64,000 nucleotides of DNA. Source: Myxococcota bacterium. Its GTDB lineage: Bacteria > Myxococcota_A > UBA9160 > UBA6930. The stretch spans positions 17,825 to 81,824 of the forward strand of contig JANQOX010000026.1 in assembly GCA_028285625.1 (NCBI GenBank). The letters run 5' to 3'. Below the pieces are notes generated by a model. The model did not search any database, was not told the DNA's origin, and saw only the letters and a list, made by a program, of their open reading frames with translations. The position numbers and the translations under genes were made by a program. This document shows, piece after piece, positions 1 through 64,000 of this stretch. How positions within the stretch are numbered: position 1 is the stretch's first letter; each line of letters starts with the position of its first letter.

Positions 1-718
1 CGTCGTAGCGCGTGGCCCAGAGTCGGCCCACCCAGGAGAACACGCGCGGCGCCGTGTCGCGCATGATGCGCGCGGGCGTCGGGTCGAGGGAGAAGTGCCG
101 GAACATCGACCCGAAGAAGCCGAAGTCGGCCAGGCTCGGCCGCTCGCAGAGCAGGAAGGGCTGCCGGGCCAGCACCTCGTCGAGCCGGCGCAGCGTGTCG
201 AGATAGATGCCCTCGACATGCGCACGCGTGTGACGATCGACGCCATCGCCGCGCACGTACAGGCGGCGCTGACGCGCGATCACGTAGCGCGCGGCCAGCC
301 AGTTCGGGACGCGCTCGCGCACCATCTCGCGCGCGGCACGCCCGCCCAGCAGCCCGGCATCGGGCTGGAAGCTCCAGCGATAGTGGAGCGCCGGTCGCCA
401 CAGCCACTCGTCGGCGTAGTCCTCGAGCAGCCGCACCAGGAACGCCTGCTCGGGATCGGGCGGAACCACCTGGCCTTCGGGGTGGCGCTCTTCGAGCCAG
501 TCGATGATCGGCGTCGAGTCCTGAAGCCACTGACCCTCGGGCGTCTTCAGGGTGGGCATCTTCACGATGCCCGCGTTCGGGGCGAGCACCTTGCGCGCGA
601 CCCGCGAGTCCACATCGACCCGCCGGAATGGGATGCGCTTGTACTGCAGGTACGCCTCGAGCTTGCCGCTGAAGTACGAGATGTCGGCGCGGTAGAGGTC
701 GTAGGCGTCGTCGCGCAT
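1..718 (-). CDS. glutathione S-transferase-like protein, C-terminal end outside the window
   Basis: Reverse frame is open from the window edge to ATG at 718-716. Own translation: MRDDAYDLYRADISYFSGKLEAYLQYKRIPFRRVDVDSRVARKVLAPNAGIVKMPTLKTPEGQWLQDSTPIIDWLEERHPEGQVVPPDP... This is a thioredoxin-like GST-N region followed by a helical GST-C-like region. It is missing from the ORF track only because its stop lies outside the window. Confidence 0.65.
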   Translation of the reverse strand, partial: MRDDAYDLYRADISYFSGKLEAYLQYKRIPFRRVDVDSRVARKVLAPNAGIVKMPTLKTPEGQWLQDSTPIIDWLEERHPEGQVVPPDPEQAFLVRLLEDYADEWLWRPALHYRWSFQPDAGLLGGRAAREMVRERVPNWLAARYVIARQRRLYVRGDGVDRHTRAHVEGIYLDTLRRLDEVLARQPFLLCERPSLADFGFFGSMFRHFSLDPTPARIMRDTAPRVFSWVGRLWATRYD

Positions 719-730
719 GCAGGCCCGAGG

Positions 731-1582
731 CTAGCGCCCGGCGAGCTCGGCCCGCAGCGCGGCCTCGAGCTCGACCGAAGAGAGGCGATGGACCCGCTGG
801 AGCGCGCGCTCGAGGTCGCGGGTGCGCACCCAGACGTCCAAGGTGCGGGCCAGGCTGGCGTCGCCGCTGCGCCTTGCCAGCAGGTCGACCAGGGCGCGCG
901 AAATCAGGTAGGCGTCGGCCGCTCGGGCCGGCGGGACCCCGGCCAGGTTCGGGCCGGAGAGCTGGGCGATCGAAAGCCACCCCCCATCGCGCGAAACCGC
1001 GGCGAGCCGCGCCCACTGACCCGCCGTGAGGCGCCGGGCACCGTGGGCGCGCGATTCGAACCACTCGGCGAGGCCCTCGTTCCACCAGGCGGGCGCCACG
1101 AGCGACGGCGCCCGGGCGTCCAGGGCGGCGTGCACCAGCTCGTGGTGCAGCGTGCGCGAGAGCGTGGTGGTGACGGCCACGTCGCCCCGCACCTGGATGG
1201 TGCGCCCGTAGAAGCCGGCCACGCCGAATGGAAAGAGACCCGCGAAGCGGGCGTCGAACCACGCCGGGTCCTGGATCCAGACGGCGATCTTGCGCTCGGG
1301 CCGCAGCCCCAGGCGCGTGTCGAGGGCGTCGTAGGCGCTCTCGAGCGTGGCCAGCACGTCGCGCTCGAAGCGCACCGAGCCGTGCCAGCCCGACGCGCGA
1401 TCGAGGTCGACGTCCTGGTGGAGCACGAAGTGAGGCGACTCACGGCGCTCGAAGCGCCCATCGGCCCCCTCCGCGCGCACCTCGACCGAGACCGCCCCGC
1501 ACACCAGCAGCCAGGCCACGGCAGCGCGCATCGCCCGCCATGCGGGCCGACCCCGGAGGGTGCGGCAGGTACGGGCTCTCAT
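731..1582 (-). CDS. secreted zinc metallopeptidase, peptidase MA (gluzincin)-like
   Basis: 283-aa ORF. HELVH is followed by WWNEGLAEWFE, with the Glu 18 positions after the second His, the M1/MA-clan HExxH...E layout. Signal-like MRAAVAWLLVCGAVSVEVRA; the internal ATG at 1531 is an alternative start. Confidence 0.8.
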   Translation of the reverse strand: MRARTCRTLRGRPAWRAMRAAVAWLLVCGAVSVEVRAEGADGRFERRESPHFVLHQDVDLDRASGWHGSVRFERDVLATLESAYDALDTRLGLRPERKIAVWIQDPAWFDARFAGLFPFGVAGFYGRTIQVRGDVAVTTTLSRTLHHELVHAALDARAPSLVAPAWWNEGLAEWFESRAHGARRLTAGQWARLAAVSRDGGWLSIAQLSGPNLAGVPPARAADAYLISRALVDLLARRSGDASLARTLDVWVRTRDLERALQRVHRLSSVELEAALRAELAGR

Positions 1583-1927
1583 GGCCTTCGAGCCTAGCCG
1601 GCGGCGAAGCGGTCTGGGTTGTGACCGGATCCGTCACGGGCCGGTGCGAGGATTTCCATGGAGCCGCCGCCGTCCCCCCGACGCCCGGCTCGCCCGGACC
1701 GAACCCACGACCGAGCCGAGACCGGAACCGCACCGAGTCCGGCCCGGGCGCGGGACGGCACGGGGCACCGGACCCCTCCCCGGCGCCTCGGGCCACCCCC
1801 CTCGGTTCGAGCGACGGGCGTCGGGCGGCGGATTTCCGAGGACTGTTGCGGCCGCCCCGATCGGAGCGGCGGCGGAGCGTGGGCCCCCACGCCCGCGCGA
1901 CCCAAAACGACCCCGGAGGACACCGTC

Positions 1928-3619
1928 ATGAGCGAAGCCGCCGCCCTGCCCGACCGAACCGATCGCTTGCCCACGCCGCCGGGTCCGCCTGGCGAGCCGG
2001 CCGTTCCCGACCGGCCCTCCGAACCGGCCGAGCGGGCACGCCACGCGGGAGACGAGCGCTCCGAGGCCACGGGCCGCAGCGCGCGCCCCGCCGCGCTCGA
2101 GCTTCGGCTCTCGGTGCGCGACCCCGAGGTCTGCGAGGCCGTGACGGCCCACCCTGCCGGCAGCGACCGCGACCGCTTCGTCGAATCGGCCCTGCGCATC
2201 GGCGTGCTGGCCCTGCGAGACGCCGCCGGCCGGGTCGACGCGGATTCGGTGCGGCACGAGGGCGAGCGCCTGATGGCCGATCTCACCCGGCGCCTCGAGG
2301 CCCATCGGCAGACGCTCTCGGAGCACCTCTCGGGAACCCTGCGCACCTACTTCGACCCCGAGAGCGGGCGCCTGCCCGAACGGATCGAGCGGCTGGTGCG
2401 CCGGGACGGCGAGCTGGCAGAGCTGCTGCGCCAGAAGGTCGGGGCCGACGACTCGGAGCTGGCGCACACGCTGGCCCGGCATGTCGGCGAGGGCAGCCCG
2501 CTGCTGGCCATGCTGGCGCCCGACGCCGCCGGGGGCCTGGTGGCCACCCTGCAAGACCGTCTGGCCGAGGCGTTGGCGGGCGAGCGCGAGCGCATCCTGC
2601 GCGAGTTCTCACTGGACCATCGCGAGGGCGCGCTCTCGCGACTGGTCTCGGAGCTCGATGAGCGCCACGACCTGATGGGCCGCAAGCTCGACCAGCGCAT
2701 CGACGCCGTGGTGTCGGAGTTCTCCCTCGATCAGGAGGACTCGGCGCTCTCGCGCCTGCTCGGGCGGGTCGAACACGCCCACGAGCGGATCAACCGCGAG
2801 TTCTCGCTCGACCACGAGGGCGCAGCGCTGGCGCGCATGCGCAAGGAGCTGATGACGCTGCTCGAAGAGCAACGCGGCGCGGCTGCGCGCTTTCAGGAAG
2901 AGGTGCGCACCGCGCTCTCGACCCTGCAGGCCCGGCGCGAAGAGGCAGCGCGAAGCACGCGCCACGGCGACGACTTCGAGCACGAGGTCACGCTGTTCGT
3001 GCGCGGCGAAGCCCATCGCTCGGGTGACGTCGCGAGCCACGTGGGCAAGGGCACCGGCGCCATCCGGCACTGTCGCAAGGGCGACGTGCTGGTCGAGCTC
3101 GGCGCCGAGGCCGCGGCGGCGGGCGCGCGCATCGTGGTCGAGGCCAAGGAAGACAAGAGCTTCGACCTGGGCCGCGCCCTGGCAGAAGTCGAGCAGGCGC
3201 GACGCAACCGCGAGGCCTCCGCCTCGCTGTTCGTCTTCTCGAAGCAGTCGGCACCCGAAGGCCTCGAGCCGCTGGCCCGCTATGGGCCAGACGTCGTGGT
3301 CGTCTGGGATGCCGACGACCGCGCGAGCGACGTGTTCTTGCGCGCAGGCCTCTCGGTCGCGCGTGCACTGGCCACCCGCGCGCCCGGCTCCGACCCCGAG
3401 CGCGACGCCGATCTGGGCGCCATCGATGCTGCCATTCTCGAGATCGAGCGCCAGGCCGGCGGGCTGGACGAGATCCGCACCGCGGCCGAGACCGCACGCA
3501 AGGCGGCCATTCGCATCGACGACCGCGCGCGCATCGTGCGCGACGGGCTGTCGTCGCAGGTGGTGGTGCTCACCGAGCGGGTCGGCGACCTGCGGCGGGC
3601 GGAACGGACCGTGGAATGA
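1928..3619 (+). CDS. hypothetical coiled-coil protein with C-terminal PD-(D/E)xK-like (restriction-endonuclease-fold) core
   Basis: ORF 1658..3619 trimmed to ATG 1928, which follows GGAGGA (1915-1920). Long Glu/Arg/Leu-rich helical centre with three EFSLD...ALSR(L/M) repeats. The C-terminus reads GDDFEHEV...KGDVLVEL...IVVEAKEDKSF...SASLFVFS, giving D 3083-3085 and E-A-K 3140-3148. The architecture is reminiscent of RmuC/DUF2130. Confidence 0.7.
   Translation: MSEAAALPDRTDRLPTPPGPPGEPAVPDRPSEPAERARHAGDERSEATGRSARPAALELRLSVRDPEVCEAVTAHPAGSDRDRFVESALRIGVLALRDAAGRVDADSVRHEGERLMADLTRRLEAHRQTLSEHLSGTLRTYFDPESGRLPERIERLVRRDGELAELLRQKVGADDSELAHTLARHVGEGSPLLAMLAPDAAGGLVATLQDRLAEALAGERERILREFSLDHREGALSRLVSELDERHDLMGRKLDQRIDAVVSEFSLDQEDSALSRLLGRVEHAHERINREFSLDHEGAALARMRKELMTLLEEQRGAAARFQEEVRTALSTLQARREEAARSTRHGDDFEHEVTLFVRGEAHRSGDVASHVGKGTGAIRHCRKGDVLVELGAEAAAAGARIVVEAKEDKSFDLGRALAEVEQARRNREASASLFVFSKQSAPEGLEPLARYGPDVVVVWDADDRASDVFLRAGLSVARALATRAPGSDPERDADLGAIDAAILEIERQAGGLDEIRTAAETARKAAIRIDDRARIVRDGLSSQVVVLTERVGDLRRAERTVE
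2600..2839 (+). repeat. three imperfect 45-nt coding repeats, (R/S)EFSLD-x3-4-(G/S/A)AL(S/A)R(L/M)
   Basis: Copies at 2600-2644 (REFSLDHREGALSRL), 2714-2758 (SEFSLDQEDSALSRL) and 2795-2839 (REFSLDHEGAALARM). Conservation is at the peptide level, with synonymous differences between copies. Confidence 0.85.
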
Positions 3620-3680
3620 GGCCAGGGGCCGAACGCATCGTCGGGTGAGACCAGGGCCGGAACGACGCTAGGCTGGCGGC

Positions 3681-4631
3681 GTGACCACCCCGACGGCCCC
3701 GCAGGCTCCGGCAGCCTCTCCCACGGCGCTGCGCGCCCTGCTGCCCTGGACTTCGTTCTGGGCGGTGATGGGCGTCTCGTTCGGGGCGGCCGCATGGGCG
3801 ACGGGTGGCGAGCCGCTCTCGGCGGGCGTCGCATCGGCCATGACGGTGGCCAACACGTTTCTGGTGGCGATCGTCGAGCAGCTGCTGCCGCGCAAGGCGC
3901 ACGCCAACCTGCTGCGCGACCGGCAGTCGCTGAACGACATCGGGCACGGGGTGCTCTTCACGTTCGTGGGCCGGCCCCTGGCGGCCGCGGTGGGCATCGC
4001 GTTCGTGGCCTTCGTGTCGCAGCGGTTCGAAGGGCTCTCGGCCCTCTGGCCGGTGGGCCTGCCGCTGCTCGCGCAGCTGGCCCTGGCGCTCCTGCTGCTC
4101 GACCTGGCCAACTACGGCTTCCACCGCGCGCTGCACCGGGTGCCCCGGCTCTGGTGGTTCCACGCGGTGCACCACGACACGCGGCAGATGCATCTGCTCA
4201 AGTCCGGCCGCCTGCACATCGGCGAACAGGTGCTGCAGTTTCTGGTGGTGGCTACGCCGCTGCTGCTGCTGGGCTGTCCCACCGAAGTCATGCTCTGGCT
4301 CGGGCTCTGGACGGTCTTCGAGGGCAACCTCGCCCACTCGAACCTCGACCAGCGGTTCCCCGCCTGGCTGCACTACGTGATGCCCAACGTGCACCTGCAC
4401 TACGTGCACCATGCCGAAGACCCCGAGCTGCACGACGCGAACTTCGGGGGCCTCCCGCTCTGGGATCTGGTGTTCGGCACGTTCCGCCACCCGGACCGCA
4501 ACCCGGTCGAGGCGACCGGCCTGCCCGGCGACCCGGTGCCGCCGGGCTTTCTGGCCCAGGTCTGGTTCCCGTTCCGCGCCCAGCGCCAGCCGCCCGACGT
4601 CAGCCGAGGAGCGGCGGAAGCAGCTCGCTGA
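3681..4631 (+). CDS. fatty acid hydroxylase / sterol desaturase superfamily membrane protein
   Basis: 316-aa ORF with GTG start. Several hydrophobic helices. His boxes HRALH, HAVHH and HYVHH. Confidence 0.88.
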   Translation: MTTPTAPQAPAASPTALRALLPWTSFWAVMGVSFGAAAWATGGEPLSAGVASAMTVANTFLVAIVEQLLPRKAHANLLRDRQSLNDIGHGVLFTFVGRPLAAAVGIAFVAFVSQRFEGLSALWPVGLPLLAQLALALLLLDLANYGFHRALHRVPRLWWFHAVHHDTRQMHLLKSGRLHIGEQVLQFLVVATPLLLLGCPTEVMLWLGLWTVFEGNLAHSNLDQRFPAWLHYVMPNVHLHYVHHAEDPELHDANFGGLPLWDLVFGTFRHPDRNPVEATGLPGDPVPPGFLAQVWFPFRAQRQPPDVSRGAAEAAR

Positions 4632-5358
4632 TCGAGCCGCGCAGCATGACGTCGGCCAGCCCATCCATCTCGGTGGGCTCCGCGTTCAGGATCACCACCG
4701 CGGCGCCCATCTGCTTGGCCACCGGGACCACACCCGCGATCGGGTAGACGCCCAGCGTCGTGCCGATGGCGAGAACCAGGTCGCAGCTTCGCGCGGCGCG
4801 CTCGGCGCGCGCCAGGTCGTCCGCCACCAGCCCCTGGCCGAACGAGATCGTGGCCGACTTGAGCACGCCGCCGCAGCTTCGGCACGCCGGATCGAGGTCG
4901 CCCTCGGCCACTCGCGCGAAGACGCGATCGATGGGGCCGCGGTCGTCGCACCCCATGCACATGTATTCGCGCATGGTGCCGTGGATCTCGACGATACGAT
5001 CCGGATCGCTGCCGGCCTCGTGATGCAGGCCGTCCACGTTCTGCGTGATCAACAGGTCCAGTTTGCCCTGCTCTTCGAGGCGCAGCAGCGCCCGATGGCC
5101 GAGGTTCGGTTCCCGCCGGGTGCGCGAACCCTCCAGCTTCATCTGCCAGGCGCGCTCGCGCAGGCTGGCGTCGGCCATGTAGTACTGGATGTTGGACATC
5201 TTCTCGGCCTCGGGGTTCTTCGTCCAGACCCCCTGCGGCCCGCGAAAGTCGGGGATCCCCGAGTCGGTCGAGATTCCGGCACCGGTCAAGACCACCACGC
5301 GCTCGGCGGCGGCGAGCAGTTGGCGGCCGGCCGCCAGGTTGGGCTCGGTCATGGGCAC
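4600..5358 (-). CDS. cobB: NAD-dependent protein deacylase, Sir2 family
   Basis: GAGISTDSGIPDFRG, QNVDGLH, catalytic EIHG, and Zn ribbon CMGC...CRSC. 252 aa. Its 3' end overlaps the convergent 3681..4631 gene by 32 nt. Confidence 0.92.
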   Translation of the reverse strand: MPMTEPNLAAGRQLLAAAERVVVLTGAGISTDSGIPDFRGPQGVWTKNPEAEKMSNIQYYMADASLRERAWQMKLEGSRTRREPNLGHRALLRLEEQGKLDLLITQNVDGLHHEAGSDPDRIVEIHGTMREYMCMGCDDRGPIDRVFARVAEGDLDPACRSCGGVLKSATISFGQGLVADDLARAERAARSCDLVLAIGTTLGVYPIAGVVPVAKQMGAAVVILNAEPTEMDGLADVMLRGSISELLPPLLG

Positions 5359-5502
5359 CTCGAGAACGTTCGCCGTTCGATCATGGCACGGGCCGTCGAG
5401 CGACGCGACGGCCGCGCCATCGGGTGCTGCAGGCCGGCATACGACGGAGATGCCTCGTGGCCGGATCCTGCTAGGGTGACGCCGCGCAAGGGAGGGGATC
5501 CC

Positions 5503-6279
5503 GTGGCAAAGGCTCGCGAGGTCTGGCAGAGCAAGGGGCTGCGGGGATTCCTCCGCTGGGTGGTCGTGAAGCGGATCGGCAAGCCGCTGTTTCGCCGTAT
5601 GGACTCCGTCTTCGCGCGCACGAGCCTGGTGGGCAACGACCCCGTCCTCGATCCGGGCCTGTTCGCGTTCACGGCCAAGCTCGAGTCGTCGTGGGAGACG
5701 GTCCGAGACGAGCTGCTACCCCTGCTCGCCGAGCGCGAGCACATCCCGCCGGTTCGTAGCCTGCAGCCGGACCAGGACAAGACCGCGCGCGACGACGGCT
5801 GGCGCAGCTTCGTCCTGCACGGCTACGGCTTCCGCTCGGACTACGGCTGCGAGCGCTGTCCTGAAACCACGCGGCTGCTCGAGTCGGTGCCGGGGCTCAC
5901 CAGTGCCTTCTTCTCGGTTCTGGCGCCCGGCACACACATCGCGCGCCACGCCGGCGTCACCAAGGCGGTCGTGCGCTGCCATCTGCCGCTGGTGGTCCCG
6001 CGCGACGCCGAGAAGTGCCGGATGGTGGTGCGCGACGAGCTCGTCGTCTGGCAGGAGGGCCACTGCGTCTACTTCGACGACAGCGAGAAGCACGAGGTGT
6101 GGAACGACACACCCGAGGAACGGGTCGTGCTGATCTTCGATTTCTACCGGCCCATGCGCGCGCCGGGCCCGCTCTTCGGTCGGCTGCTGCACGCGATCCT
6201 CCGCGTGAGCCCGTTCGTACGCACCTCTCGACGCAACCTGGAACGCTGGGAGGCGGAACGCCTGGCCGAGGCCGCCTAG
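5503..6279 (+). CDS. aspartyl/asparaginyl beta-hydroxylase family protein (LpxO/OlsC-like)
   Basis: ORF 4411..6279 trimmed to in-frame GTG 5503, which follows GGAGGGG (5491-5497). Reads ...WRSFVLHGYG...GTHIARHAGVTKAVVRCHLPLVVP...VWQEGHCVYFDDSEKHEVWNDT...RVVLIFDF. The upstream part of the tracked ORF is antisense to cobB. Confidence 0.82.
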   Translation: MAKAREVWQSKGLRGFLRWVVVKRIGKPLFRRMDSVFARTSLVGNDPVLDPGLFAFTAKLESSWETVRDELLPLLAEREHIPPVRSLQPDQDKTARDDGWRSFVLHGYGFRSDYGCERCPETTRLLESVPGLTSAFFSVLAPGTHIARHAGVTKAVVRCHLPLVVPRDAEKCRMVVRDELVVWQEGHCVYFDDSEKHEVWNDTPEERVVLIFDFYRPMRAPGPLFGRLLHAILRVSPFVRTSRRNLERWEAERLAEAA

Positions 6280-6328
6280 TGGGCCGAGGCGACTTGCCGA
6301 ACCCCGCCAGGGCGGGAACGACCGCGCG

Positions 6329-7123
6329 ATGACACCCGGCGTGGTGGTGGTGACCGGGGCCTCGTCGGGAATCGGCCGCAGCCTGGCGCGCCGGCTCGCG
6401 CGCGACGGCAGGCCGGTTGCAGTGCTGGCACGGCGGGGAGAACTGCTCGACACCCTGGTGGCCGAGATCACGTCGGATGGCGGCCGCGCCCTGGCGCTGG
6501 TCTGTGACGTCACGAAGGGGCCCGAGGTCCACGAGGCCATGGCGCGGATCGAGCGCGAACTCGGGCCGATCGAGACCCTGGTCGCCAATGCGGGCGGCAG
6601 CGACCCGACCTTCGTCGACGACTTCCGGGCGTCGCACATCGAGGCGACCGTGGCGCTCAACCTGATGGGCGTGGCCCACTGCGTGGAGGCGGTGCTGCCG
6701 GGCATGCTCGAGCGTGGCCACGGCCACCTGGTGGCCGTGAGCAGCCTCGCCGCCTACCGCGGCCTGCCGACCGCCGCCGCCTACTCTGCCGCAAAGGCCG
6801 CGCTCACGAACCTGATGGAGAGCCTACGCGTCGACCTGCGACCGCGCGGTATCGCGGTCACCACCCTGGCGCCGGGTTTCGTACGCACCAAGCCCAACCA
6901 GAACAAGCGCAAGCGCAACAAGCCCCTGCGTTGGGACCTCGAACGCGCGACCGAGCGCATGGCGGGGGCCATTCGCAGCCGCAAGGCCTACGACGCGTTC
7001 CCCTGGCCGATGGTCCTGCTACTGGGTGCCACGCGGTTGATGCCGCGGCGGCTCTTCGACGCGATCGTCGCCGGGCGGGGACGCAAGCCCAAGCCCGACC
7101 GCGCCTCGAAGCTCGGGGGCTGA
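6329..7123 (+). CDS. SDR family oxidoreductase
   Basis: TGASSGIG cofactor motif, NAG, catalytic YSAAKAA. 264 aa. Confidence 0.92.
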   Translation: MTPGVVVVTGASSGIGRSLARRLARDGRPVAVLARRGELLDTLVAEITSDGGRALALVCDVTKGPEVHEAMARIERELGPIETLVANAGGSDPTFVDDFRASHIEATVALNLMGVAHCVEAVLPGMLERGHGHLVAVSSLAAYRGLPTAAAYSAAKAALTNLMESLRVDLRPRGIAVTTLAPGFVRTKPNQNKRKRNKPLRWDLERATERMAGAIRSRKAYDAFPWPMVLLLGATRLMPRRLFDAIVAGRGRKPKPDRASKLGG

Positions 7124-7135
7124 GACCGGGCCCGA

Positions 7136-7654
7136 CTACGGCTTCGGCACGTCGCGGTCGAGCACGGTCTTGCGGCCGTCGCGCTCGGCGTTGCGGATGG
7201 CCTGGTCGGCCACCTGCCGCAGGATCTCGGACAACGGGCCGAGTACGCCGTCGGAGGTGTTCATGCCGCTGCGGGCACGCACGTAGTCCTTGAGGCGGCT
7301 CGCGACCACCAGCACTTCGCGCGGCACGTCGTCCTGGGGCGGCGTTTCGGCCGGCCGCACGAGCCGGCGTCGCGGCGCGCGAGCGCCGGCCTTCGGGGCC
7401 GAGAAGGCAGCCGGCGCACGCGCCGGCTTCGGGGCGGGGGCCGCCGCGTCGGGCCGCGCCGGGGCCTGCTTCTCCACGGCCCAGGCCTCGCGGTGGCGCG
7501 CTTCGGGCAGGTGCACCTCCCAGCAGCTGACCGAGCAGAAGACGAGCGCGGTCCGCACGCGATTGCAGGTCGACACGTTGCAGGCCCAGTACGGGGCGCG
7601 CAGGGCGATCGGCTCCTTGCAAGCGCTGCATCGCCGCCAGGCGTCGTCCGTCAT
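7136..7654 (-). CDS. zinc-finger / bacterial histone-fold fusion protein (ZZ-histone-like)
   Basis: The N-terminus has C9-x2-C12, C25-x4-C30, C40-x3-C44, H48 and H54. An Ala/Pro/Lys/Arg-rich linker follows. The C-terminus reads EVLVVASRLKDYVRARSGMNTSDGVLGPLSEILRQVADQAIRNAERDGRKTVLDRDV, which has the VLVV.S..K......MNTS....L........A...GRKTV...D pattern of bacterial histone-fold (DUF1931-like) proteins. Confidence 0.7.
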   Translation of the reverse strand: MTDDAWRRCSACKEPIALRAPYWACNVSTCNRVRTALVFCSVSCWEVHLPEARHREAWAVEKQAPARPDAAAPAPKPARAPAAFSAPKAGARAPRRRLVRPAETPPQDDVPREVLVVASRLKDYVRARSGMNTSDGVLGPLSEILRQVADQAIRNAERDGRKTVLDRDVPKP

Positions 7655-7725
7655 CCGTACCTCCGCAGTCGGGCCGAAAGCGTAGCGGCCCGCTGCGCAG
7701 CGGGGCGAGCCGCTAGGCTGCCGGC

Positions 7726-8178
7726 GTGTTCGAGATCTTCGTCGACGCCGACGCCTGCCCCGTGAAGGACGAGATCTATGCCGTGGCTGCGCGCTACGGC
7801 ATCGGCGTGGTCGTGGTCGCCAACCAGCGGATCGGGGTGCCCCATGGACTGGGGATCGAGACCGTGGTCGTGGGCCGCGAGCCCGATGCCGCCGACGACT
7901 GGATCGCCGAGAGCGTCGAGCCGGGCGACATCGTGATCACGGCCGACATCCCGCTCGCTGCCCGGTGTCTCGAGCGGCAGGGCCATGCCCTGGGCACCGA
8001 CGGCCGCCCGTTCACCGAAGACATGATCGGCGGCGCCCTGGCCACGCGCGAACTCAAGCGCGAGCTACGCGAACGAGGCGTCACGTCAGGGGGGCCTCGG
8101 CCGCTGTCCGCGCGCGACCGCCGCCGCTTCGTCGACGCCCTCGATCGCCTGGTCCAGCAGGGGCTCAGCCGAGGCTGA
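7726..8178 (+). CDS. yaiI: YaiI/YqxD family protein (UPF0178/DUF188)
   Basis: 150 aa. MFEIFVDADACPVKDEI..., ...DIVITADIPLAARCL... Confidence 0.88.
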   Translation: MFEIFVDADACPVKDEIYAVAARYGIGVVVVANQRIGVPHGLGIETVVVGREPDAADDWIAESVEPGDIVITADIPLAARCLERQGHALGTDGRPFTEDMIGGALATRELKRELRERGVTSGGPRPLSARDRRRFVDALDRLVQQGLSRG

Positions 8179-8223
8179 ACCGAGTCGCGCTACCCAGGCC
8201 GAGCCCGGGGGTATCGGTTCAGC
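8174..8223. repeat. 10-bp inverted repeat spanning both stop codons of convergent genes (possible bidirectional terminator)
   Basis: GCTGAACCGA (8174-8183) pairs with TCGGTTCAGC (8214-8223) across a 30-nt loop. The arms contain the TGA of yaiI and the TCA (TGA on the minus strand) of the transporter. No U-tract. A repeat of this size is not statistically unusual in GC-rich DNA. Confidence 0.3.
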
Positions 8224-9322
8224 CGGACTCGGCCGACCGCTCGGGCACGGGCGGCAGGTAGTCGGCGAAGGCCCGCCCATAGACTTCCCACAGCGTGACG
8301 AACACGGCAGCGACGATGGGACCAAGCACGAAGCCCACGGCCCCGAACAGCGTGATGCCACCGAGGGTCGAGAGCAGGATCAGCAGGTCGGACATCTTGG
8401 CATCGCCACCCACCAGCCGTGGGCGCAGCACGTTGTCGATGCTGCCCACGAGCCCACCGCACCAGACGAGCAGCAACGTGGCAGGTATCGCCGAGCCACT
8501 GGCGTACAGGTAGAGCACCGCTGGCACCCAGATCAGCGGCGCACCGATGCCGGGAATGACCGACAGCACCATCATGATCGTGCCCCAGAAGGCGGCACCT
8601 TGGATGCCGCACGCCCAGAACGCGAGCCCGGCGAGCAACCCCTGGATGGCCCCGATCACCAGCGAGCCCTTGAGCGTCGCGCGGGTCACCGAGAGAAAGC
8701 GCTCCATCACCAGCGCCTCGTCGTCCTCGTCGAGCGGCGCGTAGTAGAGGATCTGGTCGAGGATCGCGCGGCCGCCGATCAGGAAGAAGAACATCGAGTA
8801 GAGAAAGATGAACAGCTGCAGGAAGAAGCGTGCGGTCAGCGCGCCGGCAGCCGCGACGCCACCGACCAGGGTGCTGCTGAGTCCACGCACCGCCTTGGCG
8901 GCCCCCTCCAGAAGCTTCTCCCGATCCGGCAGGACGGCCTCGAGCGAGTCGAAGAACGGCAGCCTGCGTGCGGCGCGGGTGAGCTGGTCCGGGTCGTCGA
9001 TCTGGGCCTGCACCCACGGCGTGACCGAGTGCGCAACCTCGAGCGCCTGGCCGGCGACCATCCCCAACAAGCCGACCAGCGGGCCGATCACGAGCAGCAG
9101 CGTGCCTAGCACCACCAGCCCCGCCGCGAGCCCGTCGCGGCCGCCGAGCACCCCGGCCAGTGCCCGGTAGGGTGCCCTCGCCAGACCGGCCGCCAGCGCG
9201 GCCACCACCAGGGTGATCGCGAAGTCGCGGATCATCCAGAAGAAGACCAACGACACCAGCAGCACGAGGCTCAGCAGGAAGCGTCGTTGGAACCGGGTCT
9301 CGGCGGTCTGCGGGGCCGTCAT
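8219..9322 (-). CDS. AI-2E family transporter (PerM/YhhT-like)
   Basis: ORF 8219..9901 trimmed to ATG 9322 (MTAPQTAETRFQRRFLLSLVLLV...). Multi-pass membrane protein. ...GSIDNVLRPRLVGGDAKMSDLLILLSTLGG... Confidence 0.85.
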   Translation of the reverse strand: MTAPQTAETRFQRRFLLSLVLLVSLVFFWMIRDFAITLVVAALAAGLARAPYRALAGVLGGRDGLAAGLVVLGTLLLVIGPLVGLLGMVAGQALEVAHSVTPWVQAQIDDPDQLTRAARRLPFFDSLEAVLPDREKLLEGAAKAVRGLSSTLVGGVAAAGALTARFFLQLFIFLYSMFFFLIGGRAILDQILYYAPLDEDDEALVMERFLSVTRATLKGSLVIGAIQGLLAGLAFWACGIQGAAFWGTIMMVLSVIPGIGAPLIWVPAVLYLYASGSAIPATLLLVWCGGLVGSIDNVLRPRLVGGDAKMSDLLILLSTLGGITLFGAVGFVLGPIVAAVFVTLWEVYGRAFADYLPPVPERSAESG

Positions 9323-9372
9323 GGGGCGCAGTCTACCCCGAGCGATGCGCCCCTGTCGGGGATTCGGCGGAT

Positions 9373-10962
9373 CTAGAGCTGCCCTTCGATGGGCAACAGG
9401 CCCAGCACACCGACCTTGAATCGCGCCCACCAGCTGGTCATCGGGTCCACCGTGTACCGCTGCGGCTGGCCCCCGTCGGTGCCGGTCCAGACGATGTCGC
9501 CGTCCTCGTCGAGCGCCAGGGACCAGGAGAGCTCGGGGCCCACGGCCACCTCGAACTTCGCGGCCTGGACGTCGGCGAGCTCGGTGCTCTCCACCACCAG
9601 GCCGAGCTCGGTGTTCAGGTCGACCGAACGCGGATCGAGGTTCAACGAACCCACGAACACCCGCGAACCGTCGATCACGAACGTCTTGGCGTGCAGGCTC
9701 GCCCCGGAAGACCCGAAGAATCCGCTGCGATTCGCCTCTTCGTGGTATGCGCCGGTGCGCTTCAGCTCGAACAGGGAGACGCCACACGCGAGCAGGTCCT
9801 TGCGATAGGCCGAGTACCCGGCGTGCACGGCGCCCACGTCGGTGGCGGCCAGCGAGTTCGTGAGGATGCGCACGCGAACGCCCCGCTCCACCAGACCGCA
9901 CAGATAGGCCACCCCGCGGTCGCGGGGGATGAAGTAGGGCGAGACGATCTCCAGGTCGGTCTCGACGGCCTCGAAGATCGGGTCGAGCTGCGTCCGGAGC
10001 AGCGTCGCCTCCACGGCCTCGCCGCGCGCGACCACCTTCTCGGGCAGGTCGGCCATGGCCACCGTCGGCGCCCAGATGAGCGGAAGCTCGCCCGCCGCGA
10101 GCTGCTCGAGGAGATGCGACTCCCGAACCCGCTGGGCGTACACCGTTTCTCGACTCTGTCGAGCGTGCTCCTCCAGCGCCTCACGGGTGGCGTCGAGCTC
10201 CGCGGGGGTCCAGTCCAATCGCGAAAAGGCCGCGATCGGGACCGCGAACTCGCTGTTCCAGTACAGGTCGAAGCTCTCGCCCAGTTCGGGCAGGACCGGC
10301 CCGAAGGCCATCAGGTCCAGGTCGGCGAAGTTCACGCCCTCGGCCGCATCGAAGTACTCGTCGCCGATGTTGCGTCCGCCGACGACGGCCAACACGCCGT
10401 CTGCGGTGAGCATCTTGTTGTGCATGCGGTGGTTCAGCCGGCTCAGGCGGCCCAGACCATCGAGCAGCGTCGCCAGACCCTGCCAGGGACCTCGCGCGAA
10501 CGGGTTGAAGAGCCGGACCTCGAGATTCTCGTGGACGTCGAGCGCCGCCGTGAGCGGGTCGAGCCCGGCCGAACCCAGGTCGTCGATGAGCAGGCGAACG
10601 CGAACGCCACGATCCGCAGCCGCGAGCAGCTCGCGCAGCAGCGATTTTCCGGTGAGGTCGTCGTGCCAGATGTAGTACTGCGCGTCGACGGCCCGCGTCG
10701 CACCGCGGATCGCGAGTGCCCGGGCCGCGAAGGCATCGCGGCCATCGCCGAGCCGGTAGAGCGCGGTATCTCCCGGATGGGTGGCGGCGGCCTCGATCAG
10801 CTGACGACCGACGCGGGTCTCTTCGAGGCGATCGAAGTGCTGGGACGCCTCGTGGGGGTGGTCGCTGCGCGGGTGCGCGCAGGCCACCAGCCAGGGCAAG
10901 AGGCAGAACACGAGAACCGGCACGAGAGTGCGGTGGAGAGGGTCGAAACGGCGGTAGCCCAT
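9373..10962 (-). CDS. phospholipase D family lipoprotein (two HKD motifs)
   Basis: HNKMLTADG and HAKTFVIDG HKD motifs. Signal peptide with LVAC lipobox. 529 aa. Confidence 0.9.
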   Translation of the reverse strand: MGYRRFDPLHRTLVPVLVFCLLPWLVACAHPRSDHPHEASQHFDRLEETRVGRQLIEAAATHPGDTALYRLGDGRDAFAARALAIRGATRAVDAQYYIWHDDLTGKSLLRELLAAADRGVRVRLLIDDLGSAGLDPLTAALDVHENLEVRLFNPFARGPWQGLATLLDGLGRLSRLNHRMHNKMLTADGVLAVVGGRNIGDEYFDAAEGVNFADLDLMAFGPVLPELGESFDLYWNSEFAVPIAAFSRLDWTPAELDATREALEEHARQSRETVYAQRVRESHLLEQLAAGELPLIWAPTVAMADLPEKVVARGEAVEATLLRTQLDPIFEAVETDLEIVSPYFIPRDRGVAYLCGLVERGVRVRILTNSLAATDVGAVHAGYSAYRKDLLACGVSLFELKRTGAYHEEANRSGFFGSSGASLHAKTFVIDGSRVFVGSLNLDPRSVDLNTELGLVVESTELADVQAAKFEVAVGPELSWSLALDEDGDIVWTGTDGGQPQRYTVDPMTSWWARFKVGVLGLLPIEGQL

Positions 10963-10996
10963 GGGCGCGCGAGTCTACCGGCCGCGGGCCACCCCG

Positions 10997-11722
10997 TCAG
11001 AGCCGCCGCCCGAGGCTCTCCTCGAGATCGCGCAGGTGCACCAGTCGGTCGGCCGGGGCCGCCCCACCCCGCCCGTCCGGGTCGATCAGATAGGCCTGCC
11101 ACCCGGCGCTTCGCGCACCGCGATAGTCGGCGTCCGGGTTGTCGCCGACGTAGACGCTCTGGGCGGCATCGGCTCCCACGAGTTCGAGCGCGTGGTCGAA
11201 GATGGCGCGCGCCGGCTTGCGGACGCCGAAGCCGACGGACGTGACCACGGGGTCGAAATGCCGGGCCACGCCGAAGCGCTCCAGCAGCCCGGGCACGAGC
11301 TTGGGGTCGTGGGTGTTGGTGATGATGCCGAGCCGCGCGCCCTCGCCCAGCCGCTCGAGCAGACCGTCGAGCCCCTCCACCGGGCGCACCCCCTTGCACC
11401 ACTCGTCGACGTAGGTTTCCACGAACGCCACGACGTCTTCGGCTCGGATCCCGGCATGCCCCGCATCGGCGAAGAACGCCTGCCCGAGGTCCTGCATGCC
11501 GTACTCCCGGTGCGTACGGCATGCCTCGGCCTCGAAGCGCTCGGACACCCGTTCCCAGCGGTCGAGGAAGTCCTCGTACCCGAGCGCCAGCCCTGCCTCA
11601 CGCAACACGCGATGCGTCCGCGCATAGCCCTGCGCGCGCCGGCTCGGCGAGTAGTGCACCAACGTGCCGAAGAAGTCGAAGAACACACAACGACGAGATC
11701 GAGATTGCAGGGCGGCGTCCAT
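10997..11722 (-). CDS. HAD family hydrolase
   Basis: ORF 10997..12037 trimmed to ATG 11722. Motif I is VFFDFFGTLV and motif IV is YVGDNPDADYRGA. Confidence 0.85.
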   Translation of the reverse strand: MDAALQSRSRRCVFFDFFGTLVHYSPSRRAQGYARTHRVLREAGLALGYEDFLDRWERVSERFEAEACRTHREYGMQDLGQAFFADAGHAGIRAEDVVAFVETYVDEWCKGVRPVEGLDGLLERLGEGARLGIITNTHDPKLVPGLLERFGVARHFDPVVTSVGFGVRKPARAIFDHALELVGADAAQSVYVGDNPDADYRGARSAGWQAYLIDPDGRGGAAPADRLVHLRDLEESLGRRL

Positions 11723-11795
11723 CCGGGTGCTTCGAAGGCTACCCTGCCCGAACGCGCACGAGGAGCCCCGGGCCCGACCTGCGCTGGGAGTCGTC

Positions 11796-12658
11796 TTGAA
11801 GCTCGTCACCTTCGACCATTCCGGACGGGCCGGTATCGGCACGCTGCACGCGGACGGCATCGTGGACCTCGCGGCAGCGGCCCCCGAACTGCCGCGTGAC
11901 ATGACCGCGCTGCTCGGCGCCGGCCGCGAAGCCTGGGTGCGGGCCGCTGCGGCCGACGGACCGCGGATCGACCCCCAGGACGTGGTGCTGCGCGCGCCGA
12001 TTACCCGGCCACCCAAGGTACTCGCCGTGGGGCTCAACTACGCCGATCACATCGCCGAGACCGGCCGCGATGCGCCCACGATTCCGCTCATCTTCAACAA
12101 ACAGCCCACCTCGGTCATCGGCCCGGGTGCAGACATCCACCGGCCCCGGGTCTCGGACCTGCTCGACTACGAAGGCGAGCTGGCGGTGGTCGTGGGGCGG
12201 CGCTGCCGGCACGTGGCGCGCGAGGACGCGGCCGCGGTGATCGCTGGCTACACGGTCGCCAACGACGTGAGCGTTCGGGACTGGCAGCGGCGGTCGCCCA
12301 CCATGACGATGGGCAAGTCCTTCGACACCCACTGCCCGCTGGGGCCAGCGATCGTGAGCGCCGACGAGGTCGACGGGCCTTCGGGTCTGGCGCTTCGCAC
12401 GTGGGTGAACGACGAGATCCGGCAGCAATCGAACACGCGGCACCTGGTCTTCGACGCGTTCGATCTGGTGGAGCACCTGTCGACGGCCTTCACCCTCGAA
12501 CCGGGGGACGTGATCCTGACCGGGACCCCTGGAGGCGTCGCGGCCTACATGGAGCCGCCGGGCTGGCTCGTCCCGGGAGACCGCGTCCGCGTCGAGATCG
12601 AGGGGCTGGGCTCGCTCGAGAACCCGGTCGTCCAGGAGCCCGACGACACGGCCCTGGC

Positions 12659-12662
<4 letters not shown>
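11796..12662 (+). CDS. fumarylacetoacetate hydrolase (FAH) family protein
   Basis: ORF 11664..12662 trimmed to in-frame TTG 11796, which follows GGGAG (11786-11790). LKLVTFDHSGRAGIG..., LDYEGELAVVVG, GDVILTGTPGGV. Confidence 0.88.
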
Positions 12663-13996
<1,334 letters not shown>

Positions 13997-13999
13997 GCG

Positions 14000-15277
14000 C
14001 TAGCTCGCCTCGGACGCCTCAGCGAGCGCCTCGCGGGTGCGCTCGTCCACGCTGCGCAGGGCGGGGCTCATCGCGTAGAAGAGCACGCCCACCACCAGGA
14101 CCAGTACCGAGGCCGTGGCCACGGCGGTCGGGGCGCCGTAGCGCTCGGCGACCGCCGCCATCGGCAGCGTGCCCAGGGGCGTGAGCCCGAACGACATCAT
14201 CAGGAAGCTCGAGATGCGGCCTCGCACGCGGTCCGGGATCAGCACCTGGATCGCGGCGTTGTTGAGGGTGCCGAACACGCTGGAGAAGACGTTGGCCACG
14301 AGCACCAGCGGGATCGCCAGGTAGAACCAGGGCGAGAGCGCAAAGCCGAACAGGAAGGCCGCGAAGCCGACGAGCGACGTCAGCATCGTGCGCAGCCGCC
14401 CGCGCGTCTCGTGCCGCTGGGCCACGTACATCGAACCCAGGAACCCGCCGAAGCCCGAGACCGCGTACAGCACGCCGAGCCCCTCCGAGCCCACGTTCCA
14501 GACCTGCTCGGTGAACACCACGAGCAGGGTCTGGAAGGGCATCGCCAGGAACATGGGCAGGATGCCGAACAGCAACAGAACCAGGATCAGCCGGTGGTCG
14601 GCGACGTAGCGGAAGCCCTCGCCGAGGTCCTTCGCAACGGCCTGATCGCGCGCACCCTCGGCCGCCGGGTGGCGCCCGACGCCCGCGAGACACAGGAACG
14701 CCACGCCGTACAGGGCGATGCCCACCGAGAAGGCGCCCGCGAGCCCGACCCACGGCACCAGCAGCCCCTGCATCGCCGGGCCCAGGATGCGGGTGGCGTT
14801 CATGCCGCCCATCGACAGCGCCATCGCGTTCTGCAGCCCGCGCTTTCCGATGATGTCCACGACGATCGCGGTGCGCGCAGGCATGGTGAACGGGAATACC
14901 GAGCCGATGACCACCGCCGTACACATCAGGTGCCAGAACGCGAGCCGATCGGTCACCAGCAGCAGCAACACCACCGACTCGGAGACGATCAGGGCCGCCT
15001 GGGCGATCGCGATCAGTCGCCGCCGCTCGAAGCGGTCTGCGACCACACCACCGAAGGGCGACAGCAACGTCATCGGGATGGCGACGGCGAAGTTCACCAA
15101 CCCCAACGCGAGCGGGCTGTCGGTCAGCCCGAACGTGACCATCGAGCGCACCAGCATCTGCCCCTGCATGGCCAGGAAGAACGCCATGTTGCTGGCGAAC
15201 AGCCAGCGGTAGCGGCGGTTCTCGAGCGCGACGAGCGCCGTCCTGAAGCCTCCGCCGCTCCGCGGACCGGGCGGCAT
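14000..15277 (-). CDS. MFS transporter (EntS/MFS_3-like)
   Basis: C-terminal 425 codons of the 1212-aa tracked ORF, starting at ATG 15277 (MPPGPRSGGGFRTALVALENRRYRWLFASN...). ...GGVVADRFERRRL... The upstream part of the tracked ORF has no protein-like features. Confidence 0.82.
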   Translation of the reverse strand: MPPGPRSGGGFRTALVALENRRYRWLFASNMAFFLAMQGQMLVRSMVTFGLTDSPLALGLVNFAVAIPMTLLSPFGGVVADRFERRRLIAIAQAALIVSESVVLLLLVTDRLAFWHLMCTAVVIGSVFPFTMPARTAIVVDIIGKRGLQNAMALSMGGMNATRILGPAMQGLLVPWVGLAGAFSVGIALYGVAFLCLAGVGRHPAAEGARDQAVAKDLGEGFRYVADHRLILVLLLFGILPMFLAMPFQTLLVVFTEQVWNVGSEGLGVLYAVSGFGGFLGSMYVAQRHETRGRLRTMLTSLVGFAAFLFGFALSPWFYLAIPLVLVANVFSSVFGTLNNAAIQVLIPDRVRGRISSFLMMSFGLTPLGTLPMAAVAERYGAPTAVATASVLVLVVGVLFYAMSPALRSVDERTREALAEASEAS

Positions 15278-15297
15278 CGGGCGAAACCCGGGGCCGC

Positions 15298-16752
15298 TCA
15301 CCGGGGTCCCTCGCGGCCGGCTTCTCCCGAGGACGGGTTCACGTCGGGGTGGCTGGTGCCGGCTGCACGGGCGCGGGCATCGAGGGCGGCGCGCACGGCG
15401 GCATGCTCGCGCTCGCCGAGGGCGAATCGCAGGAAGATCAAGGTGCCGATCACGTAGCAGGAAGCGGGCAGCAGGCCAATCAACGCGCGCATCGCGAAGA
15501 CGGTCGTCTCGTTCTGATCGGCGTCGGGCACGTAGCCGGTGGCCTCGAGGACGACCCCCGCCAGGATCGGCGTGAGGGCGGCCGAGCCCTTGCGCACCAG
15601 GTTCCAGACCGCGAGGTAGGCGCCCTCCTTGCGCTCCCCGGTGCGAAGCTCGTCGTAGTCGATCACGTCGGCCTGGATCGACGGGGCGACCACGGCGGCG
15701 CACCCACCGCCCACGCCGACCAGGAGGGCCAGTCCGAAGATGATGAAGGTGGAGCCGGCCGGCACCAGGAAGAGCCCCGCGAAGGCGAGCGTCTGGCAGA
15801 CCATCGAGAACAGCCACAGTCGCTTCTTGCCGACCCGCCGGGACAACGCGATCCAGAGCGGCGTGAGCACGAACTGCGGGATGAAGTAGGCGGCGATGAA
15901 GACCTCGGTCTGGTCGGGCCGGCCCACCACGTACTGCAGGACGAAGGGCGCGAGCATCCCGATGGCGGCGGCCCCGAAGGTCTCGATGCCGTAGACGAAC
16001 AGCAGCAGCCGCGCGTGCGGATTGCGGAACACGTCGAGGATCGCCTTGTCGATCCGTGCTGCACCTCGGCCCTGGTGGTCGCTGCGCTCGGGCAGGCGCG
16101 CGGCCGCGAACAGGATCATCGCCGCGGTGGCGCCCCCGCCCAGCAGCGCCAGCGCCAGCGCCGTGAAGCGCGGAGACTCGGACGTTCGCAGCAGGTAGAT
16201 CCCGGCCAACCCCACCGCCGAACCCACGGCGGCGATGGCGTGGCGCCAACCGAAGACGCGCGTGCGCTCGTGGTGGCTGCGGCTGAGCTCCATGCCCAGA
16301 GCGCCGTGGGGCACGAAGAAGACCGTGCTCGCGGTCTCCCATGCGAGCATCGCGAGCCCCATCCAGAGGATGAGCCCGAGTCCTTCCAGGCCTGGCGGCG
16401 GGCTCCACACCATGACCGTTCCCGCGAGCATCGGCAGCGCGGCGGCCGCCATCCAGGCGCGGCGGCGCCCGCGCCGCGCGGTGGACCGGTCCGACAGGAA
16501 GCCCGCCAGCGGGTCGGACGCGGCGTCCCACAGCCGCCCGACGGCGAAGATCGCGCCCATGGCCGCGGGCGCGATGAGCAGCACGTCGGTGCTGTACTTC
16601 ATGAGGTAGACCCCGAAGAGCATCCCCAGAAAACCCACACCGACCGTGGGCAGCGAGTAGGTCCAGATCACGGCGAGCGGCAGCCGCTCGGCGCTCGCGG
16701 CGGCGGGGGCGGGCGGCGCCGGGCCCCCGTTCGTCGCGTCGGGTGTCCCCAC
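15298..16752 (-). CDS. MFS transporter, GPH (glycoside-pentoside-hexuronide:cation symporter)-like
   Basis: ...RLWDAASDPLAGFLSDR... GPH signature and about 12 TM helices. The start is placed at GTG 16752, just upstream of the first TM helix (ERLPLAVIWTYSLPTVGVGF). The start is uncertain. Confidence 0.78.
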   Translation of the reverse strand: MGTPDATNGGPAPPAPAAASAERLPLAVIWTYSLPTVGVGFLGMLFGVYLMKYSTDVLLIAPAAMGAIFAVGRLWDAASDPLAGFLSDRSTARRGRRRAWMAAAALPMLAGTVMVWSPPPGLEGLGLILWMGLAMLAWETASTVFFVPHGALGMELSRSHHERTRVFGWRHAIAAVGSAVGLAGIYLLRTSESPRFTALALALLGGGATAAMILFAAARLPERSDHQGRGAARIDKAILDVFRNPHARLLLFVYGIETFGAAAIGMLAPFVLQYVVGRPDQTEVFIAAYFIPQFVLTPLWIALSRRVGKKRLWLFSMVCQTLAFAGLFLVPAGSTFIIFGLALLVGVGGGCAAVVAPSIQADVIDYDELRTGERKEGAYLAVWNLVRKGSAALTPILAGVVLEATGYVPDADQNETTVFAMRALIGLLPASCYVIGTLIFLRFALGEREHAAVRAALDARARAAGTSHPDVNPSSGEAGREGPR

Positions 16753-16856
16753 GACGGCCGATCCTCGCAGATGTGCATCCCCGCCGCAGCGCGGTGCCAC
16801 GAACGGGCCCGAGATGCCACATCCAGAGAGGCGCAGACGTACGGAGGTCGTTGAAG

Positions 16857-17456
16857 ATGTGGAGCTCGAGCCGTGCGGCGACGCACAGGGCACTCGCCGC
16901 AGCGCTGGTGCTGGGGATCTGGGGAGTCGGCGCATCGGCGGGGGCAGCCGGCCTGGTGGCCCGCCTCGACCCCGCTCGCAGCAGCCTGGGCGGCGCCCCG
17001 CTGTCCGGCCGCATCCTGCTGGAGGGCCCGGCCGCGCTGCCCGTCCCCGCGCCGAGCGCCTTCGACGTCGTGGGCCTCGCGCTACGCGGCGCAGGCCTCG
17101 CCATCGCAACCGACCCCGACTCCGCGTCGCCGGGCCTGGGCGTGCTGCGCCCGGACGCGAGCTTCGAGATTCCCTTCTTGTTCACGCGGGTCACGCCTGC
17201 CGGCGCGAGCCCATTCGACCAGACCCTGGTCGACGTGATCGGGACGTTCGCGCCGTGCCCCGAGGGCCGCTGCATCGAGACGCAGTTCGAGGTCGACACG
17301 CTGGGCTCGGGCGTGGTGCTCGTGAGCCTGCTCGCGGTCGTGCCCGAACCGACACCTCCCATCCTGCTCGCCCTGGTGGTGGCGTCCCTCGCGATCGGCA
17401 CCCTGCGCCGGCGCAACGGCCCACGAACCGCACGTCTGCGGAGGACGCGCCGATGA
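16857..17456 (+). CDS. PEP-CTERM-anchored hypothetical protein
   Basis: ORF 16743..17456 trimmed to ATG 16857, which follows GGAGG (16843-16847). Signal peptide MWSSSRAATHRALAAALVLGIWGVGASAGA. C-terminal VPEPTPPILLALVVASLAIGTLRRR. High GC3. Confidence 0.72.
   Translation: MWSSSRAATHRALAAALVLGIWGVGASAGAAGLVARLDPARSSLGGAPLSGRILLEGPAALPVPAPSAFDVVGLALRGAGLAIATDPDSASPGLGVLRPDASFEIPFLFTRVTPAGASPFDQTLVDVIGTFAPCPEGRCIETQFEVDTLGSGVVLVSLLAVVPEPTPPILLALVVASLAIGTLRRRNGPRTARLRRTRR
17340..17456 (+). other. PEP-CTERM-type sorting tail
   Basis: VPEP followed by a hydrophobic helix and an Arg cluster (RRRNGPRTARLRRTRR). Confidence 0.7.
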
Positions 17457-19291
17457 AACGAAGCACCGCGCTTGCCATCCTGCTGCTGGCCGCCCTCGCG
17501 CTGCCGGCCGCCCGCTGCACCCCGCTCGTGGTCGTCGTCCAGGAGATCGTCGAGATCCCCGGATTCGTGGAGCCACACACCCCTGGGTCGGGCGCGCCCG
17601 AAGAGCTTCCGCTTCCGGCGGCCGGACGCATCGAGCAACTGCTCGGCACCTCACCCGACCTGAATCGCGTGGCCTACGTGCGCACGCGAACGGCCGAAGC
17701 GAGCGACCCGCGCATCATCGTCGTGCTGATCCCCGGCTTCCTGGGCGGCTCGGGCAACTTCGACCCGATCGCACGCGACCTGGTGCGCCGCTTCGACGGC
17801 CGCATGGAGGTCTGGGCCATGGACCGCCGGTCGAGCCAGGTCGAAGACCGGCGCGGCGCCCTGCACGCCCGTGCCACGGTGGAGGCCGCGACCGACGACG
17901 ACGGCATCTTCCAGGGGCTCTCCGAGGGGGTCCGGTTCTACTTCCCCGACTCGGACACCGACGGGTCGGGTGAGCCGGACGGCCCCTTCCCGCTGCCCGA
18001 CGCGATCCCCGGCGACGGTCCGTCGGACTTCCAGCGTCTCGAGCAGGACGACCTGCGCTTCGCGGCGCACTGGGGCGTCGACACCTACGTGCGCGACTGG
18101 CGCGAGGTCGTGCTGCGCGCGCGCGACGTCGTCGGCGACGATGGCCTCGTGATCTTCGGCGGCCACTCCATGGGCACGAGCTGGACGGGCATCTTCGCGG
18201 CCTACGACTTCGACCCGGGCCCCGGCGTCGAGGCCGGCTACGAACTGGTCGATGGCCTGTTGCTGCTGGAAGGCGGAGGCAGCCGCGGCCCGAGCACGAA
18301 TGCCCCCGACCTCGACACCTACGAGGCCGCGATCGACGACCTCGAGAACGGCACGGACGTGGTGCTGGGGCCGCCGGGCGCGAACAACCCGCTCGGGGAT
18401 GGCAGCATCTTTCTCGAGAGCCTCAACGGGCTCGTGGATGCCCGTGACCTGGGTGCGGCGGGCGACCTGAACGGCCTGGCCGGCATCTCGGCGCCGGACG
18501 AGCCGTCGATCCTGGCCACCACGCCGCTGTTCGGGGGATTCCCCGTGGCGGTCCTGCTCCAGGCGCCCATGACGAACCGGTCGCTGATGGGCTTCTTCCT
18601 CGACGACGAGTTCAGCGCGAACCCCGCGTTCACCGCCTCGTTCGGCTTCAGCGCGAACGGATCCAACCTGTTCAATCCCTTTGCCGCGCTGCTCCCCGGC
18701 GACTTCTACGTGGCCATCGCCGAAGGCGTCACGCGCACCTGGATCAACTTCGACAGCCCCCGGTTCGACCCCGCCGATGCCGATCCGCTCACCTGCCCGC
18801 CCCTCGACCCCGAGCCGGCGGTGGTCGGGCTCACGGGCTGCGCCATCGTCGACAATGGACCGAAGCCGGGCCCGACCGATCCGCCCCGCCGATGGGGCGT
18901 CGAGCGCGAGGTCACCGATGTGGACGTGCTGGCGCGTTCGCTCTACGAGACCGCGAACGCCTCGGAGTGGTACTTCATCTCGGGACGTCCGGGTCTCGAC
19001 CTGCAGTTCGGACACGACGCCAGCGCCCTGGGCGCGCCGGAGCTGCTGAACACGACCCAGAACGCATTCGTGGACCTTCCGGTCCTCGGCATCGGTGGCT
19101 CGAATGGCCTCGCGCCCACCGAGCGGTCGTTCGAGTCGTACCTGGCCTCGATCGCGAGCGTGGACACCGAGGTCGTGATCCTCGAAGGCTACGCCCACGT
19201 CGACGTCCTGACGGCCGCCGACAACGAAGCGGTTCCCGCGATCGCCGACTGGGTGAGCCGCATCCAGCGCGACAAGCTGCTCGCCCCGTAG
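17453..19291 (+). CDS. secreted alpha/beta hydrolase (lipase/esterase-like)
   Basis: ORF 16814..19291 trimmed to ATG 17453, which overlaps the upstream stop (ATGA). Signal peptide MKRSTALAILLLAALALPAARC. Nucleophile elbow GGHSMGT. C-terminal ...EGYAHVDVL... supplies a His. Confidence 0.8.
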   Translation: MKRSTALAILLLAALALPAARCTPLVVVVQEIVEIPGFVEPHTPGSGAPEELPLPAAGRIEQLLGTSPDLNRVAYVRTRTAEASDPRIIVVLIPGFLGGSGNFDPIARDLVRRFDGRMEVWAMDRRSSQVEDRRGALHARATVEAATDDDGIFQGLSEGVRFYFPDSDTDGSGEPDGPFPLPDAIPGDGPSDFQRLEQDDLRFAAHWGVDTYVRDWREVVLRARDVVGDDGLVIFGGHSMGTSWTGIFAAYDFDPGPGVEAGYELVDGLLLLEGGGSRGPSTNAPDLDTYEAAIDDLENGTDVVLGPPGANNPLGDGSIFLESLNGLVDARDLGAAGDLNGLAGISAPDEPSILATTPLFGGFPVAVLLQAPMTNRSLMGFFLDDEFSANPAFTASFGFSANGSNLFNPFAALLPGDFYVAIAEGVTRTWINFDSPRFDPADADPLTCPPLDPEPAVVGLTGCAIVDNGPKPGPTDPPRRWGVEREVTDVDVLARSLYETANASEWYFISGRPGLDLQFGHDASALGAPELLNTTQNAFVDLPVLGIGGSNGLAPTERSFESYLASIASVDTEVVILEGYAHVDVLTAADNEAVPAIADWVSRIQRDKLLAP

Positions 19292-19308
19292 CCGGGCCGC
19301 CAGGCGCC

Positions 19309-20499
19309 CTAGTCGCCGCCCTCATTCGGCCTGGTCGACCGTGCGCCCCGGAACAACGTGCGCGCGTCGTCGACGTTGCGGAACTCCACGTAGCGGTAGG
19401 TGAGCGCGCTGAGGACGAGCATCAGCAGCACCGCGGCGACCAGGTGGGGCGGACTCACCTGGTCGTTGGCCACGAAAGGCACCTTGCGAAGCACCATCGT
19501 GTGCCACAGGTAGAGCGAGTAACACATCATCCCCGCCACCTGGAGCGGGCCGAGCGTGAACACGCGGTGCCACAGGCCCCGGTCGACCGAGAGCAGGCCG
19601 TAACCGAGCGCCGCCATCCCGGCGATCAGCACGTCGTTCGTGAAGGGCACCACGGCTCGGGGCAGCAGCTCGCTTCGGATGCCTGCCCATGCAAACGCGA
19701 CCAGCAGGACGAGCAGGACACCGGCCGTGCAGGCAGCGCGAGCCGCTGCGGGCCCGAGCGGACCGCGGCGCACCCAGACCGCGGCCAGCGCCATGCCCGC
19801 CACGAACTGGTCCAGGCGACCGAAGAGGTTGTCCTTGCCCGGGTTCAGCACCTCGAGTGGCCCGGCGGCATAGCGCGGGTCGTCCCCCAGCACGCGCACC
19901 GCCAGCGAGAGCGCCAGCGTGGCCAGCAGCAGCTTGCCCATGCCCAGCCGGCGTTCGAGCCAGACCAGACCCGGAAAGACCAGGCTGAAGACGATCTCGA
20001 CGCCCAGGGACCACAGGACGAAGTTCTGGAGCGGAAAGAACAGGCGCTCGGTGAACGTGAACGCCCCGGTCGCCAACAGCAGCGCATCGGTCCAGAAGGC
20101 GATCGTCGCCGGGTCGCCCCGCAAGACGAAGACCAGGGCCACGGCCAGGCAGAGCCAGTGGAGAGGCATCAGGCGCAGGAACCGCCGCCGCCAGAACGCC
20201 CTGGCGTCCGCGAGCCCGCCCAGGGTGCGCGTACCGCGGCAGTAGGGCAGGAACAGCACGAAACCGGACAGCACGAAGAAGAGGTCGACGCCGAGCCAGC
20301 CAGCCTGGATCAATGCATCGACGCTCACGGGCAGCCCGAACACGACCACCCCCGGCAGGCCGTCCGGGAGGTGCCGGTGGAACATGTGGTGCCCGACGAC
20401 GGCGAGGATTGCGACGCCGCGCAGCCCGTTGATCACGGCCAGCCGGTCGCGGAACGGATCCGCCGAAACGTCGCTGTGGCTGCGCGAACCCGTGGCCAC
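19309..20499 (-). CDS. acyltransferase family 3 (OafA/YrhL-like) membrane protein
   Basis: 396 aa. GTG start follows GGGGAGG. ...INGLRGVAILAVVGHH..., multi-pass membrane protein. Confidence 0.88.
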   Translation of the reverse strand: MATGSRSHSDVSADPFRDRLAVINGLRGVAILAVVGHHMFHRHLPDGLPGVVVFGLPVSVDALIQAGWLGVDLFFVLSGFVLFLPYCRGTRTLGGLADARAFWRRRFLRLMPLHWLCLAVALVFVLRGDPATIAFWTDALLLATGAFTFTERLFFPLQNFVLWSLGVEIVFSLVFPGLVWLERRLGMGKLLLATLALSLAVRVLGDDPRYAAGPLEVLNPGKDNLFGRLDQFVAGMALAAVWVRRGPLGPAAARAACTAGVLLVLLVAFAWAGIRSELLPRAVVPFTNDVLIAGMAALGYGLLSVDRGLWHRVFTLGPLQVAGMMCYSLYLWHTMVLRKVPFVANDQVSPPHLVAAVLLMLVLSALTYRYVEFRNVDDARTLFRGARSTRPNEGGD

Positions 20500-20567
20500 C
20501 TGGCCTCCCCTGCTTCTCGCCGCCGCGAGTCTACACGCCTGTGCTACCCCGGGAACGGAGGCTCGCC

Positions 20568-21503
20568 ATGCGATTCGACAACCGGGTGACGCAGATGCTG
20601 GACGTCGAGATCCCGATCGTGCAGGCGCCCATGGGCTGGATCGCGCGCTCGCCGCTGGCGGCGGCGGTCTCGAACGCCGGCGCCCTGGGCATCATCGAAA
20701 CCTCTTCGGGCGAACTCGATGCGATCCGGGTCGAGATCACCCGCATGCGCGAGCTCACGGACAAGCCCTTCGGCGTGAACATCGCGCAGGCCTTCGTCCG
20801 CGACCCGGGCATCGTCGACTTCGTCGTCGAGCAGGGCGTCCGCTTCGTGACGACTTCCGCCGGCGACCCCACGCGCTACACGCGGCAGCTGAAAGACGCA
20901 GGGCTCGTGGTGTTCCACGTGGTGCCCACGCTGCGGGCGGCGCAGAAGGCGGTCGACGCCGGCGTGGACGGCCTGGTCGTCGAGGGTGGCGAAGGCGGCG
21001 GCTTCAAGAACCCGCGGCCGGTCTCGACCCTGGTGCTGCTGCCCCTGGTGCGCTCGAAGGTCTCGGTGCCGATCATCGCCGCCGGAGGCATCTGCGACGG
21101 CGCGTCGATGGCGGCCGCCTTCGCCCTCGGTGCCGAGGGCGTCCAGATGGGCACGCGCATGGTCTCGGCCGCCGAGTCGCCCGTGGGCGAGGGTTGGAAG
21201 AAGGCCATCGTCGAGGCCCCCGAGACCGGAACCGTCTTCCTTCGCCAGGAGAAGGGCCCGGCGCTGCGTGCGCTCCGAACCGAACGCACCGAGCGCCTCG
21301 AGCGGGGCGAGGGTCAGCCCATGGCCGAACTCGCCGCCGGGGTCTCGGAGGTCTACTTCGAGGGCAACGTCGGCGCCGGAGTCGCCCTGTCGGGGCAGGT
21401 CGCCGGCCGGATCGAGAGCGTGGAGCCGGTCGCCGACGTGATCGCGCAGACGGTTCGCGAGTTCGGCGAAGCGGCCTCCGCCCTGGGCCGCTACGCGCCC
21501 TGA
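20568..21503 (+). CDS. nitronate monooxygenase (NMO / 2-nitropropane dioxygenase-like)
   Basis: ATG 20568 follows GGAGG (20557-20561). ...IPIVQAPMGWIA..., ...VVEGGEGGG..., ...IIAAGGICDG... Confidence 0.88.
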   Translation: MRFDNRVTQMLDVEIPIVQAPMGWIARSPLAAAVSNAGALGIIETSSGELDAIRVEITRMRELTDKPFGVNIAQAFVRDPGIVDFVVEQGVRFVTTSAGDPTRYTRQLKDAGLVVFHVVPTLRAAQKAVDAGVDGLVVEGGEGGGFKNPRPVSTLVLLPLVRSKVSVPIIAAGGICDGASMAAAFALGAEGVQMGTRMVSAAESPVGEGWKKAIVEAPETGTVFLRQEKGPALRALRTERTERLERGEGQPMAELAAGVSEVYFEGNVGAGVALSGQVAGRIESVEPVADVIAQTVREFGEAASALGRYAP

Positions 21504-21525
21504 GCCCCGCCGTCGCGCTCGGTCG

Positions 21526-22278
21526 TCATGCGCCGCTTCGCCCGTCGTCGCGCTCGGCGAGGGCGAGCAGTGAGACGCCGAACGGGAGCGAGACCCGGCG
21601 CAGCAGCCACGCCTCGGCTGCACCGACGGCGATCAGCAGCCGGTTCAGCCCGTCGGGTACCGGCACGTAGTCGGCCTCGACGGGACCCTGCCGCGGCAGC
21701 AACCGCTGGAGCGGACGAAGGACGGCCAGCAGAGGGAACAGGTAGGACGTGAAGTAGGTGTCCCGGCTCACGCGGAAGCCGGCCGCGCGCAGACGCTCTC
21801 GGAGCGGACCGCGCCGGTAGCGACGGTAGTGGTCGACGGCCTCGTCGTGGTGGCTCCAGAGAAAGGAGAAGGCCGGCACCGAGACCAGCAGCCGCCCCCC
21901 GGGCGCGAGCACGCGGCGGAACTCGGCCAGCACGGCTGCATCGTCGGGGCAGTGCTCGATCACGTCGGTCGCCAGCAGCAGGTCGAACGAGCCGTCCGGA
22001 AACGGCAGCCGCCCGGCGTCCGCGTTGGCCACCCGCGCGTGGCCCTTGGCGAGCGTGTGGCGGACGCAGTCGGGCACGAGGTCGACGCCGGTGCACGGCG
22101 ACGTCTGAGACAGGCGGTCGAGCATCGCGCCGGAGCCGCAGCCCACGTCGAGCACGCGCACGTCGGGACCGAGCCAGCCCGCATGGACGAGCGCATCGGC
22201 GATGGCGTCGCGCGTGGCCACGAACCACCAATAGACCTGGTCGAGTTCGAAGACCCTCTCGCACTCGGCGACCTTCAC
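21526..22278 (-). CDS. class I SAM-dependent methyltransferase
   Basis: C-terminal 250 codons of tracked ORF 21526..23133. GTG 22278 overlaps the upstream stop (GTGA). Motif I is VLDVGCGSG; also ...DLLLATDVIEH... Confidence 0.85.
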   Translation of the reverse strand: MKVAECERVFELDQVYWWFVATRDAIADALVHAGWLGPDVRVLDVGCGSGAMLDRLSQTSPCTGVDLVPDCVRHTLAKGHARVANADAGRLPFPDGSFDLLLATDVIEHCPDDAAVLAEFRRVLAPGGRLLVSVPAFSFLWSHHDEAVDHYRRYRRGPLRERLRAAGFRVSRDTYFTSYLFPLLAVLRPLQRLLPRQGPVEADYVPVPDGLNRLLIAVGAAEAWLLRRVSLPFGVSLLALAERDDGRSGA

Positions 22279-23198
22279 GCGGCCGGTTCGACCCGGCGGG
22301 CGTACACCGCCATCAGATCTCGCGGATCGACGTAGATCGCGCGCTCGGACAGCCCGAGTCGATCCCCCACGCTCGCCAGCGCACCCGCCAGCCTCGGGTA
22401 GTAGTGGCCGATGCGCTTCAGGAGGAAGCTCACCGTCACGTACTTGCCGATCGTGTGGACCCGCTCGACACGGAAGCCAGCACGCTCGAGGTAGCGGCCG
22501 AGGGTCTCCCGCGAGAAATAGAAGAAGTGCTCGTTGGGTTTGATGCCGATCCAACCTCGCCCGTACAGGCGGGCGGGCCAGCTGCCCACGTCGGGCGTGG
22601 CGAGAACCAGCAGCCCACCGACTTCGACCAGTTCGGCGAGCCGTGCGAGATCGGCAGCCGGCGCGAGAGAGTGCTCGATCATGTCCCAGGCGGTGACCAC
22701 GTCGAACCGTTCGGCAGCTTGCGGGTAGTCGGCCAGGGTGCCCGTGTGCACCGCGAGCCCGAGCTGGCCCCGCGCGGTCTCGGCGGCATGCGCCGACACG
22801 TCGATGCCTTCGACCTCCCAGCCGCGCGCGCGCGCGACCTCGAGAAAGAACCCCATCGCACAACCCACGTCGAGCAGCCGCCCCGAGCCGCGGCCGAACG
22901 CGCGCTCGACCTCGGTCAGCCGGCGTTCGAAGGTGCGGCCGATCTGGTCGCGCTCGCCTTCGTAGTCGTCGTAGCCGAGCTCCTGCGACTCCCGGCTGCG
23001 GAAGTAGTGCTCGCCGTAGATCTGGGCGAGATCCTCCGCACGAGGCTGGCGCCACACGTACACCAGACCGCAGCCTTCGCAACGCACGACGTCGATGTCG
23101 GGGTGGACGTCGTGCCGATCGGGCGAACCGCACAGGTCACAGCGCGCGACCTCATGGCGGGAGAGGGACGCGATCGCCTCCATCTCTTCTGCGCCCAT
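22275..23198 (-). CDS. class I SAM-dependent methyltransferase with N-terminal Zn-ribbon
   Basis: 307 aa. CDLCGS...CEGCG ribbon. Motif I is LLDVGCAMG; also ...VVTAWDMIEH... RBS is AAGGGAG, 5 nt upstream of the ATG. Confidence 0.88.
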   Translation of the reverse strand: MGAEEMEAIASLSRHEVARCDLCGSPDRHDVHPDIDVVRCEGCGLVYVWRQPRAEDLAQIYGEHYFRSRESQELGYDDYEGERDQIGRTFERRLTEVERAFGRGSGRLLDVGCAMGFFLEVARARGWEVEGIDVSAHAAETARGQLGLAVHTGTLADYPQAAERFDVVTAWDMIEHSLAPAADLARLAELVEVGGLLVLATPDVGSWPARLYGRGWIGIKPNEHFFYFSRETLGRYLERAGFRVERVHTIGKYVTVSFLLKRIGHYYPRLAGALASVGDRLGLSERAIYVDPRDLMAVYARRVEPAA

Positions 23199-23238
23199 GG
23201 TGCTCCCTTCGCCCTTGCGCCGGGTGCTCCCTTCGCCC
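23199..23238 (-). repeat. tandem duplication of a 16-bp RBS-containing element
   Basis: GGTGCTCCCTTCGCCC occurs at 23199-23214 and again at 23223-23238 (24-bp period). On the coding (minus) strand it reads GGGCGAAGGGAGCACC. The proximal copy directly abuts ATG 23198. Confidence 0.85.
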
Positions 23239-23422
23239 CAGCCGCACTGCGGGCCTCGGCCGCCAGCGAGCCGGGCAGGATCGCACAGGGCCCGAATGCC
23301 GGAAAGGTCGCCGAGTCCTGCATACGCGTTGCCTGCCCGTTGCGCAGGCGAATCGCGTGCCGCGATCTCGCGGGCGCGAATGCAGCCGGTCTCCTAGCCT
23401 GCCTGCGCCGAAGGGAGACCGG

Positions 23423-25051
23423 TTGTCGAACGTGCAACGCCCCGCGCCCGCGCTCTTGGTGGCGGTCGCGCTGGTCCTGCTCTCGATCGCGGCGCTCGTC
23501 CACCTGGACACGAGGCGTTACGCAGACCCCGACCTCTTCGTGACGCTCTACACCGGGCGCGAGATCGTCGCGACGGGAGAGCCGCCGCGGGTGGAGAGCC
23601 ACAGCTTCACCGCGGCGGGCGGACCCTGGCGGGACTACGAGTGGGTCTCGCGCCTCGTGTTCTACCGGGCCCACGAGTCCCAGGGTGCTGCGGGGCTCGT
23701 GGCGTTGCGCGCCGCCGTCGCGGTGGGCCTGTTCGCCGTGGCCGGACTCCACGCCCTGCGACTGGGCAGCGCCGCGGCCTTTGCGGCCGGTGTCGTATTC
23801 CTGTCGCTCTTCTTGCGCGAGTTGCTGCTCTTTCGTCCGCGCATCGCGACGTTTCTCGGGCTCGCCTGCGTGATGCTCCTGCTCGACGTGGGCCGGAGCC
23901 GTCGGGCCGCGCTGTTCGGCATTCCGCCACTCGTCGCGGTGTGGGTGAATCTGCATGCAGGCGTGATCGTGGGGATCGCGGGCATCGCCTGCCTCTTCGG
24001 CGAGAGCGTCGTTCGCGCCGTCTCGGATCGCTTCGCCGACGCGCTCCCGGGGTGGACGCGCGACCTGCTCGACGGGCCGACCGCCCCCATGGCCGCGTCG
24101 GCCGCACTCCTGGTCGCGTCCTTCCTGGCCACCGGCGCCAACCCGTACGGGTTCGAGCAGTGGACGGCGGTCGTGCACTCCTTCACGTCTGCAGGGACTG
24201 GGGGCAGCATCTCCGAATGGGTGCCGCTTGCGCGGGGTGGCTGGCGCGAGGCCATCTTGCCGAGCCTGCTGATCGCCACCGTGCTCGCCTCGCTCTGGAT
24301 CGGGCGCAAGCGAATCCCCCTGGGCGAGGCCGTCTTCGCGCTGGTGCTGTGCGTGGCATCGATCGCGGTGGTGCGGTTCGTGGCGCTGCTGGCCGTGGTA
24401 GGCGTCTTTCCGTTCATGCGCGCGGTGGCGACCGTGGCGCCCGGCCTGGCGCAGCGCCTGGGGCGCAGCGGGCAGGCCGTCGCCTGGACCGGGGCCGCCG
24501 GCGCAGCCCTGGTCTTCGCGCTGGTGCAGCGGCCCGTTCATCTGGACGTCCGCATGTTCCCCTCGCTCACACCCGTGGAGCCCGTGGCATTCCTGCAAGC
24601 CAATGACATCAGCGGCAACGTGCTCAACGAGTACGACTGGGGCGGGTACCTCGCGTGGGCGATGCCCGAGTCGCGCATCTTCGTGGACGGCCGCTACGAC
24701 ACGGCCTACCCGCCGGAGATCTACGAGGACTGGAGCCACTTCGTGACGGCGACCTACGACTATCCGTCGCTGCCCGACCGCTACGGAGCCGACGTGGTCC
24801 TGCTGCGCCGCATCCACGTGATCAACGCCATCCTCGATCAGGACCCGCGCTGGGTGCCGGTGTACCGCGACCCGCACTCCGCCATCTGGCTGCGCCGCAG
24901 CGAGGCCAACGCGAAGCACCTGGCGCGCTTCGAAGCCGGCACGCTTCGCGTCCCGGAGCTCTCGGACCGGGACTTCCTGCTCGGGCGGACGCCGCCCAGG
25001 CCGAGCGGCGGCGAGGCACGCGACCCCTCTCCGAGCCCGCCGCAGAGCTAG
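23423..25051 (+). CDS. multi-pass membrane protein, possible GT-C-type glycosyltransferase
   Basis: Tracked ORF is 23357..25051. Likely starts are TTG 23423 or GTG 23432, after AAGGGAGA. About 10-12 TM helices, then a soluble tail ...NEYDWGGYLAWAMPESRIFVDGRYDTAYPPEIYEDW... The family assignment is tentative. Confidence 0.6.
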   Translation: MSNVQRPAPALLVAVALVLLSIAALVHLDTRRYADPDLFVTLYTGREIVATGEPPRVESHSFTAAGGPWRDYEWVSRLVFYRAHESQGAAGLVALRAAVAVGLFAVAGLHALRLGSAAAFAAGVVFLSLFLRELLLFRPRIATFLGLACVMLLLDVGRSRRAALFGIPPLVAVWVNLHAGVIVGIAGIACLFGESVVRAVSDRFADALPGWTRDLLDGPTAPMAASAALLVASFLATGANPYGFEQWTAVVHSFTSAGTGGSISEWVPLARGGWREAILPSLLIATVLASLWIGRKRIPLGEAVFALVLCVASIAVVRFVALLAVVGVFPFMRAVATVAPGLAQRLGRSGQAVAWTGAAGAALVFALVQRPVHLDVRMFPSLTPVEPVAFLQANDISGNVLNEYDWGGYLAWAMPESRIFVDGRYDTAYPPEIYEDWSHFVTATYDYPSLPDRYGADVVLLRRIHVINAILDQDPRWVPVYRDPHSAIWLRRSEANAKHLARFEAGTLRVPELSDRDFLLGRTPPRPSGGEARDPSPSPPQS

Positions 25052-25060
25052 GCTCTCGCC

Positions 25061-28000
25061 GTGGCCAGCCCGCCCTCCGAGCCCACCCCGCTGCCCGCAC
25101 GTCACGGCCGCACCGTACAGGCGGCCGTCCTGTTCGCCGACGTGCTCGGCTTCGGCGAGCTCGTCCGCGAACTCGGGACCGAGACCGCGTACCTGGTGCT
25201 CACCCGCTGCCTCCGTCTGCTCGATGGCATCGCGCGCAAGCACGGGGGCTCGGTCGACAAGTACCAGGGCGACAAGCTGCTCGCCGTCTTCGGCTATCCG
25301 GTGCCGGTGGAGCAGGCGTCGCGTGCCGCCGTGTCGGCGGCCCTCGAGATGCGCGAGCGCGTCGATGCCTACAACGCCGAACCGGACGTCCCGCTGCCGC
25401 TCGGGGTGCACATCGGCGTAAACACCGGCCCGATGGTGGGAGGCGACATCCACGGCCCCGTGGTCCGTGAGTTCCATGTGCTCGGCGACGCCGTGAACAC
25501 CGCGGCACGCATCAACGGCAAGGCCGCGCCGGGCCAGGTGCTGGTGGGCCCGCTCACCCATGAGGAGACGCGAGCCGACTTTGCGCACCGCGCGATCGCG
25601 CCACTTCGCCTGAAGGGCAAGGAAGCCCCGGTGCCGGCCTTCGAGGTGATTGCGGCGCGCGACCGTGCAACCGGAGCCCAACTCGGATTCGACACGCACG
25701 TGTTCGCGGAACGGGTGGGACGCGACGCGGAGCTCGAAGCGCTGTCGGGCGCGCTCGACGCATTGGGGTCGGGGCGCGGCGGGCTCACGACGATTCGCGG
25801 CGAAGAGGGCAGCGGCAAGTCGCGCCTGCTGCTCGAGGTGGCACGGCACCCGGCGCTCGAAGCGGTGGCGGTCTGGCAGGCCCGGGCGGGCCCGGCCATG
25901 GACCCGCTGCCCGAGGCCGGTCTGACGGAGACCGACCCGAACCAGCCCCTGCTGCTGGTGGTCGAGGACGCCCATCGCCTCGACACGCAGGGTCGCGCGT
26001 CGCTGGCACGGACCCTCACGCACGCCTCGAGCGACGCGCCGCGTGCCGTGCGCGTGGTGCTCACCCTGCGCGACGACGAGCCCGGGGCCGCCGAGATCGC
26101 CGCGCTCGCAGCCGAGGTGCCCGAAGCGCGCCGCCACGAGATCACGCTCGGCCCCCTCGCGGATGCCGAAGCGCGCGCGCTCGCCCATGCCTCCGCGCCG
26201 GGCGATGACCTCGACCCGGAGACCCTGGCCCTCGTCCTCGAACGCGGCGTCGGCAATCCGGGTCGGATCCTGATGGCGAGCTTCCTGGCACCGTCGCTGC
26301 GCTCCGAGCGTGCCCACGACGCCGGCCGCGAGCGCAGCGCCGAGGCCGAGCGGCGCCGCGCCTCGGTGCTCTTCGCCGACCTCTCGGGCTTCACGGCCAT
26401 GACCGAGCGCATCGGCGCCGAGCGCGCGTACCCGGTGGTGGCCGCAGCCCTCGATCTGCTCGACCAGGTGGCACGTGAGCATGGCGGAACGGTCGACCAC
26501 TACCTGGGCGACTGCGTCATGGCGCTCTTCGGCGTGCCCGTCGCGCTCGAAGATGCGCCGCGCGCCGCGCTGAACGCCGCCCTCGACATGCGCATCCGCC
26601 TGGCGGCACTGAACGAGCACCATGGAGCCGATCAGCAGCTCGAGCTGCACTGCGGAGTCGCCACCGGGCTGGGAATCGCGGGCGACGTGAGCGGGCCCAT
26701 GATCCGTGAGTTCGCCGTCATGGGCGAGCACGTGGACCTCGCCGACGCCATCACGCACGCGGCGGCCACGGGCGAGATCCACGCGGATCAGGAGACCCGC
26801 CTCGCGACGGAGTCCGTCTTCGAGTTCGGGCCCGAACGCCCGCTGCCGGACGACGCTCTGGCCACGAGCTTCGAACTGCTCTCGACGGCGCCTCGCCTGC
26901 ACCGGGCACGCATCGGCGCCGAACGGCGCGTGTTCTCGGACCTGGTGGGACGCGACGAAGAGATGTCGGCACTGCGCAGCGCGGTGGGGCGCGCTGCAGC
27001 CGGGACCGGAGGTGTCGCCTCGCTCGTCGCCGACGCCGGCATCGGCAAGTCGCGGCTGCTGGCCGAGCTTCGCGGCACGACCGAAGCGGAGGGCGTGACC
27101 TGGCTCGAAGGCCGTGCGCTGTCCACGGGCCGAAACCTCTCGTTCCATCCCATCGCCGATCTGCTGCGTGCGGCCGCCGGCGTGGACGACGACGACGGCC
27201 CGCCGGAGGCCCGGGCGAAGCTCGACGCGGCCATCGTGGGCATCATGGGCGAAGAAGGCGAAGACCTGCTGCCGCTGCTCGCCGGGTTCATGGGCCTGCC
27301 CATGCACCCGGGAGAAGAAGAGCAGCTCGCCGCCATGCAGAAGCGCAGTGCGGCCTCGGGCGACCCGCTCGAGTGGGTGATCCGCGCCGGACTGACGCGG
27401 CTGCTGCGCGAGGCGAGCCTCGCCCAGCCGATGGTCATCGTGATGGAGGACGTGCACTGGGCCGACCTCTCCACCATCGAGCTGCTCGAGCCGCTTCTCC
27501 GCCTCACCGCCGACTGCCCGATCCTGTTCGTGAACGCGGCGCGGCCGGGCTACCCCGACACCGCGGAACGCCTACGCACCTTCGCCCAGGAGCAGCTCGC
27601 CGACCGGCACACCGCCGTCCGGCTCGAGCCCCTCGACGATGGCGCGGCACGCGCGCTGGTACGCAACCTGTTCCGCGGCGGTGACGTGCCCCACCGGACG
27701 CGCGCCATGATCGAGGAGAAGGCGCAGGGCAACCCGTTCTACATCGAAGAGGTGGTGCGAGCGCTCCTCGATGCCGGGGCCCTGGTGCTGCGGGAGGGCG
27801 CCTTCCACGCCACCGAGCGACTGGACGCCTTCGAGATGCCCGGGACCGTGCAAGAGGCCGTGATGGCGCGCGTCGACCGACTGCCCCTCGCCCCCCGCCA
27901 GGTGCTGCAGGCGGCATCGGTGGTGGGCGGGACCTTCCACCAGGAGGTCCTCGAAGACCTGGTCGACGACCCGGCCGGGCTCGAGTCGTGCCTGGGCGAG

Positions 28001-29725
28001 CTCGAGGCGGGCGAGTTCATCGAGCCGACCGACCGCACGGCGGGCATCGAGTTCGGCTTCGTCCACCCGTTGATCCAGGAAGTGACCTACGACGCGCTGC
28101 TCCAGGCCCGCCGGGTCACCCTGCATCAGCAGGTCGCGCGCGCCACCGAAGCGCGGCTGGACGAGGGCGTCCCCGGATACCACGCGATGCTCGCCTACCA
28201 CTTCAGCATGGGTCGCGACACGGCCCAGGCCGAGAAGTACCTGCTGCTCGCCGGCGACGAAGCCGCCCGCAACGCGGCATCCAGTGAAGCCCTGCGCTTC
28301 TTCCAGCAGGCGGCCGAACTGTTCCGCGAATTGCACGGCGAGGGCGGCGACCCGCGTGTGCGAGCAAGAATCGAGCGCAACCTGGGACTCGCCCTGTTCA
28401 ACCGCGGCCAGGAGCCCGACTCGGCCGTCCACTTCGACGAGGCGCTCACCCTGCTCGGGGTGCGCGTGCCGAAGAACGCACTCGCGCTGAACGGTCGCTT
28501 CCTGCGCGACGTGCTCGCCGTGGTGCCACCGCTGTTTCGCAACCGGACGCGGAAGCGCCCGCCGGCCAGCGACGACGACCGCGAGCTCATCGACATCAGC
28601 TTCTTCCGAGCGCTGTCCCAGAGCACCGCCGAACCCACGCGCTTCGTGTTCGACTCGATGTCCACGCTGCGACGGGTGGCGCGCTTCGACCCGCGGAGCA
28701 TTCCGGAGGCGGGAGGCAAGTATGCCGGCGCCGCCGCCATCTTCAGCTACTCCGGCCTCTCGTTCGCCGTGTCCCAGCGCTTCCTGGCGGCGGCGGGCCG
28801 CATGATCCAACGCGAGGATGCCGCGGACTACCTCTACTACCGCGTGATCCGGTTCGTCCACCACTTCCTGTCCGGCGACTGGGACGACGCCCATGAGATC
28901 CCCGAAGAGATCGTGCGGCGCAGCCAGCGCGACGGGCGGCTCTGGGAGGTCACGACCTACCTGGGGCTGCTCGGCGAGAAGCGGTTGCGGCAGGGCGACT
29001 TCGAGGGCGTGCACGGCTGCACCCAGTGGATCCAGGAGATCGCGGACACCTACGAATACGACGTCGCCCGCTACAACGCGCTGGGCATGCCGGTGATCCT
29101 GGCCCTCGAGCAGCGGCGACTCGACGACGCGGGCGAGGCCGCGCGCCGCTACCAGGAGGAGAGCCCCCAGGAGCTGCTGCACCTGCTGGCCCTCGGCTGG
29201 CGCGCTGAGGCCGCGGCGCTGCGCGGCGAGCTGGAGTCGGCCGAGTCGGCGCTCGGCCGGGCCGACCAGATCCTCGAGGCGGTGGGCCGGGCCATCCCCT
29301 TCCACCGCGGCAGCGTCGATCATGCGCGGCTGCTCTGCGACGTCTGCCGCATCGAGTCCGAGGGCGCCCGCATCGGCTTGCGAAGGCGGGCCCGCAAGAG
29401 CGCCCGCGCCGCGAGCCGAATCGCCCCCAAGATCGCCTACCGCATGCCCCAGGTGCTGCGCCTCGAGGGGCGCTTGGACTGGCTCGCCGGCCGCCGCCAG
29501 CGGGCCCTGCGCAGCTACGCCGGCAGCCTCGAAGCGGCGGATCGGATGGGGCTCGCGCCCGAGCGCGCACGCACCGCCCACGAGCTGTCGCTGCGCCTCT
29601 CCGAGGCCGGGGGCAAGGTCGCCGGGCTCGATGCCCAGGGCCTGCGCGACGATGCGCAGGAACGCTACGAAACCCTCGGTCTTGCGTGGGATCTCGACCA
29701 GTTGCAGGCCGGGAGAAACCCCTGA
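25061..29725 (+). CDS. tandem class III nucleotidyl cyclase / P-loop NTPase (STAND-like) protein with C-terminal helical-repeat region
   Basis: 1554 aa; GTG start lies 9 nt after the upstream stop. CHD1 is about 25112-25645 (LFADVLGFGEL, QGDKLLAVFG, GDAVNTAARI). Walker A1 is GEEGSGKS (25799-25822) and Walker B1 is LLLVVEDAH. CHD2 is about 26354-26890 (LFADLSGFTAM, LGDCVMALFG, GEHVDLADAI). Walker A2 is ADAGIGKS (27029-27052) and Walker B2 is MVIVMEDVHWAD. About 900 aa of helical/TPR-like sequence follows. Confidence 0.88.
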   Translation: MASPPSEPTPLPARHGRTVQAAVLFADVLGFGELVRELGTETAYLVLTRCLRLLDGIARKHGGSVDKYQGDKLLAVFGYPVPVEQASRAAVSAALEMRERVDAYNAEPDVPLPLGVHIGVNTGPMVGGDIHGPVVREFHVLGDAVNTAARINGKAAPGQVLVGPLTHEETRADFAHRAIAPLRLKGKEAPVPAFEVIAARDRATGAQLGFDTHVFAERVGRDAELEALSGALDALGSGRGGLTTIRGEEGSGKSRLLLEVARHPALEAVAVWQARAGPAMDPLPEAGLTETDPNQPLLLVVEDAHRLDTQGRASLARTLTHASSDAPRAVRVVLTLRDDEPGAAEIAALAAEVPEARRHEITLGPLADAEARALAHASAPGDDLDPETLALVLERGVGNPGRILMASFLAPSLRSERAHDAGRERSAEAERRRASVLFADLSGFTAMTERIGAERAYPVVAAALDLLDQVAREHGGTVDHYLGDCVMALFGVPVALEDAPRAALNAALDMRIRLAALNEHHGADQQLELHCGVATGLGIAGDVSGPMIREFAVMGEHVDLADAITHAAATGEIHADQETRLATESVFEFGPERPLPDDALATSFELLSTAPRLHRARIGAERRVFSDLVGRDEEMSALRSAVGRAAAGTGGVASLVADAGIGKSRLLAELRGTTEAEGVTWLEGRALSTGRNLSFHPIADLLRAAAGVDDDDGPPEARAKLDAAIVGIMGEEGEDLLPLLAGFMGLPMHPGEEEQLAAMQKRSAASGDPLEWVIRAGLTRLLREASLAQPMVIVMEDVHWADLSTIELLEPLLRLTADCPILFVNAARPGYPDTAERLRTFAQEQLADRHTAVRLEPLDDGAARALVRNLFRGGDVPHRTRAMIEEKAQGNPFYIEEVVRALLDAGALVLREGAFHATERLDAFEMPGTVQEAVMARVDRLPLAPRQVLQAASVVGGTFHQEVLEDLVDDPAGLESCLGELEAGEFIEPTDRTAGIEFGFVHPLIQEVTYDALLQARRVTLHQQVARATEARLDEGVPGYHAMLAYHFSMGRDTAQAEKYLLLAGDEAARNAASSEALRFFQQAAELFRELHGEGGDPRVRARIERNLGLALFNRGQEPDSAVHFDEALTLLGVRVPKNALALNGRFLRDVLAVVPPLFRNRTRKRPPASDDDRELIDISFFRALSQSTAEPTRFVFDSMSTLRRVARFDPRSIPEAGGKYAGAAAIFSYSGLSFAVSQRFLAAAGRMIQREDAADYLYYRVIRFVHHFLSGDWDDAHEIPEEIVRRSQRDGRLWEVTTYLGLLGEKRLRQGDFEGVHGCTQWIQEIADTYEYDVARYNALGMPVILALEQRRLDDAGEAARRYQEESPQELLHLLALGWRAEAAALRGELESAESALGRADQILEAVGRAIPFHRGSVDHARLLCDVCRIESEGARIGLRRRARKSARAASRIAPKIAYRMPQVLRLEGRLDWLAGRRQRALRSYAGSLEAADRMGLAPERARTAHELSLRLSEAGGKVAGLDAQGLRDDAQERYETLGLAWDLDQLQAGRNP

Positions 29726-29950
29726 ACCGGGCGACCTCGGGGGGCCCCATGCACGGCAGCGGCCCTCGATGGCGGTACGGGTGCCGCAGAGCGTCACTCT
29801 TTCTTCCACGCGGGGCACGAACCCGTTAGCATCGGTGTGCGTGGCCGTCCGGAGGCCTTCGTCCGCCGGCGCGTCGCCCATACCGGCCGCCCACACTGGA
29901 CGGACGGGCCGCTCGTAGCTGCAGCTCACGCGCTGCGCGGATGAACCCAG

Positions 29951-32900
29951 ATGCTCAAGCTCCCCCTCGGTCGTACCGCCTGGTTCGGTCCCGTCCTGCT
30001 CACCGCCTCGATCCTGCTTGCCGCGCCCGAGGCCGTCCGCGCAATGGGCTGCAACATCGAGCCCTTCCCCGACAAGCCGCAGCGCGCGCAGTCGAGCCTG
30101 GGCGAGGCCGGCAACGGCCTGGTCGACCGCCGCATGGCGGGGCCTGGCGACTGGGTGACGCTGATCGCCGACCTCGGCTGCAAGCCCACCACGCCGAAGT
30201 TCCGGACCACCGACACCTATCGGCTCGAAGTGCTCGCCCAGGGCGGAAGCTTCGTCGAGGTGCCCGTCGACCAGTCCACCGTGCAGCTGCACGAGTGCCC
30301 CACGGGCCAGTCCGAGAACTGTGGGCGCGCGCGCTTCCCGCTGCCGGACCCGGTGGCGGCCCTCGGCATCGAGGTCGCCGGACCGGCGCGCCTGGCCGTC
30401 GATCGCGGCACCACCCGCATCTACAGCGTGGGCCAGCTGGCGGCCCCCGGCACGCAGTGCGACGCCGACAATGCGCCCGCCGACGTGGAGACCGGCGGCT
30501 TCGTCTTCCTGCCGCCCATGAACGTGGTTCAAGAGGGTGCCAACGCCGGCTGGCGACTCGCACTCGACTGGCAGGGGGACATCTGGACGCCCCAGGACAT
30601 GACGGCGCTCGTGGACGACCCGGGTGCGCCCCAGGCGGTCCTCACCGAGAGCCAGTCGCTGAGCATCGACCTCATCCCGACGGACCTTCCGCCGGGTGTC
30701 CCCGCCGGAACCCCGCTCGACTTCGTCGAGATCACCAACGATCGCGGTCAGGTGATTCCGCCCCTCGAAGAGGTCGTCGTGATCGACCCCAGCGCTCCGC
30801 GCAAGGCAATCCTCGGGTCGACCGACGTGCTGCGCTCGGTGCTCGAGCTTCGCCAGCAGGTGACGGTCGAGGACGCCAGCGGCACCTCGATCTCCGTGGA
30901 CTATCCCGTGCCGTTCGCGGCGCTGCGCGTGGGGGCGGGGCCCATCATCGCCCCGGATGCGGTCTCGATCACCAAGATCGGGACGACCGATCTCACCGCA
31001 TTCCGCACCAACGACGGCAACTACGTGGCCGGCGTCGAAGAGACCCCGGCGTTCAACAATGGCGATGGCGACCTCACCGATGCCCTGGCGCAGTACCAGA
31101 GCCTCGAAGTGGGCGCGACGACGCTGGCCACCGGACAGGCCCTGGCGCAGATCTCCGGCTCGCCCCGAACCCCCGCCATCGCGGTGGAGCAGACGCCCGA
31201 CAGCGACATCTTCGCGTTCGTCCAGGGCGGCGTCGCTTCTCGCGAGCAGCTCACGCCGGCGGGCAGCCTCGTCCGCGATGCCGTGCGCGTCTACGACGGC
31301 GCGACCGAACTCACGCCGAACCCACCGCTCTTCTCGATCGTCCCCGAACGGCAGGTGGAGGGCGGCCTGCTGTCCATCGCGGGCGGGACCGTGTTCTCGA
31401 TCGTGAGCGAGCCCGACCTGCTGCCGGACGAACTCGGCCGTGTCACCGACGACACGGCGGCATCGGGCGCGCCGCGCGTCGACGCTGCCGGGGAGCGCGT
31501 GGCGCACGAGAGCCAGTCGGCCGGCGGAGTGCGTCAGATCGTGTTGTCCGACCGCGAGGGCCTGGTTCCGGCCGAGGCCATGAGCCCGGTCGGTGGACCG
31601 CCCGGCGCCTTCGACGCCAAGAACCCTGCGCTGGCCGCGGCGAGCGGCGATACGGTGGCCTTCCAGTCGCGCTCGACCTACGGCCTGCCCATCGGCGGTG
31701 GTAGCGGCGGCGGGGGCACCGTGGTCGTCGAGCAGGGCGTGAACTTCCGCGGTCGCATCAACGCAGACCCGCCCTTCTTCTTTCCCGACGCCTCACTGCT
31801 CTTCGACCTGCTTCCCGGCGAGGACACGCCCGGCCTGGGCGACTGGTCGGGCTGCACGCCCGAGCTGATCGGGCCGTTTCCCACCGGCATCGAGCTGATC
31901 TTCCTCGACGACCCGGGCCTGCAGCAGCAGGGCACCTTCATGGCCTACCTGAGCGCGCCCTACCCGGGCGTGTTCGTGGACGACTGCCACTTCGAGATCC
32001 AGGTGGTCGGCATCTACCAGGCGACCGAGACGCCGCCGGTTCCCGGCACCGTGCTCTCCCTGGCCGGCGACGTCGTGTTCCAGGACCTCGACCCCGCCCT
32101 GCCCGGCACGGTCACGAACCCGCGCTTCGAGAGCACGCTGATCGTCGGCGACCCGGTTCCGGCCGGCCATGAACTCTCGGGCTTCTTCGCACTGCTCGCC
32201 GAGCAGGCGGGCCCGGCCGTGGCCGAGCAGGTGTTCCTCGCCGTCTCGGGCACGCCCGGCGTTTCACTGCTCTCGGCCAATGCAGCCGGTGACCCGGGCG
32301 ATGGCGACTCGGGCAACGCCGAGCTCTCGTCGGATGGCGGCTTCGCCGCATACGACACGGCCAGCACCAACCTGGTCGCCTCGGCGGCCGCACGGTCGGT
32401 CGTGGTCGTACCGCTCGACCCCGACGGCAACGGCGTCCCGGCCGAGCCCGGCACCCTGGCCCCGATCCTCGCGAGCGTCGATGCGGCGGGGGCGCCCCTC
32501 GGTGGCACCAGCTCACGGCCGCGACTCTCGCGAGACGGCCTTTCGCTGGTGTTCCTCACCGACGCGCCTGTGGATGCGAGCGACACGAACGCCTCCACCG
32601 ACGCGGTCTTCGTCGACCTCGACCCCGACGGCAACGGCAGCATCGAGCCCGGCTCGTTCGTCGGCGTGCGCGTCAGCACCGACGCCCTTGGCCAGAACGT
32701 GGCCGGGACCGTCTTCGACGCCGACCTCGGTGGCGATGGCACGCTGGTGGCCTTCTCGGGCGACGGGGCCTACGTGCCGGACGACGGCAACGGGGCCTCG
32801 GACGTCTACCTGCTCGATCTGGCGGACGGAACGCTCGAGCGCATCAGCGTGGATCTCGGGCTCGCCGAGACGAACGGCGCCTCGGACCAGGCGTCGGTCT

Positions 32901-34996
32901 CGGACGATCAGCAGGCGGTGGTCTTCCGCAGCGACGGCGCCCTGCTACCGGGCGCGACGGGCACGAACGTCTACCGCTTCCTGGTCAAGAAGGGTGGCCT
33001 CGAACTCGTGAGCCTCGGCGCCACCGCAGCCGGCCGGCCCGATGCCAATGCCGACGGCAACGTCGTCGTGTTCGACTCGGCGGACCCGCTGGTGCCCGGC
33101 GACGCGGGCGCGCCCGAGGACGTCTTCGCCCTCACCAAGGTGGACGACGGCACGATCACGAGCCTGAACGACTTCCCGGGCGAGGGACTCCCCGACGACG
33201 ACCTCGGCGACCCGCTGCTCGAGGCGTTCGACACGACGTCGGCGGCCGCGCTCGCCGGCTCGCGCATCGCGGCCAACTCGGCGCAGACCGCACCGGGCGT
33301 GGCTCCCGTGCGAGGGCTCGCGCTCGTCTCGGTGCCCGAGGACCTTCAGGGCGGACTCGACCTGAACGATGCGACCCGCACGCGGCTCCCCGAGTCGGCG
33401 ACGAGCCCCGAGGCCGACGCCGACGACGACGTGCTCTTCCTCTACCGGGCCCGCGACGCGGTGGGCATTGCCGACGCCAAGGAGAACCTGGGTGTCGCCG
33501 TGGCCGGCGAGCAGTACGACCTCTCGTCCCGCGTCGCGTGCTTCGCAATCGACGAGGCGGATCAGAGCACCGAACTGAACGGCAACGCCAGCGACGAGGC
33601 CGTGCTCGGCTGGATCACCACCGACGGCGCCTTCGGCACCGAGATCGTCCACAACGCGGGCTTCGCCGTGCAGGACGTGGCGGCGGTGGACCTCGCGAGC
33701 GGGCCGGCCTGCCTGGCGCTGGTGGACGAGGCGCGCCAGCCGGCGTCGAACCCGGCGCTGCCGTGCATCGGCGGGGGTAGCTTCTGCGACCTCGACGGCG
33801 ACGGTACGGCGACCACCGTGCCCGTGGTCCTCGATACCACGAGCGGCGCCATCGCCAACGTGGGTCTCCCCGCCACCGGCTTCGAGCTGGGGCCCGAGGG
33901 CCATGCCCTCTTCCTGGTGCCCGAGGCCGTGCACGGCGTCGACGCCAACGGCAACGGCGTGCTCGGGCAGACCGTGCCGTGGTTCCTCGACCTCGATACC
34001 GCGCTGGCCGGACCCGCCGGTCCGGGCCCGGGCGTGAGCGACCTGGCCGTTCCGCTCGGCCCTGCCTGGGCCGAGTGCAGCGAGCCCGCGTGCGAAGCGT
34101 TCGGCCTGGCGAAGGTCGGGGCCCTGGTGATCTCCTACGCCGGGCGCGAGTCGGACAACCGCTTCGGACCGTTCTGCCGCGCGCTCTCGGGCATCTGCGA
34201 CGCCAATGCCGACGGGCGCGAGACCAAGGTGATCTGGACCGCCTCGATCGACGACGGCGTCGTCTCGCGCGTGGTCGCCCAGCGCTTCGACGCCAACCAG
34301 TCGGCGCCGATCCACCCGGTGCAGGTGGCGGGCCGCACGGTCTTCCACCGCGAACTCACCGAGTGCGCAGCGGCCGAGCTTCGGTGCCAGGCCGAGACGG
34401 GCTTCGCGACGCCCGAACCCAGCCCCGAAGCGATCGTCATCGAACCGGGTTCGTGCGAATCGGCAGTCGACGTCGTGCCACCGTTCGGCGAGCTCGGCTG
34501 CATCGAGCCCTTGCTGTTCCTGGACTCGGACCTCGACGGAGACGGCGTGAAGGCCCTGGTCGACAACTCGCCGTTCTCGAACACGGCGCAGCGCGACGGG
34601 GACAACGACGGCTACGGCGACGGCTTCGACCTGGAGCCGGGCAGCCTGGCGCCGGTCTTCCTGTTCGACGGCGACTTCGACGGCGATGGCGACGTCGACC
34701 AGGACGACCTCGATGCGGTGCAGGCCGAGCGGGGGCGTACCGCCCGCGACCTGGGCTTCGGTGGGCTGGCCGTGGCCGGCTTCGACGCCTTCGACCTCAA
34801 CCTGAACGGCGTCATCGACATCGGAGACGTCCTGGCCGTGATCAACCGCTGCACCCTGCCGGGCTGCGAGGTGATCGACCCGGCCCCGCCCGCGGCCCCT
34901 GCGGGAGGCTCGGGCGCTCGCTGTGGCCTGCTGGGCCTCGAGCCCCTGGTGCTTCTCGCACCCTGGCTCGCCCGCCGCTGGCGGCGCCGGGACTAG
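29951..34996 (+). CDS. giant secreted surface protein: PD40-like beta-propeller repeats, TSP type-3 repeat, dockerin-like EF-hand pair, Cys-TM-Arg C-terminal tail
   Basis: 1681 aa. Signal peptide MLKLPLGRTAWFGPVLLTASILLAAPEAVRA. Repeats of the form S.DG..VAF.S.A..LV.GD.N...DV(F/Y) lie at about 32330-33130. TSP3-like DSDLDGDGVKALVDNSPFSNTAQRDGDNDGYGDGFD is at 34523-34630. Dockerin-like DFDGDGDVDQDDLDAV and DLNLNGVIDIGDVLAVINR lie at about 34665-34850. The tail is CGLLGLEPLVLLAPWLARRWRRRD. Confidence 0.85.
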   Translation: MLKLPLGRTAWFGPVLLTASILLAAPEAVRAMGCNIEPFPDKPQRAQSSLGEAGNGLVDRRMAGPGDWVTLIADLGCKPTTPKFRTTDTYRLEVLAQGGSFVEVPVDQSTVQLHECPTGQSENCGRARFPLPDPVAALGIEVAGPARLAVDRGTTRIYSVGQLAAPGTQCDADNAPADVETGGFVFLPPMNVVQEGANAGWRLALDWQGDIWTPQDMTALVDDPGAPQAVLTESQSLSIDLIPTDLPPGVPAGTPLDFVEITNDRGQVIPPLEEVVVIDPSAPRKAILGSTDVLRSVLELRQQVTVEDASGTSISVDYPVPFAALRVGAGPIIAPDAVSITKIGTTDLTAFRTNDGNYVAGVEETPAFNNGDGDLTDALAQYQSLEVGATTLATGQALAQISGSPRTPAIAVEQTPDSDIFAFVQGGVASREQLTPAGSLVRDAVRVYDGATELTPNPPLFSIVPERQVEGGLLSIAGGTVFSIVSEPDLLPDELGRVTDDTAASGAPRVDAAGERVAHESQSAGGVRQIVLSDREGLVPAEAMSPVGGPPGAFDAKNPALAAASGDTVAFQSRSTYGLPIGGGSGGGGTVVVEQGVNFRGRINADPPFFFPDASLLFDLLPGEDTPGLGDWSGCTPELIGPFPTGIELIFLDDPGLQQQGTFMAYLSAPYPGVFVDDCHFEIQVVGIYQATETPPVPGTVLSLAGDVVFQDLDPALPGTVTNPRFESTLIVGDPVPAGHELSGFFALLAEQAGPAVAEQVFLAVSGTPGVSLLSANAAGDPGDGDSGNAELSSDGGFAAYDTASTNLVASAAARSVVVVPLDPDGNGVPAEPGTLAPILASVDAAGAPLGGTSSRPRLSRDGLSLVFLTDAPVDASDTNASTDAVFVDLDPDGNGSIEPGSFVGVRVSTDALGQNVAGTVFDADLGGDGTLVAFSGDGAYVPDDGNGASDVYLLDLADGTLERISVDLGLAETNGASDQASVSDDQQAVVFRSDGALLPGATGTNVYRFLVKKGGLELVSLGATAAGRPDANADGNVVVFDSADPLVPGDAGAPEDVFALTKVDDGTITSLNDFPGEGLPDDDLGDPLLEAFDTTSAAALAGSRIAANSAQTAPGVAPVRGLALVSVPEDLQGGLDLNDATRTRLPESATSPEADADDDVLFLYRARDAVGIADAKENLGVAVAGEQYDLSSRVACFAIDEADQSTELNGNASDEAVLGWITTDGAFGTEIVHNAGFAVQDVAAVDLASGPACLALVDEARQPASNPALPCIGGGSFCDLDGDGTATTVPVVLDTTSGAIANVGLPATGFELGPEGHALFLVPEAVHGVDANGNGVLGQTVPWFLDLDTALAGPAGPGPGVSDLAVPLGPAWAECSEPACEAFGLAKVGALVISYAGRESDNRFGPFCRALSGICDANADGRETKVIWTASIDDGVVSRVVAQRFDANQSAPIHPVQVAGRTVFHRELTECAAAELRCQAETGFATPEPSPEAIVIEPGSCESAVDVVPPFGELGCIEPLLFLDSDLDGDGVKALVDNSPFSNTAQRDGDNDGYGDGFDLEPGSLAPVFLFDGDFDGDGDVDQDDLDAVQAERGRTARDLGFGGLAVAGFDAFDLNLNGVIDIGDVLAVINRCTLPGCEVIDPAPPAAPAGGSGARCGLLGLEPLVLLAPWLARRWRRRD
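34922..34996 (+). other. C-terminal sorting-signal-like tail (Cys, hydrophobic helix, Arg cluster)
   Basis: CGLLGLEPLVLLAPWLARRWRRRD then stop. It is near-identical over its first 10 residues to the tail at 62254..62355. Confidence 0.7.
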
Positions 34997-35016
34997 CCCC
35001 AGGGGAACTCCTGCTG

Positions 35017-35054
35017 CAGCGGCCGGGACCTTTGTCCCGGCCGCTGGGCGTTTT
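35017..35054 (+). terminator. Rho-independent terminator
   Basis: Perfect 12-bp stem: CAGCGGCCGGGA (35017-35028) pairs with TCCCGGCCGCTG (35035-35046). The loop is CCTTTG. GGCGTTTTCC follows, with the T-run at 35051-35054. It lies 21 nt after the stop of the 5-kb gene. Confidence 0.85.
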
Positions 35055-35092
35055 CCTGTCACCTGCGCCCCCGGGATGGCCACTTACTGGCC

Positions 35093-35731
35093 ATGGCACC
35101 CCTCCGCGCAGTGTCCGTTCGCGCTTTCCTGTGGGCCCTTCTGGTCGCGCTGCCGCTGCTGGCGGTCGGCCCGGCAGGGGCCGTCTCGATCGAGCTCGTC
35201 GCTCAGGGCGCCAACCCGAACAACCTGAAGCCGGGCGACGTGCTGCTCGTGGATGTCCGTGTGAGCGGCCTCGGGAGCTTCACGGCCCCCACCGTCGGCG
35301 CCTTCGACCTCACCGCGACCTTCGGTGATCCGATTCTCACCGTCGACTCGCTCACCTACGGTACGGGGCTCTCGGCTCCGGGCTTCCCGAGCCAGCCGCT
35401 CCCGCCGGTGCTGGGTACGGGCCTGGCTCAGGGCGCCGAGCTGGTGGCCGCCGACCCCGGCGCCTGCGGCGCAGTCGAGTCCGTGCAGGCCGACTCCTTC
35501 TCGCTGTTCACGCTGTCGTTCACCGCGGGCGCCGTGGGCAGCACCGAGGTGGCACTGATCGACGCGCCACCCACGAATGGCCTCTTCCTGTTCGATTGCT
35601 CGTTCACACCGATCCCCCTCGAGGTCGAACCGGCGAGCCTGTCGGTGGTCGTCCGCGAGGTGGCCGAGCCGGCCTCGCTGCTCGGCGCCCTGGCCCTGCT
35701 CTTCGTGCGCCGGCGGCGCGCGAACCCCTAG
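35093..35731 (+). CDS. cohesin-like domain protein with PEP-CTERM-type tail
   Basis: 212 aa. Signal peptide MAPLRAVSVRAFLWALLVALPLLAVGPAGA. VSIELVAQGANPNNLKPGDVLLVDVRVSGLGSFTAPTVGAFDLTATFGDPILTV resembles the first strands of cohesin-type beta-sandwiches. The tail is VAEPASLLGALALLFVRRRRANP. Confidence 0.6.
   Translation: MAPLRAVSVRAFLWALLVALPLLAVGPAGAVSIELVAQGANPNNLKPGDVLLVDVRVSGLGSFTAPTVGAFDLTATFGDPILTVDSLTYGTGLSAPGFPSQPLPPVLGTGLAQGAELVAADPGACGAVESVQADSFSLFTLSFTAGAVGSTEVALIDAPPTNGLFLFDCSFTPIPLEVEPASLSVVVREVAEPASLLGALALLFVRRRRANP
35660..35731 (+). other. PEP-CTERM-type sorting tail (AEP variant)
   Basis: VAEPASLLGALALLFVRRRR. Confidence 0.7.
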
Positions 35732-35763
35732 CCAGTAGCGCGCACGCGAACCAAACTCCCGCC

Positions 35764-37314
35764 ATGTCCTGGTCTCGGGCCCTGGCGGCCGTGGGCGCCT
35801 CGGCGGTGCTGTTCGCGCTCGCGTACCCGCCCGTGTCGCTGCGCCCGCTCGCGTTCGTGGCCCTCGCGCCGTTGTTCGTCGCGTTGCGCACCGGCGGCGC
35901 CTGGCGCGCCGTGCTGCTTGCGGGGATCTGGGCGCAACTCACGTCCTACCTCGTGGGCGATGCGCTTCCCGCGTCGGTCGAGCGCTACTTCGCGCAGCCG
36001 CCGCTCGCGAGCTTCGGGTTCGCCTCGCTCGTCTTCCTGGTCACCGCCAGCATCTACTTCCTGCCGCTCCCGCTGGTCTACCGCCGGCTGGCGCGACGGG
36101 GGCCGGGACCCTGGCTGCCCCTGGGCGTCGCGGCCGCGTGGGCGGCGATCGAACTGGCACGGGCTCGGCTGGCGACGGGGACCGCCTTCTGGGGCGCCCC
36201 CTGGGCGCTGTTCGGCTACTCCCAGGTGGGCTTCGACCCGCTGGTGCAGGTGGCCTCGCTCGGGGGCACCTACCTCGTGAGCTTCGTGCTGGTGGCGCCC
36301 TCGGCCGCGCTCGCCGAGTGGTGGCTGGCGCGGGGCACCGCGGGGGCAAGGCCCGCGCGCACGGCCATCTGGATCTCGTTCGCACCGGCGCTACTCGCGC
36401 TCGTCTACGGCGGTGTCGTACTGCAGCGTGCGGAGCTTCCCGATCCGTCCACCGAGGTCTCGGTGGGGGTGGTGCAGGCCGACGTCCAACTCAACGTACA
36501 ATGGCGGCCCGAGAAGACGGGGCGCAATCTCGACGCCTACCTCGACCAGAGTGCCGAGCTGCTGGCGGGCGGGGACGTCGACGTGGTGGTCTGGTCGGAG
36601 TCGTCCATGAGCTTCCACCTGGACCGCTCACCGGCATTCCTGCGTTCGATTGCGCGCACGCTCTCGCGCGGCGACGCCGAGTTGCTGGCCGGAGGCCCAA
36701 GCGGCGTGGATGGCGAGCCGCCGCGCTACCACAACAGCGTATTCGCCGTATCTCCCGTCGGTGAGATCACCGGGCGCTACGACAAGCAGCGCCTGGTTCC
36801 CTTCGGCGAGTTCGTCCCGCTCCAGCAGCTCGACATCATGCGGAGGCGCTTTGCAGGCACACGCTCGTTCTCGCCGGGCGGCGAGGCGGTGCTGCTGCCC
36901 ACGCGAGCGGGGCCCGCAGGCGTGCTCGTGTGCAACGAGGCCATGCTTCCGAGCATGGCGGGCCTGCGTGCGCGCGCGGGCGCCACCTGGCTGGTCAGCC
37001 CGTCGAACGACTCGTGGATCGCACGCGAGCGATGGGCGCGCATGACCTTCGATCTGGTGTCCATGCGCGCCGTCGAACAGCGGCGCTATCTGGTGCGGGC
37101 GTCGAGCTCCGGTCCCTCCGGCGTGGTCGACCCCTACGGGCGCGTGCTCGCCCGCACGCGCGCGGCCAGCGAAGCCCTGGTCTCGGGGCCGGTACGGCCG
37201 ATGCACGCCCTCTCGGTCTACGGGCGGGTCGGCGACCTGTTCGCGCTGCTTTGCGCGGCCATGGTGGCCATTGCCCTGGTCGCGGTGGGGCGCGCGCCGA
37301 AGCGCGAGACCTAG
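35764..37314 (+). CDS. lnt: apolipoprotein N-acyltransferase
   Basis: ORF 35596..37314 trimmed to ATG 35764. N-terminal TM bundle followed by a CN-hydrolase domain with the E-K-C triad contexts VVWSESS, YDKQRLVPFGEF and VLVCNEAM. Confidence 0.92.
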   Translation: MSWSRALAAVGASAVLFALAYPPVSLRPLAFVALAPLFVALRTGGAWRAVLLAGIWAQLTSYLVGDALPASVERYFAQPPLASFGFASLVFLVTASIYFLPLPLVYRRLARRGPGPWLPLGVAAAWAAIELARARLATGTAFWGAPWALFGYSQVGFDPLVQVASLGGTYLVSFVLVAPSAALAEWWLARGTAGARPARTAIWISFAPALLALVYGGVVLQRAELPDPSTEVSVGVVQADVQLNVQWRPEKTGRNLDAYLDQSAELLAGGDVDVVVWSESSMSFHLDRSPAFLRSIARTLSRGDAELLAGGPSGVDGEPPRYHNSVFAVSPVGEITGRYDKQRLVPFGEFVPLQQLDIMRRRFAGTRSFSPGGEAVLLPTRAGPAGVLVCNEAMLPSMAGLRARAGATWLVSPSNDSWIARERWARMTFDLVSMRAVEQRRYLVRASSSGPSGVVDPYGRVLARTRAASEALVSGPVRPMHALSVYGRVGDLFALLCAAMVAIALVAVGRAPKRET

Positions 37315-37324
37315 CGCGTCGCGC

Positions 37325-38275
37325 CTACGCGTCGGGCTCGCCGGGATCCGTCATCACGTACTCGGCGAGCCGTCTCCAGCCGGGCCCCGCCGCGTAGGCC
37401 ACGCCGAGCAGGCGCTCGGCACGCGCGCGGTCGCCCGCACCGAGCAGGGCGATCCCGGTCCAGAAGGCGATCTCGGGCTGGTCCGGGGCCAGCCGAGTGG
37501 CTTCCTCCGCGTGGGTTCGAGCCTCTTCCACGCGGCCGGTTCCGGCCGCGGCCATGGTCGCGCGCATGGCATCATAGGCTCGAGCGCGGACCAGCAGACG
37601 CCGAAGCTCGATCAGGGGCTCCGTGTGGTCGTCGACGCGCACGTCGAGCAGGCGCCCCGCCGACGGATCACCGCCGCGCTCGCCCGCCACGACCAGCAGC
37701 GCCGCACTCTGCTTGCCGCGCATGTCGCCCCCACGTGCCTCGCCCGCGTCGAGTGCATCCATCATCCGCTCGGCCAGTGGGCCTCGAGAAGACGCGTACG
37801 CATCGGCCATGGCATTCCAGACCGCATCGCTCGCGAGCATGTTGCCCTGGGATGCGAAGCCGTCGCCGATCACGCCCCCTGCCTCGGGGATGCAGCCGTC
37901 GCCGCTGTGCTGGGCCACCCCCCCTGCCGCGTCGATCAGCGCGACCTGCCGGACCGCGGCGCCGGGGTCGTCGCCGACGATGGCTGCGAGCGCATCCGCA
38001 GCACCCTCACCTCGTTCCATGCGGCCGAGTCCCTTCGGACCGTAGGCCGGGTCGACCAGCGCCTGGGTCGCCACCACACCCACGCCCGCGAGTCCCCACG
38101 GCACCGTGGCACCCACGGAGAAGTAGTGGCTCTGCACGGCGATTCCCAACGACCCGCTGTCGGGGCACCGCGCCACCAGCGAGTAGGTCGCGACGGGCGG
38201 GAACAGATCTCGGGAGGGTTCAGAGGGCGTGGGCACGGGCTCTCGGTCGCGTGGCTGGGGCCGGCATTCTATCAC
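37325..38275 (-). CDS. DUF1028 family (Ntn-hydrolase-like) protein with C-terminal helical repeat
   Basis: ...VATYSLVARCPDSGSLGIAVQSHYFSVGATVPW... is typical of DUF1028. GTG 38275 overlaps the upstream stop (GTGA). Alternative starts are TTG 38302 and GTG 38236. Confidence 0.8.
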   Translation of the reverse strand: MIECRPQPRDREPVPTPSEPSRDLFPPVATYSLVARCPDSGSLGIAVQSHYFSVGATVPWGLAGVGVVATQALVDPAYGPKGLGRMERGEGAADALAAIVGDDPGAAVRQVALIDAAGGVAQHSGDGCIPEAGGVIGDGFASQGNMLASDAVWNAMADAYASSRGPLAERMMDALDAGEARGGDMRGKQSAALLVVAGERGGDPSAGRLLDVRVDDHTEPLIELRRLLVRARAYDAMRATMAAAGTGRVEEARTHAEEATRLAPDQPEIAFWTGIALLGAGDRARAERLLGVAYAAGPGWRRLAEYVMTDPGEPDA

Positions 38276-39423
38276 CCCGAAGCGGTCACCTCGGCCACGC
38301 AACGCGCAACGGCCACCAGGAGCGGCTCGTCGCGATCCTCGACGCCGAGGCGGTTCTTGACGAATCCAAAGGCCATCTGGTGTGCGCGATGGCCGCAGCC
38401 CAGGTGCCCGCCCAGCCCACCCATGCCGAACGAACCGTGGGCATCGGACTGCACACCCAGTGCCCAGGGAGCGCGCTCGCCGAACACCAGATCGACCTCG
38501 TCGCGCTGGACCTCGAGCATGGCGTCAATCGTCGAGGGGGAGACCAGGCGGGTGCCTTCGAGGGCGCCGCCTCCTGCCAGCAGTGCGTGGAAGCGCGCCA
38601 CGCCGCGAGCACTTCCATGGCCGTTGATCGCCGGAACCAGGGCCGCGCGGAAGGCGTCGCCGTTGATGAAGTCGGGATCGACGAGCCCCGGCGGGTTGTC
38701 CCAGGACTCGGCGAGCAGGGGGGTGCGGGTGCGCGCCATCTCGCGCAGCGCGCCGTCGTCGAAGCCGAGCATGTCGGCGCAGCGTGCGCGCAGGCGCGCA
38801 TCGAGCCCGAAGTGGAAGTCGATGCCCAGGGGCGCGGCCACCTCCTCGCGAAAGAACGTACCGAGATCGCGGCCGTCGATCCGGCGCACGACCTCGCCCA
38901 CCAGGTGACCGTAGAAGCGCGCCGACTCGCCGTGGGCCGTTCCCGGTGCGAAGCGCGGCGTCGCCTGCTCGAGCGCCGTGACGATGCGGTCCCAGTCGAG
39001 GACGTCCTCGGCGGCCAACGGCTCGTCCACGGCCGTCACGCCCGCCTGGTGACACAGCACCTGCCGCACGGTGATCGCCTGCTTGCCCTTCGCGGCGAAG
39101 CCCGGCCAGACCGAGGCCACGGGGGCTTCGAGGTCGAGCGCTTCACGATCCACCAATACCATCGCGCAGAAGGCGACCATGGCCTTGCTCACCGAGTACG
39201 GCATGCAGAGCGTGTCGCGACCGAAGGCACGGCTGCGCGCGCCGTCGGCGTGGCCGCCGGCCAGATCCACCACGACGTCGCCCCGGTGCCGGACGCAGAG
39301 CGACGCACCCACTTCGCCGGGCGCCGCGAGCACGTCGTCGAAGGCCCGGGCGACGCGCTCCCAACCGGGCGCGACCTCGCCTTCCACGGCGGCCTTCGCG
39401 GGCGAGGCGCCCTGGGCGGTCAC
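38272..39423 (-). CDS. serine hydrolase, beta-lactamase/esterase (class C-like) family
   Basis: C-terminal 383 codons of tracked ORF 38272..40044. The SxxK motif is YSVSK. ...GWERVARAFDDV... GTG 39423 overlaps the cytochrome c stop (GTGA). GTG 39387 is an alternative start. Confidence 0.85.
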   Translation of the reverse strand: MTAQGASPAKAAVEGEVAPGWERVARAFDDVLAAPGEVGASLCVRHRGDVVVDLAGGHADGARSRAFGRDTLCMPYSVSKAMVAFCAMVLVDREALDLEAPVASVWPGFAAKGKQAITVRQVLCHQAGVTAVDEPLAAEDVLDWDRIVTALEQATPRFAPGTAHGESARFYGHLVGEVVRRIDGRDLGTFFREEVAAPLGIDFHFGLDARLRARCADMLGFDDGALREMARTRTPLLAESWDNPPGLVDPDFINGDAFRAALVPAINGHGSARGVARFHALLAGGGALEGTRLVSPSTIDAMLEVQRDEVDLVFGERAPWALGVQSDAHGSFGMGGLGGHLGCGHRAHQMAFGFVKNRLGVEDRDEPLLVAVARCVAEVTASG

Positions 39424-39875
39424 CGGCGAGGCGCTGCGGGATCGGGGGCCAGGCTGCGGATGTAGGCGATCAGCAGCTCGATCTGCTCGTCGGTGAGCGT
39501 GTCTCCCCACGGCTGCATCTGGCAGATGGTCGGCTCGGCATCCGGTGTGGTCGCGCAGGCTGGCTCGTAGGCACGCACACCGTTCGTGATCACGTTGCGC
39601 AGGTCGGCGTCGGTTCCGGCCTGGCCGTCGTCGTCGGTGTCCCATCGAAACTGCGGTTTCTTGAAGTTCGGCGTGGGAAGCCCCAGCGCCTTGGCCGTCG
39701 GGCCATCGCCGCGCCCCGAGAAGCCGTGGCAACCGAGGCAATAGACCCGGTAGTGCCGCTTGCCGGCGGCCGCGCGAGCCTCGGCGTCGGCCGACCCAGG
39801 CGCCTCCGCATGCGCCGTCAGTCCGAGAGCGAGAGCGATCGTGCACACTGCGAGGTGGTGTCGGCGGCATCTCAT
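39420..39875 (-). CDS. c-type cytochrome, monohaem, secreted
   Basis: 151 aa. Signal peptide ...CTIALALGLTAHA. Haem motif CLGCH. The distal Met candidate lies in ...ICQMQPWGDTLTDEQIELLIAYIRSL. Confidence 0.88.
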   Translation of the reverse strand: MRCRRHHLAVCTIALALGLTAHAEAPGSADAEARAAAGKRHYRVYCLGCHGFSGRGDGPTAKALGLPTPNFKKPQFRWDTDDDGQAGTDADLRNVITNGVRAYEPACATTPDAEPTICQMQPWGDTLTDEQIELLIAYIRSLAPDPAAPRR

Positions 39876-39928
39876 GGCGGTGGGGTATCGTAGCTCGCCG
39901 CCGCAGCCGTGAGCTGGCGGGAGGTGCC

Positions 39929-42040
39929 ATGTCCCAGGTTCCCACGTTCTGTCGCGTCTGCGAGCCCGCCTGCGGGTTGCTGGCGCGGGTGGAGGGCGAG
40001 TCGCTCGTGGGGCTGCGACCCGACCGGGACCATCCCGTCTCCAAGGGCTACGCCTGTCACAAGGGGCTCGCCGGCGTCGAGGTCCACCGCGACCCGGACC
40101 GGCTGGATACGCCCGAGCGACGCGACGCCAACGGCCAGTTCGCCCGCGTGGGCTGGGACGACGCTCTGGCCGAGATCGCGGCGCGGCTGGCGGCCCTTCG
40201 CGATGAGCACGGACCCGAGGCGATCGGCGCCTACATCGGCAACCCGATGGCGTTCAACACCTTCGCGGGGCCCTCGGTCGGGTCGTTCCTCGGCCAGCTC
40301 GGCGTCCGGCGCGTGTACGGATCGGGCACCCAGGATTGCGCCAACAAGTTCGCCGCCGCCGAGGCGGTCTTCGGCACCAGCACGCTCCATCCCGTTCCGG
40401 ACATCGAGCACACCGACCACCTGCTGCTGATCGGCGAGAACCCTCGGGTCTCGCACATGAGCTTCTTCTCGATCGCCGACCCCCTGGGCGAGATCAAGCG
40501 TGCCGTCCGACGCGGCGCCACCGTTCGCTACCTGAACCCCAAGCGCATCGAGTCCGAGGACCGCGGGACCGGCGAGGTGATCCAGCTTCGCCCCGACACC
40601 GACGTGTACGTATTGGCGGCGATGCTGCAGACGATCTTCGAAGAAGGGCTCGAGGACGCCCGCGCACTGGATCGTCACGGTCGCCACGTGGCCGAGCTGC
40701 GCGCGTTCGTGGCCGCCTACGGGCCCGAACGAGTGGCGCCGGTGGTGGGCGTCGAGGCAGCGCGGCTGCGTGAGCTGGCCCGCGACTTTGCCACGGCCCG
40801 CCGCGCGGCGGTCCACATGTCGACCGGCGCCAACATGGGGCGACAGGGCACGTTGGCCTACTGGCTGGTGCAGGTGCTGTCGTTGGCGACCGGCAACCTC
40901 GACCGGGAGGGCGGCAACCTCTACAGCCACGGGTTCTACCCCGCCGCCAAGGCAGGCCGCACCGACCCGGCTCGTCAGTTCTTCGACGGCCCCCACGGTC
41001 GCATGCGCCGCATCCGCGGAAGCCTGCCGGGCAACCTGCTGGCCGACGAGATCCTGGGCGGCACCCCGCGGATCCGGGCACTCGTCGTGATCGCCGGCAA
41101 CCCGGTGCTTTCGATCGGCGGCGAGGCCCGCATGCGCGAGGCGCTCGAGGGCCTCGACCTGCTGGTCTGCCTCGACCTCTATCGCAACGCGACGGGCGAA
41201 CTCGCCGACTTCGCCCTGCCCTGCACCGACGCCTTCGAGCGTCCGGACGTGAATCTCACCGGCCTCGGGATGCAGTACCGCCCGTACGTCCAGTGGACCG
41301 ATGCCGTGGTCCCACCCCGCGCCGAGCGGCGGCCCGAGTGGTGGATTCTGGAGCGGCTACTGCAGGAACTCGACCTGAAGAGCGCCCTCGATGCGGGCCC
41401 CGAGCCCGATCTGTCGGGCCGACTCGCGCACATGCTGCGCTCGCGCGACCTGTCGCTCGACGACCTGCGCGAGAGCGAGCGTGGCGTGGTGTTCGAAGGG
41501 CTCGAGCCGGGGCGCTTCTTCGAGGACTGGATCCAGACGGAGGATCGGCGGGTGGATTGCCGCCCGACCCTCTTCCTGGAGGAGGGCGCAATCGACCGCT
41601 GCGAAGCGATCTTCGAAGAGCTGCTGGCAGAGGACCCGTCTGCACTCAAGCTGATCACGCTGCGCACCCCGTCGATGCACAACAGCTGGTACCACAACGT
41701 CGAGAAGCTGAAGCGACCCGGTCGGCTGTCGAACCCGCTGCACATGAACCCGGAAGACGCCCGGTCGCGAGGCCTGGCCGAGGGCGACCTCGTGACCTGC
41801 AAGAGCGCCTGGGGAGAGGTCGAGGCGGAGCTCCGGCTCGACGACACGCTGCGCGCGGGGACGGTCGCCATGACCCATGGATGGGGCCATCAGCGCGCGC
41901 CGAGCATGCGCGTGGCACAGCGCCATCCGGGTACCAACGCCAACCGCCTGCTACCCATCGGGCCGGACAGTTTCGAGCCGCTCAGCAATCAGGCCTTCAT
42001 GACGGGCATCCCGATCTCGGTCGCCCACAGCGACGGCTAG
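39929..42040 (+). CDS. molybdopterin-dependent oxidoreductase (bis-MGD/DMSO reductase superfamily), cytoplasmic
   Basis: 703 aa. N-terminal 4Fe-4S motif CRVCEPACG...ACHKG. ...GSGTQDCANKF... No Tat signal. Confidence 0.88.
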   Translation: MSQVPTFCRVCEPACGLLARVEGESLVGLRPDRDHPVSKGYACHKGLAGVEVHRDPDRLDTPERRDANGQFARVGWDDALAEIAARLAALRDEHGPEAIGAYIGNPMAFNTFAGPSVGSFLGQLGVRRVYGSGTQDCANKFAAAEAVFGTSTLHPVPDIEHTDHLLLIGENPRVSHMSFFSIADPLGEIKRAVRRGATVRYLNPKRIESEDRGTGEVIQLRPDTDVYVLAAMLQTIFEEGLEDARALDRHGRHVAELRAFVAAYGPERVAPVVGVEAARLRELARDFATARRAAVHMSTGANMGRQGTLAYWLVQVLSLATGNLDREGGNLYSHGFYPAAKAGRTDPARQFFDGPHGRMRRIRGSLPGNLLADEILGGTPRIRALVVIAGNPVLSIGGEARMREALEGLDLLVCLDLYRNATGELADFALPCTDAFERPDVNLTGLGMQYRPYVQWTDAVVPPRAERRPEWWILERLLQELDLKSALDAGPEPDLSGRLAHMLRSRDLSLDDLRESERGVVFEGLEPGRFFEDWIQTEDRRVDCRPTLFLEEGAIDRCEAIFEELLAEDPSALKLITLRTPSMHNSWYHNVEKLKRPGRLSNPLHMNPEDARSRGLAEGDLVTCKSAWGEVEAELRLDDTLRAGTVAMTHGWGHQRAPSMRVAQRHPGTNANRLLPIGPDSFEPLSNQAFMTGIPISVAHSDG

Positions 42041-42082
42041 CCGCGGCCGCGGGCCGCACCGATTCATCAACGGGGGAACGAG

Positions 42083-43990
42083 TTGCCGAGCGTCGGTTCG
42101 CGATGGCGGGCGCTGGATGGGACCGAGCGCCGGGTGGTCGCCGCGCTCGGCTTGCTGTTGCTGCTGCTGGTCGTGTACCTGGCCGCCGGCGACAACCCCT
42201 GGCACGACGGCATCGCCAAGCGGCTGCGCAAGGGCGACCCGGTGCGCTCGGTGGACTATGCCGCCACCTATGGCTGGATCATGGCGGCGATCAACGCGGT
42301 CGTGGTCCTGTGCCTGTTGCTGCTGCGCAAGCACTGGTTGCGGCCGGGCGAGACGCCGACGGGAACCCTGCTGCCTTCGCCGTCGGGCAACCCCCGCGCC
42401 TTCGGCGCGCTGCTGGTGATGGCCGTGGTCGCCGCCGGAGTCCTCGCTGCACCGCGGCTCGACGACAGCCTGTGGGGCGACGAGGAGTGGACGGTGCGCC
42501 GCGCCATCGACGGCGCCTACTACCCCCAGGACGACGGCAGTGTGGCGTACGAGCCCGTCGGCTGGCGCGAGACGTTCTTCGACTACCGGAAGCCGAGCAA
42601 CCACATGGGCTTCACCGTTCCCGCCCGGGCGAGCCTGCTCGTCTGGCGACTGGTCGCGCGGCCCGAACTCTCCTTCGTGAACGAGGCCGCCGTCCGCATG
42701 CCGGCCTTCCTGGCCGGCCTGGGTGCGGTGGCCTCCCTGGGGCTCCTGTTGCGCCGACTCGGCTTTCCGGCCGCAGGCCTGCTGGCGGCGTGGCTCCTGG
42801 CCATCCATCCGTGGGCGCTTCGCTATGCCAGTGAAGCGCGCGGCTACAGCCTGCTGGTGCTGGGCGTACCCCTCTCGTTGCTGCTCCTGCTGCGGGCGGT
42901 CGAGCGGGCGAGTTGGGGACGCTTTGCCGCGTACGGCGTGGTGCAGGCCTGGATGATGTGGACGTGGCCCCCCATCGCATTCCACGTGGGGCTGCTGAAC
43001 GTGGGCGCGCTCGCGCTGCTGCTCCACACCCACGGCTCGCCGACCCGTGCGCCCATCCCGTACGTGCGGATCGTGTTGGTGGGCGTGTTGGGTGCGCTGG
43101 TCTGGCTCCAGCTCATGCTCGGCAGCCTGATCCAGCTGGGAACGTACATGGACCGCGAGATGCTCCCGATGAACCTCGCGTGGATCCGCAACCTGCTCTC
43201 CCACCTCGTGGCGGGTGTCGGCTGGACCCCGGACTGGCCCGAATACCACGAACTCTCCGAGATCGCGTTGGCTCGGCCGGTGGCGTTCTGGGCGTTCTGC
43301 AGCGTCACGGCGGCGGCGTGGGTGCTGGGCCTGGCCCGCCTCCTGGTGGGGGGCACCGTTCGCGCCGTGACCGCCCTGGTGATGCTGCTTCCGGCTCCGC
43401 TGCTGCTGGCCTGGTCGTGGCAGCGCGGTGCATTCCTCAACCACTGGTACCTGATCTTCCTGTTGCCCTCCTGCGTGGCCTTCGTGGCGGTGGGTCTCGA
43501 GACGGCGGCCCGCGCCCTGCCCCGCTCGCTGCGCGCGGGCTCCGTGGCAGTCGTTCTGGTCGCGTTCTTCGCCGCCGCGACCGCCATCACGGTTCCGGCA
43601 CGGGTCGCCCTGCGCGCGGGGTCGCTCCAACCCATGCGCGAGTCGGTGGCCCTCACGCGATCCGAACGCGATCCAGCGGCGCCTTCGAATCGCGAGATCC
43701 TCACCGCGTCGTTCCAGCGGCCCCCGACCTACTACGACCCTCTGGTGATCGAGGTGTACGACCTCGCGAGCATGCAGGCGCTGATGGCGCGCGCGGATCG
43801 CGAAGGCCGCCCGCTGTTCGTGAACTACGGCCGACCCGGGCTCGCCCAGCGGCGCCACCCGGACCTCGTCGCACTCATGGAGCGCGCCGACCTCTTCGAA
43901 CGCGTCGCCTACCTGCCGGGCTTCGAGCCTCGCGGCATCCGGCTGGTCTACCGCTACCGGGGCGCGGCCCCGGTGCCGAGCACCCCCTGA
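42083..43990 (+). CDS. GT39/ArnT-like (GT-C) membrane glycosyltransferase family protein
   Basis: 635 aa with TTG start after CGGGGGA. Many TM helices. ...DSLWGDEEWTVRRAI...NHMGF... The family call is by pattern only. Confidence 0.65.
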   Translation: MPSVGSRWRALDGTERRVVAALGLLLLLLVVYLAAGDNPWHDGIAKRLRKGDPVRSVDYAATYGWIMAAINAVVVLCLLLLRKHWLRPGETPTGTLLPSPSGNPRAFGALLVMAVVAAGVLAAPRLDDSLWGDEEWTVRRAIDGAYYPQDDGSVAYEPVGWRETFFDYRKPSNHMGFTVPARASLLVWRLVARPELSFVNEAAVRMPAFLAGLGAVASLGLLLRRLGFPAAGLLAAWLLAIHPWALRYASEARGYSLLVLGVPLSLLLLLRAVERASWGRFAAYGVVQAWMMWTWPPIAFHVGLLNVGALALLLHTHGSPTRAPIPYVRIVLVGVLGALVWLQLMLGSLIQLGTYMDREMLPMNLAWIRNLLSHLVAGVGWTPDWPEYHELSEIALARPVAFWAFCSVTAAAWVLGLARLLVGGTVRAVTALVMLLPAPLLLAWSWQRGAFLNHWYLIFLLPSCVAFVAVGLETAARALPRSLRAGSVAVVLVAFFAAATAITVPARVALRAGSLQPMRESVALTRSERDPAAPSNREILTASFQRPPTYYDPLVIEVYDLASMQALMARADREGRPLFVNYGRPGLAQRRHPDLVALMERADLFERVAYLPGFEPRGIRLVYRYRGAAPVPSTP

Positions 43991-44000
43991 CCGGCCAGGC

Positions 44001-44378
44001 TCAGTTGGACGCGAGCGGCTGCCCCCTCCTGGCAGCGCACTCGGTGGCCTGGGTGTAGATCTCCTCGCTGCCGATCCGACAGCGCACGATCCCCTCGCTT
44101 CCCTCGCCCGGCGTGAGCGTTCTCGCGCCCGCCCACCAGGTGCGGGCCTTTTCGGCCCACTCGCCTGCGGCGGCCGTCGCCGAAGCGCCCGGCCCCGAAG
44201 CGGGCGCGGCCTCGGGCGCCTGTTGGGCCCCCTCCCGACGGCCCGCGAGCTTGTCCATGTCGGCATTGCTCTTGTCGAGCTCTCCGAGCACCCAGCAGCC
44301 GGTGTTGGCCAGGGCCAGTCCGGTGCAGAGCACGATGGCGAGGAAGCGACGCACCCCCCACTCATCGGCCGCACGCAC
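44001..44378 (-). CDS. hypothetical lipoprotein
   Basis: 125 aa. Signal peptide plus lipobox LALANTGC. Ala/Pro-rich linker. It lies 21 nt downstream of the PFK-2/FBPase-2 gene on the same strand. Confidence 0.6.
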   Translation of the reverse strand: MRAADEWGVRRFLAIVLCTGLALANTGCWVLGELDKSNADMDKLAGRREGAQQAPEAAPASGPGASATAAAGEWAEKARTWWAGARTLTPGEGSEGIVRCRIGSEEIYTQATECAARRGQPLASN

Positions 44379-44399
44379 CGAGGCCTTGTGTGACGCCCC

Positions 44400-50835: not shown

Positions 50836-53175
50836 CTAGAGGTCCTTGTAGCGGCCGATGTCGATGAGTCCGGCCTCGACGGGGTTCTGACGCGCGAGCG
50901 CGTCGTCGAACCAGTCCATCAGGCTCCAGAAGCCCGGGCTGCTGCGGCGCACGCCCCAACGCTCGACGACGCGGGTGAGTCCCTCCGCATCCTCGACCGC
51001 ACCCAGGACTTCGGCGAACCGCAGCACCTCGTTCAGGGGAACGTCGAAGGCGAAGTTGGGGTAACTGCCCAGCGCGCCGCGCACGACGGTGAGCGTGTCG
51101 TTCGCCGGGACGCGACGGTTGGCCTCGAAGAACAGGAAGGCCACGTTGTCGTGGGCCGCATCGTGCACCAGCGAGTACTGGAGCGGCTCCTCCATGTCAC
51201 CGCCCACCACGCGGACCCAGACCAGTTCGGGAAGGGTCGCGACGAACGGAGCGCGCACTCCCGCGAGACGGCGCAACGCCGCGTCGGCCGTGCGTTCCAG
51301 GTTCGATGCGCCGGACCGCTGGCACGGGGGCTGGTCACAGCGGTTCAGCAGATCGGGCGGCCCGGCAACCTCACGCGACCGCGCCTCGACCTGGGCGAGC
51401 AGCTCGGCCACCACGTCGTCCGTCTCGAAGCGAACCTGGGTACCGTGGGGCGTGAACCGTTCGCGATCCAGGTAGACGTCGAGCTGGTCTTCGGCGCCGC
51501 GATACCACGACCGGAAGATCGCGTCGCGCTGCTCCCGGGGAACGAAGAGCAGGAAGAGGTCCTCCGCCTGCATGCGCAGGTGGTCCATGTAGAGTCGCGT
51601 CGCCACCTGGTGGGTGACGTTTCCGAAGACGTCGAAGCCCGCCACCAGGTCGTAGTAGATGCGCTCGAAGATGGGGTAGTCGAGCACCCAGGCCGTCTGG
51701 GGCGGTGCACCGTGGAACCCGTGGACCACGGTGGCGTTGTCGAAGTGGCGAAACACCGTGAGCAGGGCATCGCGATCGTGCCCATCTCCATCCCAGATGG
51801 CCTCGAGCGGCGGGCCGTCCTTCTCCGGGTCGATCTCGTCGTAGACGCGCTCGCGCAGCTCGAGATAGCGCTCCTGCTTTTCGTCGTAGCGCGTGAGGAT
51901 GTCGAGGCGGGGGCGTTGGCCCCCTGCCTCGGCCGGCATCCGCAGCAGGCCACGCGCTTCGTCGAGGAAGCCGGGATCGGTGACCGAGAGGTCGTAGTCG
52001 GGGTCGACGAACGTGACCCAGAAGCGGTCTCGAATGACGTTCACCGCGACCTGCCCCCGGCAGACCGGGCCCCGGATGAAGGTCATCACGAAGTAGCGCG
52101 CGTCGTCGAGCAGGTACTGGTAGCGCGCACGCGACGGAATGGCGGCGAAGGTGGTGAAGGGATTGGCCGACGTGACCGGGTCGTAGTCGGGGAGTTCTGC
52201 CAGCTCCCAGTCGGGCGCGAAGAAGAGCTCTTTCAGGCGCGCCATGCGCTCGGGGCCGATCGGGTAGACGATGTGGGTCTTGTGGAGGATCGTCGCGTCG
52301 ATGGGCCGCAGCCGATACCAGAAGTTCGCGACGCCCGGCGCGTCGAAGGGCCGCCGGGTCGGCAGCACGCGAATCGGCTCTCCGGGCGGCGTCGCCGAGC
52401 GCACCACCTCGAAGTAGGGGCCCTGCGGCGCACTCGTGAACGTCAGGTGCGCGAGGAACCAGTGCTCGTAGAGGTACCGCGCCACGAGTCGCTCGCGATT
52501 CGAGGGCCCGTTGAGAAAGGCCTCCCAATCCTCGACCTGCCGGGCGAGAGCGGCGGGGACCTCCATGTCCTCCCAGTCCGGCGCCCCCTGGGCGATCCAA
52601 CGCGAGAGCGTCTCGAGCTCGTCGGGAGCGAGCGGCGCGGTGCCGTAGGGCATGCCGCCCATGGGTCGATCCGCCGCGTAGCGGGCGAACTCGTCGTCGG
52701 CCGGGCAGCTGAGCGCGCGGTTGATGTCGAGGTCGACGTCGGGCATGCGGGCGTTGGGCGCCGGCGGGGCGGCGCGTCCGAGGGCCAACATGCGCAGCAT
52801 CAGCGAGTCACTGGGCGAGCCTTCGGCCAGCGGCAGGACGGGATGGAACCCCAGCTCGCGCCAGCCCGCCTCGGTGGTCGCATCGTGGGACAGGCGTGTG
52901 AGCGGCGCCTCGAGCAGCCGGCTCGACTGGTAGACGGGCTGCTTCGAGGCCCCGCGCAACAGGCCCTCGTGGGACGACAGGTTCAGCTGACAGGGAGCGT
53001 CGTAGCAGCCGTGGCAGACCACGCAGCGAGACTCGAGCACCGCCCGCGCCGCAGCCGGCCGCAACGGCGCGACCGAGTCGAGCGGAAGGGGCTCGGGCTC
53101 CTGGGCCGCACCCCGGCAGCCGGCCATCGCCAGGAGGATCGAGCAGAACCAGAACGCGCGGAGGGTCTTGGACAT
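50836..53175 (-). CDS. cti: fatty acid cis/trans isomerase
   Basis: 779 aa. Lipoprotein signal LLAMAGC. N-terminal haem-c motif in CVVCHGCYDAPCQLNLSS. The length and the remaining sequence fit the Cti family. Confidence 0.88.
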   Translation of the reverse strand: MSKTLRAFWFCSILLAMAGCRGAAQEPEPLPLDSVAPLRPAAARAVLESRCVVCHGCYDAPCQLNLSSHEGLLRGASKQPVYQSSRLLEAPLTRLSHDATTEAGWRELGFHPVLPLAEGSPSDSLMLRMLALGRAAPPAPNARMPDVDLDINRALSCPADDEFARYAADRPMGGMPYGTAPLAPDELETLSRWIAQGAPDWEDMEVPAALARQVEDWEAFLNGPSNRERLVARYLYEHWFLAHLTFTSAPQGPYFEVVRSATPPGEPIRVLPTRRPFDAPGVANFWYRLRPIDATILHKTHIVYPIGPERMARLKELFFAPDWELAELPDYDPVTSANPFTTFAAIPSRARYQYLLDDARYFVMTFIRGPVCRGQVAVNVIRDRFWVTFVDPDYDLSVTDPGFLDEARGLLRMPAEAGGQRPRLDILTRYDEKQERYLELRERVYDEIDPEKDGPPLEAIWDGDGHDRDALLTVFRHFDNATVVHGFHGAPPQTAWVLDYPIFERIYYDLVAGFDVFGNVTHQVATRLYMDHLRMQAEDLFLLFVPREQRDAIFRSWYRGAEDQLDVYLDRERFTPHGTQVRFETDDVVAELLAQVEARSREVAGPPDLLNRCDQPPCQRSGASNLERTADAALRRLAGVRAPFVATLPELVWVRVVGGDMEEPLQYSLVHDAAHDNVAFLFFEANRRVPANDTLTVVRGALGSYPNFAFDVPLNEVLRFAEVLGAVEDAEGLTRVVERWGVRRSSPGFWSLMDWFDDALARQNPVEAGLIDIGRYKDL

Positions 53176-53210
53176 CGGCCGGGGAGCTTCGCGCCCCCAT
53201 GCTGCGTGCG

Positions 53211-55187
53211 CTAGTGCCGGGTGTCGCCGGCGGGAGGCAGGGCCGGATCCACGGAGAGCGCGGCCTCCGGCACGACGGAAGGCGCAGCCTCCGGCAGAGC
53301 GGGAGGCGCAGCCTCCGCCGCGGCCTGGGACCGGGCGGCATCGAATGCCGCAACCTGCTCGCGCAGGATCCGCTTCAGCTCCGCGATGGTCTCGGGGTGG
53401 GCCTGCATGGAGTGATGGCTGGGGACGATGACTTCGGAGGCGGCCTCGGACAGGGTCGCACTCTCATACTTCACCACGCCGTCGTCCGCGTCCTCGAGCC
53501 CGCCGTCGGGGTCGGGAACGGCAATGATCGAGTGCGCGGTCACACCCTCGGCCAACGGCCGCGAAGCAAGCGTGTCCATGAAGAGGCTCCCGGGTCGCAT
53601 GTTCTCGATGCTGGTCGGAACCTGGCGCATGCGCGAGCGCAGCTTGGCCTCGGAATCGCCCGAGATGAGATCGACCGTGGCCTGGGTGGCTCGCACGGGC
53701 AGGCTGATCAAGCGCCCGGCGAGCGCCGCGACACCGTCCGTGGCCCGGAAGCTCCCGCGGTGGGGTGTCGCCATGAACACCACCCGATCGGCGAACGGCA
53801 ACGCCTCGAAGAAGAACTGATCCTCGAGCCACTTCTGGGTCGCGGGGTCGAGGTCGAGACTCTCGACCGGCTCCTCGGAGATGGCATCCCAGAACGCCGT
53901 CTCCGAGTCCGTGACCTGGAGGCGCACGAGCAGCCCTCCTTGGCTGTGACCGACCAACACCATGTGCTGGAGCGCAGCATCCTTGGCCTCGGGATCGAGC
54001 TCCCGCCTCGCTCCCTGTAGTGCGGCACGGAGCCTCCCGGCCGAGAGCAGGATGGGATTGCCGGTCGCGTAGACGAACAGCCAGGGAACGACGCGGTCGC
54101 GCAGCACCGGATCCCCGGTGAGCTCGTTGACGACCTCCGCCCAGCGCCCGGGGCTCGATGCCGTGCCGTGGACCAACACCACCGGAATCTGCCCGGGCCG
54201 GTACGGGTGGATCATGAACAGCCCGTCCGAGTCCTCGGACATGACCGTCACGCGGTCCTGGAACAGGCTCTCGATCTCGATGGACCACACCTCCGACTGC
54301 CCGACCCCCAGTGCGAACGCGACGCTCGGCTCGTACTCCAGCGGCACCTCCTCCCCGTGGATCTCGGTGGTCGAGACCTCCTCCATGGCGTAGAGCTCGA
54401 GACGCCCCGAGAGCTCGCCCCTCTGGAGGCCCGCCAGGGCATCGTCGAAGCGGAGCAGGACCGTGACGGGGACGTGGATCGCCTTGGGGATGCGGGCGGC
54501 CTCCCTCGCGGCGGACCCCGGCAAGCGCTCGAGCCCGGCAATGAACGGTGCGCCTATCCCCGGGCGGCGGTATCGATTGCGGATGCCGCGGATCTCGTAG
54601 TCGTCGGCGGGAACCAGATCGACCAGGCGATGGCCCGCCCAGACGGGATCCTTCGGGGACGTCACTACGAGGGTGCCGAATGAGAGCGTCACCGTGCGCG
54701 AGGAGAGGTCGGCCACCTCGGCCTCGGCTTCCCTCAGGCCTCGTGCGAGACCCCGGTTGTAGAGATCCGCGGCCACCCGGGTCCGAGGGTCGAGCACCGA
54801 AGGGCGATCGGCCGGGTCCTCGGGAAACAGGAAGGCCCACGCATAGACGGCTGCCGCTGCGTACGCGCTCGCGCCGCCCTCGCGGTCGCCGTGCAGGAAG
54901 GAAAGCTCGGCCAGCGCGTACAACACGTCCGGCGGATGCGGCGCCGTGGGGAGCAGGGCATGCAGCGCGTCGAGGCTGTGAACGAGCTGGCGGTCGTTTT
55001 CGGCGCTCACCCCGACGGCCTGGAGCACCAGCTCGGTGTCGTGGCTGAGCTCGCCCGCTGCCAGGACGTTGGCGGCGAGCTGGGCGCGGACCTTGCGCGG
55101 ATCCTGACGCTCGACGCCCACCGGCGATGCGCACGCGAGCGCGCACGCCACCAGGCAGGCGAGCGCGAGTGCGGGGCTCCGACGCAT
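53211..55187 (-). CDS. alpha/beta hydrolase lipoprotein (lipase-like)
   Basis: ORF 53211..55289 trimmed to ATG 55187 (MRRSPALALACLVACALAC). PVVLVHGTASSPGRW and nucleophile elbow VGHSQGG. Ala/Pro-rich repetitive C-terminus. Confidence 0.8.
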   Translation of the reverse strand: MRRSPALALACLVACALACASPVGVERQDPRKVRAQLAANVLAAGELSHDTELVLQAVGVSAENDRQLVHSLDALHALLPTAPHPPDVLYALAELSFLHGDREGGASAYAAAAVYAWAFLFPEDPADRPSVLDPRTRVAADLYNRGLARGLREAEAEVADLSSRTVTLSFGTLVVTSPKDPVWAGHRLVDLVPADDYEIRGIRNRYRRPGIGAPFIAGLERLPGSAAREAARIPKAIHVPVTVLLRFDDALAGLQRGELSGRLELYAMEEVSTTEIHGEEVPLEYEPSVAFALGVGQSEVWSIEIESLFQDRVTVMSEDSDGLFMIHPYRPGQIPVVLVHGTASSPGRWAEVVNELTGDPVLRDRVVPWLFVYATGNPILLSAGRLRAALQGARRELDPEAKDAALQHMVLVGHSQGGLLVRLQVTDSETAFWDAISEEPVESLDLDPATQKWLEDQFFFEALPFADRVVFMATPHRGSFRATDGVAALAGRLISLPVRATQATVDLISGDSEAKLRSRMRQVPTSIENMRPGSLFMDTLASRPLAEGVTAHSIIAVPDPDGGLEDADDGVVKYESATLSEAASEVIVPSHHSMQAHPETIAELKRILREQVAAFDAARSQAAAEAAPPALPEAAPSVVPEAALSVDPALPPAGDTRH

Positions 55188-55297
55188 GGCGCGGATCCTA
55201 ACGTCGGAACCCCTCGTCGCCCAGACGGCCTGCGAGTGCCACGATGCGCGGCGCCAGGCCTGCAGTGCGGCCGCACCCGACCCGCGCAAGACGACCT

Positions 55298-56053
55298 ATG
55301 CTCCTCGTCGTGAAGCTCCAGGCCCTTTCCATCCTGTTCTGGCTCTTCCTCGGCGTGACCTCGATCGCCCTGTTCCCGATCGCCGTCGTGATCTGGGCGG
55401 TGACGCTGCCCTTCGACCGGCGCAAGGTGCTGCTCCACCGGTTCACCTGCTTCTGGGCCTCGCTCTACACCTGGTTCAATCCGGCCTGGCCGGTGGCGAT
55501 CGAAGGCCGCGAGCACATCGACCCGCGCGAGACCTACGTCATGGTGGCGAACCACCTCTCGCTACTCGACATCCTGGTGCTGTTCCGGCTGTTCAACCAC
55601 TACAAGTGGATCTCCAAGATCGAGAACTTCCGGATCCCTTTCATCGGCTGGAACATGCGGCTGAACGGCTACGTCGAGCTTCGCCGTGGAGACCGCGAGA
55701 GCGTGCTGCAGATGCTGGAGACCTCGCGCGGCGTGCTCGAGAGCGGAAGCTCGATCATGATGTTCCCCGAAGGCACGCGTTCGCCCACGGGCGAGATGCG
55801 CGACTTCAAGCCGGGCGCCTTCCAGCTGGCCATCGAGTGCAAACGACCGCTCCTGCCGATCGCCTTGCAGGGCACCGCAGACGCCCTGCCCAAGCGCGGC
55901 TTCGTCCTCCAGGGCCGGCACCCGATCTCGGTGACCGTGCTGCCGCCGATCGCGCCAGAGGCGTTCGCCGGGCAGACGCCGGAGGCCCTGGCGGCCGAGA
56001 CGCGCGCACTGCTGCTCGGCGTGGTCGGCAAACCCGAGACTCCCTCGAGCTAG
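55298..56053 (+). CDS. plsC: 1-acyl-sn-glycerol-3-phosphate (lysophospholipid) acyltransferase
   Basis: ORF 55244..56053 trimmed to ATG 55298. N-terminal TM helix. The HX4D motif is NHLSLLD; also FPEGTRS. Confidence 0.88.
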   Translation: MLLVVKLQALSILFWLFLGVTSIALFPIAVVIWAVTLPFDRRKVLLHRFTCFWASLYTWFNPAWPVAIEGREHIDPRETYVMVANHLSLLDILVLFRLFNHYKWISKIENFRIPFIGWNMRLNGYVELRRGDRESVLQMLETSRGVLESGSSIMMFPEGTRSPTGEMRDFKPGAFQLAIECKRPLLPIALQGTADALPKRGFVLQGRHPISVTVLPPIAPEAFAGQTPEALAAETRALLLGVVGKPETPSS

Positions 56054-58155
56054 GGCGACGCCGCGTCCGGCTTCTCACCGGCCCCGCCCGGGGCGCGCGA
56101 CAAGACGTAGGCCTGGATCCGGCGAACGTCGTCGGCGTCGAGCACGTCGCCGAAGGCCGGCATGCCGAGCGCCGCGCGTCGTCCCTCGAGGACGATTTCG
56201 GCGAACTCCGCGTGCACCGCGGCACGGGCGAACCGCAGGTCCGGGAGCACGCCGCCTCCCACCGCCCCCACGCCGTGACAGACCGCGCACCACTGGTGGT
56301 AGCGGTCGCTGCCGCGTCCCACGTCCTCGGCACTCGCATCGATGGCCACGTCGGCCCTCTGACCGGGTCGCGGCGGCGGGGCCTCGGGCATCGACACGTC
56401 GCCGTCGAGGGCGAACACGAGCAGGTGGCCCGCCGAACGCACCCCTGCGGCCGCGGCGGCGTCGCCGGCCGCCACCGCGAACGAGCCGCCCCACCCGGCC
56501 ATCACGGCGACGTACTGGGTCTCGCCCACGCGATAGCTGATCGGGGCCGCGACGATGCCCGTCGGCACGGTCACCTCGAACCGCTTCTCTCCGTCCGTGG
56601 CGCGATAGGCCACGAAGCGTCCATCTGCCGTGCCCTGGAACACGAGGTTGCCCGCCGTCGCCAGGGTGCCGCCGTTGCCCGCGACCGCGTACGGCGCGCG
56701 CCAGACCTCGCGGCCCGCCACCGGATCCCAGGCGAGCAGATGACCCGACGTGCCCGCGGCCGCAGCGCCAGGCGGAGGGAGGCTCCGGTACATCTTCATG
56801 TCGAGCCCGGTGTTGTGGGCGCGCGGAACGAAAGCGAAGTCCGGGTCGACGGTGTAGAGGCCCGGCAACTCCTGGGCGGGCACGTACACCAGACCCGTGT
56901 CGGGACTGAACGACATCGGGTGCCAGTTGTGTGCGCCCGCGCTGCCCGGCTTGATCAGCACGGGGCGGTCGGCGGCGCGAACCCCCGGGGCCTCCACGGG
57001 GCGACCCGTCGCCAGGTCCACGTGCGACGCCCACGTCACCTCGGCGAACGGTTCGGCCGAGAGCAGTTCGCCCGTGGCCCGGTCGAGCACGTAGAAGAAC
57101 CCGTTCTTCGGCGCCTGCAGCAGCACCGCGCGCGAACGGCCCGCGATCTCGAGGTCGGCCAGCAGCAGGTGCTGCGTCGCGGTGAAGTCCCACGCGTCGC
57201 CGGGGGTCGTCTGGTAGTACCAGACCAGCGCGCCATCGTCCTCGCGGAGCGCGAGGATCGAACTCAGATAGAGGTTGTCGCCGCGATCTTCGCTGCGCAG
57301 CACGCGGCTCCAAGGGCCCCCGTTGCCGGTACCCACGTACACGAGCCCGAGCTCGGGATCATGGGCGATGGCGTCCCACGCGGTGCCCCCTCCACCGGTC
57401 TCCCAGTAGCGACCGTGCCAGGTACGGGCCGCACGCGCGATCGCCGGGGTCTCGTGGCCCTTGGCCGGGTCACCCGGAACCGTGTAGGTGCGCCAGAGCC
57501 GCTCGCCGGTCTCGGCGTCGTAGGCCGAGACGTAGCCGCGCACGCCCAGATCCGCGCCGCTGTTGCCGATCACCACACGGCCCGAGACGACCCGCGGTGC
57601 GCCGGTGATGGTGTAGGGCTGCTCGGCGGGCGTGGTCTGCGCGCTCCACAGCAGCGCCCCGGTGCCGGCGTCGAGAGCCTGCAGCCGACCGTCGAGAGTC
57701 GCCACGAACACGCGGCCCGCATCGACGGCCACCCCGCGGTTCACCACGTCGCAACACAGGATGCGCGCGATCTCGCGGGGCACCTGCGGATCGTGCTGCC
57801 AGAGCTTTGCCCCCGAAGCCGCATCGAAGGCATGGACGGTGCTCCAGGTTCCGGTGGTGTAGAGCACGCCGTCCACGACGATGGGCGTCGCCTCCAGCCC
57901 CCGGCGTGTCCCGAAGTCGTGCGTCCAGGCCAGCCCCAGGCGCCCGGCGTTGTGCTCGTCGATCTGCGCGAGCGGGCTGAAGCGTTGCTCGAAGGCCCCC
58001 TGCCCGTGGCGCGGCCAGTCTCCGGCACCGGCGGCGGGCGCCGCGTCGCGGCAAGCGGGCCCGCCCCAGGCGAGCAGGCACGCGAAGAGAGCCGCGAACG
58101 GGCCTGCGGCCCGCGCCACCGCAGCTCGTCGGGACGCGCCCACGCGTGACTCCAT
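56050..58155 (-). CDS. PQQ-dependent quinohaemoprotein alcohol dehydrogenase
   Basis: C-terminal 701 codons of tracked ORF 56050..58758, from ATG 58155. Propeller W-motifs, vicinal CC (ILCCDVVNRG), and a C-terminal cytochrome c domain with CAVCH. Confidence 0.9.
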   Translation of the reverse strand: MESRVGASRRAAVARAAGPFAALFACLLAWGGPACRDAAPAAGAGDWPRHGQGAFEQRFSPLAQIDEHNAGRLGLAWTHDFGTRRGLEATPIVVDGVLYTTGTWSTVHAFDAASGAKLWQHDPQVPREIARILCCDVVNRGVAVDAGRVFVATLDGRLQALDAGTGALLWSAQTTPAEQPYTITGAPRVVSGRVVIGNSGADLGVRGYVSAYDAETGERLWRTYTVPGDPAKGHETPAIARAARTWHGRYWETGGGGTAWDAIAHDPELGLVYVGTGNGGPWSRVLRSEDRGDNLYLSSILALREDDGALVWYYQTTPGDAWDFTATQHLLLADLEIAGRSRAVLLQAPKNGFFYVLDRATGELLSAEPFAEVTWASHVDLATGRPVEAPGVRAADRPVLIKPGSAGAHNWHPMSFSPDTGLVYVPAQELPGLYTVDPDFAFVPRAHNTGLDMKMYRSLPPPGAAAAGTSGHLLAWDPVAGREVWRAPYAVAGNGGTLATAGNLVFQGTADGRFVAYRATDGEKRFEVTVPTGIVAAPISYRVGETQYVAVMAGWGGSFAVAAGDAAAAAGVRSAGHLLVFALDGDVSMPEAPPPRPGQRADVAIDASAEDVGRGSDRYHQWCAVCHGVGAVGGGVLPDLRFARAAVHAEFAEIVLEGRRAALGMPAFGDVLDADDVRRIQAYVLSRAPGGAGEKPDAASP

Positions 58156-58206
58156 GGCCGGCGCAGCGTAGCGGAGGAACGCGGCGCGGTGGTCTACGCT
58201 CTGGGC

Positions 58207-58731
58207 ATGCGCACACTCGCCCTCGCTGCAGTCCTGTTCCTGGCCGCACCCGCTCTCGGCGCCGGACCCGAAGTCGGCGAAGCCGCGCCGGAGTTCTCCC
58301 TGCCGGGCTCGGACGGGCGCGCCCATGCGCTGTCGGACCACACCGGCAAGCGCGGCGTGGTGCTCGCCTGGTTCCCGAAGGCGTTCACCCCCGGCTGAAC
58401 GGCCGAGCTCCAGGCGCTGCGTGACAGCGCCGAAGCCCTCGCCGCCTACGACGTGGCCGTGTACATGGTGAGCCTCGACGACCCGGACAAGAACCGCGCC
58501 TTTGCCGAGTCGCTGGATGCCCGGCACGTGGTGCTCTCCGACCCGGAGGGCGACGTGGCCCGCGCATACGGTGTGACGCGCCTCGGCGGTCTGTATGCGC
58601 GACGCGTCACGTTCTACGTGGACGCAGAGGGCACGGTCCGCGCCGTCGACGAGGACGTCCGCCCGGAGAGCGCGGGAAGCGACATGGCTCGCAAGCTCGG
58701 CGAGCTGGGATTCCCCAAGAAGGCGCCGTAG
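58207..58731 (+). CDS. secreted peroxiredoxin (AhpC/TSA-Bcp family), predicted selenoprotein (Sec encoded by TGA 58396-58398)
   Basis: Tracked ORFs 58189..58398 and 58453..58731 are in the same frame. Joined they read MRTLALAAVLFLAAPALGA...GEAAPEFSLPGSDGRAHALSDHTGKRGVVLAWFPKAFTPG-TGA-TAELQALRDSAEALAAYDVAVYMVSLDDPDKNRAFAE...RVTFYVDAEGTV... The TGA sits at the peroxidatic-Cys position. Confidence 0.8.
58407..58436 (+). promoter_or_regulatory. candidate bacterial SECIS hairpin
   Basis: Begins 8 nt after TGA 58396-58398. Perfect 7-bp upper stem: GGCGCTG (58413-58419) pairs with CAGCGCC (58425-58431). The loop is CGUGA. A lower stem pairs 58407-58411 with 58432-58436 (one mismatch, one bulge). 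Confidence 0.55.
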
Positions 58732-58735
58732 CGAC

Positions 58736-58766
58736 CCGCCGCTTCGGGTGCGGGGCACCCGGCGGC
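58736..58766. terminator. GC-rich hairpin between convergent genes (possible bidirectional terminator)
   Basis: CGCCGC (58736-58741) pairs with GCGGCG (58761-58766). These enclose GGGTG (58745-58749) paired with CACCC (58755-58759), with loop CGGGG. No U-tract. Confidence 0.4.
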
Positions 58767-58773
58767 GACTCGC

Positions 58774-59745
58774 TCAGGTGCCGGCGAGGCGGGCCACGAC
58801 CGGCGCGAACGGTTCGAGCGACGTGTCGGGCACCGTCACGTAGCTGATGCCCAGGCTCTCGCGACGCGCGCGCAGCAGGTCACACACCTCGTCCACTTCG
58901 CCGAACAACCCATGCGGGTGCGCGAGCATCGCCTCCTTGTCGAGCCCCAGTGCCCGGCCCATGCCTTCGGCCGCGGCCTCGGCACCCGACCCCATGAACG
59001 TGAAGTAGGCGCCGATCTCGAGTTCGGGGTCGCGATCGCCCGCGGCTTCGCGCACCCAGGCGACCTTTCGTGCGGTGCGCTCGGCCGTCGACCCGCCCAC
59101 GCCGTCCGCACCGAGTACGCCCGAGCGGTTGTTGAAGTTCAGGCTCACCACGTCGCCCTCGCGGGCCGCCAGCTCGAGCACCCGGCGCGAGCCACCGCCG
59201 ATCATGATCGGAGGGTGCGGGCGCTGCACGGGCGCCGGCACGGGCTCGAAGTCGCGCGCGCGGATGTGCGACCCCTCGAAGGCCATGGGCATTCCGGCGA
59301 ACCAGGCCTTGAGAAAGGCCACGGTCTCGGCGAGCCGGTCGATGCGGGTCGTCGCCTCGTCGAAGGCGATGCCGAGCGCCACGTACTCGGCGCGGAGCCA
59401 GCCGGCCCCCACCCCGAGCTCGAGGCGGCCATCGCTCAGCAGGTCGAGGGTCGCGGCCTCCTTGGCCAGGACTGCGGGGTGCCGGTAGTCCTGGCAGAAC
59501 ACGCGACAGCCCACACGCAGGGTCTCGGTCGCCTCGGCAGCCATCGCCATGGCCGGCACGGCGGCCAGCTCCTGCACCGGGTGGTTGGTGGGATCGAGGG
59601 CCGGACCGGCCCCGATCACGTGGTCGGCGAGATGCAGCGCGGAATAGCCCAGGCCCTCCGCCCGCTTGGCGCGCTCGCGCCAGGCGTCCGCCGAGGGTGC
59701 CGAGAACGATTGGACGGCGAAGCGGAAGGGACGCGATTCGGGCAT
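58774..59745 (-). CDS. luciferase-like monooxygenase (LLM) family oxidoreductase, probably the F420-dependent subgroup
   Basis: C-terminal 323 codons of tracked ORF 58774..60318, from ATG 59745 after GAGGAG. MPESRPFRFAVQ..., ...GYSALHLADH..., ...LELGVGAGW... Confidence 0.82.
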   Translation of the reverse strand: MPESRPFRFAVQSFSAPSADAWRERAKRAEGLGYSALHLADHVIGAGPALDPTNHPVQELAAVPAMAMAAEATETLRVGCRVFCQDYRHPAVLAKEAATLDLLSDGRLELGVGAGWLRAEYVALGIAFDEATTRIDRLAETVAFLKAWFAGMPMAFEGSHIRARDFEPVPAPVQRPHPPIMIGGGSRRVLELAAREGDVVSLNFNNRSGVLGADGVGGSTAERTARKVAWVREAAGDRDPELEIGAYFTFMGSGAEAAAEGMGRALGLDKEAMLAHPHGLFGEVDEVCDLLRARRESLGISYVTVPDTSLEPFAPVVARLAGT

Positions 59746-59804
59746 GGGCGCTCCTCGGAAGCCGGAGCGGTAGAATACCGGGCCCATGCGCGAGGAGGAC
59801 CTCC

Positions 59805-60248
59805 ATGAGTGATTCGACCGTTGCCGACGAGCTGGCCATCCGCGGCCTCGTGGCCCGCTACTGCCAAGCCATCCAGACCTCCGACCAGGCCGCATGGGCC
59901 GACACCTTCGCCGAAGACGGTGAGTGGACCGTGGTTGGCCGCAAGGCAACGGGTCGGGACGAGGCGCTGGCGCTGTTCCGGGAACTGGTCGGTGACTCCT
60001 GGGTTCGCCAGACCGCCACCGATGGCGTGATCGAGGTCCAGGGAGACGAGGGCAAGGGCCAGTGGCTGGTCCACGAGTTCGTGAAGATGTCGGGCGGCCA
60101 GGTGCTGATGAACCTGGGCATCTACCGCGACGCCTACGTGCGCTGCGCCGACGGAGCCTGGCGCTTCGCGAGTCGCTCGTTCCGCGCGGTCTACATGGGC
60201 CCCCCGGACCTCTCTGGCAATACCCTGCCGCTGCCTGAGGACTACTAG
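59805..60248 (+). CDS. SnoaL-like / NTF2 superfamily protein
   Basis: ATG 59805 follows GAGGAGGA (59792-59799). ...ELAIRGLVARYCQAIQTSDQAAWADTFAEDGEW... 147 aa. Confidence 0.8.
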   Translation: MSDSTVADELAIRGLVARYCQAIQTSDQAAWADTFAEDGEWTVVGRKATGRDEALALFRELVGDSWVRQTATDGVIEVQGDEGKGQWLVHEFVKMSGGQVLMNLGIYRDAYVRCADGAWRFASRSFRAVYMGPPDLSGNTLPLPEDY

Positions 60249-60391
60249 GCCCGGCCGGAGAACGTCGTCGGCGTCGGCTTGATGGGTTCGCCGGCCACCG
60301 GCTGGGTCGGCCGCGCAAAACCGCCGCTCAAGCCGCCGACTCCCCCACCCGATACGACCCCCCGGGGGCCACCCGGCCCGCGACAGGGGGC

Positions 60392-62257
60392 GTGCGAAAG
60401 GGGATGTCCTTCCTCCGCCGTCAGTTCGAGTCCGTGAACCGCATCTTCGACCTGGGCATCGACCCGGACGAGGTCGGGGCCGAGGTCCATCGGCGGGTCC
60501 GGCTGGTCTCGATCGCCACCCTGGCCATGTTCCTGGTCGGGTTCCCGGCACTCCTGCAATGGGTGGTGCTCGACGTGCCCGCCATGGTCGTGGGTGTGGC
60601 GGTCACCATCGCCGCCGCGGCCGGCAACCTGGTTCTGCTGCGCAAGACGCGCCAGCCCCGCCTGGCCGGGCACCTGGCCCTCGTCTGCCTGGCCTCCCTC
60701 CTCATCTTTTCGCAGTTCGTGGCCGGCGGCTTCTACGACCCCGACTTCGCGTGGTTCTACCTGCTGCCGCTTGGCGCCGCGGTGGTCGTGGGGCTTCGCG
60801 GCGCCTGGACGTGGACGGCGGTGACCCTGGCGATCACGCTCGCCTTCTGGTCGCTGCCGATGCACGGCGTCGAGTTCGAGTCCGCGGTGCCCGCCGAGCT
60901 GCAGCCGCTTGCGGGACTCTTCAACCGCGTGACCGCGATCCTGGGCGTGGCGATCATCGCCACCAGCTTCGTGTTCACCGAACGGCGCGCCGAGCGCGAG
61001 CTGCAGCTGCGCAACCTCGAGATCGAGCGCGAAGTGGGCTTCGTGCAACTGCTCCGCCATGCGGCCGAGTGTGCGAACCAGTCGACCCACTTCGAGTCGG
61101 CGCTCCACGCGGGGCTGGACCGGATCTGCGAGGTCATGGATTGGCCGGTGGGCCAACTGCAGATGGTGGGCGACGAGGGCGAGCTCATCCCCACGGCCAT
61201 CCACCACATCGAGCGACCGCAGGATTTCGCCGAGCTCGCCGAGGCGTCACACGGCAGGCCTTGGCGCCCGGACGGCCTCTCCGGCCGTGTCGTTCGGCAG
61301 GGGCACGCCGATTCCGCGGACCTGCGCCTGGAGGGATCCCAGCTCTCGGCCATCTGTACGTCGCTCGGGCTGCGCACGGGCTACGCCGTGCCGGTTCCGG
61401 TCCACGGCAAGGTGAAGGCGGTCCTCGGCTTCGCGAGCAGCCGACCGCCCGGCAACGACGGGCTGCTGCTCGAGGTGTTGAGCGACGTCGGCGCCCAGCT
61501 GGGCCTGGTGGCCGAACGCGCCGCCCTGCAAGAGCGGCTGCAGCAGGCCCAGAAGATGGAGGCGGTGGGCCAGCTCGCCGCCGGCATCGCCCACGAGATC
61601 AACAACCCCATGTCCTACGTGCGCAGCAACCTGAACCATCTGCGCGAGCACTGCGGCGCCGTGGGAGAAGCGGTGAAGGAGCGCCCGGAAGAGGTGCCGG
61701 CGCTGCTCGAAGAGTGCCAGGAGCTCTTCGAGGAGTGCCAGCAGGGCGTCGAACGCACCATCGCCATCGTGCGGGACGTCCGCGACTTCTCCCGCGCGGG
61801 CCACAACGAACGCGAGCCGGTGGACCTGGCCGCCGTCGTGGATGGCGCCGTGCGCGTGGCCGCGGCCCACGCCCCCCCCGGTGTGACCGTCGAGCAGGAC
61901 CTGCGCGAGAGCCCGCCGCTTCAGGGCTCGGGCAACCGGCTGCGGCAGGTGATCGTGAACCTCGTGGTGAACGCGATCCACGCCGTGGGCGACACGGGCA
62001 CCGTGCGCGTGACGAGCAAACGTGAAGCCGGCGAGGCGGTGGTGTCGGTCGCCGACGATGGGCCCGGCATCGACGCCGCCACGCGCGAGCGGCTGTTCGA
62101 GCCGTTCTTCACCACCAAGCCCGTGGGCAAGGGTACGGGCCTGGGCCTCTACGTGTCCTACGAAATCGTGCAGAACCACGGCGGCGAGCTCCGCGTGGTC
62201 TCCGAACCGGGCCAGGGCGCCACGTTCGAAATGCGCGTCCCGCTCGAGCCGGCCTAG
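60392..62257 (+). CDS. membrane sensor histidine kinase with GAF-like domain (no adjacent response regulator)
   Basis: 621 aa. N-terminal TM bundle. The H-box is GIAHEINNP, the N-box is VNLVVNAIHA, G1 is DDGPGI and G2 is GTGLGL. The start is GTG 60392 or ATG 60404. Confidence 0.9.
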   Translation: MRKGMSFLRRQFESVNRIFDLGIDPDEVGAEVHRRVRLVSIATLAMFLVGFPALLQWVVLDVPAMVVGVAVTIAAAAGNLVLLRKTRQPRLAGHLALVCLASLLIFSQFVAGGFYDPDFAWFYLLPLGAAVVVGLRGAWTWTAVTLAITLAFWSLPMHGVEFESAVPAELQPLAGLFNRVTAILGVAIIATSFVFTERRAERELQLRNLEIEREVGFVQLLRHAAECANQSTHFESALHAGLDRICEVMDWPVGQLQMVGDEGELIPTAIHHIERPQDFAELAEASHGRPWRPDGLSGRVVRQGHADSADLRLEGSQLSAICTSLGLRTGYAVPVPVHGKVKAVLGFASSRPPGNDGLLLEVLSDVGAQLGLVAERAALQERLQQAQKMEAVGQLAAGIAHEINNPMSYVRSNLNHLREHCGAVGEAVKERPEEVPALLEECQELFEECQQGVERTIAIVRDVRDFSRAGHNEREPVDLAAVVDGAVRVAAAHAPPGVTVEQDLRESPPLQGSGNRLRQVIVNLVVNAIHAVGDTGTVRVTSKREAGEAVVSVADDGPGIDAATRERLFEPFFTTKPVGKGTGLGLYVSYEIVQNHGGELRVVSEPGQGATFEMRVPLEPA

Positions 62258-62355
62258 CCGTCGGCGCGCGGCGATCCGTGGCTTCGCCACGCCCGCCGGC
62301 CTCGCAGCGCCCAGACACCGATCGGCACCAGCGCCTCGATGCCCAACAGCCCGCA
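62254..62355 (-). other. C-terminal sorting-signal-like tail, second copy of the CGLLG[LI]E motif
   Basis: CGLLGIEALVPIGVWALRGRRAWRSHGSPRADG then stop, against CGLLGLEPLVLLAPWLARRWRRRD at 34922..34996. Confidence 0.7.
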
Positions 62356-63996
62356 CTTCTCGCGCTCGTTCACCCAGATGTAGCCGCCGGCGGGCGCGTC
62401 GGATCGGACCACGGTGGTCCCCGTGGCCGGAAAGAACACCTCGACGCGGTCGACTGCCGACACGCCCGGCGGAAGGCCGAAGTGGGCCTCGATCTCACTC
62501 TGGCCGAGAAAGTGGGAGCCCACGCCGATCTCGCGCACCTGGGGCACGGACGTCTCGGTCACGAACACCGACACACGCGCCCCGTACCCGTCCCGGTTGG
62601 TGCCGCCGTTGCCCCGCACGTGCACACGCAGATGACGGGTCGGGTCGGGGGGCAGATCGTTGCGGTACAGGCGCGGCCCGCCGGCGTTGTTCACGACGAA
62701 GAGATCGAGGTCACCGTCGCGATCGTAGTCGAAGACCAGCAGGCCCTTGCCCGACGCCGTGTCCCCCACGCCGGAGGTCGCCGAGACCTCGGTCATGCGG
62801 CCGGTCCCGTCGTTCTCCCACAGGCGCATGGGGTCGGTGACGTAGCGATCCTCCCAGGGAACCCCCGGGAAGTCGACCCCGTTGGTCATCACCAGATCGA
62901 GGTCGGTGTCGTTGTCCATGTCGAAGAAGGCCGCACCCCAGCCCCAGCCGCCGTCGCGCACGCCGGCGAAGTCGGTGGCGTCGGTGAAGACGCGCCCTCC
63001 GTCGTTTCGGAAGAGCCGGTTGCCCGAGGGGCCCCATCCACACTGCTCGATGGAGCAGGTGTCGAAGGGGTCGAAGATCGAGGTGACGAACCAGTCGAGA
63101 TCGCCGTCGCCGTCGAAGTCTCCAAAGGTCGACCCCATGCCGTTCTCATCGGTCCCCACGCCCGCGGCGATCGTGCCGTCCGTGAACCCGCCCGCGCCGT
63201 CGTTCCAGAAGAGCCGGCTGCTGCCGAAGTCGGCGGCGATCGCGAGGTCCTGGTGGCCATCGTCGTCGAGGTCCACGAAGGCCGGGGCGAAGCCGTCGAC
63301 GTCGGGGTCGTCCACCCCCGCGAGCTCGGTCACGTCTTCGAAGAAGCCGGGTGCCTCGTCGCCGCGGTTGCGCAACAGGCGCGCATGGGCCGAGAACCCC
63401 CACTCGACCACCTTCAGGTCGAGCCAACCGTCGCGATCGAAGTCACCGAAGGCCGCCGAGTAGGTCAAGCGGGCACCGGGCGCCTGCATGGCGGCGCCGC
63501 GCGCGACCGCCTCCTCGGTGAAGTGCCCCTGCCCATCGTTGATGAACAGCAGGTTCTGATCGTTCACCGCATCGCCGCCGACCCCGATCACGGTGACCAG
63601 GAGATCCTGATCGCCATCGTTGTCGATGTCGCCGAAGAGTGCCCCGTTGCCCTGGATGTCGAAGGCCCCAATCCCGGATGCGGCGGAGATGTCCTCGAAC
63701 GTTCCATCGCCCCGGTTGCGCAGCAGCACGCTCGGGCCGTCGAGACGCGTGACCAGCAGGTCGATCCACCGGTCGCCATCGACGTCCGCCACCGCCGCGC
63801 CGCCCGTCATCCGATCGACCTCGCACCCCGGCGTGAGGCAGCTGCTCACCTCCGCGGGCGGCGCGTGCTGGAGATAGTCCACCCCCGCAGCCAGGGTCAC
63901 GTCCGTGAACGTCGTCCCGGACCAGGCGGGGCCCGAGAAGGCCAGGGTCAGCAGGCAGCCCAGCGTGAGCAAGCAACAGCAGCGGTTCCAGCGCAT
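62254..63996 (-). CDS. CRTAC1-family protein (FG-GAP/VCBS repeats plus ASPIC/UnbV domain) with Cys-TM-Arg C-terminal tail
   Basis: 580 aa with a signal peptide. Repeated DxDxDGxxD(L/I) FG-GAP motifs. The UnbV-like region is ...NRDGYGARVSVF...GSHFLGQSE..HFGL... The tail is CGLLGIEALVPIGVWALRGRRAWR. Confidence 0.88.
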   Translation of the reverse strand: MRWNRCCCLLTLGCLLTLAFSGPAWSGTTFTDVTLAAGVDYLQHAPPAEVSSCLTPGCEVDRMTGGAAVADVDGDRWIDLLVTRLDGPSVLLRNRGDGTFEDISAASGIGAFDIQGNGALFGDIDNDGDQDLLVTVIGVGGDAVNDQNLLFINDGQGHFTEEAVARGAAMQAPGARLTYSAAFGDFDRDGWLDLKVVEWGFSAHARLLRNRGDEAPGFFEDVTELAGVDDPDVDGFAPAFVDLDDDGHQDLAIAADFGSSRLFWNDGAGGFTDGTIAAGVGTDENGMGSTFGDFDGDGDLDWFVTSIFDPFDTCSIEQCGWGPSGNRLFRNDGGRVFTDATDFAGVRDGGWGWGAAFFDMDNDTDLDLVMTNGVDFPGVPWEDRYVTDPMRLWENDGTGRMTEVSATSGVGDTASGKGLLVFDYDRDGDLDLFVVNNAGGPRLYRNDLPPDPTRHLRVHVRGNGGTNRDGYGARVSVFVTETSVPQVREIGVGSHFLGQSEIEAHFGLPPGVSAVDRVEVFFPATGTTVVRSDAPAGGYIWVNEREKCGLLGIEALVPIGVWALRGRRAWRSHGSPRADG

Positions 63997-64000
63997 CGGT

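Follow-up and report, generated by a model that had tools for sequence, protein, structure and literature searches.

A gene in the genome of a Myxococcota bacterium raises the question of what a protein built from long helices and a core resembling restriction endonucleases might do when it is encoded with no evident partner. The window analysed is a stretch of 64,000 nucleotides (contig JANQOX010000026.1), in which the gene is a complete open reading frame of the forward strand (1928..3619) with a product of 563 aa, a member of an unannotated family that joins helical repeats to a PD-(D/E)xK domain. The open reading frame counted from its first ATG is longer (1658..3619, forward strand; 653 aa). 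The start at 1928, which gives the 563-aa product, is plausible because homologue alignments begin only at about residue 57, and public collections hold an identical 563-aa protein (P0001). The G+C content of the three codon positions is 0.81, 0.50 and 0.89 (GC3 0.89), as in typical coding sequence, and a scan for sigma-70 promoters and terminators around the gene gave nothing informative.

Composition and the full AlphaFold model confirm the Pro-rich head, helical region and compact C-terminal domain described in the original prediction, and divide the product in four: the disordered Pro-rich head comes first, then a helical region of about 285 aa, a compact nuclease domain and a C-terminal helix of about 75 aa. 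The head (aa 1-55; 1928..2092, forward strand) is 20% Pro, is modelled with pLDDT below 50, and is variable, being neither aligned nor conserved in homologues. The maximum 19-residue Kyte-Doolittle mean of the protein is 1.32, and there is no N-terminal transmembrane (TM) anchor. According to DSSP of the full model, a long helix (residues 300-364) runs from the helical N-domain into the nuclease domain. The C-terminal helix (aa 490-562; 3395..3613, forward strand; pLDDT 82-88) could pair with it, forming a stalk.

The nuclease domain comprises aa 346-488 (2963..3391, forward strand). Its AF2 domain model (pLDDT 88.3, pTM 0.82) has the topology α1-β1-β2-β3-α2-β4-β5-β6-α3, with an α-βββ-α-β core made of helices 346-364 and 414-428 and strands 368-371, 387-390, 401-407 and 432-438, which is the canonical topology of the restriction-endonuclease fold. 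The E, D and E-x-K residues proposed from the sequence are present as described. E351 (DDFEHEV; 2978..2980) lies on helix α1 within an HGxxFE motif, of which H346, G347 and F350 are invariant; D386 (the GD of KGDVLVEL; 3083..3085), a predicted metal ligand, directly precedes strand β2; and E405-A406-K407 (VVEAKEDK; 3140..3148), all on the forward strand, form the (D/E)xK motif at the end of strand β3. Conservation of these residues among homologues had been named beforehand as a refuting test, and the reading survived it: D386, E405 and K407 are invariant in 83 homologues and E351 is kept in at least 90%, the catalytic residues are also invariant or nearly so in a 28-sequence alignment, and all four are retained in relatives from viral contigs at 34-37% identity.

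A structural match to the fold was looked for with Foldseek on the model, and was likewise found. In the PDB the best match was McrC (6ut7_G; probability 0.99, TM 0.48, E about 1e-2), followed by EcoT38I, MspJI, BamHI, DdmD, Cap4, Can2 and Hef, and none of the individual matches reached E<=1e-3. The BFVD search returned two matches with E about 1e-4 and TM 0.62, and then Mrr-like proteins, a restriction endonuclease, Cas4 and MmcB. These matches to PD-(D/E)xK proteins are weak singly and in agreement collectively, and together with the model and the alignments they support the assignment of the C-terminal core as a PD-(D/E)xK-type domain.

The helical N-domain (aa 60-345; 2105..2962, forward strand) is conserved in the homologue alignment and helical in the model. 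It is rich in R (14.7%), L (14.7%), A (12.6%) and E (11.9%), and contains the invariant motifs YFDPxxGR (141-148) and SPL (190-192). Three repeats follow, all on the forward strand and all detected at the DNA level (at 2603, 2717 and 2798): REFSLDHREGALSRL (aa 225-239; 2600..2644; HMM 35.7 bits; DNA repeat D1), which covers the end of one helix, a loop and the start of the next helix, SEFSLDQEDSALSRL (aa 263-277; 2714..2758; 41.2 bits) and REFSLDHEGAALARM (aa 290-304; 2795..2839; 39.1 bits). The three predicted copies are thus real, with the qualification that the third carries ALARM instead of ALSRM and so departs from the ALSR proposed for it. The copies score 36-41 bits, whereas none of 415 shuffled sequences exceeds 7.7 bits. 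Each marks a helix-loop unit of 27-38 aa by the motif EFSLD-x3-(S/G)AL(S/A)R(L/M). Because DSSP of the full model places the repeats at helix-loop-helix junctions between helices of 20-37 residues, the helical nature of the region holds while the label "coiled coil" is a loose one. Three copies are found in 59 of 83 homologues and four in the other 24 (35-48 bits; shuffled sequences at most 7.7), the four-unit version being one subclade. Candidate cryptic repeats further upstream (YFDPESGRF…, DSELAKTL and PDxSxGLL) were not detected by the repeat HMM.

Regarding its relatives, the protein had been called an orphan, which is wrong. More than 1,843 homologues were collected, none with a Pfam domain on record, and clustering at 50% identity gave 727 clusters at E<=1e-30, 2,078 at E<=1e-10 and 3,104 at E<=1e-3. 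Among 185,579 species genomes the family occupies 397 loci in at least eight phyla, the carriers including Planctomycetota, Dehalococcoidia, Latescibacterota, Myxococcota, Gammaproteobacteria and Acidobacteriota; Symmachiella dynata, with gene Mal52_40460, and Thiolapillus brandeum, with gene TBH_C2027, are cultured carriers. Members are about 510-570 aa long and group mostly by phylum, with 53-62% identity within phyla and 45-50% between phyla over the full length. The family matches no Pfam, NCBIfam or PADLOC model, and for the 563-aa protein the PADLOC search is empty even at E<=1. Neither the single sequence nor a profile found a sequence relative in the PDB, tblastn gave no match in plasmids (PLSDB) or phage genomes (INPHARED), and IMG/VR yielded only two contigs with relatives. 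Searching the literature with the locus tags and accessions of homologues from cultured organisms returned no papers. This is a large, highly conserved and unnamed family of predicted stand-alone nucleases.

The gene stands alone in the window, as originally proposed: it is divergent from a gene for a 283-aa HExxH…NEGxAE protein (731..1582, reverse strand), and no methylase or ATPase lies nearby. That upstream gene was considered as an M78/ImmA-type regulator and rejected, since it has no Pfam match and is not kept beside homologues. The other neighbours are housekeeping genes (an FA hydroxylase, Sir2, an Asp/Arg hydroxylase, an SDR, DUF188 and an AI-2E transporter). Isolation is also the rule at homologue loci, where neighbour clustering together with strand and gap counts revealed no obligate partner. 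All-against-all clustering of open reading frames at 80 loci gave no conserved partner gene, the top clusters being antisense frames inside the gene itself; the largest position-consistent neighbour family, at nine of the 80 loci, reflects lineage synteny, and a generic SDR family occurs near 14 of 80 at scattered positions. Same-strand neighbours with a gap below 50 bp were counted upstream at 14 of 73 loci and downstream at 8 of 76, and at most loci the gene is monocistronic, separated from its neighbours by about 100 bp or more. Large same-strand genes upstream do not form one family: they encode HmaA, a PDDEXK-RNaseH-SF1 helicase, RpoC, DnaE and an unknown protein.

Outside Planctomycetota, the relatives are repeatedly found in a defence setting. 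Of about ten annotated non-planctomycete neighbourhoods, about seven are defence islands, a raw count in which some of the genomes are related. For instance, one locus has a type I restriction-modification (R-M) system and an NsnB-like ATPase on one side and SIR2-pAgo on the other; another has Wadjet and HTH-M78 neighbours; and a third combines Gabija, AbiEi, KAP, an MmeI-like methylase and type I R-M. McrBC and a DrmA/MZB helicase are found at locus L095, and AAA_13 with Vsr-Dcm-Eco29kI at L096, and one relative is located in an IS-rich region. In one context HmaA and HmaB flank the gene, which is accompanied by PARIS-like and HEC-01 cargo, and the HmaA-HmaB gap is a published hotspot for the insertion of defence genes (PMC11232893). 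The ±2 neighbours of non-planctomycete loci matched 84 PADLOC families (E<=1e-30), and those of planctomycete loci 20. Mobility is also visible, as a two-gene block is 91% nucleotide-identical in two Dehalococcoidia genomes whose flanks are unrelated, and a second, 95% identical copy is present in one MAG. The original prediction had missed this residence in defence islands. Planctomycetota loci, in contrast, have a housekeeping context. In Pirellulales there is conserved synteny with murD-, fumC- and hemN-like genes, identified by reading the sequences and not by a library scan, and the neighbours scanned with Pfam are ordinary planctomycete genes.

Comparison with known systems shows likenesses of architecture and of fold. 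The "RmuC/DUF2130 type" proposed for the protein stands as an architectural analogy and fails as family membership. No match to RmuC (PF02646) was obtained at E<=1, and the hhalign probability was 0.28 against E. coli RmuC and 0.23 against an 11-sequence RmuC alignment of low diversity, a profile that is shallow because the RmuC homologue search gave only Enterobacteriaceae at 84% identity or more. DUF2130 (PF09903 / COG4487) appears in a published list as a PD-(D/E)xK family without an assigned function (PMC3424549). It has the helical-plus-nuclease architecture given in the original prediction, and is set apart by profile search, with no Pfam match at E<=1. ShdA of the Shield system resembles the protein in joining a long helical region and a PD-(D/E)xK (RmuC-type) nuclease in a single polypeptide (PMC10270631). 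It is sufficient alone for defence (PMC10270631) and is found both in defence islands and embedded in R-M loci (PMC10270631; PMC11090510). However, a TM helix at its N-terminus anchors ShdA in the membrane, whereas the 563-aa protein has a Pro-rich disordered head; an RmuC domain is recognisable in ShdA and PADLOC-type models cover it, while the 563-aa protein matches neither at E<=1; and Shield is restricted to Pseudomonas (PMC10270631). Nearest in structure to the catalytic domain are McrC/Mrr-type enzymes (McrC in the PDB, Mrr-like in BFVD), which likewise have no cognate methylase. They differ in that the similarity is limited (TM only about 0.48, E about 1e-2), in that the helical-repeat domain takes the place of an SRA or winged-helix DNA-reading domain and, for McrC, in that the family has no McrB-type GTPase partner except by coincidence at L095. 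CnuA of CoCoNuT was rejected as a match by its published description of PYD/CARD, coiled coil and REC (PMC11090510).

The likeness to RmuC (E. coli YigN) leads to a serious rival to a defence role, one that we rate as rather unlikely: a chromosomally inherited genome-maintenance nuclease that would process recombination or replication intermediates (hairpins, inverted repeats, breaks), with the helical domain as a dimerisation or DNA-binding scaffold. In both proteins a long helical N-terminal part precedes a PD-(D/E)xK core of the pattern E…D…(D/E)AK (for the 563-aa protein by DSSP of the full model), the E-to-D spacing is 35 residues by eye, and the gene stands alone without a methylase. The high identity within and between phyla indicates very strong purifying selection, Dehalococcoidia and Sedimenticola have AddAB beside the gene, two lineages have DnaE or RpoC upstream of it, and the viral-contig relatives belong to a DNA-metabolism block beside topoisomerase II; the Pirellulales synteny and the housekeeping context in the window point the same way. 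On the other hand, the likeness is one of architecture only, there being no sequence relationship by Pfam or hhalign. The new family has the EFSLD…ALSRL units and the extra helix after the nuclease domain and lacks the N-terminal hydrophobic segment of RmuC, and its presence in Planctomycetota and Dehalococcoidia contrasts with the mostly gammaproteobacterial distribution of RmuC (PMC3424549). The patchy occurrence (397 loci in all the genomes searched), the several copies in some genomes together with cassette-like transfer, and the recurrent residence in defence islands all speak against inherited maintenance. So does the absence of LexA boxes: SOS control was rejected, as no LexA/Cheo boxes occur upstream in 77 loci.

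It is improbable, in our judgement, that the protein is the trans-acting nuclease arm of a multi-gene module, for instance with a PDDEXK_1-RNase_H_2-SF1 helicase or HmaA, and inactive alone. Among about 90 loci only a few have such a candidate partner, and the candidates are unlike one another; most loci are monocistronic, and the window has no such neighbour. In favour of such a module, a PDDEXK_1-RNase_H_2-AAA_11/12 helicase adjoins the gene upstream in Dehalococcoidia and 20 bp downstream in Pseudomonadales, the gene stays beside HmaA in three Latescibacterota-type loci despite varying other cargo, and L096 has an AAA_13 ATPase 52 bp upstream of the gene. The two adjoining helicases are 45% identical and differ in gene order relative to the gene; the pair in Pseudomonadales was later split by IS3. 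Very improbable is a helical protein with a structural or scaffolding role and no catalytic activity, or a nuclease whose substrate is RNA and not DNA. The protein is mostly helical in the model, its sequence does not reveal the substrate, and some PD-(D/E)xK domains are inactive or RNA-cleaving (Steczkiewicz 2012, PMC3424549; the CoCoNuT paper, PMC11090510), but more than 80 sequences keep the whole E/D/ExK set, invariant or nearly so, down to 34% identity, which argues for retained catalysis, and the nearest structural neighbours by Foldseek are DNA endonucleases.

Given these alternatives, the reading we lean towards, from alignments and models, is that of a stand-alone Mg2+-dependent nuclease that may serve as a defence-type effector. 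It would be an endonuclease, most likely with DNA as substrate, in which D386 and E405 would serve as metal ligands and water would be activated by K407. Its helical parts would drive oligomerisation and hold the nuclease in check before a trigger, for example foreign DNA or a DNA structure, is detected, and the protein would act without an obligate partner gene. At the level of the family, this suggests a soluble, self-contained effector against phages or mobile elements, a role that stands at roughly even odds and is proposed because relatives outside Planctomycetota recur in defence islands. Against it, the 45-50% identity between phyla is unusually high for a defence gene, the locus in the window is a housekeeping one, and PADLOC, plasmids and phage genomes gave no match. 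The housekeeping context in the window and in Planctomycetota means that this particular copy may have been domesticated or may lie dormant. More tentatively, and somewhat short of probable, the family could be a new immune system of one gene, widespread among environmental bacteria (Dehalococcoidia, Latescibacterota, Gammaproteobacteria, Planctomycetota and Myxococcota), in which a soluble PD-(D/E)xK nuclease would be checked and triggered by a previously undescribed sensor of helical-hairpin EFSLD…ALSRL repeats, outside current defence libraries and protein-family databases.

With hundreds of clusters at 50% identity, sequences about 47% identical from phylum to phylum and a complete predicted active site, yet no family model, the family represents a clear annotation gap. 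As its relatives are often found among anti-virus defence genes, the gene is a testable candidate for a single-gene defence nuclease. Should the family serve in defence, poorly studied phyla would contribute a nuclease system of a single gene whose regulatory domain is of a new type; should it serve in genome maintenance, it may do in Planctomycetota and Chloroflexota what RmuC does in other bacteria. Both roles are testable, since cultured carriers are available and the predicted catalytic residues are unambiguous.

The gene at window positions 1928-3619 (+) is part of an open reading frame (ORF) of 1658-3619 (+), and from the ATG at 1928 it encodes a 563-aa product with an identical entry in public collections. 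Homologue alignments begin only around residue 57, so the start at 1928 used in the original prediction is reasonable. The codon-position G+C values of 0.81/0.50/0.89 are a coding signature, in a window of approximately 72% GC. Residues 1-55 are 20% proline, have pLDDT below 50 in the AlphaFold2 model and are unconserved among homologues, and residues 60-345 are enriched in R, L, A and E and modelled as helical. The ORF, three repeat motifs and the residues E351, D386 and E405-A-K407 were all found where predicted. Long antisense ORFs (up to 306 aa) overlap the gene (window 1594-3500, -) and its homologous loci. That their counterparts group together in 40-74 of 80 loci reflects nothing more than the conservation and GC richness of the sense gene; neighbourhood analyses built on ORFs could be misled by these artefacts.

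The C-terminal core had been proposed to be PD-(D/E)xK-like, and this held against both fold matching and residue conservation. A domain model of residues 330-492, built with 83 sequences (pLDDT 88.3, pTM 0.82), has the order α1(346-364)-β1-β2(387-390)-β3(401-407)-α2(414-428)-β4(432-438)-β5-β6-α3. E351 lies on α1, D386 directly precedes β2 and E405-x-K407 closes β3, a predicted placement that is the canonical PD-(D/E)xK arrangement. Invariant in the 83 homologues are H346, G347, F350, G385, D386, E405, K407, R425, N427, R428, W460 and D468, with E351 kept in at least 90%; two relatives of 34-37% identity retain all of these except R425 and D468. Foldseek gave no PDB match at E ≤ 1e-3. Its PDB list consists mostly of PD-(D/E)xK nucleases, with McrC at E 8e-3 (probability 0.99, TM 0.48) and, all at E > 1e-3, EcoT38I, MspJI, BamHI, DdmD, Cap4, Can2, Hef and the SPARDA nuclease. 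The BFVD list opens with two uncharacterised giant-virus proteins (E ~1e-4, TM 0.62), after which come Mrr-like, restriction endonuclease, Cas4, MmcB and endonuclease I proteins.

The helical region had been described as a coiled coil. With a mean pLDDT of 70 and a pTM of 0.34, the full-length AlphaFold2 model is unreliable for domain packing but usable for secondary structure. Helices of 20-37 residues cover 66-291; the next, of 65 residues (300-364), enters the C-terminal domain. The repeats, REFSLDHREGALSRL (residues 225-239), SEFSLDQEDSALSRL (263-277) and REFSLDHEGAALARM (290-304), each sit at a helix junction, where EF closes one helix, SLDxxx(S/G) forms a loop and ALSRL opens the next. 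The helical character therefore stands, but as a series of helix-loop units, not as a single unbroken coiled coil. A repeat-unit profile scores the three copies at 36-41 bits, against a peak of 7.7 bits in 415 shuffled family sequences, and their DNA (2603, 2717 and 2798) is 70-79% identical. Most family members have three units spaced by 38 and 27 residues, and a 27-residue insertion supplies a fourth in 24 of 83 sequences. Every unit carries an invariant Arg (R238, R276, R303); YFDPxxGR (141-148) and SPL (190-192) are further invariant motifs of the N-domain. A 73-residue helix (490-562) lies C-terminal to the catalytic domain, and we infer that it pairs with helix 300-364 as a stalk. The EFSLD…ALSRL repeat module is previously undescribed.

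The original prediction also likened the protein to RmuC/DUF2130. The architecture does resemble RmuC; by eye the RmuC pattern is GE-35-PD-14-DAK and that of the target FE-35-GD-19-EAK. As the protein has no RmuC (PF02646) or DUF2130 (PF09903) HMM match, and profile-profile comparison of its family with RmuC gave no signal, membership of either was rejected. The nearest functional analogue is ShdA of Shield, a single protein that joins a helical part to an RmuC nuclease, is enough by itself for defence and breaks down DNA in vitro (PMC10270631). ShdA is membrane-anchored, whereas the target has no hydrophobic segment and no PADLOC match.

Nor is the protein an orphan, as had been thought: more than 1,843 homologues were found at E ≤ 1e-3. 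The top 120 share 45-65% identity across about 90% of the length, none with a Pfam domain on record. The target matches no Pfam, NCBIfam, PADLOC or PHROG family, and a PDB sequence search gave no match. In a profile search of 1.84 billion 50%-identity representatives, the number of clusters rises from 727 at E ≤ 1e-30 to 2,078 at E ≤ 1e-10 and 3,104 at E ≤ 1e-3. A one-genome-per-species scan found 397 loci, most of them in Planctomycetota and the others in Dehalococcoidia/SAR202, Latescibacterota, Myxococcota, Gamma-, Beta- and Alphaproteobacteria, Acidobacteriota, Spirochaetaceae and UBP7. Symmachiella dynata, S. macrocystis and Thiolapillus brandeum are among the cultured carriers. Within phyla the copies average 0.53-0.62 identity; between phyla the mean is uniform at 0.45-0.50, and Latescibacterota copies cluster with Dehalococcoidia (0.60). 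The source names are 'hypothetical' or 'coiled-coil domain-containing'.

In the window, and on a second contig with the same set, ordinary genes flank the target (FA hydroxylase, Sir2, Asp/Arg hydroxylase, SDR, DUF188, AI-2E transporter). The divergent upstream gene (731-1582, -) encodes 283 aa with a hydrophobic N-terminus and a gluzincin-like HELVH…NEGLAEW motif; it has no Pfam match at E ≤ 1e-3, and its adjacency is not conserved at homologues. Between the SDR and DUF188 genes is a 172-aa ORF (7136-7654, -), with a Cys-rich N-terminus (CSACK…C…C…C), an Ala/Pro-rich middle and no Pfam match. Apart from lineage synteny, the 80 genome loci compared have no neighbour family in common, which agrees with the predicted stand-alone gene, and most copies look monocistronic. 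The largest neighbour family at a consistent position occurs in nine loci, all Pirellulales, and a generic SDR family in 14, at scattered positions. In planctomycetes the surrounding genes are those usual for the phylum (PSD1, PSCyt, DUF1501, kinases), and murD-, fumC- and hemN-looking sequences, identified by eye rather than by library scan, are syntenic in one group.

Outside Planctomycetota the commonest Pfam domains among 100 neighbours at ±2 positions are PDDEXK_1, HTH_3, Peptidase_M78, AAA_11/12, RNase_H_2, UvrD, SIR2_2, NOV_C, SNF2 and DDE transposase, and 84 PADLOC families reach E ≤ 1e-30, versus 20 in the planctomycete set. At three related loci (L002:4033-16847, L010 and L011) the gene lies between HmaA (SNF2-NOV_C, E 1e-174) and HmaB (DUF1156 methylase, E 5e-112) of an Hma defence system, an interval already described as a hotspot where defence systems insert (PMC11232893), and is accompanied by PARIS-like AriAB and HEC-01 genes. 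L002 and L010 differ in the cargo that separates the family gene from HmaB, and the family gene stays beside HmaA. Elsewhere type I R-M with an NsnB-like ATPase flanks it on one side and SIR2-pAgo (1,325 bits) on the other; it has Wadjet JetABCD and HTH-M78 to one side and an IS3-disrupted helicase to the other; or it is flanked by an upstream MmeI-like methylase and HNH, with AbiEi, KAP, Gabija GajAB and type I R-M following. Further copies adjoin DrmA/MZB helicase and McrBC, have AAA_13 directly upstream and Vsr-Dcm-Eco29kI further downstream, lie in an IS-rich region, or stand between an integrase and AddAB. AddB/AddA-type helicase-nuclease genes directly downstream (L093:11779-18448, L013:11566-17660) are on the same strand in a Dehalococcoidia genome and convergent in Sedimenticola; this adjacency could be accidental or point to a connection with double-strand-break processing.

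A PDDEXK_1-RNase_H_2-SF1 (AAA_11/12, MkoA-like) helicase-nuclease adjoins the family gene at L012:5326-8757, L020:5815-9825 and L091:11635-16293 (the same as L015), upstream in Dehalococcoidia and 20 bp downstream in a Pseudomonadales MAG, where an IS3 insertion separates a 251-aa N-fragment from the remaining 932 aa. Because these helicases are 45% identical across phyla, helicase and family gene may form a two-gene module in a subset of loci. One block of helicase plus family gene is 91% identical in nucleotides between two Dehalococcoidia genomes with unrelated flanks. Some carriers hold two copies (L018 and L020 in one Dehalococcoidia MAG; L065 and L081 on chromosome OZ242027.1): one pair, within a single MAG, is 95% identical with only ~200 bp of common flank, the other 65%. 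The shared block and the near-identical copies are signs of mobility. Plasmid and phage genome collections gave no family match. Two syntenic phage-like IMG/VR contigs (~183-188 kb, all genes plus-strand) carry relatives (L089:8001-9488, L090:8001-9524) that are 34-37% identical, with uniform repeat spacing of 27 + 27 residues; a topoisomerase II large subunit (phrog_543) is encoded ~3 kb downstream of them.

Taken as a protein, the target is very probably a stand-alone PD-(D/E)xK nuclease whose conserved helical module would serve regulation or oligomerisation. Its role is a more tentative matter: a defence-type effector, at near even chance, is suggested by the gene's repeated and independent occurrence in defence islands, by its patchy distribution and multiple copies, and by cassette transfer. 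An RmuC-like maintenance nuclease, which we consider less likely, would fit the very high conservation of the family, the stable synteny with housekeeping genes in Planctomycetota and the similar surroundings of the window copy, the adjoining AddAB and the DNA-metabolism block around the copies on phage-like contigs. That the family serves as effector for neighbouring helicases is improbable, and an inactive or RNA-directed protein is more improbable still. The family is a new one inside a known superfamily and follows an established architectural theme, a helical region plus PD-(D/E)xK; it lacks database coverage and is readily testable.

Follow-up and report, generated by a model that had tools for sequence, protein, structure and literature searches.

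Introduction

C-terminal sorting signals decide which proteins a bacterium displays on its surface, and a new processing enzyme has so far come to light with every new signal: sortase, exosortase/archaeosortase, rhombosortase and myxosortase. A CPBP protease is the partner of each of the four known Cys-containing tripartite signals, and cleavage by MrtX needs the Cys (bioRxiv 10.1101/2023.06.07.544157; mBio PMC11980579). MYXO-CTERM is defined by a helix without charged or Pro residues, and a second Cys is frequent (bioRxiv 10.1101/2023.06.07.544157). It is reported to be universal in its phylum and divergent enough for lineage-specific models (bioRxiv 10.1101/2023.06.07.544157; mBio PMC11980579).

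Here, we compare with these systems a short tail with a CGLLGxE core, which ends two proteins encoded in a 64,000-nucleotide stretch of DNA from a Myxococcota bacterium (the window, that is, the whole stretch that was analysed). Found in uncultured Myxococcota and a few other bacteria, the CGLLGxE tail is a widespread signal that is strongly conserved and for which no model has so far been built.

Results

Two unrelated proteins in the window end in the same tail

The original prediction was that two unrelated secreted proteins share a C-terminal tail, and both tails were indeed recovered in the translations:

29951..34996 (+), giant secreted protein, 1681 aa, with an N-terminal signal peptide, tail-bearing; no Pfam domain above cut-off
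34922..34996 (+), CGLLGLE tail of the giant protein, from the Cys codon to the stop, CGLLGLEPLVLLAPWLARRWRRRD (translation)
62254..63996 (-), CRTAC1/ASPIC-UnbV FG-GAP protein, 580 aa, with a signal peptide, tail-bearing (Pfam FG-GAP_3, 6e-43; UnbV_ASPIC, 4.5e-9)
62254..62355 (-), CGLLGIE tail of the CRTAC1-like protein, from the Cys codon to the stop, beginning CGLLGIEALVPIGVWALRGRRAWR (translation)

The giant ORF terminates in GGSGARCGLLGLEPLVLLAPWLARRWRRRD, where the Cys codon lies at 34922 and the stop codon takes up 34994-34996; the CRTAC1-like ORF terminates in NEREKCGLLGIEALVPIGVWALRGRRAWRSHGSPRADG, and its Cys codon lies at 62355. When the tails are aligned, eight of the first ten residues are identical, as had been claimed, and W+15, R+18 and R+21 (counted from the Cys) are common to both. 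Three of the eight identical codons differ synonymously (tgt/tgc, ggc/ggg, ctg/ttg), which bears out the claimed synonymous differences. The identity of the DNA, about 80%, is limited to the first 30 nt, and the remainder is divergent; therefore, the two tails do not represent a recent DNA duplication.

In all six frames of the 64 kb, the pattern CG[LIVM][LIVM]G[LIVM]E matched only at the two tails, 24 and 33 residues ahead of the stops of host ORFs that are long and have a strong coding signal. Against these two occurrences, 200 dinucleotide-preserving shuffles gave a mean count of 0.005 per window, and no shuffle contained two or more. From the amino-acid composition of the 47 called proteins, about 1e-4 matches are expected within protein C-termini.

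No existing model claims the tails

We scanned 41 tail-bearing queries with NCBIfam release 20.0 (June 2026) at E<=10, namely, the window tails alone, in their full-length proteins and again within alignment A3, 24 tails of CRTAC1 homologues, and the five top database matches. The positive control was a tail from the same window:

16908..17456 (+), classical PEP-CTERM protein (VVPEPTPP...RRR) with the tail VVPEPTPPILLALVVASLAIGTLRRR (TIGR02595, 20.0 bits, cut-off 16)

None of the CGLLGxE tails scanned reached the cut-off of any NCBIfam or Pfam CTERM model, and sub-threshold matches were sporadic. Synerg-CTERM matched 2 of the 26 alignment members (best E 7.5e-4) and 2 of the 5 top tails, at no more than 14.4 bits (cut-off 22.5). 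MYXO-CTERM (TIGR03901.2, cut-off 20 bits) matched one of the 26 tails at E 0.53 and none of the top five. PEP-CTERM (TIGR02595, cut-off 16 bits; PF07589, 20.7 bits), JDVT-CTERM (NF033191, cut-off 27 bits) and CGP-CTERM (TIGR04288) yielded no match on any CGLLGxE tail scanned. The two co-resident PEP tails, scoring 20.0 and 18.0 bits, passed the PEP-CTERM cut-off. Thus, the comparison with the NCBIfam CTERM models that had been proposed found none that claims the tails, while PEP-CTERM tails of the same loci pass. The original view of the core, as neither VPEP nor the Gly-Cys of MYXO-CTERM, agrees with the lack of a PEP-CTERM match and of a GCGC-type motif. A degenerate PEP-CTERM, in which G-[IL]-E-P would resemble PEP, was rejected by the HMM controls and by hhalign, which gave a probability of 4% for the CGLLGxE profile against the co-resident PEP tails. 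Literature searches on the motif strings, on cohesin, dockerin and PEP-CTERM combined, and on exosortase with Lnt found nothing relevant.

The layout is conserved in 156 tails

To describe the layout, 156 non-redundant tails were gathered by the regular expression CG..G.E, which fixes C0, G1, G4 and E6. They consist of a Pro/Gly/Ser linker, the sequence C-G-L-L-G-[ILV]-E-[AP]-L, a short hydrophobic segment that contains Pro, and a cluster of Arg residues, so that the tripartite layout seen in the two window tails proved correct. Leu occupies +2 in 91%, +3 in 82% and +8 in 78% of the tails, and position +5 is I, L or V in 89%; +9 is L, P or A, and +10 is L, V or P. Arg is found at +18 to +20 in about 80%, the Arg cluster lies 15-18 residues past the Cys in 90%, and the span from the Cys to the C-terminus is 19-35 residues in most tails. 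Pro is present within the helix (+7 to +15) in 134 of the 156 tails (86%), but at +7 in only 27%. A second Cys occurs twice and an acidic residue other than Glu+6 once among the 156. The C, G, G and E are also invariant in alignments of 26 tails and 46 proteins, whose members came from the regex-selected CRTAC1 tails and matches of the derived profile.

The tail occurs on many secreted proteins

A search for further carriers of the motif found many, in a database of 1.84 billion proteins, in JGI metagenomes and in GTDB genomes. In the protein database, a profile of 26 tails matched 98 protein clusters at E<=1e-3, 90 of them no more than 46 residues from the C-terminus; the tail of the giant protein (P0167) scored 37.0 bits. 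Seven of the eight non-terminal matches were inspected and consist of the tail followed by a new signal peptide or by low-complexity sequence, and a tail followed by a new signal peptide is the read-through of tandem genes. The internal matches P0121, P0142, P0149, P0160, P0178, P0183, P0201, P0205 and P0216 were rejected as a different architecture, being such read-through or a tail plus low-complexity sequence. Among the best 120 homologues of the CRTAC1-like protein, 30 have a CG..G.E tail, and paralogues have PEP-like tails or none. About 25 further tails came from the JGI metagenomes, and the matches listed for GTDB genomes include 8 true tails, three on different contigs of one MAG. Scanning genome contigs with TGCGGSCTSCTSGGSVTSGAG gave at least 120 matches, mostly chance occurrences of CGLLG[ILVM]E in high-GC Actinomycetota and similar genomes; these are internal and without the hydrophobic and Arg tail, whereas the true tails are terminal among the matches listed.

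The named carriers are mostly Myxococcota MAGs, with true tails also in MAGs labelled Planctomycetota (three contigs of SMAG_U3121; SMAG_U10803) and Spirochaetales. The tail is common in uncultured soil, sediment and marine Myxococcota, where its cargo ranges from hydrolases and adhesin-like repeats to giant proteins. The 46 carrier proteins examined span at least 35 Pfam families, all of extracytoplasmic types, including PA14, GDSL lipase, GH5, subtilase, FG-GAP, TSP3 and PD40, and the N-terminus resembles a signal peptide in 20 of 24 full-length carriers. With these families and signal peptides and the 156 tails, the picture is that of a tripartite C-terminal sorting domain as defined in general by Haft: a conserved module of 20-35 residues at the extreme C-terminus of many unrelated signal-peptide-bearing proteins.

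Some tail genes are paired with PEP-CTERM genes

The giant gene lies in a run of genes on the same strand:

23423..25051 (+), uncharacterised polytopic membrane protein, 542 aa, about 9 TM, first gene of the run (from the sequence)
25061..29725 (+), Guanylate_cyc + AAA_16 protein, 1554 aa, upstream of the giant gene; constant Lnt neighbour in related loci
34670..34849 (+), dockerin-like calcium-loop module of the giant protein, aa 1574-1633, GDFDGDGDVDQDD...DLNLNGVIDIGD, just upstream of the tail (BLASTP)
35093..35731 (+), small secreted cohesin-like protein with the PEP-type tail VAEPASLLGALALLFVRRRR, operon partner of the giant protein (clustering)
35764..37314 (+), apolipoprotein N-acyltransferase Lnt, last gene of the run (TIGR00546, 245.6 bits, cut-off 132.9)

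The dockerin-like module aligns with the Dockerin_1 domain of L043:1488-5363 (BLASTP, 35% identity, E 2e-4), which itself scores 24.0 bits (cut-off 22.9); the EF-hand match in the module is weak. An ortholog of the giant protein in L159 (1601 aa) ends in the C-terminal variant CGIGIEL...RRRRRR. The cohesin-like protein clusters with small proteins of L124, L125, L141 and L142, and the L141 member matches Cohesin with 32.6 bits (cut-off 24.1) and PEP-CTERM weakly. Both PEP-type tails noticed originally were found: the VPEP tail at 17340 belongs to the positive control, which passes TIGR02595, and the AEP tail at 35660 to the cohesin-like protein, which falls in this cohesin and PEP-CTERM family, although its tail by itself passed no HMM.

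Eight loci have a CGLLGxE gene with a PEP-CTERM gene immediately after it. The recurring operon encodes a dockerin-like CGLLGxE protein and then a cohesin PEP-CTERM protein, as at 29951-35731 in the window, and PEP-CTERM proteins are present in every genome context seen around CGLLGxE genes. The PEP-CTERM protein at 16908-17456 reveals that the organism has a second sorting system, and the earlier idea of two systems is strengthened by the side-by-side operons together with the hhalign result for the two tail types.

In the window, as in L125, L141, L142 and L159, Lnt lies 3' of the CGLLGxE/PEP pair, and in L127 it stands ahead of another client. The neighbour that stays constant across six loci of Lnt homologues, however, is the Guanylate_cyc/AAA_16 gene; only one of these loci has the pair. 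We therefore regard the adjacency of Lnt to the tail operon as probable synteny and do not count Lnt as tail machinery. The 542-aa membrane protein had no match in Pfam, NCBIfam or the PDB, and its single-sequence AlphaFold model (pLDDT 42.9) was unusable. It is 26% identical over 549 aa to L022:1354-3096 (E 5e-14), a homologue that adjoins another CGLLGxE gene.

Sorting enzymes near the tail genes

No gene of the window was identified as an exosortase, CPBP protease or rhomboid, as originally stated for exosortase-like and CPBP-protease-like genes. The search was extended to the polytopic ORFs of about 35 loci and of 5 CRTAC1 and 6 Lnt neighbourhoods. In the approximately 45 tail-gene loci (8-20 kb around the clients), there was neither a rhomboid nor a CPBP protease, as judged by Pfam and the EExxxR/FxxxH/HxxxN triad. 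The polytopic ORFs were MFS, ABC, AI-2E, acyltransferase_3, ERG4 and PMT_2 proteins and one exosortase with EpsI. This sole sorting enzyme lies in L141, 3-5 kb from a CGLLGxE and cohesin-PEP cassette. It scores above the cut-off of the generic 8TM_EpsH model alone (141.8 bits, cut-off 105.55) and stays below that of every Xrt subtype. A housekeeping enzyme with many clients is expected to be encoded elsewhere, so that the absence of CPBP and rhomboid genes near the clients is uninformative rather than contrary evidence.

Discussion

On balance, we favour the explanation that the tail forms a class of its own, not yet modelled, among the tripartite C-terminal domains for sorting and anchoring, with presumed lipidation of the Cys and CPBP-type cleavage; we propose the name CGLLGxE-CTERM for it. 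Following Sec export, the tail would retain the protein in the inner membrane, N-out and C-in. The Arg cluster would lie on the cytoplasmic side, and the Cys where the membrane meets the periplasm, with the Glu about six residues further in. Lipid would be attached to the Cys thiol, and the CGLLGxE helix would be recognised by a dedicated polytopic intramembrane endopeptidase whose gene would lie elsewhere in the genome. Analogy with MYXO-, JDVT-, Synerg- and CGP-CTERM makes a glutamic protease of the CPBP/Rce1 type the most likely candidate for this enzyme. Lipidation of the Cys, then intramembrane cleavage, appears to be the likeliest mechanism, and surface display of the CGLLGxE proteins is presumed.

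A bolder version, to which we give limited credence, is an independent sorting system with its own machinery that reads the membrane-embedded Cys...Glu pair and is deployed with PEP-CTERM/exosortase for two-anchor surface complexes, in which a lipid-anchored dockerin protein would sit on an exosortase-sorted cohesin protein. A recurrent neighbour, either the 542-aa polytopic protein or the adjacent Lnt-type acyltransferase, might belong to this machinery and, if so, could supply the 'missing' lipid transferase for Cys-type C-terminal signals.

Cleavage by the exosortase family has been proposed for the VPLPA-, VPDSG-, IPTL- and VPEID-CTERM variants, and the CGLLGxE tail might similarly be a non-PEP signal that is read by a dedicated exosortase paralogue and cleaved by this family of cysteine proteases/transpeptidases, not by a CPBP protease. 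Exosortases must be present in these genomes because PEP-CTERM proteins occur in every context examined, unclassified exosortase subtypes often accompany unclassified signals (Haft), and the distance from the Cys to the Arg cluster is about that from the PEP motif to the Arg residues in PEP-CTERM. The L141 exosortase with its EpsI would fit this explanation, but it is accounted for by the ordinary VVPEP tail of the adjacent cohesin protein alone, and it is the only exosortase in about 45 loci. The CGLLGxE profile has no similarity to the co-resident PEP tails detectable by hhalign, and a single signature Cys is the hallmark of signals linked to CPBP proteases, not to exosortases (bioRxiv 10.1101/2023.06.07.544157). 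Exosortase processing is possible but unlikely.

Somewhat less plausible still is a lineage-specific MYXO-CTERM of uncultured Myxococcota that is processed by ordinary myxosortase (MrtX/MrtC/MrtP) and forms no separate class. The predominance of Myxococcota among the named carriers, the reported universality of MYXO-CTERM with its need for lineage-specific models, and the shared tripartite layout with an invariant Cys near the C-terminus speak for it. Against it stand the near-complete lack of TIGR03901.2 matches, the Glu+6 in every collected tail, the frequent helix Pro, the rarity of a second Cys (1%) and the tails in MAGs labelled Planctomycetota and Spirochaetales. Moreover, one 5.0-Mb Myxococcota chromosome encodes CRTAC1 paralogues of both forms, GCGGGG-type (P0010) and CGLLGVE (P0077).

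An uncleaved C-terminal transmembrane anchor, which would keep the proteins in the inner membrane without a dedicated sorting enzyme, is improbable. Its hydrophobic stretch and Arg cluster would be generic stop-transfer topology, and no cognate enzyme was found in the tail-gene loci, but an anchor does not need a C-G-L-L-G-x-E core of fixed spacing across more than 35 unrelated families and several phyla. In addition, about 16 residues from the Cys to the first Arg, with a buried Glu and a helix-breaking Pro, make a poor passive anchor. Chance resemblance of two high-GC C-termini, in a window of 71% G+C in which Leu, Gly, Arg and Ala are plentiful, is ruled out by the shuffle counts and the 98-cluster profile search.

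In current annotation, the tail carriers are all 'hypothetical' and have no localisation call. A model of the CGLLGxE-CTERM tail would immediately improve prediction of the surface proteome in these genomes and would provide a clean phylogenetic profile for finding the cognate enzyme. The manner in which intramembrane sorting proteases read their substrates could be tested through two features, the conserved intramembrane Glu and the dockerin/cohesin operons that pair the tail with PEP-CTERM; the operons may also reveal cooperation of two anchoring systems.

Comparison with known sorting signals

PEP-CTERM (TIGR02595, PF07589; exosortase) is, like CGLLGxE, a tripartite signal with a conserved Glu and many clients in Gram-negative environmental bacteria, and the two coexist in the same genomes and even the same operons. 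However, CGLLGxE has an invariant Cys, no Pro-Glu-Pro, and a post-Glu hydrophobic stretch of about 12 residues compared with 15-21. CGP-CTERM (TIGR04288; MrtA of Thermococcales) shares the initial Cys-Gly, but it is archaeal, is the shortest Cys signal and has an invariant Gly-Pro right after the Cys, whereas CGLLGxE is bacterial with mostly Leu at +2. Synerg-CTERM (TIGR04564; MrtS), the best, though sub-threshold, HMM resemblance, is likewise a short Cys-initiated tail with Pro in a Leu-rich helix. It lacks the CGLLGxE core and the conserved Glu, is confined to Synergistota, and has an invariant helix Pro, which in CGLLGxE is frequent but variable in position.

MYXO-CTERM (TIGR03901; myxosortase MrtX, MrtC, MrtP) has the same tripartite form, beginning with an invariant Cys, passing into the hydrophobic segment without a spacer and ending rich in Arg; it likewise has many unrelated secreted clients, mostly in Myxococcota. 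Instead of the frequent GCGC, CGLLGxE has a single Cys; its Glu+6 (required by the regular expression) and helix Pro lie where MYXO-CTERM is without charged or Pro residues; and it is shorter and undetected by the MYXO-CTERM HMM. MYXO-CTERM is restricted to Myxococcota/Bradymonadales genomes that encode myxosortase (NF040914); the named CGLLGxE carriers are mostly Myxococcota MAGs, with true tails also in MAGs labelled Planctomycetota and Spirochaetales.

Closest in style is JDVT-CTERM (NF033191; MrtJ), in which a single invariant Cys precedes a Leu-rich helix that has a conserved acidic residue, often accompanied by Pro, and an Arg cluster follows. Its Asp-Pro is nearly invariant nine residues past the Cys, compared with Glu+6 and an occasional Pro+7 in CGLLGxE. 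JDVT-CTERM has about one client per genome, usually adjoining the CPBP protease MrtJ, in Pseudomonadota, whereas CGLLGxE has several clients per genome (two in 64 kb; three on separate contigs of a single MAG) and no CPBP gene nearby in about 45 client loci. The original claim of an unclassified sorting signal thus stands insofar as no existing HMM claims the tails, but the group to which it belongs was already known. The tail is not unprecedented: structurally, it belongs among the Cys-containing tripartite signals that Haft linked to CPBP proteases (bioRxiv 10.1101/2023.06.07.544157).

A C-terminal tail shared by two unrelated proteins

Two proteins encoded in the window, the G+C content of which is 71%, end in similar tails:

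29951-34996, + strand: giant protein, 1681 aa, signal-peptide-like N-terminus, C-terminal end ...PAPPAAPAGGSGARCGLLGLEPLVLLAPWLARRWRRRD, followed by the stop
62254-63996, - strand: CRTAC1-type FG-GAP/UnbV_ASPIC protein, 580 aa, C-terminal end ...NEREKCGLLGIEALVPIGVWALRGRRAWRSHGSPRADG, followed by the stop

In an ungapped alignment of the two tails starting at the cysteine (position 0), eight of the first ten residues are the same, as are W+15, R+18 and R+21. Of the eight codons for the identical residues, three differ synonymously, and the DNA diverges past the core; outside the tail, the two proteins are unrelated. Across all six frames, the motif CG[LIVM][LIVM]G[LIVM]E occurs at two sites only, 24 and 33 residues ahead of a stop. 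In 200 shuffled versions of the window with dinucleotide content preserved, the motif appeared 0.005 times on average and in no case twice, which excludes chance and confirms the original prediction that the two proteins share a tail, here denoted CGLLGxE.

Recurrence of the tail

Of the best 120 homologues of the CRTAC1-like protein, 30 terminate in C-G-x-x-G-x-E, a hydrophobic stretch and then RRRR. CRTAC1 relatives of similar overall identity carry PEP-like tails, GC-type tails or no tail, so that the tail behaves like an anchor module that can be swapped. An exhaustive search of 1.84 billion cluster representatives with a profile built from 26 tails (A3) recovered 98 proteins at E ≤ 1e-3, the giant protein among them; in 90 of these, the match lies at most 46 residues from the C-terminus. 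In the seven of the remaining eight that were inspected, the tail precedes either low-complexity sequence or a new signal peptide, the latter pointing to read-through across tandem genes.

Among the matches listed in a DNA-pattern scan of GTDB genomes, true tails were present in four Myxococcota MAGs, among them the 5.0-Mb chromosome OZ245817.1, on three separate contigs of the MAG 'Planctomycetota bacterium SMAG_U3121', in SMAG_U10803 and in one 'Spirochaetales' MAG (labels as deposited). The corresponding scan of JGI metagenomes revealed true tails on about 25 contigs, and one CRTAC1 client is present in the TARA ocean assemblies. At NCBI and JGI, the carriers are named 'hypothetical protein'.

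Anatomy of the tail and its cargo

For a description of the tail, 156 non-redundant examples were gathered with the regular expression CG..G.E, so that C0, G1, G4 and E6 are fixed by selection; the same four residues are also invariant in the 26-tail alignment and in a 46-protein alignment, the members of which stem from regex-selected tails and profile hits.

Residue preferences in the 156 tails (positions relative to the cysteine)
-4 to -1: rich in Pro/Gly/Ser/Ala
+2: L 91%
+3: L 82%
+5: I/L/V 89%
+7: A 35%, P 27%
+8: L 78%
+11: L 63%
+18 to +20: R about 80%

The tail is usually 22-33 residues long, and in 90% of the 156 cases 15-18 residues separate the cysteine from the first basic pair. 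A proline within +7 to +15 is common (134/156), a second cysteine at most six residues away is rare (2/156), and an additional acidic residue in the hydrophobic stretch was found once. A variant with one residue fewer between the two glycines, CG[LI]G.EL, is found on relatives of CGLLGxE carriers, both orthologous and paralogous (P0075, P0099, P0106, P0119 and L159:4388-9193, the last being an orthologue of the giant protein).

The carriers are typical exported cargo: a signal-peptide-like N-terminus is present in 20 of 24 full-length proteins, and 46 proteins cover at least 35 Pfam families, for example PA14, GDSL lipase, GH5 cellulase, SASA esterase and subtilase as well as FG-GAP, TSP3, PD40, beta-helix and Ig-like domains. 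Certain carriers bear acidic double-disulfide repeats (D.ADPDC..WSDNE), and directly downstream of these there is always a protein of about 220 aa with a zinc ribbon and a NucS-like (PD-(D/E)xK) domain (L097:675-1070; L128:8370-9038; L147:515-1174; P0149, residues ~960-1170).

A recurring pair of CGLLGxE and PEP-CTERM genes

The giant gene belongs to a series of five genes on the same strand:

23423-25051, + strand: 542-aa polytopic protein, no family
25061-29725, + strand: Guanylate_cyc + AAA_16 protein
29951-34996, + strand: giant protein with dockerin-like module and CGLLGLE tail
35093-35731, + strand: small protein with PEP-type tail (cohesin protein)
35764-37314, + strand: apolipoprotein N-acyltransferase (Lnt)

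Just 3' of the stop of the giant gene, a perfect 13-bp hairpin (35017-35029/35034-35046, 4-nt loop) followed by GGCGTTTT forms a terminator- or attenuator-like element (35017-35056) between the giant and cohesin genes.

At seven further loci, a CGLLGxE protein is followed after 4-150 nt by a signal-peptide protein of 165-210 aa with a VVPEP tail, and the read-through protein P0178 has the same order.

Loci with a CGLLGxE gene followed by a PEP-tail gene
Window: 29951-35731
L043: 1488-5893
L124: 254-2033
L125: 21-3852
L138: 1-980
L141: 8500-10277
L142: 2916-4751
L159: 4388-9958

The small protein of L141 matches Cohesin (32.6 bits, cut-off 24.1) and the large protein of L043 matches Dockerin_1 (24.0 bits, cut-off 22.9) in a region that aligns with aa 1574-1665 of the giant protein. 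Going by these domain matches, the recurring two-gene unit pairs a dockerin-type protein, which has the CGLLGxE tail, with a protein of cohesin type, which has a PEP-CTERM tail. That the two are kept together shows that the tails are not interchangeable, and the operon suggests a surface complex held on two different anchors. No literature on cohesin or dockerin combined with PEP-CTERM was found. PEP-CTERM genes also adjoin CRTAC1-CGLLGxE genes in two other loci (L022 and L153). On the flanks of the CGLLGxE/cohesin cassette, several loci encode Cys-rich secreted proteins of 220-260 aa that match no family (L124:2030-2815; L135:1324-2004; L141:6265-6954; L142:3-1369).

Lnt genes lie near clients in the window, L125, L141 and L142; in L127, Lnt precedes a different client. 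In seven loci (window, L157-L162), Lnt (TIGR00546) consistently stands beside a large protein with Guanylate_cyc + AAA_16, although the Lnt identity is only 47-53%; only in the window and in L159 is the CGLLGxE/cohesin pair placed between these two genes. The cyclase/AAA_16 gene always adjoins Lnt in the six loci of Lnt homologues, and the pair is inserted in one of the six. Therefore, a functional tie between Lnt and the tail is disfavoured, and a preferred insertion site or conserved synteny is the best reading of the adjacency.

Candidate processing enzymes and a proposed mechanism

As the original prediction had stated for exosortase and CPBP genes, a search of those called genes of the window that were scanned or came with precomputed Pfam annotation found neither an exosortase nor a CPBP protease nor a rhomboid. 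Neighbouring genes from about 35 client loci were clustered; no CPBP motif triad (EExxxR/FxxxH/HxxxN) or Pfam match was found in any locus scanned, and five further CRTAC1-client neighbourhoods also lacked a sorting enzyme. Such a negative result is what neighbourhood analysis should give for a signal that has several clients in a genome (bioRxiv 10.1101/2023.06.07.544157). The clustering revealed one exosortase (L141:2337-3841). Together with EpsI, which is encoded separately, it lies 3-5 kb away from the CGLLGxE/cohesin/Lnt cassette of L141. It passes the generic 8TM_EpsH model but no Xrt subtype (XrtA score 143, cut-off 208) and is, by these scores, an unclassified exosortase subtype.

A polytopic protein of 542-580 aa with 9-10 TM segments and a C-terminal soluble part (23423-25051; L022:1354-3096) adjoins CGLLGxE genes in two unrelated contexts; the L022 homologue (26% identity over 549 aa, E 5e-14) lies directly beside a CRTAC1-CGLLGVE gene. 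The protein has no Pfam, NCBIfam or PDB match, is possibly GT-C-like, and its single-sequence AlphaFold model (pLDDT 43) was unusable.

The window is also rich in lipid-modifying genes:

3681-4631: fatty acid hydroxylase
9373-10962: PLD-type phospholipase/synthase
19309-20499: acyltransferase_3
50836-53175: fatty acid cis/trans isomerase
55298-56053: PlsC-type acyltransferase

A signal peptide combined with a C-terminal hydrophobic stretch and an Arg cluster implies an N-out, C-in topology, which would place the cysteine at the outer interface of the membrane and the glutamate about 1.7 helical turns deeper. The single cysteine, the lack of a spacer and the conserved in-helix residues would fit recognition by a polytopic intramembrane enzyme. 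The pathway proposed for each of the four known Cys-type signals starts with lipidation of the cysteine by a separate enzyme, after which a CPBP/Rce1-type glutamic intramembrane protease cuts distal to the Cys; the CGLLGxE tail might take the same route. In the case of MYXO-CTERM, experiments have shown that MrtX performs the cleavage and that this depends on the Cys, surface export proceeds via the T2SS, and an Lgt-type modification has been suggested (PMC11980579). More speculatively, C-G-L-L, read inwards from the membrane surface, mirrors the lipobox L-x-G-C of an oppositely oriented signal peptide, which would fit an Lgt-type modification of the cysteine. By analogy, CPBP-type processing is the likeliest mechanism for the CGLLGxE tail, though we regard it as somewhat doubtful.

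Comparison with known sorting signals

The window tails, alone and in the full-length proteins, the 26 A3 members (window tails included) and five top hits were compared with NCBIfam release 20.0 and Pfam (hmmscan, E ≤ 10), and no model reached its cut-off on the CGLLGxE tails, which supports the original prediction of a sorting signal outside the existing models. The best resemblance was to Synerg-CTERM, on two of the 26 A3 members (best E 7.5e-4) and on two of the five top-hit tails (at most 14.4 bits, cut-off 22.5), and MYXO-CTERM (TIGR03901.2) yielded one match (E 0.53). Two PEP tails passed TIGR02595 (cut-off 16) as positive controls, that is, the VPEP-type tail also predicted in the window (16908-17456, 20.0 bits) and that of L022:175-1074 (18.0 bits), so that an existing CGLLGxE model would have shown up. 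Full-text literature searches, both for the motif and for CTERM signals newly described since 2023, retrieved no description of the tail. Two CRTAC1 paralogues on OZ245817.1, P0010 and P0077 (L022), have different Cys tails (AGCGGGGAGMAIALLARVGTRRR and GCGLLGVEAWPALACWLARRRRR), and TIGR03901.2 misses the GC-type CRTAC1 tail on this chromosome as well.

A profile-profile comparison with 11 PEP tails of the same loci revealed no similarity (probability 4%). Among the Cys-type signals, MYXO-CTERM has a helix without charged or Pro residues and often a second cysteine, JDVT-CTERM has an Asp-Pro nine residues past the cysteine, occurs about once per genome and adjoins its protease, Synerg-CTERM is confined to Synergistota, and the archaeal CGP-CTERM has a Gly-Pro following the cysteine (bioRxiv 10.1101/2023.06.07.544157). 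Taken together, the CGLLGxE tail is very probably a genuine sorting/anchoring signal, and we have little doubt that it is distinct from PEP-CTERM. That it represents a separate class rather than a form of MYXO-CTERM is probable: it misses a defining feature of each of the four Cys-type signals, with which it nevertheless has the general design in common.

Follow-up and report, generated by a model that had tools for sequence, protein, structure and literature searches.

Peroxiredoxins that carry selenocysteine (Sec) in a TxxU motif form a documented family within COG1225 (Bcp) and PF00578 (PMC1088965; PMC9312934), and one myxobacterium, Anaeromyxobacter dehalogenans, has three of them (PMC1794560). 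Members of the family have Sec in place of the peroxidatic Cys, widespread Cys homologues with which they frequently interconvert, and a SECIS element that follows the Sec codon directly, within the coding sequence (PMC1088965; PMC1794560; PMC5029168; PMC9312934; PMC13188914). A Sec-peroxiredoxin was shown experimentally in Eubacterium (Peptoclostridium) acidaminophilum, an anaerobic Firmicute whose PrxU is cytoplasmic and thioredoxin-dependent (Sohling et al. 2001, as cited in PMC13188914). Export of a BCP/PrxQ peroxiredoxin has been described for PprX of Caulobacter crescentus (CC1673), which scavenges envelope peroxide and is reduced via ScsB and TlpA (PMC3322552). In bacteria, the decoding of UGA as Sec is accompanied by a stem-loop right after this codon, of which the SECIS elements of Escherichia coli fdhF and fdnG, together with the bSECISearch consensus, provide the reference type (PMC13188914).

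The gene studied here (Table 1) lies in a stretch of 64,000 nucleotides, referred to below as the 64-kb window, and was first read as a selenoprotein gene in an initial annotation. The gene is real and the first reading was right. The novelty that this reading implied is not supported, since Sec-peroxiredoxins with a TxxU motif have long been known (PMC1088965; PMC1794560; PMC5029168), and the gene is an added member of a family known for about 20 years. Our explanation as a whole, to which we give a probability of roughly 0.85, is that the product of the gene is an exported “1-Sec” peroxiredoxin of BCP/PrxQ type that has no Cys, the UGA at codon 64 being read as Sec by means of a hairpin downstream. 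With the Sec-peroxiredoxin family the protein shares its domain and the motif T61-P-G-U64, and the presence of two TGA-containing peroxiredoxin genes in the window recalls the three copies in the genome of Anaeromyxobacter dehalogenans. The differences are that a signal peptide or export is unmentioned in the family surveys consulted, and that the clade of the window protein (W-F-P-K-A-F-T-x-G-U-T) combines a fixed SECIS geometry of its own (21 nt, loop CGKGN, encoded by L-R-D/E-S) with the lack of any covering NCBIfam model and, in its Myxococcota-type members, of a resolving Cys.

Table 1. Coordinates, within the 64-kb window, of the proposed selenoprotein gene, its parts, and its paralogue
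Feature	Position	Strand	Details or basis
Predicted selenoprotein CDS	58207..58731	+	174 codons; UGA is codon 64; stop TAG 58729-58731
Predicted Sec-type signal peptide MRTLALAAVLFLAAPALGA, residues 1-19	58207..58263	+	Manual inference
Active-site motif P57-K-A-F-T61-P-G-U64 (PxxxTxxU), peroxidatic position	58375..58398	+	Homologue alignment
In-frame UGA, proposed Sec codon, residue 64	58396..58398	+	Orthologue comparison; coding signature on both sides
Bacterial SECIS-type hairpin, 7-bp stem GGCGCUG/CAGCGCC, loop CGUGA 58420-58424	58413..58431	+	Fold; covariation
Conserved catalytic Arg codon, R133 in ARRVTFYVD	58603..58605	+	Alignment
Leaderless (cytoplasmic-type) paralogous peroxiredoxin, TGA 46642-46644 at catalytic position	46534..46965	+	Context only

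The initial annotation had joined two open reading frames of one frame, 58189..58398 and 58453..58731, across the TGA, and our analyses bear this out: their translations meet in frame at this codon, and the joined sequence encodes a BCP/PrxQ-type AhpC/TSA protein of 174 aa. The joined product matches the Pfam profile AhpC-TSA (PF00578) over residues 23-146 at an E-value of 2.9e-31, taking in profile positions 1-123 of 124, and the profile Redoxin at 1.4e-20. It has 1118 homologues at E ≤ 1e-10, for which the JGI name is “peroxiredoxin Q/BCP”, and its best sequence matches in the PDB are BCPs (3drn at 1.8e-20, 2ywn at 3.3e-17, and also 3hjp). Translation could alternatively start at the GTG at 58189, 11 nt after the GGAGG at 58173-58177; we favour the ATG as the probable start, as the leaders of orthologues open with M-K/R. 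The nearest NCBIfam models are Bcp and PrxQ, and the product stays below the cutoffs of both (79.1 bits against 140 for PRK09437 and 63.8 bits against 260 for NF053650). Because no NCBIfam cutoff is reached, the assignment to BCP/PrxQ is made at the level of the subfamily only, and on these scores the protein is related to E. coli Bcp and Deinococcus PrxQ at subfamily level but is an equivalog of neither. In PrxU, too, Sec stands at the peroxidatic position of a peroxiredoxin, but PrxU is from another subfamily: against its model NF040737, whose cutoff is 270 bits, the window protein reaches 40.7 bits.

The TGA had also been placed at the position of the catalytic Cys, and in an alignment with 18 full-length homologues it falls on the near-invariant Cys of FTxGCT, column 64 being Cys in all 18. 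P57, T61, and G63, which belong to the active-site motif known in Cys forms as PxxxTxxC (defined in PMC3322552 and PMC13188914), are invariant, as are R133 and T135, and in the BCP structure 3drn the residue aligned with R133 is the Arg of “ARITFVID”. There is no Cys in the 174-aa product, and the position four residues after U64 is Leu. Mechanistically the window protein would thus be of the 1-Cys (here 1-Sec) type, the resolving Cys being typical of BCP/PrxQ proteins but not universal among them. In Acidobacteriota-type orthologues a Cys is present at this position (U-T-A-E-C), and mechanistically the clade may fall into two forms, a Cys-free 1-Sec form and a U-x3-C form. By its description, PprX is alike in being a BCP/PrxQ protein with a PxxxTxxC-type site and a conserved Arg, and differs in having a Cys together with a resolving Cys where the window protein has Sec and no Cys. 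Its signal sequence of ∼20 aa and its scavenging of envelope peroxide would be matched by the predicted leader and the presumed role of the window protein.

The predicted leader, MRTLALAAVLFLAAPALGA, has an Arg-containing n-region, followed by a hydrophobic core (Kyte-Doolittle maximum of 2.94 over 10 residues) and two A-x-A-like sites, APA at residues 14-16 and LGA at 17-19; residues 1-19 are without a lipobox Cys and without a twin-Arg. The structures of cytosolic BCPs (3drn and 2ywn) begin at about mature residue 20, that is, without the leader. In 115/117 homologues the GxxAPxF motif is preceded by a leader that has a hydrophobic core and is at least 15 aa long, and as the leader of the window peroxiredoxin looks cleavable by eye, we consider its export likely. 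The window also includes a gene for Lnt, so the host would be a diderm. The leader could instead stay uncleaved and anchor the protein in the membrane, or the protein could be secreted further, to the outer membrane or out of the cell, rather than remain soluble in the periplasm. Such a location would fit with PALGA, a c-region that makes only a moderate cleavage site, with the many proteins that Myxococcota secrete, and with the finding that a gene for a periplasmic reductant is linked to the gene at none of 81 loci. We nevertheless regard it as unlikely: at 19 aa the leader is short, its end is of the A-x-A type, the leaders of orthologues vary in sequence yet keep the n-h-c layout, as cleaved signal peptides do, and PprX, an exported BCP/PrxQ protein that was studied experimentally, has a comparable signal sequence of 20 aa (PMC3322552).

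Among 79 orthologous loci found by scanning GTDB species genomes, the homologous codon is TGA in 51 and TGC or TGT in the other 28, and the TGA forms span several phyla, occurring in Myxococcota, Acidobacteriota, and other MAGs. The reported conservation past the TGA could be confirmed: all 51 TGA orthologues remain open for 105-117 further codons, as far as a conserved ...ELG[FV]xK[RK] C-terminus, and their mean identity after the TGA is 50%. GC3 in the window gene is 0.97 before the TGA and 0.94, a value typical of coding sequence, after it. Such a two-sided coding signature surrounds only two TGAs in the 64-kb window, the one at 58396-58398 and that of the paralogue at 46642-46644. Elsewhere in the window TGA is a normal stop, with which at least 11 ORFs with a coding signature end, several of them with full-length Pfam matches.

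A perfect 7-bp stem with a CGUGA loop had been described downstream of the TGA; we find it there, overlapping the codons for A-L-R-D-S-A and as part of the minimum free energy (MFE) fold, with a stem that begins 14 nt past the TGA (and not 8 nt, as first stated) and a loop that begins at 21 nt. The published bSECIS criteria (PMC13188914) comprise a loop of 3-9 nt with a G in its first two positions, a stem of 4-16 bp, a spacing of 16-37 nt, and an MFE of at most −7.5 kcal/mol, and the hairpin lies within them on four of four counts, with a 5-nt loop, 7 bp, 21 nt, and −12.1 kcal/mol. It is like the E. coli fdhF/fdnG-type SECIS in being a coding-region stem-loop right after the UGA, in its small apical loop with a 5′-side G followed by U/G, and in a UGA-loop distance within 16-37 nt; unlike them, it has no sequence similarity, no Rfam match (for the whole window at the gathering threshold and for 58350-58480 at a permissive one), and conservation of the 7-bp upper stem only. 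Pairing in this upper stem is kept in 86-100% of orthologues, against 14-41% for the outer and 35-100% for the inner lower helix. The extended lower stem of the window MFE fold, which the initial annotation had counted in, is not conserved as a whole, and we rejected it as part of the SECIS.

Taken alone, the hairpin is unremarkable against shuffles in a sequence of 71% GC (z of −1.45, with 15 of 200 shuffles folding as well), and its significance comes from the comparison of orthologues rather than from its own stability. RNAalifold returned no structure for the 45-column alignment, and pairs were then counted explicitly. By this count, stem cells are paired in 93.6% of cases against 78.6% in shuffles (0 of 500 reach the observed value), five of the seven stem pairs show double-sided changes, and slid control positions pair at 23-71%. 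The covariation score is 0.352 against 0.110 in shuffles, and C-G forms the closing pair in 25 sequences, G-C in 22. The hairpin is found in 51/52 TGA orthologues but only 10/28 Cys orthologues (p = 6e-10), and the CGKGN loop in 52/52 against 2/28. The 21-nt spacing is held in 46 of the 52 TGA sequences, and four orthologues keep the 5′ arm with the 3′ arm displaced by one codon. Decoding of the UGA as Sec, aided by the downstream hairpin, is thus strongly supported by comparative data.

Against this background, it is highly improbable that the TGA is a genuine stop, a nonsense codon in a former Cys-peroxiredoxin that would leave a product of only 63 residues. Gene callers do treat the locus as split (in the Logan assembly of SRR20820731 only a 92-aa fragment after the TGA is called), and sel genes are not found in the 64-kb window. 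However, a decayed gene would not be expected to share an identical TGA with 51 of 79 orthologues across phyla, to continue after it with coding-type GC3 and into a C-terminus conserved in every TGA form, to have a covarying hairpin confined to those forms, or to be accompanied by a diverged paralogue with the identical substitution. There is likewise only a very slim chance that the UGA is decoded as something other than Sec, either through a reassigned code (Trp or Gly) or through near-cognate read-through (Trp or Cys). Trp does stand at the Sec site in three database entries (P0028, P0088, and P0093), but these are gene calls made with another code table, and the DNA of P0028 has TGA at this site under table 11. 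A Trp in place of the peroxidatic residue would abolish catalysis, a hairpin at a specific position is a hallmark of Sec insertion (PMC13188914), and a global reassignment is excluded by the many normal genes of the window that end in TGA. A sequencing or assembly error at a true TGC or TGT (Cys) codon would need a single base only, Cys forms up to 70% identical exist, and an independent 6-kb Logan contig from SRR20820731 begins at 58452, downstream of the TGA, yet an error is hardly credible when TGA is found in every one of the nearest genomic relatives (L001-L012, up to 74% identity), when the window has the full TGA-type hairpin with a loop of a type seen in so few Cys forms, and when the paralogue would require a second, independent error in the same codon.

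The paralogue is 39% identical to the window protein (E-value 2e-27), matches Pfam AhpC-TSA at 7.8e-31, and has its TGA in the same FTPG-TGA-T context. Its relatives in metagenomes have 76 Cys codons and one TGA at this position, matches in metagenome contigs being at most 50% identical; it belongs to another peroxiredoxin lineage, in which relatives are almost all Cys forms. The argument that the same Cys-to-TGA replacement in two genes speaks against error and against a pseudogene therefore stands, the two genes representing separate lineages. The hairpin spacing that the two were said to share does not: the extended fold downstream of the paralogue's TGA is stable (−28.7 kcal/mol, z of −2.95), and its best bSECIS-type hairpin has a spacing of 24 nt and only −3.8 kcal/mol, against 21 nt and −12.1 kcal/mol here, so that we rejected a common SECIS geometry.

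Neither selA, selB, nor selD nor a gene for tRNA-Sec was found in the 64-kb window (Pfam on ∼40 ORFs, and Rfam), and ARAGORN detected no tRNA-Sec across all orthologue loci. A tblastn search of ∼2 Mb of short orthologue flanks with approximate E. coli SelD and SelA sequences as queries gave no match, which is a weak negative. A periplasmic reductant partner had been suggested as a target for searching, but no gene for a thioredoxin-like protein, DsbD, ScsB, or CcdA occurs within 5 kb in 81 loci or in the 64-kb window; unlike for PprX, linkage to ScsB, TlpA, or DsbD is thus absent at these loci. Neighbours were clustered with the long antisense ORFs that overlap prx masked, and the commonest recurring one (12 of 81 loci) is unrelated. 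None of the neighbours of the gene in the window is syntenic at the other loci, and a divergent PQQ quinohaemoprotein dehydrogenase was rejected as a functional partner on this ground. It is possible that reductase partners are unlinked and lie elsewhere in the genome.

According to the mechanism that we propose for the 1-Sec peroxiredoxin, the hairpin, to judge from its conserved structure, would act as a bacterial SECIS and recruit SelB.GTP.Sec-tRNASec to the ribosome, where codon 64 would be decoded as Sec. With its 19-residue leader, the pre-protein would pass the Sec translocon of an organism that is diderm and Myxococcota-like, and the leader would then be cleaved off. In the envelope, the selenolate of U64, placed by P57, T61, and R133, would reduce H2O2 or organic hydroperoxides and would itself become a selenenic acid. 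Because the protein has no Cys, an internal selenenylsulfide is not possible, and an external thiol would be needed to regenerate oxidized U64. By analogy with Caulobacter PprX, the likeliest donor would be a periplasmic thioredoxin-like protein fed by a membrane reductase of the DsbD/ScsB/CcdA type. General selenoenzyme chemistry suggests that Sec would protect a slowly recycled oxidized intermediate from irreversible over-oxidation.

The finding leaves the understanding of Sec decoding and of peroxiredoxins unchanged. The W-F-P-K-A-F-T-x-G-U-T clade is mostly Sec (51 of 79 species representatives), in Myxococcota and Acidobacteriota of soil and sediment. We suggest, tentatively and as a possibility against which the odds still lie, that the exported clade is an envelope selenoperoxidase subfamily in its own right, hitherto without explicit description, and with a reductant that is possibly unconventional. 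Standard gene callers split or truncate the gene or read its Sec as Trp, and there is no NCBIfam model for the clade, so that counts of peroxide defence and of selenium use come out too low in soil lineages that are abundant (Myxococcota, Vicinamibacterales, and other Acidobacteriota). For the recovery of such genes, a covariance model could be seeded with the 52-sequence SECIS alignment. An exported Sec-peroxiredoxin also raises the question of which partner reduces envelope peroxidases, and a Cys-free 1-Sec enzyme in an oxidizing envelope would be a tidy system for the choice of selenium over sulfur, for example with respect to over-oxidation resistance when reductant is scarce. One orthologue (L035) has a TGC codon and an intact hairpin, which suggests a recent change from Sec to Cys.

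Two ORFs, 58189..58398 and 58453..58731, lie in one frame divided by the TGA at 58396-58398, and an ATG at 58207 falls inside the first. When this TGA is read as selenocysteine (Sec), the product is a protein of 174 aa (...GKRGVVLAWFPKAFTPG-U-TAELQALRDS...RVTFYVDAEGTV...ELGFPKKAP) that spans the Pfam AhpC-TSA profile from one end to the other (E 2.9e-31) and also matches Redoxin (1.4e-20); translation and domain search thus bear out the initial annotation, which had joined the ORFs into a full-length AhpC/TSA protein. Among all TGAs in the window, only those at 58396 and 46642 have a coding signature (high GC1, low GC2, and high GC3) on both sides. Two start codons are possible: ATG 58207 fits the orthologues, GTG 58189 has GGAGG 11 nt upstream, and a signal peptide is consistent with either.

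A search of 5.8 billion proteins returned 1118 homologues at E<=1e-10, the top ones sharing 60-70% identity, measuring 173-180 aa, and labelled "peroxiredoxin Q/BCP." In an alignment of 18 homologues, the TGA falls on the FTxGCT Cys, which is the peroxidatic residue of PxxxTxxC, and P57, T61, G63, R133, and T135 are invariant. The closest solved structures by sequence are the archaeal BCPs 3drn (1.8e-20) and 2ywn (3.3e-17); the 1-Cys AhpE of M. tuberculosis comes next. The protein falls short of the cutoffs for the Bcp equivalog (79 vs. 140) and PrxQ (64 vs. 260), and with 40.7 bits against a PrxU cutoff of 270 it is not a PrxU orthologue. Judged from its homologues, the gene specifies a peroxiredoxin domain of BCP/PrxQ type whose active site is complete, with UGA encoding the peroxidatic residue. 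Having no Cys residues, the protein belongs mechanistically to the 1-Cys class (here 1-Sec).

Scanning GTDB species genomes yielded 80 orthologous loci, the best of them (74% identity) in a Myxococcales MAG; the source genome is absent from this set. The catalytic motif was located in 79 loci, where the codon is TGA in 51 and TGC or TGT in 28. TGA is found in every Myxococcota/"delta" MAG (loci L001-L012, L014, and L020) and in many Acidobacteriota (Vicinamibacterales and others), as well as in Binatia, Sumerlaeota, and Acidimicrobiia MAGs; Cys codons occur in Planctomycetota and Halopseudomonas. The sequence is U-T-x-E-L, lacking a resolving Cys, in Myxococcota-type members and U-T-A-E-C in Acidobacteriota-type members. 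The TGA might instead mark a pseudogene, a real stop, or a sequencing error, but it recurs in 51 orthologues, all of which stay open for 105-117 more codons (median 108) and share the C-terminus ...ELG[FV]xK[RK]. On average they are 66% identical to the window protein up to the TGA and 50% identical beyond it. Such explanations are excluded for the family and, on that account, very unlikely for the gene itself. A reassigned genetic code is excluded because TGA terminates at least 11 coding-signature ORFs in the window, several with full-length Pfam domains.

Some members of the family are misread in public data. Trp occupies the catalytic position in the proteins P0028 (L162:530-1075, JGI 3300060480), P0088, and P0093; the DNA of P0028 has TGA there, which shows that this gene was called under a table with TGA=Trp, and some Sec forms are concealed in databases as W-containing "peroxiredoxins." One further copy of the gene was found on a 6-kb Logan contig (run SRR20820731) that starts at 58452, and there the gene caller recorded just the 92-aa post-TGA fragment.

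Downstream from the TGA, the 7-bp stem with a CGUGA loop (GGCGCUG-CGUGA-CAGCGCC) reported initially is present. By itself it is unremarkable at 71% GC (60-nt fold z -1.45; 15 of 200 shuffles as stable), and it matches no Rfam family. In an ungapped alignment of 52 TGA sequences, however, 93.6% of cells in the seven pairs are base-paired vs. 78.6% in column shuffles (0/500 as high), two-sided changes occur at five of the seven pairs (46 cells), with C-G as the closing pair in 25 sequences and G-C in 22, and the covariation score is 0.352 vs. 0.110 in shuffles; all slid-partner controls reduce pairing to 23-71%. At least six of the seven pairs are formed in 51/52 TGA vs. 10/28 Cys-codon sequences (Fisher p 6e-10), and the loop motif CGKGN is present in 52/52 vs. 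2/28. The bSECIS model specifies a loop of 3-9 nt, a stem of 4-16 bp, G in the first two loop positions, a UGA-to-loop distance of 16-37 nt, and MFE <= -7.5 (PMC13188914, Fig. 2); in the window hairpin, a 5-nt loop carrying G at position 2 and then U tops a 7-bp stem, at 21 nt from the UGA and -12.1 kcal/mol. On all four counts, 45/52 TGA vs. 9/28 Cys orthologues agree with the bSECIS model, and 46 of the 52 TGA sequences retain the 21-nt spacing. Across the alignment, this candidate SECIS is a covarying, TGA-specific hairpin kept at SECIS distance. The proposed lower extension did not hold up as a whole, with its outer helix paired in 14-41% and its inner helix in 35-100% of orthologues vs. 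86-100% for the upper stem. The codons involved encode (A/S)-L-R-(D/E/A)-S-(A/G), and because the hairpin is encoded there, the peptide L-R-D/E-S does not vary among Sec forms but is free to do so in Cys forms.

Four Vicinamibacterales MAGs (L070, L072, L073, and L080) keep the 5' arm and have the 3' arm one codon farther downstream, GUCGCUG pairing with CAGCGAC (alignment columns 18-39) around an 8-nt loop (CGUGAUUC, CGUGAGCA, or CGUGAGUA); the register changes and the structure is kept. An Acidobacteriota MAG (L035:10112-10156, CAYLHQ010000013.1) has a TGC codon yet a complete TGA-type hairpin (GUCGCUC-CGUGA-GAGCGGC) and the L-R-E-S peptide, which looks like a "fossil SECIS" from a recent Sec-to-Cys conversion.

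The TGA at 46642 lies in the paralogue, which has the same FTPG-TGA-T context, yet is only 39% identical. Its relatives in the metagenome scan (35-50% identity) have Cys at the catalytic codon in 76 cases and TGA in one, and because they are almost all Cys forms, it represents a separate leaderless BCP lineage in which the TGA is an independent occurrence. This independent origin supports the earlier argument that two TGAs at one catalytic codon within 64 kb are not accidental. The claim of a shared hairpin geometry fails: the best bSECIS-type hairpin of the paralogue has a spacing of 24 nt and -3.8 kcal/mol, vs. 21 nt and -12.1. The paralogue does have a stable extended fold (-28.7 kcal/mol, z -2.95), a long stem that fits the simple bSECIS criteria poorly.

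Peroxiredoxins with Sec are already recognised as a family, "Peroxiredoxin (Prx), TxxU, COG1225 (Bcp)/PF00578" (PMC9312934, PMC13188914), counted in 78 organisms and 91 genes in a 2016 census (PMC5029168); three copies occur in the myxobacterium Anaeromyxobacter dehalogenans (PMC1794560), and PrxU of Eubacterium acidaminophilum is cited as experimental support (Sohling 2001, via PMC13188914). The window gene fits the definition through T61-P-G-U64 and is a further member of this known selenoprotein family; the first observation is confirmed and its interpretation essentially right. The clade appears to be exported and under-annotated; its candidate SECIS has a fixed 21-nt spacing and a CGKGN loop, and its Myxococcota members lack Cys.

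Residues 1-19 (MRTLALAAVLFLAAPALGA) contain a single basic residue and a hydrophobic core whose Kyte-Doolittle value peaks at 2.94 over 10 residues; they end in small residues and include neither a lipobox Cys nor a twin-Arg. In 115/117 homologues, the GxxAPxF motif is preceded by a leader that is 15 aa or longer and has a hydrophobic core; cytosolic BCP structures start at the mature-domain start. These features suggest export, and since the Lnt (apolipoprotein N-acyltransferase) gene and the Myxococcota affinity indicate a diderm cell, the destination would be the periplasm. A targeted search of open-access literature found no explicit mention of Sec-Prx export. In bacteria, DsbA-like proteins, thiol:disulfide interchange proteins, and the substrate-binding protein SaoB typically reside in the envelope. 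All three are listed as selenoprotein families in a review in which localisation is not discussed, and selenoprotein export is therefore not new in principle.

By analogy with bacterial Sec decoding (PMC13188914, PMC9312934), Sec would be inserted at codon 64 in a SelB-dependent manner, and the leader would direct export through the Sec-translocon, followed by signal peptide cleavage. Following Prx chemistry, the selenolate would attack ROOH to form a selenenic acid, which, the protein having no Cys, an external thiol would have to reduce directly. The best precedent for the electron donor is Caulobacter PprX, an exported BCP/PrxQ protein with a 20-aa signal sequence that is reduced by membrane ScsB via the thioredoxin-like TlpA (PMC3322552). 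We speculate that Sec guards against irreversible over-oxidation while envelope reductant is scarce.

The gene is monocistronic. The neighbouring dehydrogenase combines a PQQ propeller with a C-terminal cytochrome c domain and has its own N-terminal hydrophobic leader; the pairing is conserved in no orthologous locus. None of eight neighbouring window genes adjoins orthologues elsewhere, and after masking of the peroxiredoxin footprint each flanking family is found at 12 of 81 loci at most. No thioredoxin-, DsbD-, ScsB-, or CcdA-like family is among the recurring ones in these 81 loci, and the periplasmic reductant partner sought at the suggestion of the initial annotation is thus not found beside the gene. 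The 64-kb window contains no selA, selB, selD, or tRNA-Sec; none of these was found in the orthologue flanks either, which for SelD and SelA is weak evidence.

Features of the window
Feature	Position	Strand	Remarks
Sec-peroxiredoxin gene	58207-58731	+	
Hairpin	58413-58431		
PQQ quinohaemoprotein dehydrogenase	56050-58155	-	divergent, 51 nt from peroxiredoxin start
Luciferase-like monooxygenase	58774-59745	-	converges on peroxiredoxin gene
Leaderless Sec-peroxiredoxin candidate (paralogue)	46534-46965	+	TGA 46642-46644
Lnt gene	about 35.6-37.3 kb		
tRNA-Glu(CTC), ARAGORN	36836-36908	+	within Lnt reading frame
Small ORF	39420-39875	-	adjoins molybdopterin oxidoreductase
Molybdopterin oxidoreductase	39665-42037	+	Fe4S4, Molybdopterin, Molydop_binding
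6-phosphofructo-2-kinase/fructose-2,6-bisphosphatase-type protein	44403-45701	-	bifunctional; Pfam 6PF2K + His_Phos_1
Fatty acid cis/trans isomerase	50839-53463	-	Pfam CTI, E 1.4e-253
Long ORF	29945-34993	+	1683 codons, stop-to-stop
Long ORF	16661-19288	+	876 codons, stop-to-stop
Long ORF	53214-55295	-	694 codons, stop-to-stop
Long ORF	1625-3616	+	664 codons, stop-to-stop

The tRNA-Glu(CTC) call is probably a false positive, the Rfam tRNA model giving no match there even at E<=1. The four long ORFs have a good coding signature and hit nothing in Pfam at E<=1e-3 or 1e-4. The small ORF has a C-terminus like a c-type cytochrome, and the molybdopterin oxidoreductase beside it has no in-frame TGA; if formate-dehydrogenase-like, it would be a Cys or other non-Sec form. 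Fatty acid cis/trans isomerase, best known from Pseudomonas and Vibrio, is encoded here in a Myxococcota-like 71% GC context, and the 6PF2K + His_Phos_1 architecture is typical in eukaryotes and uncommon in bacteria.
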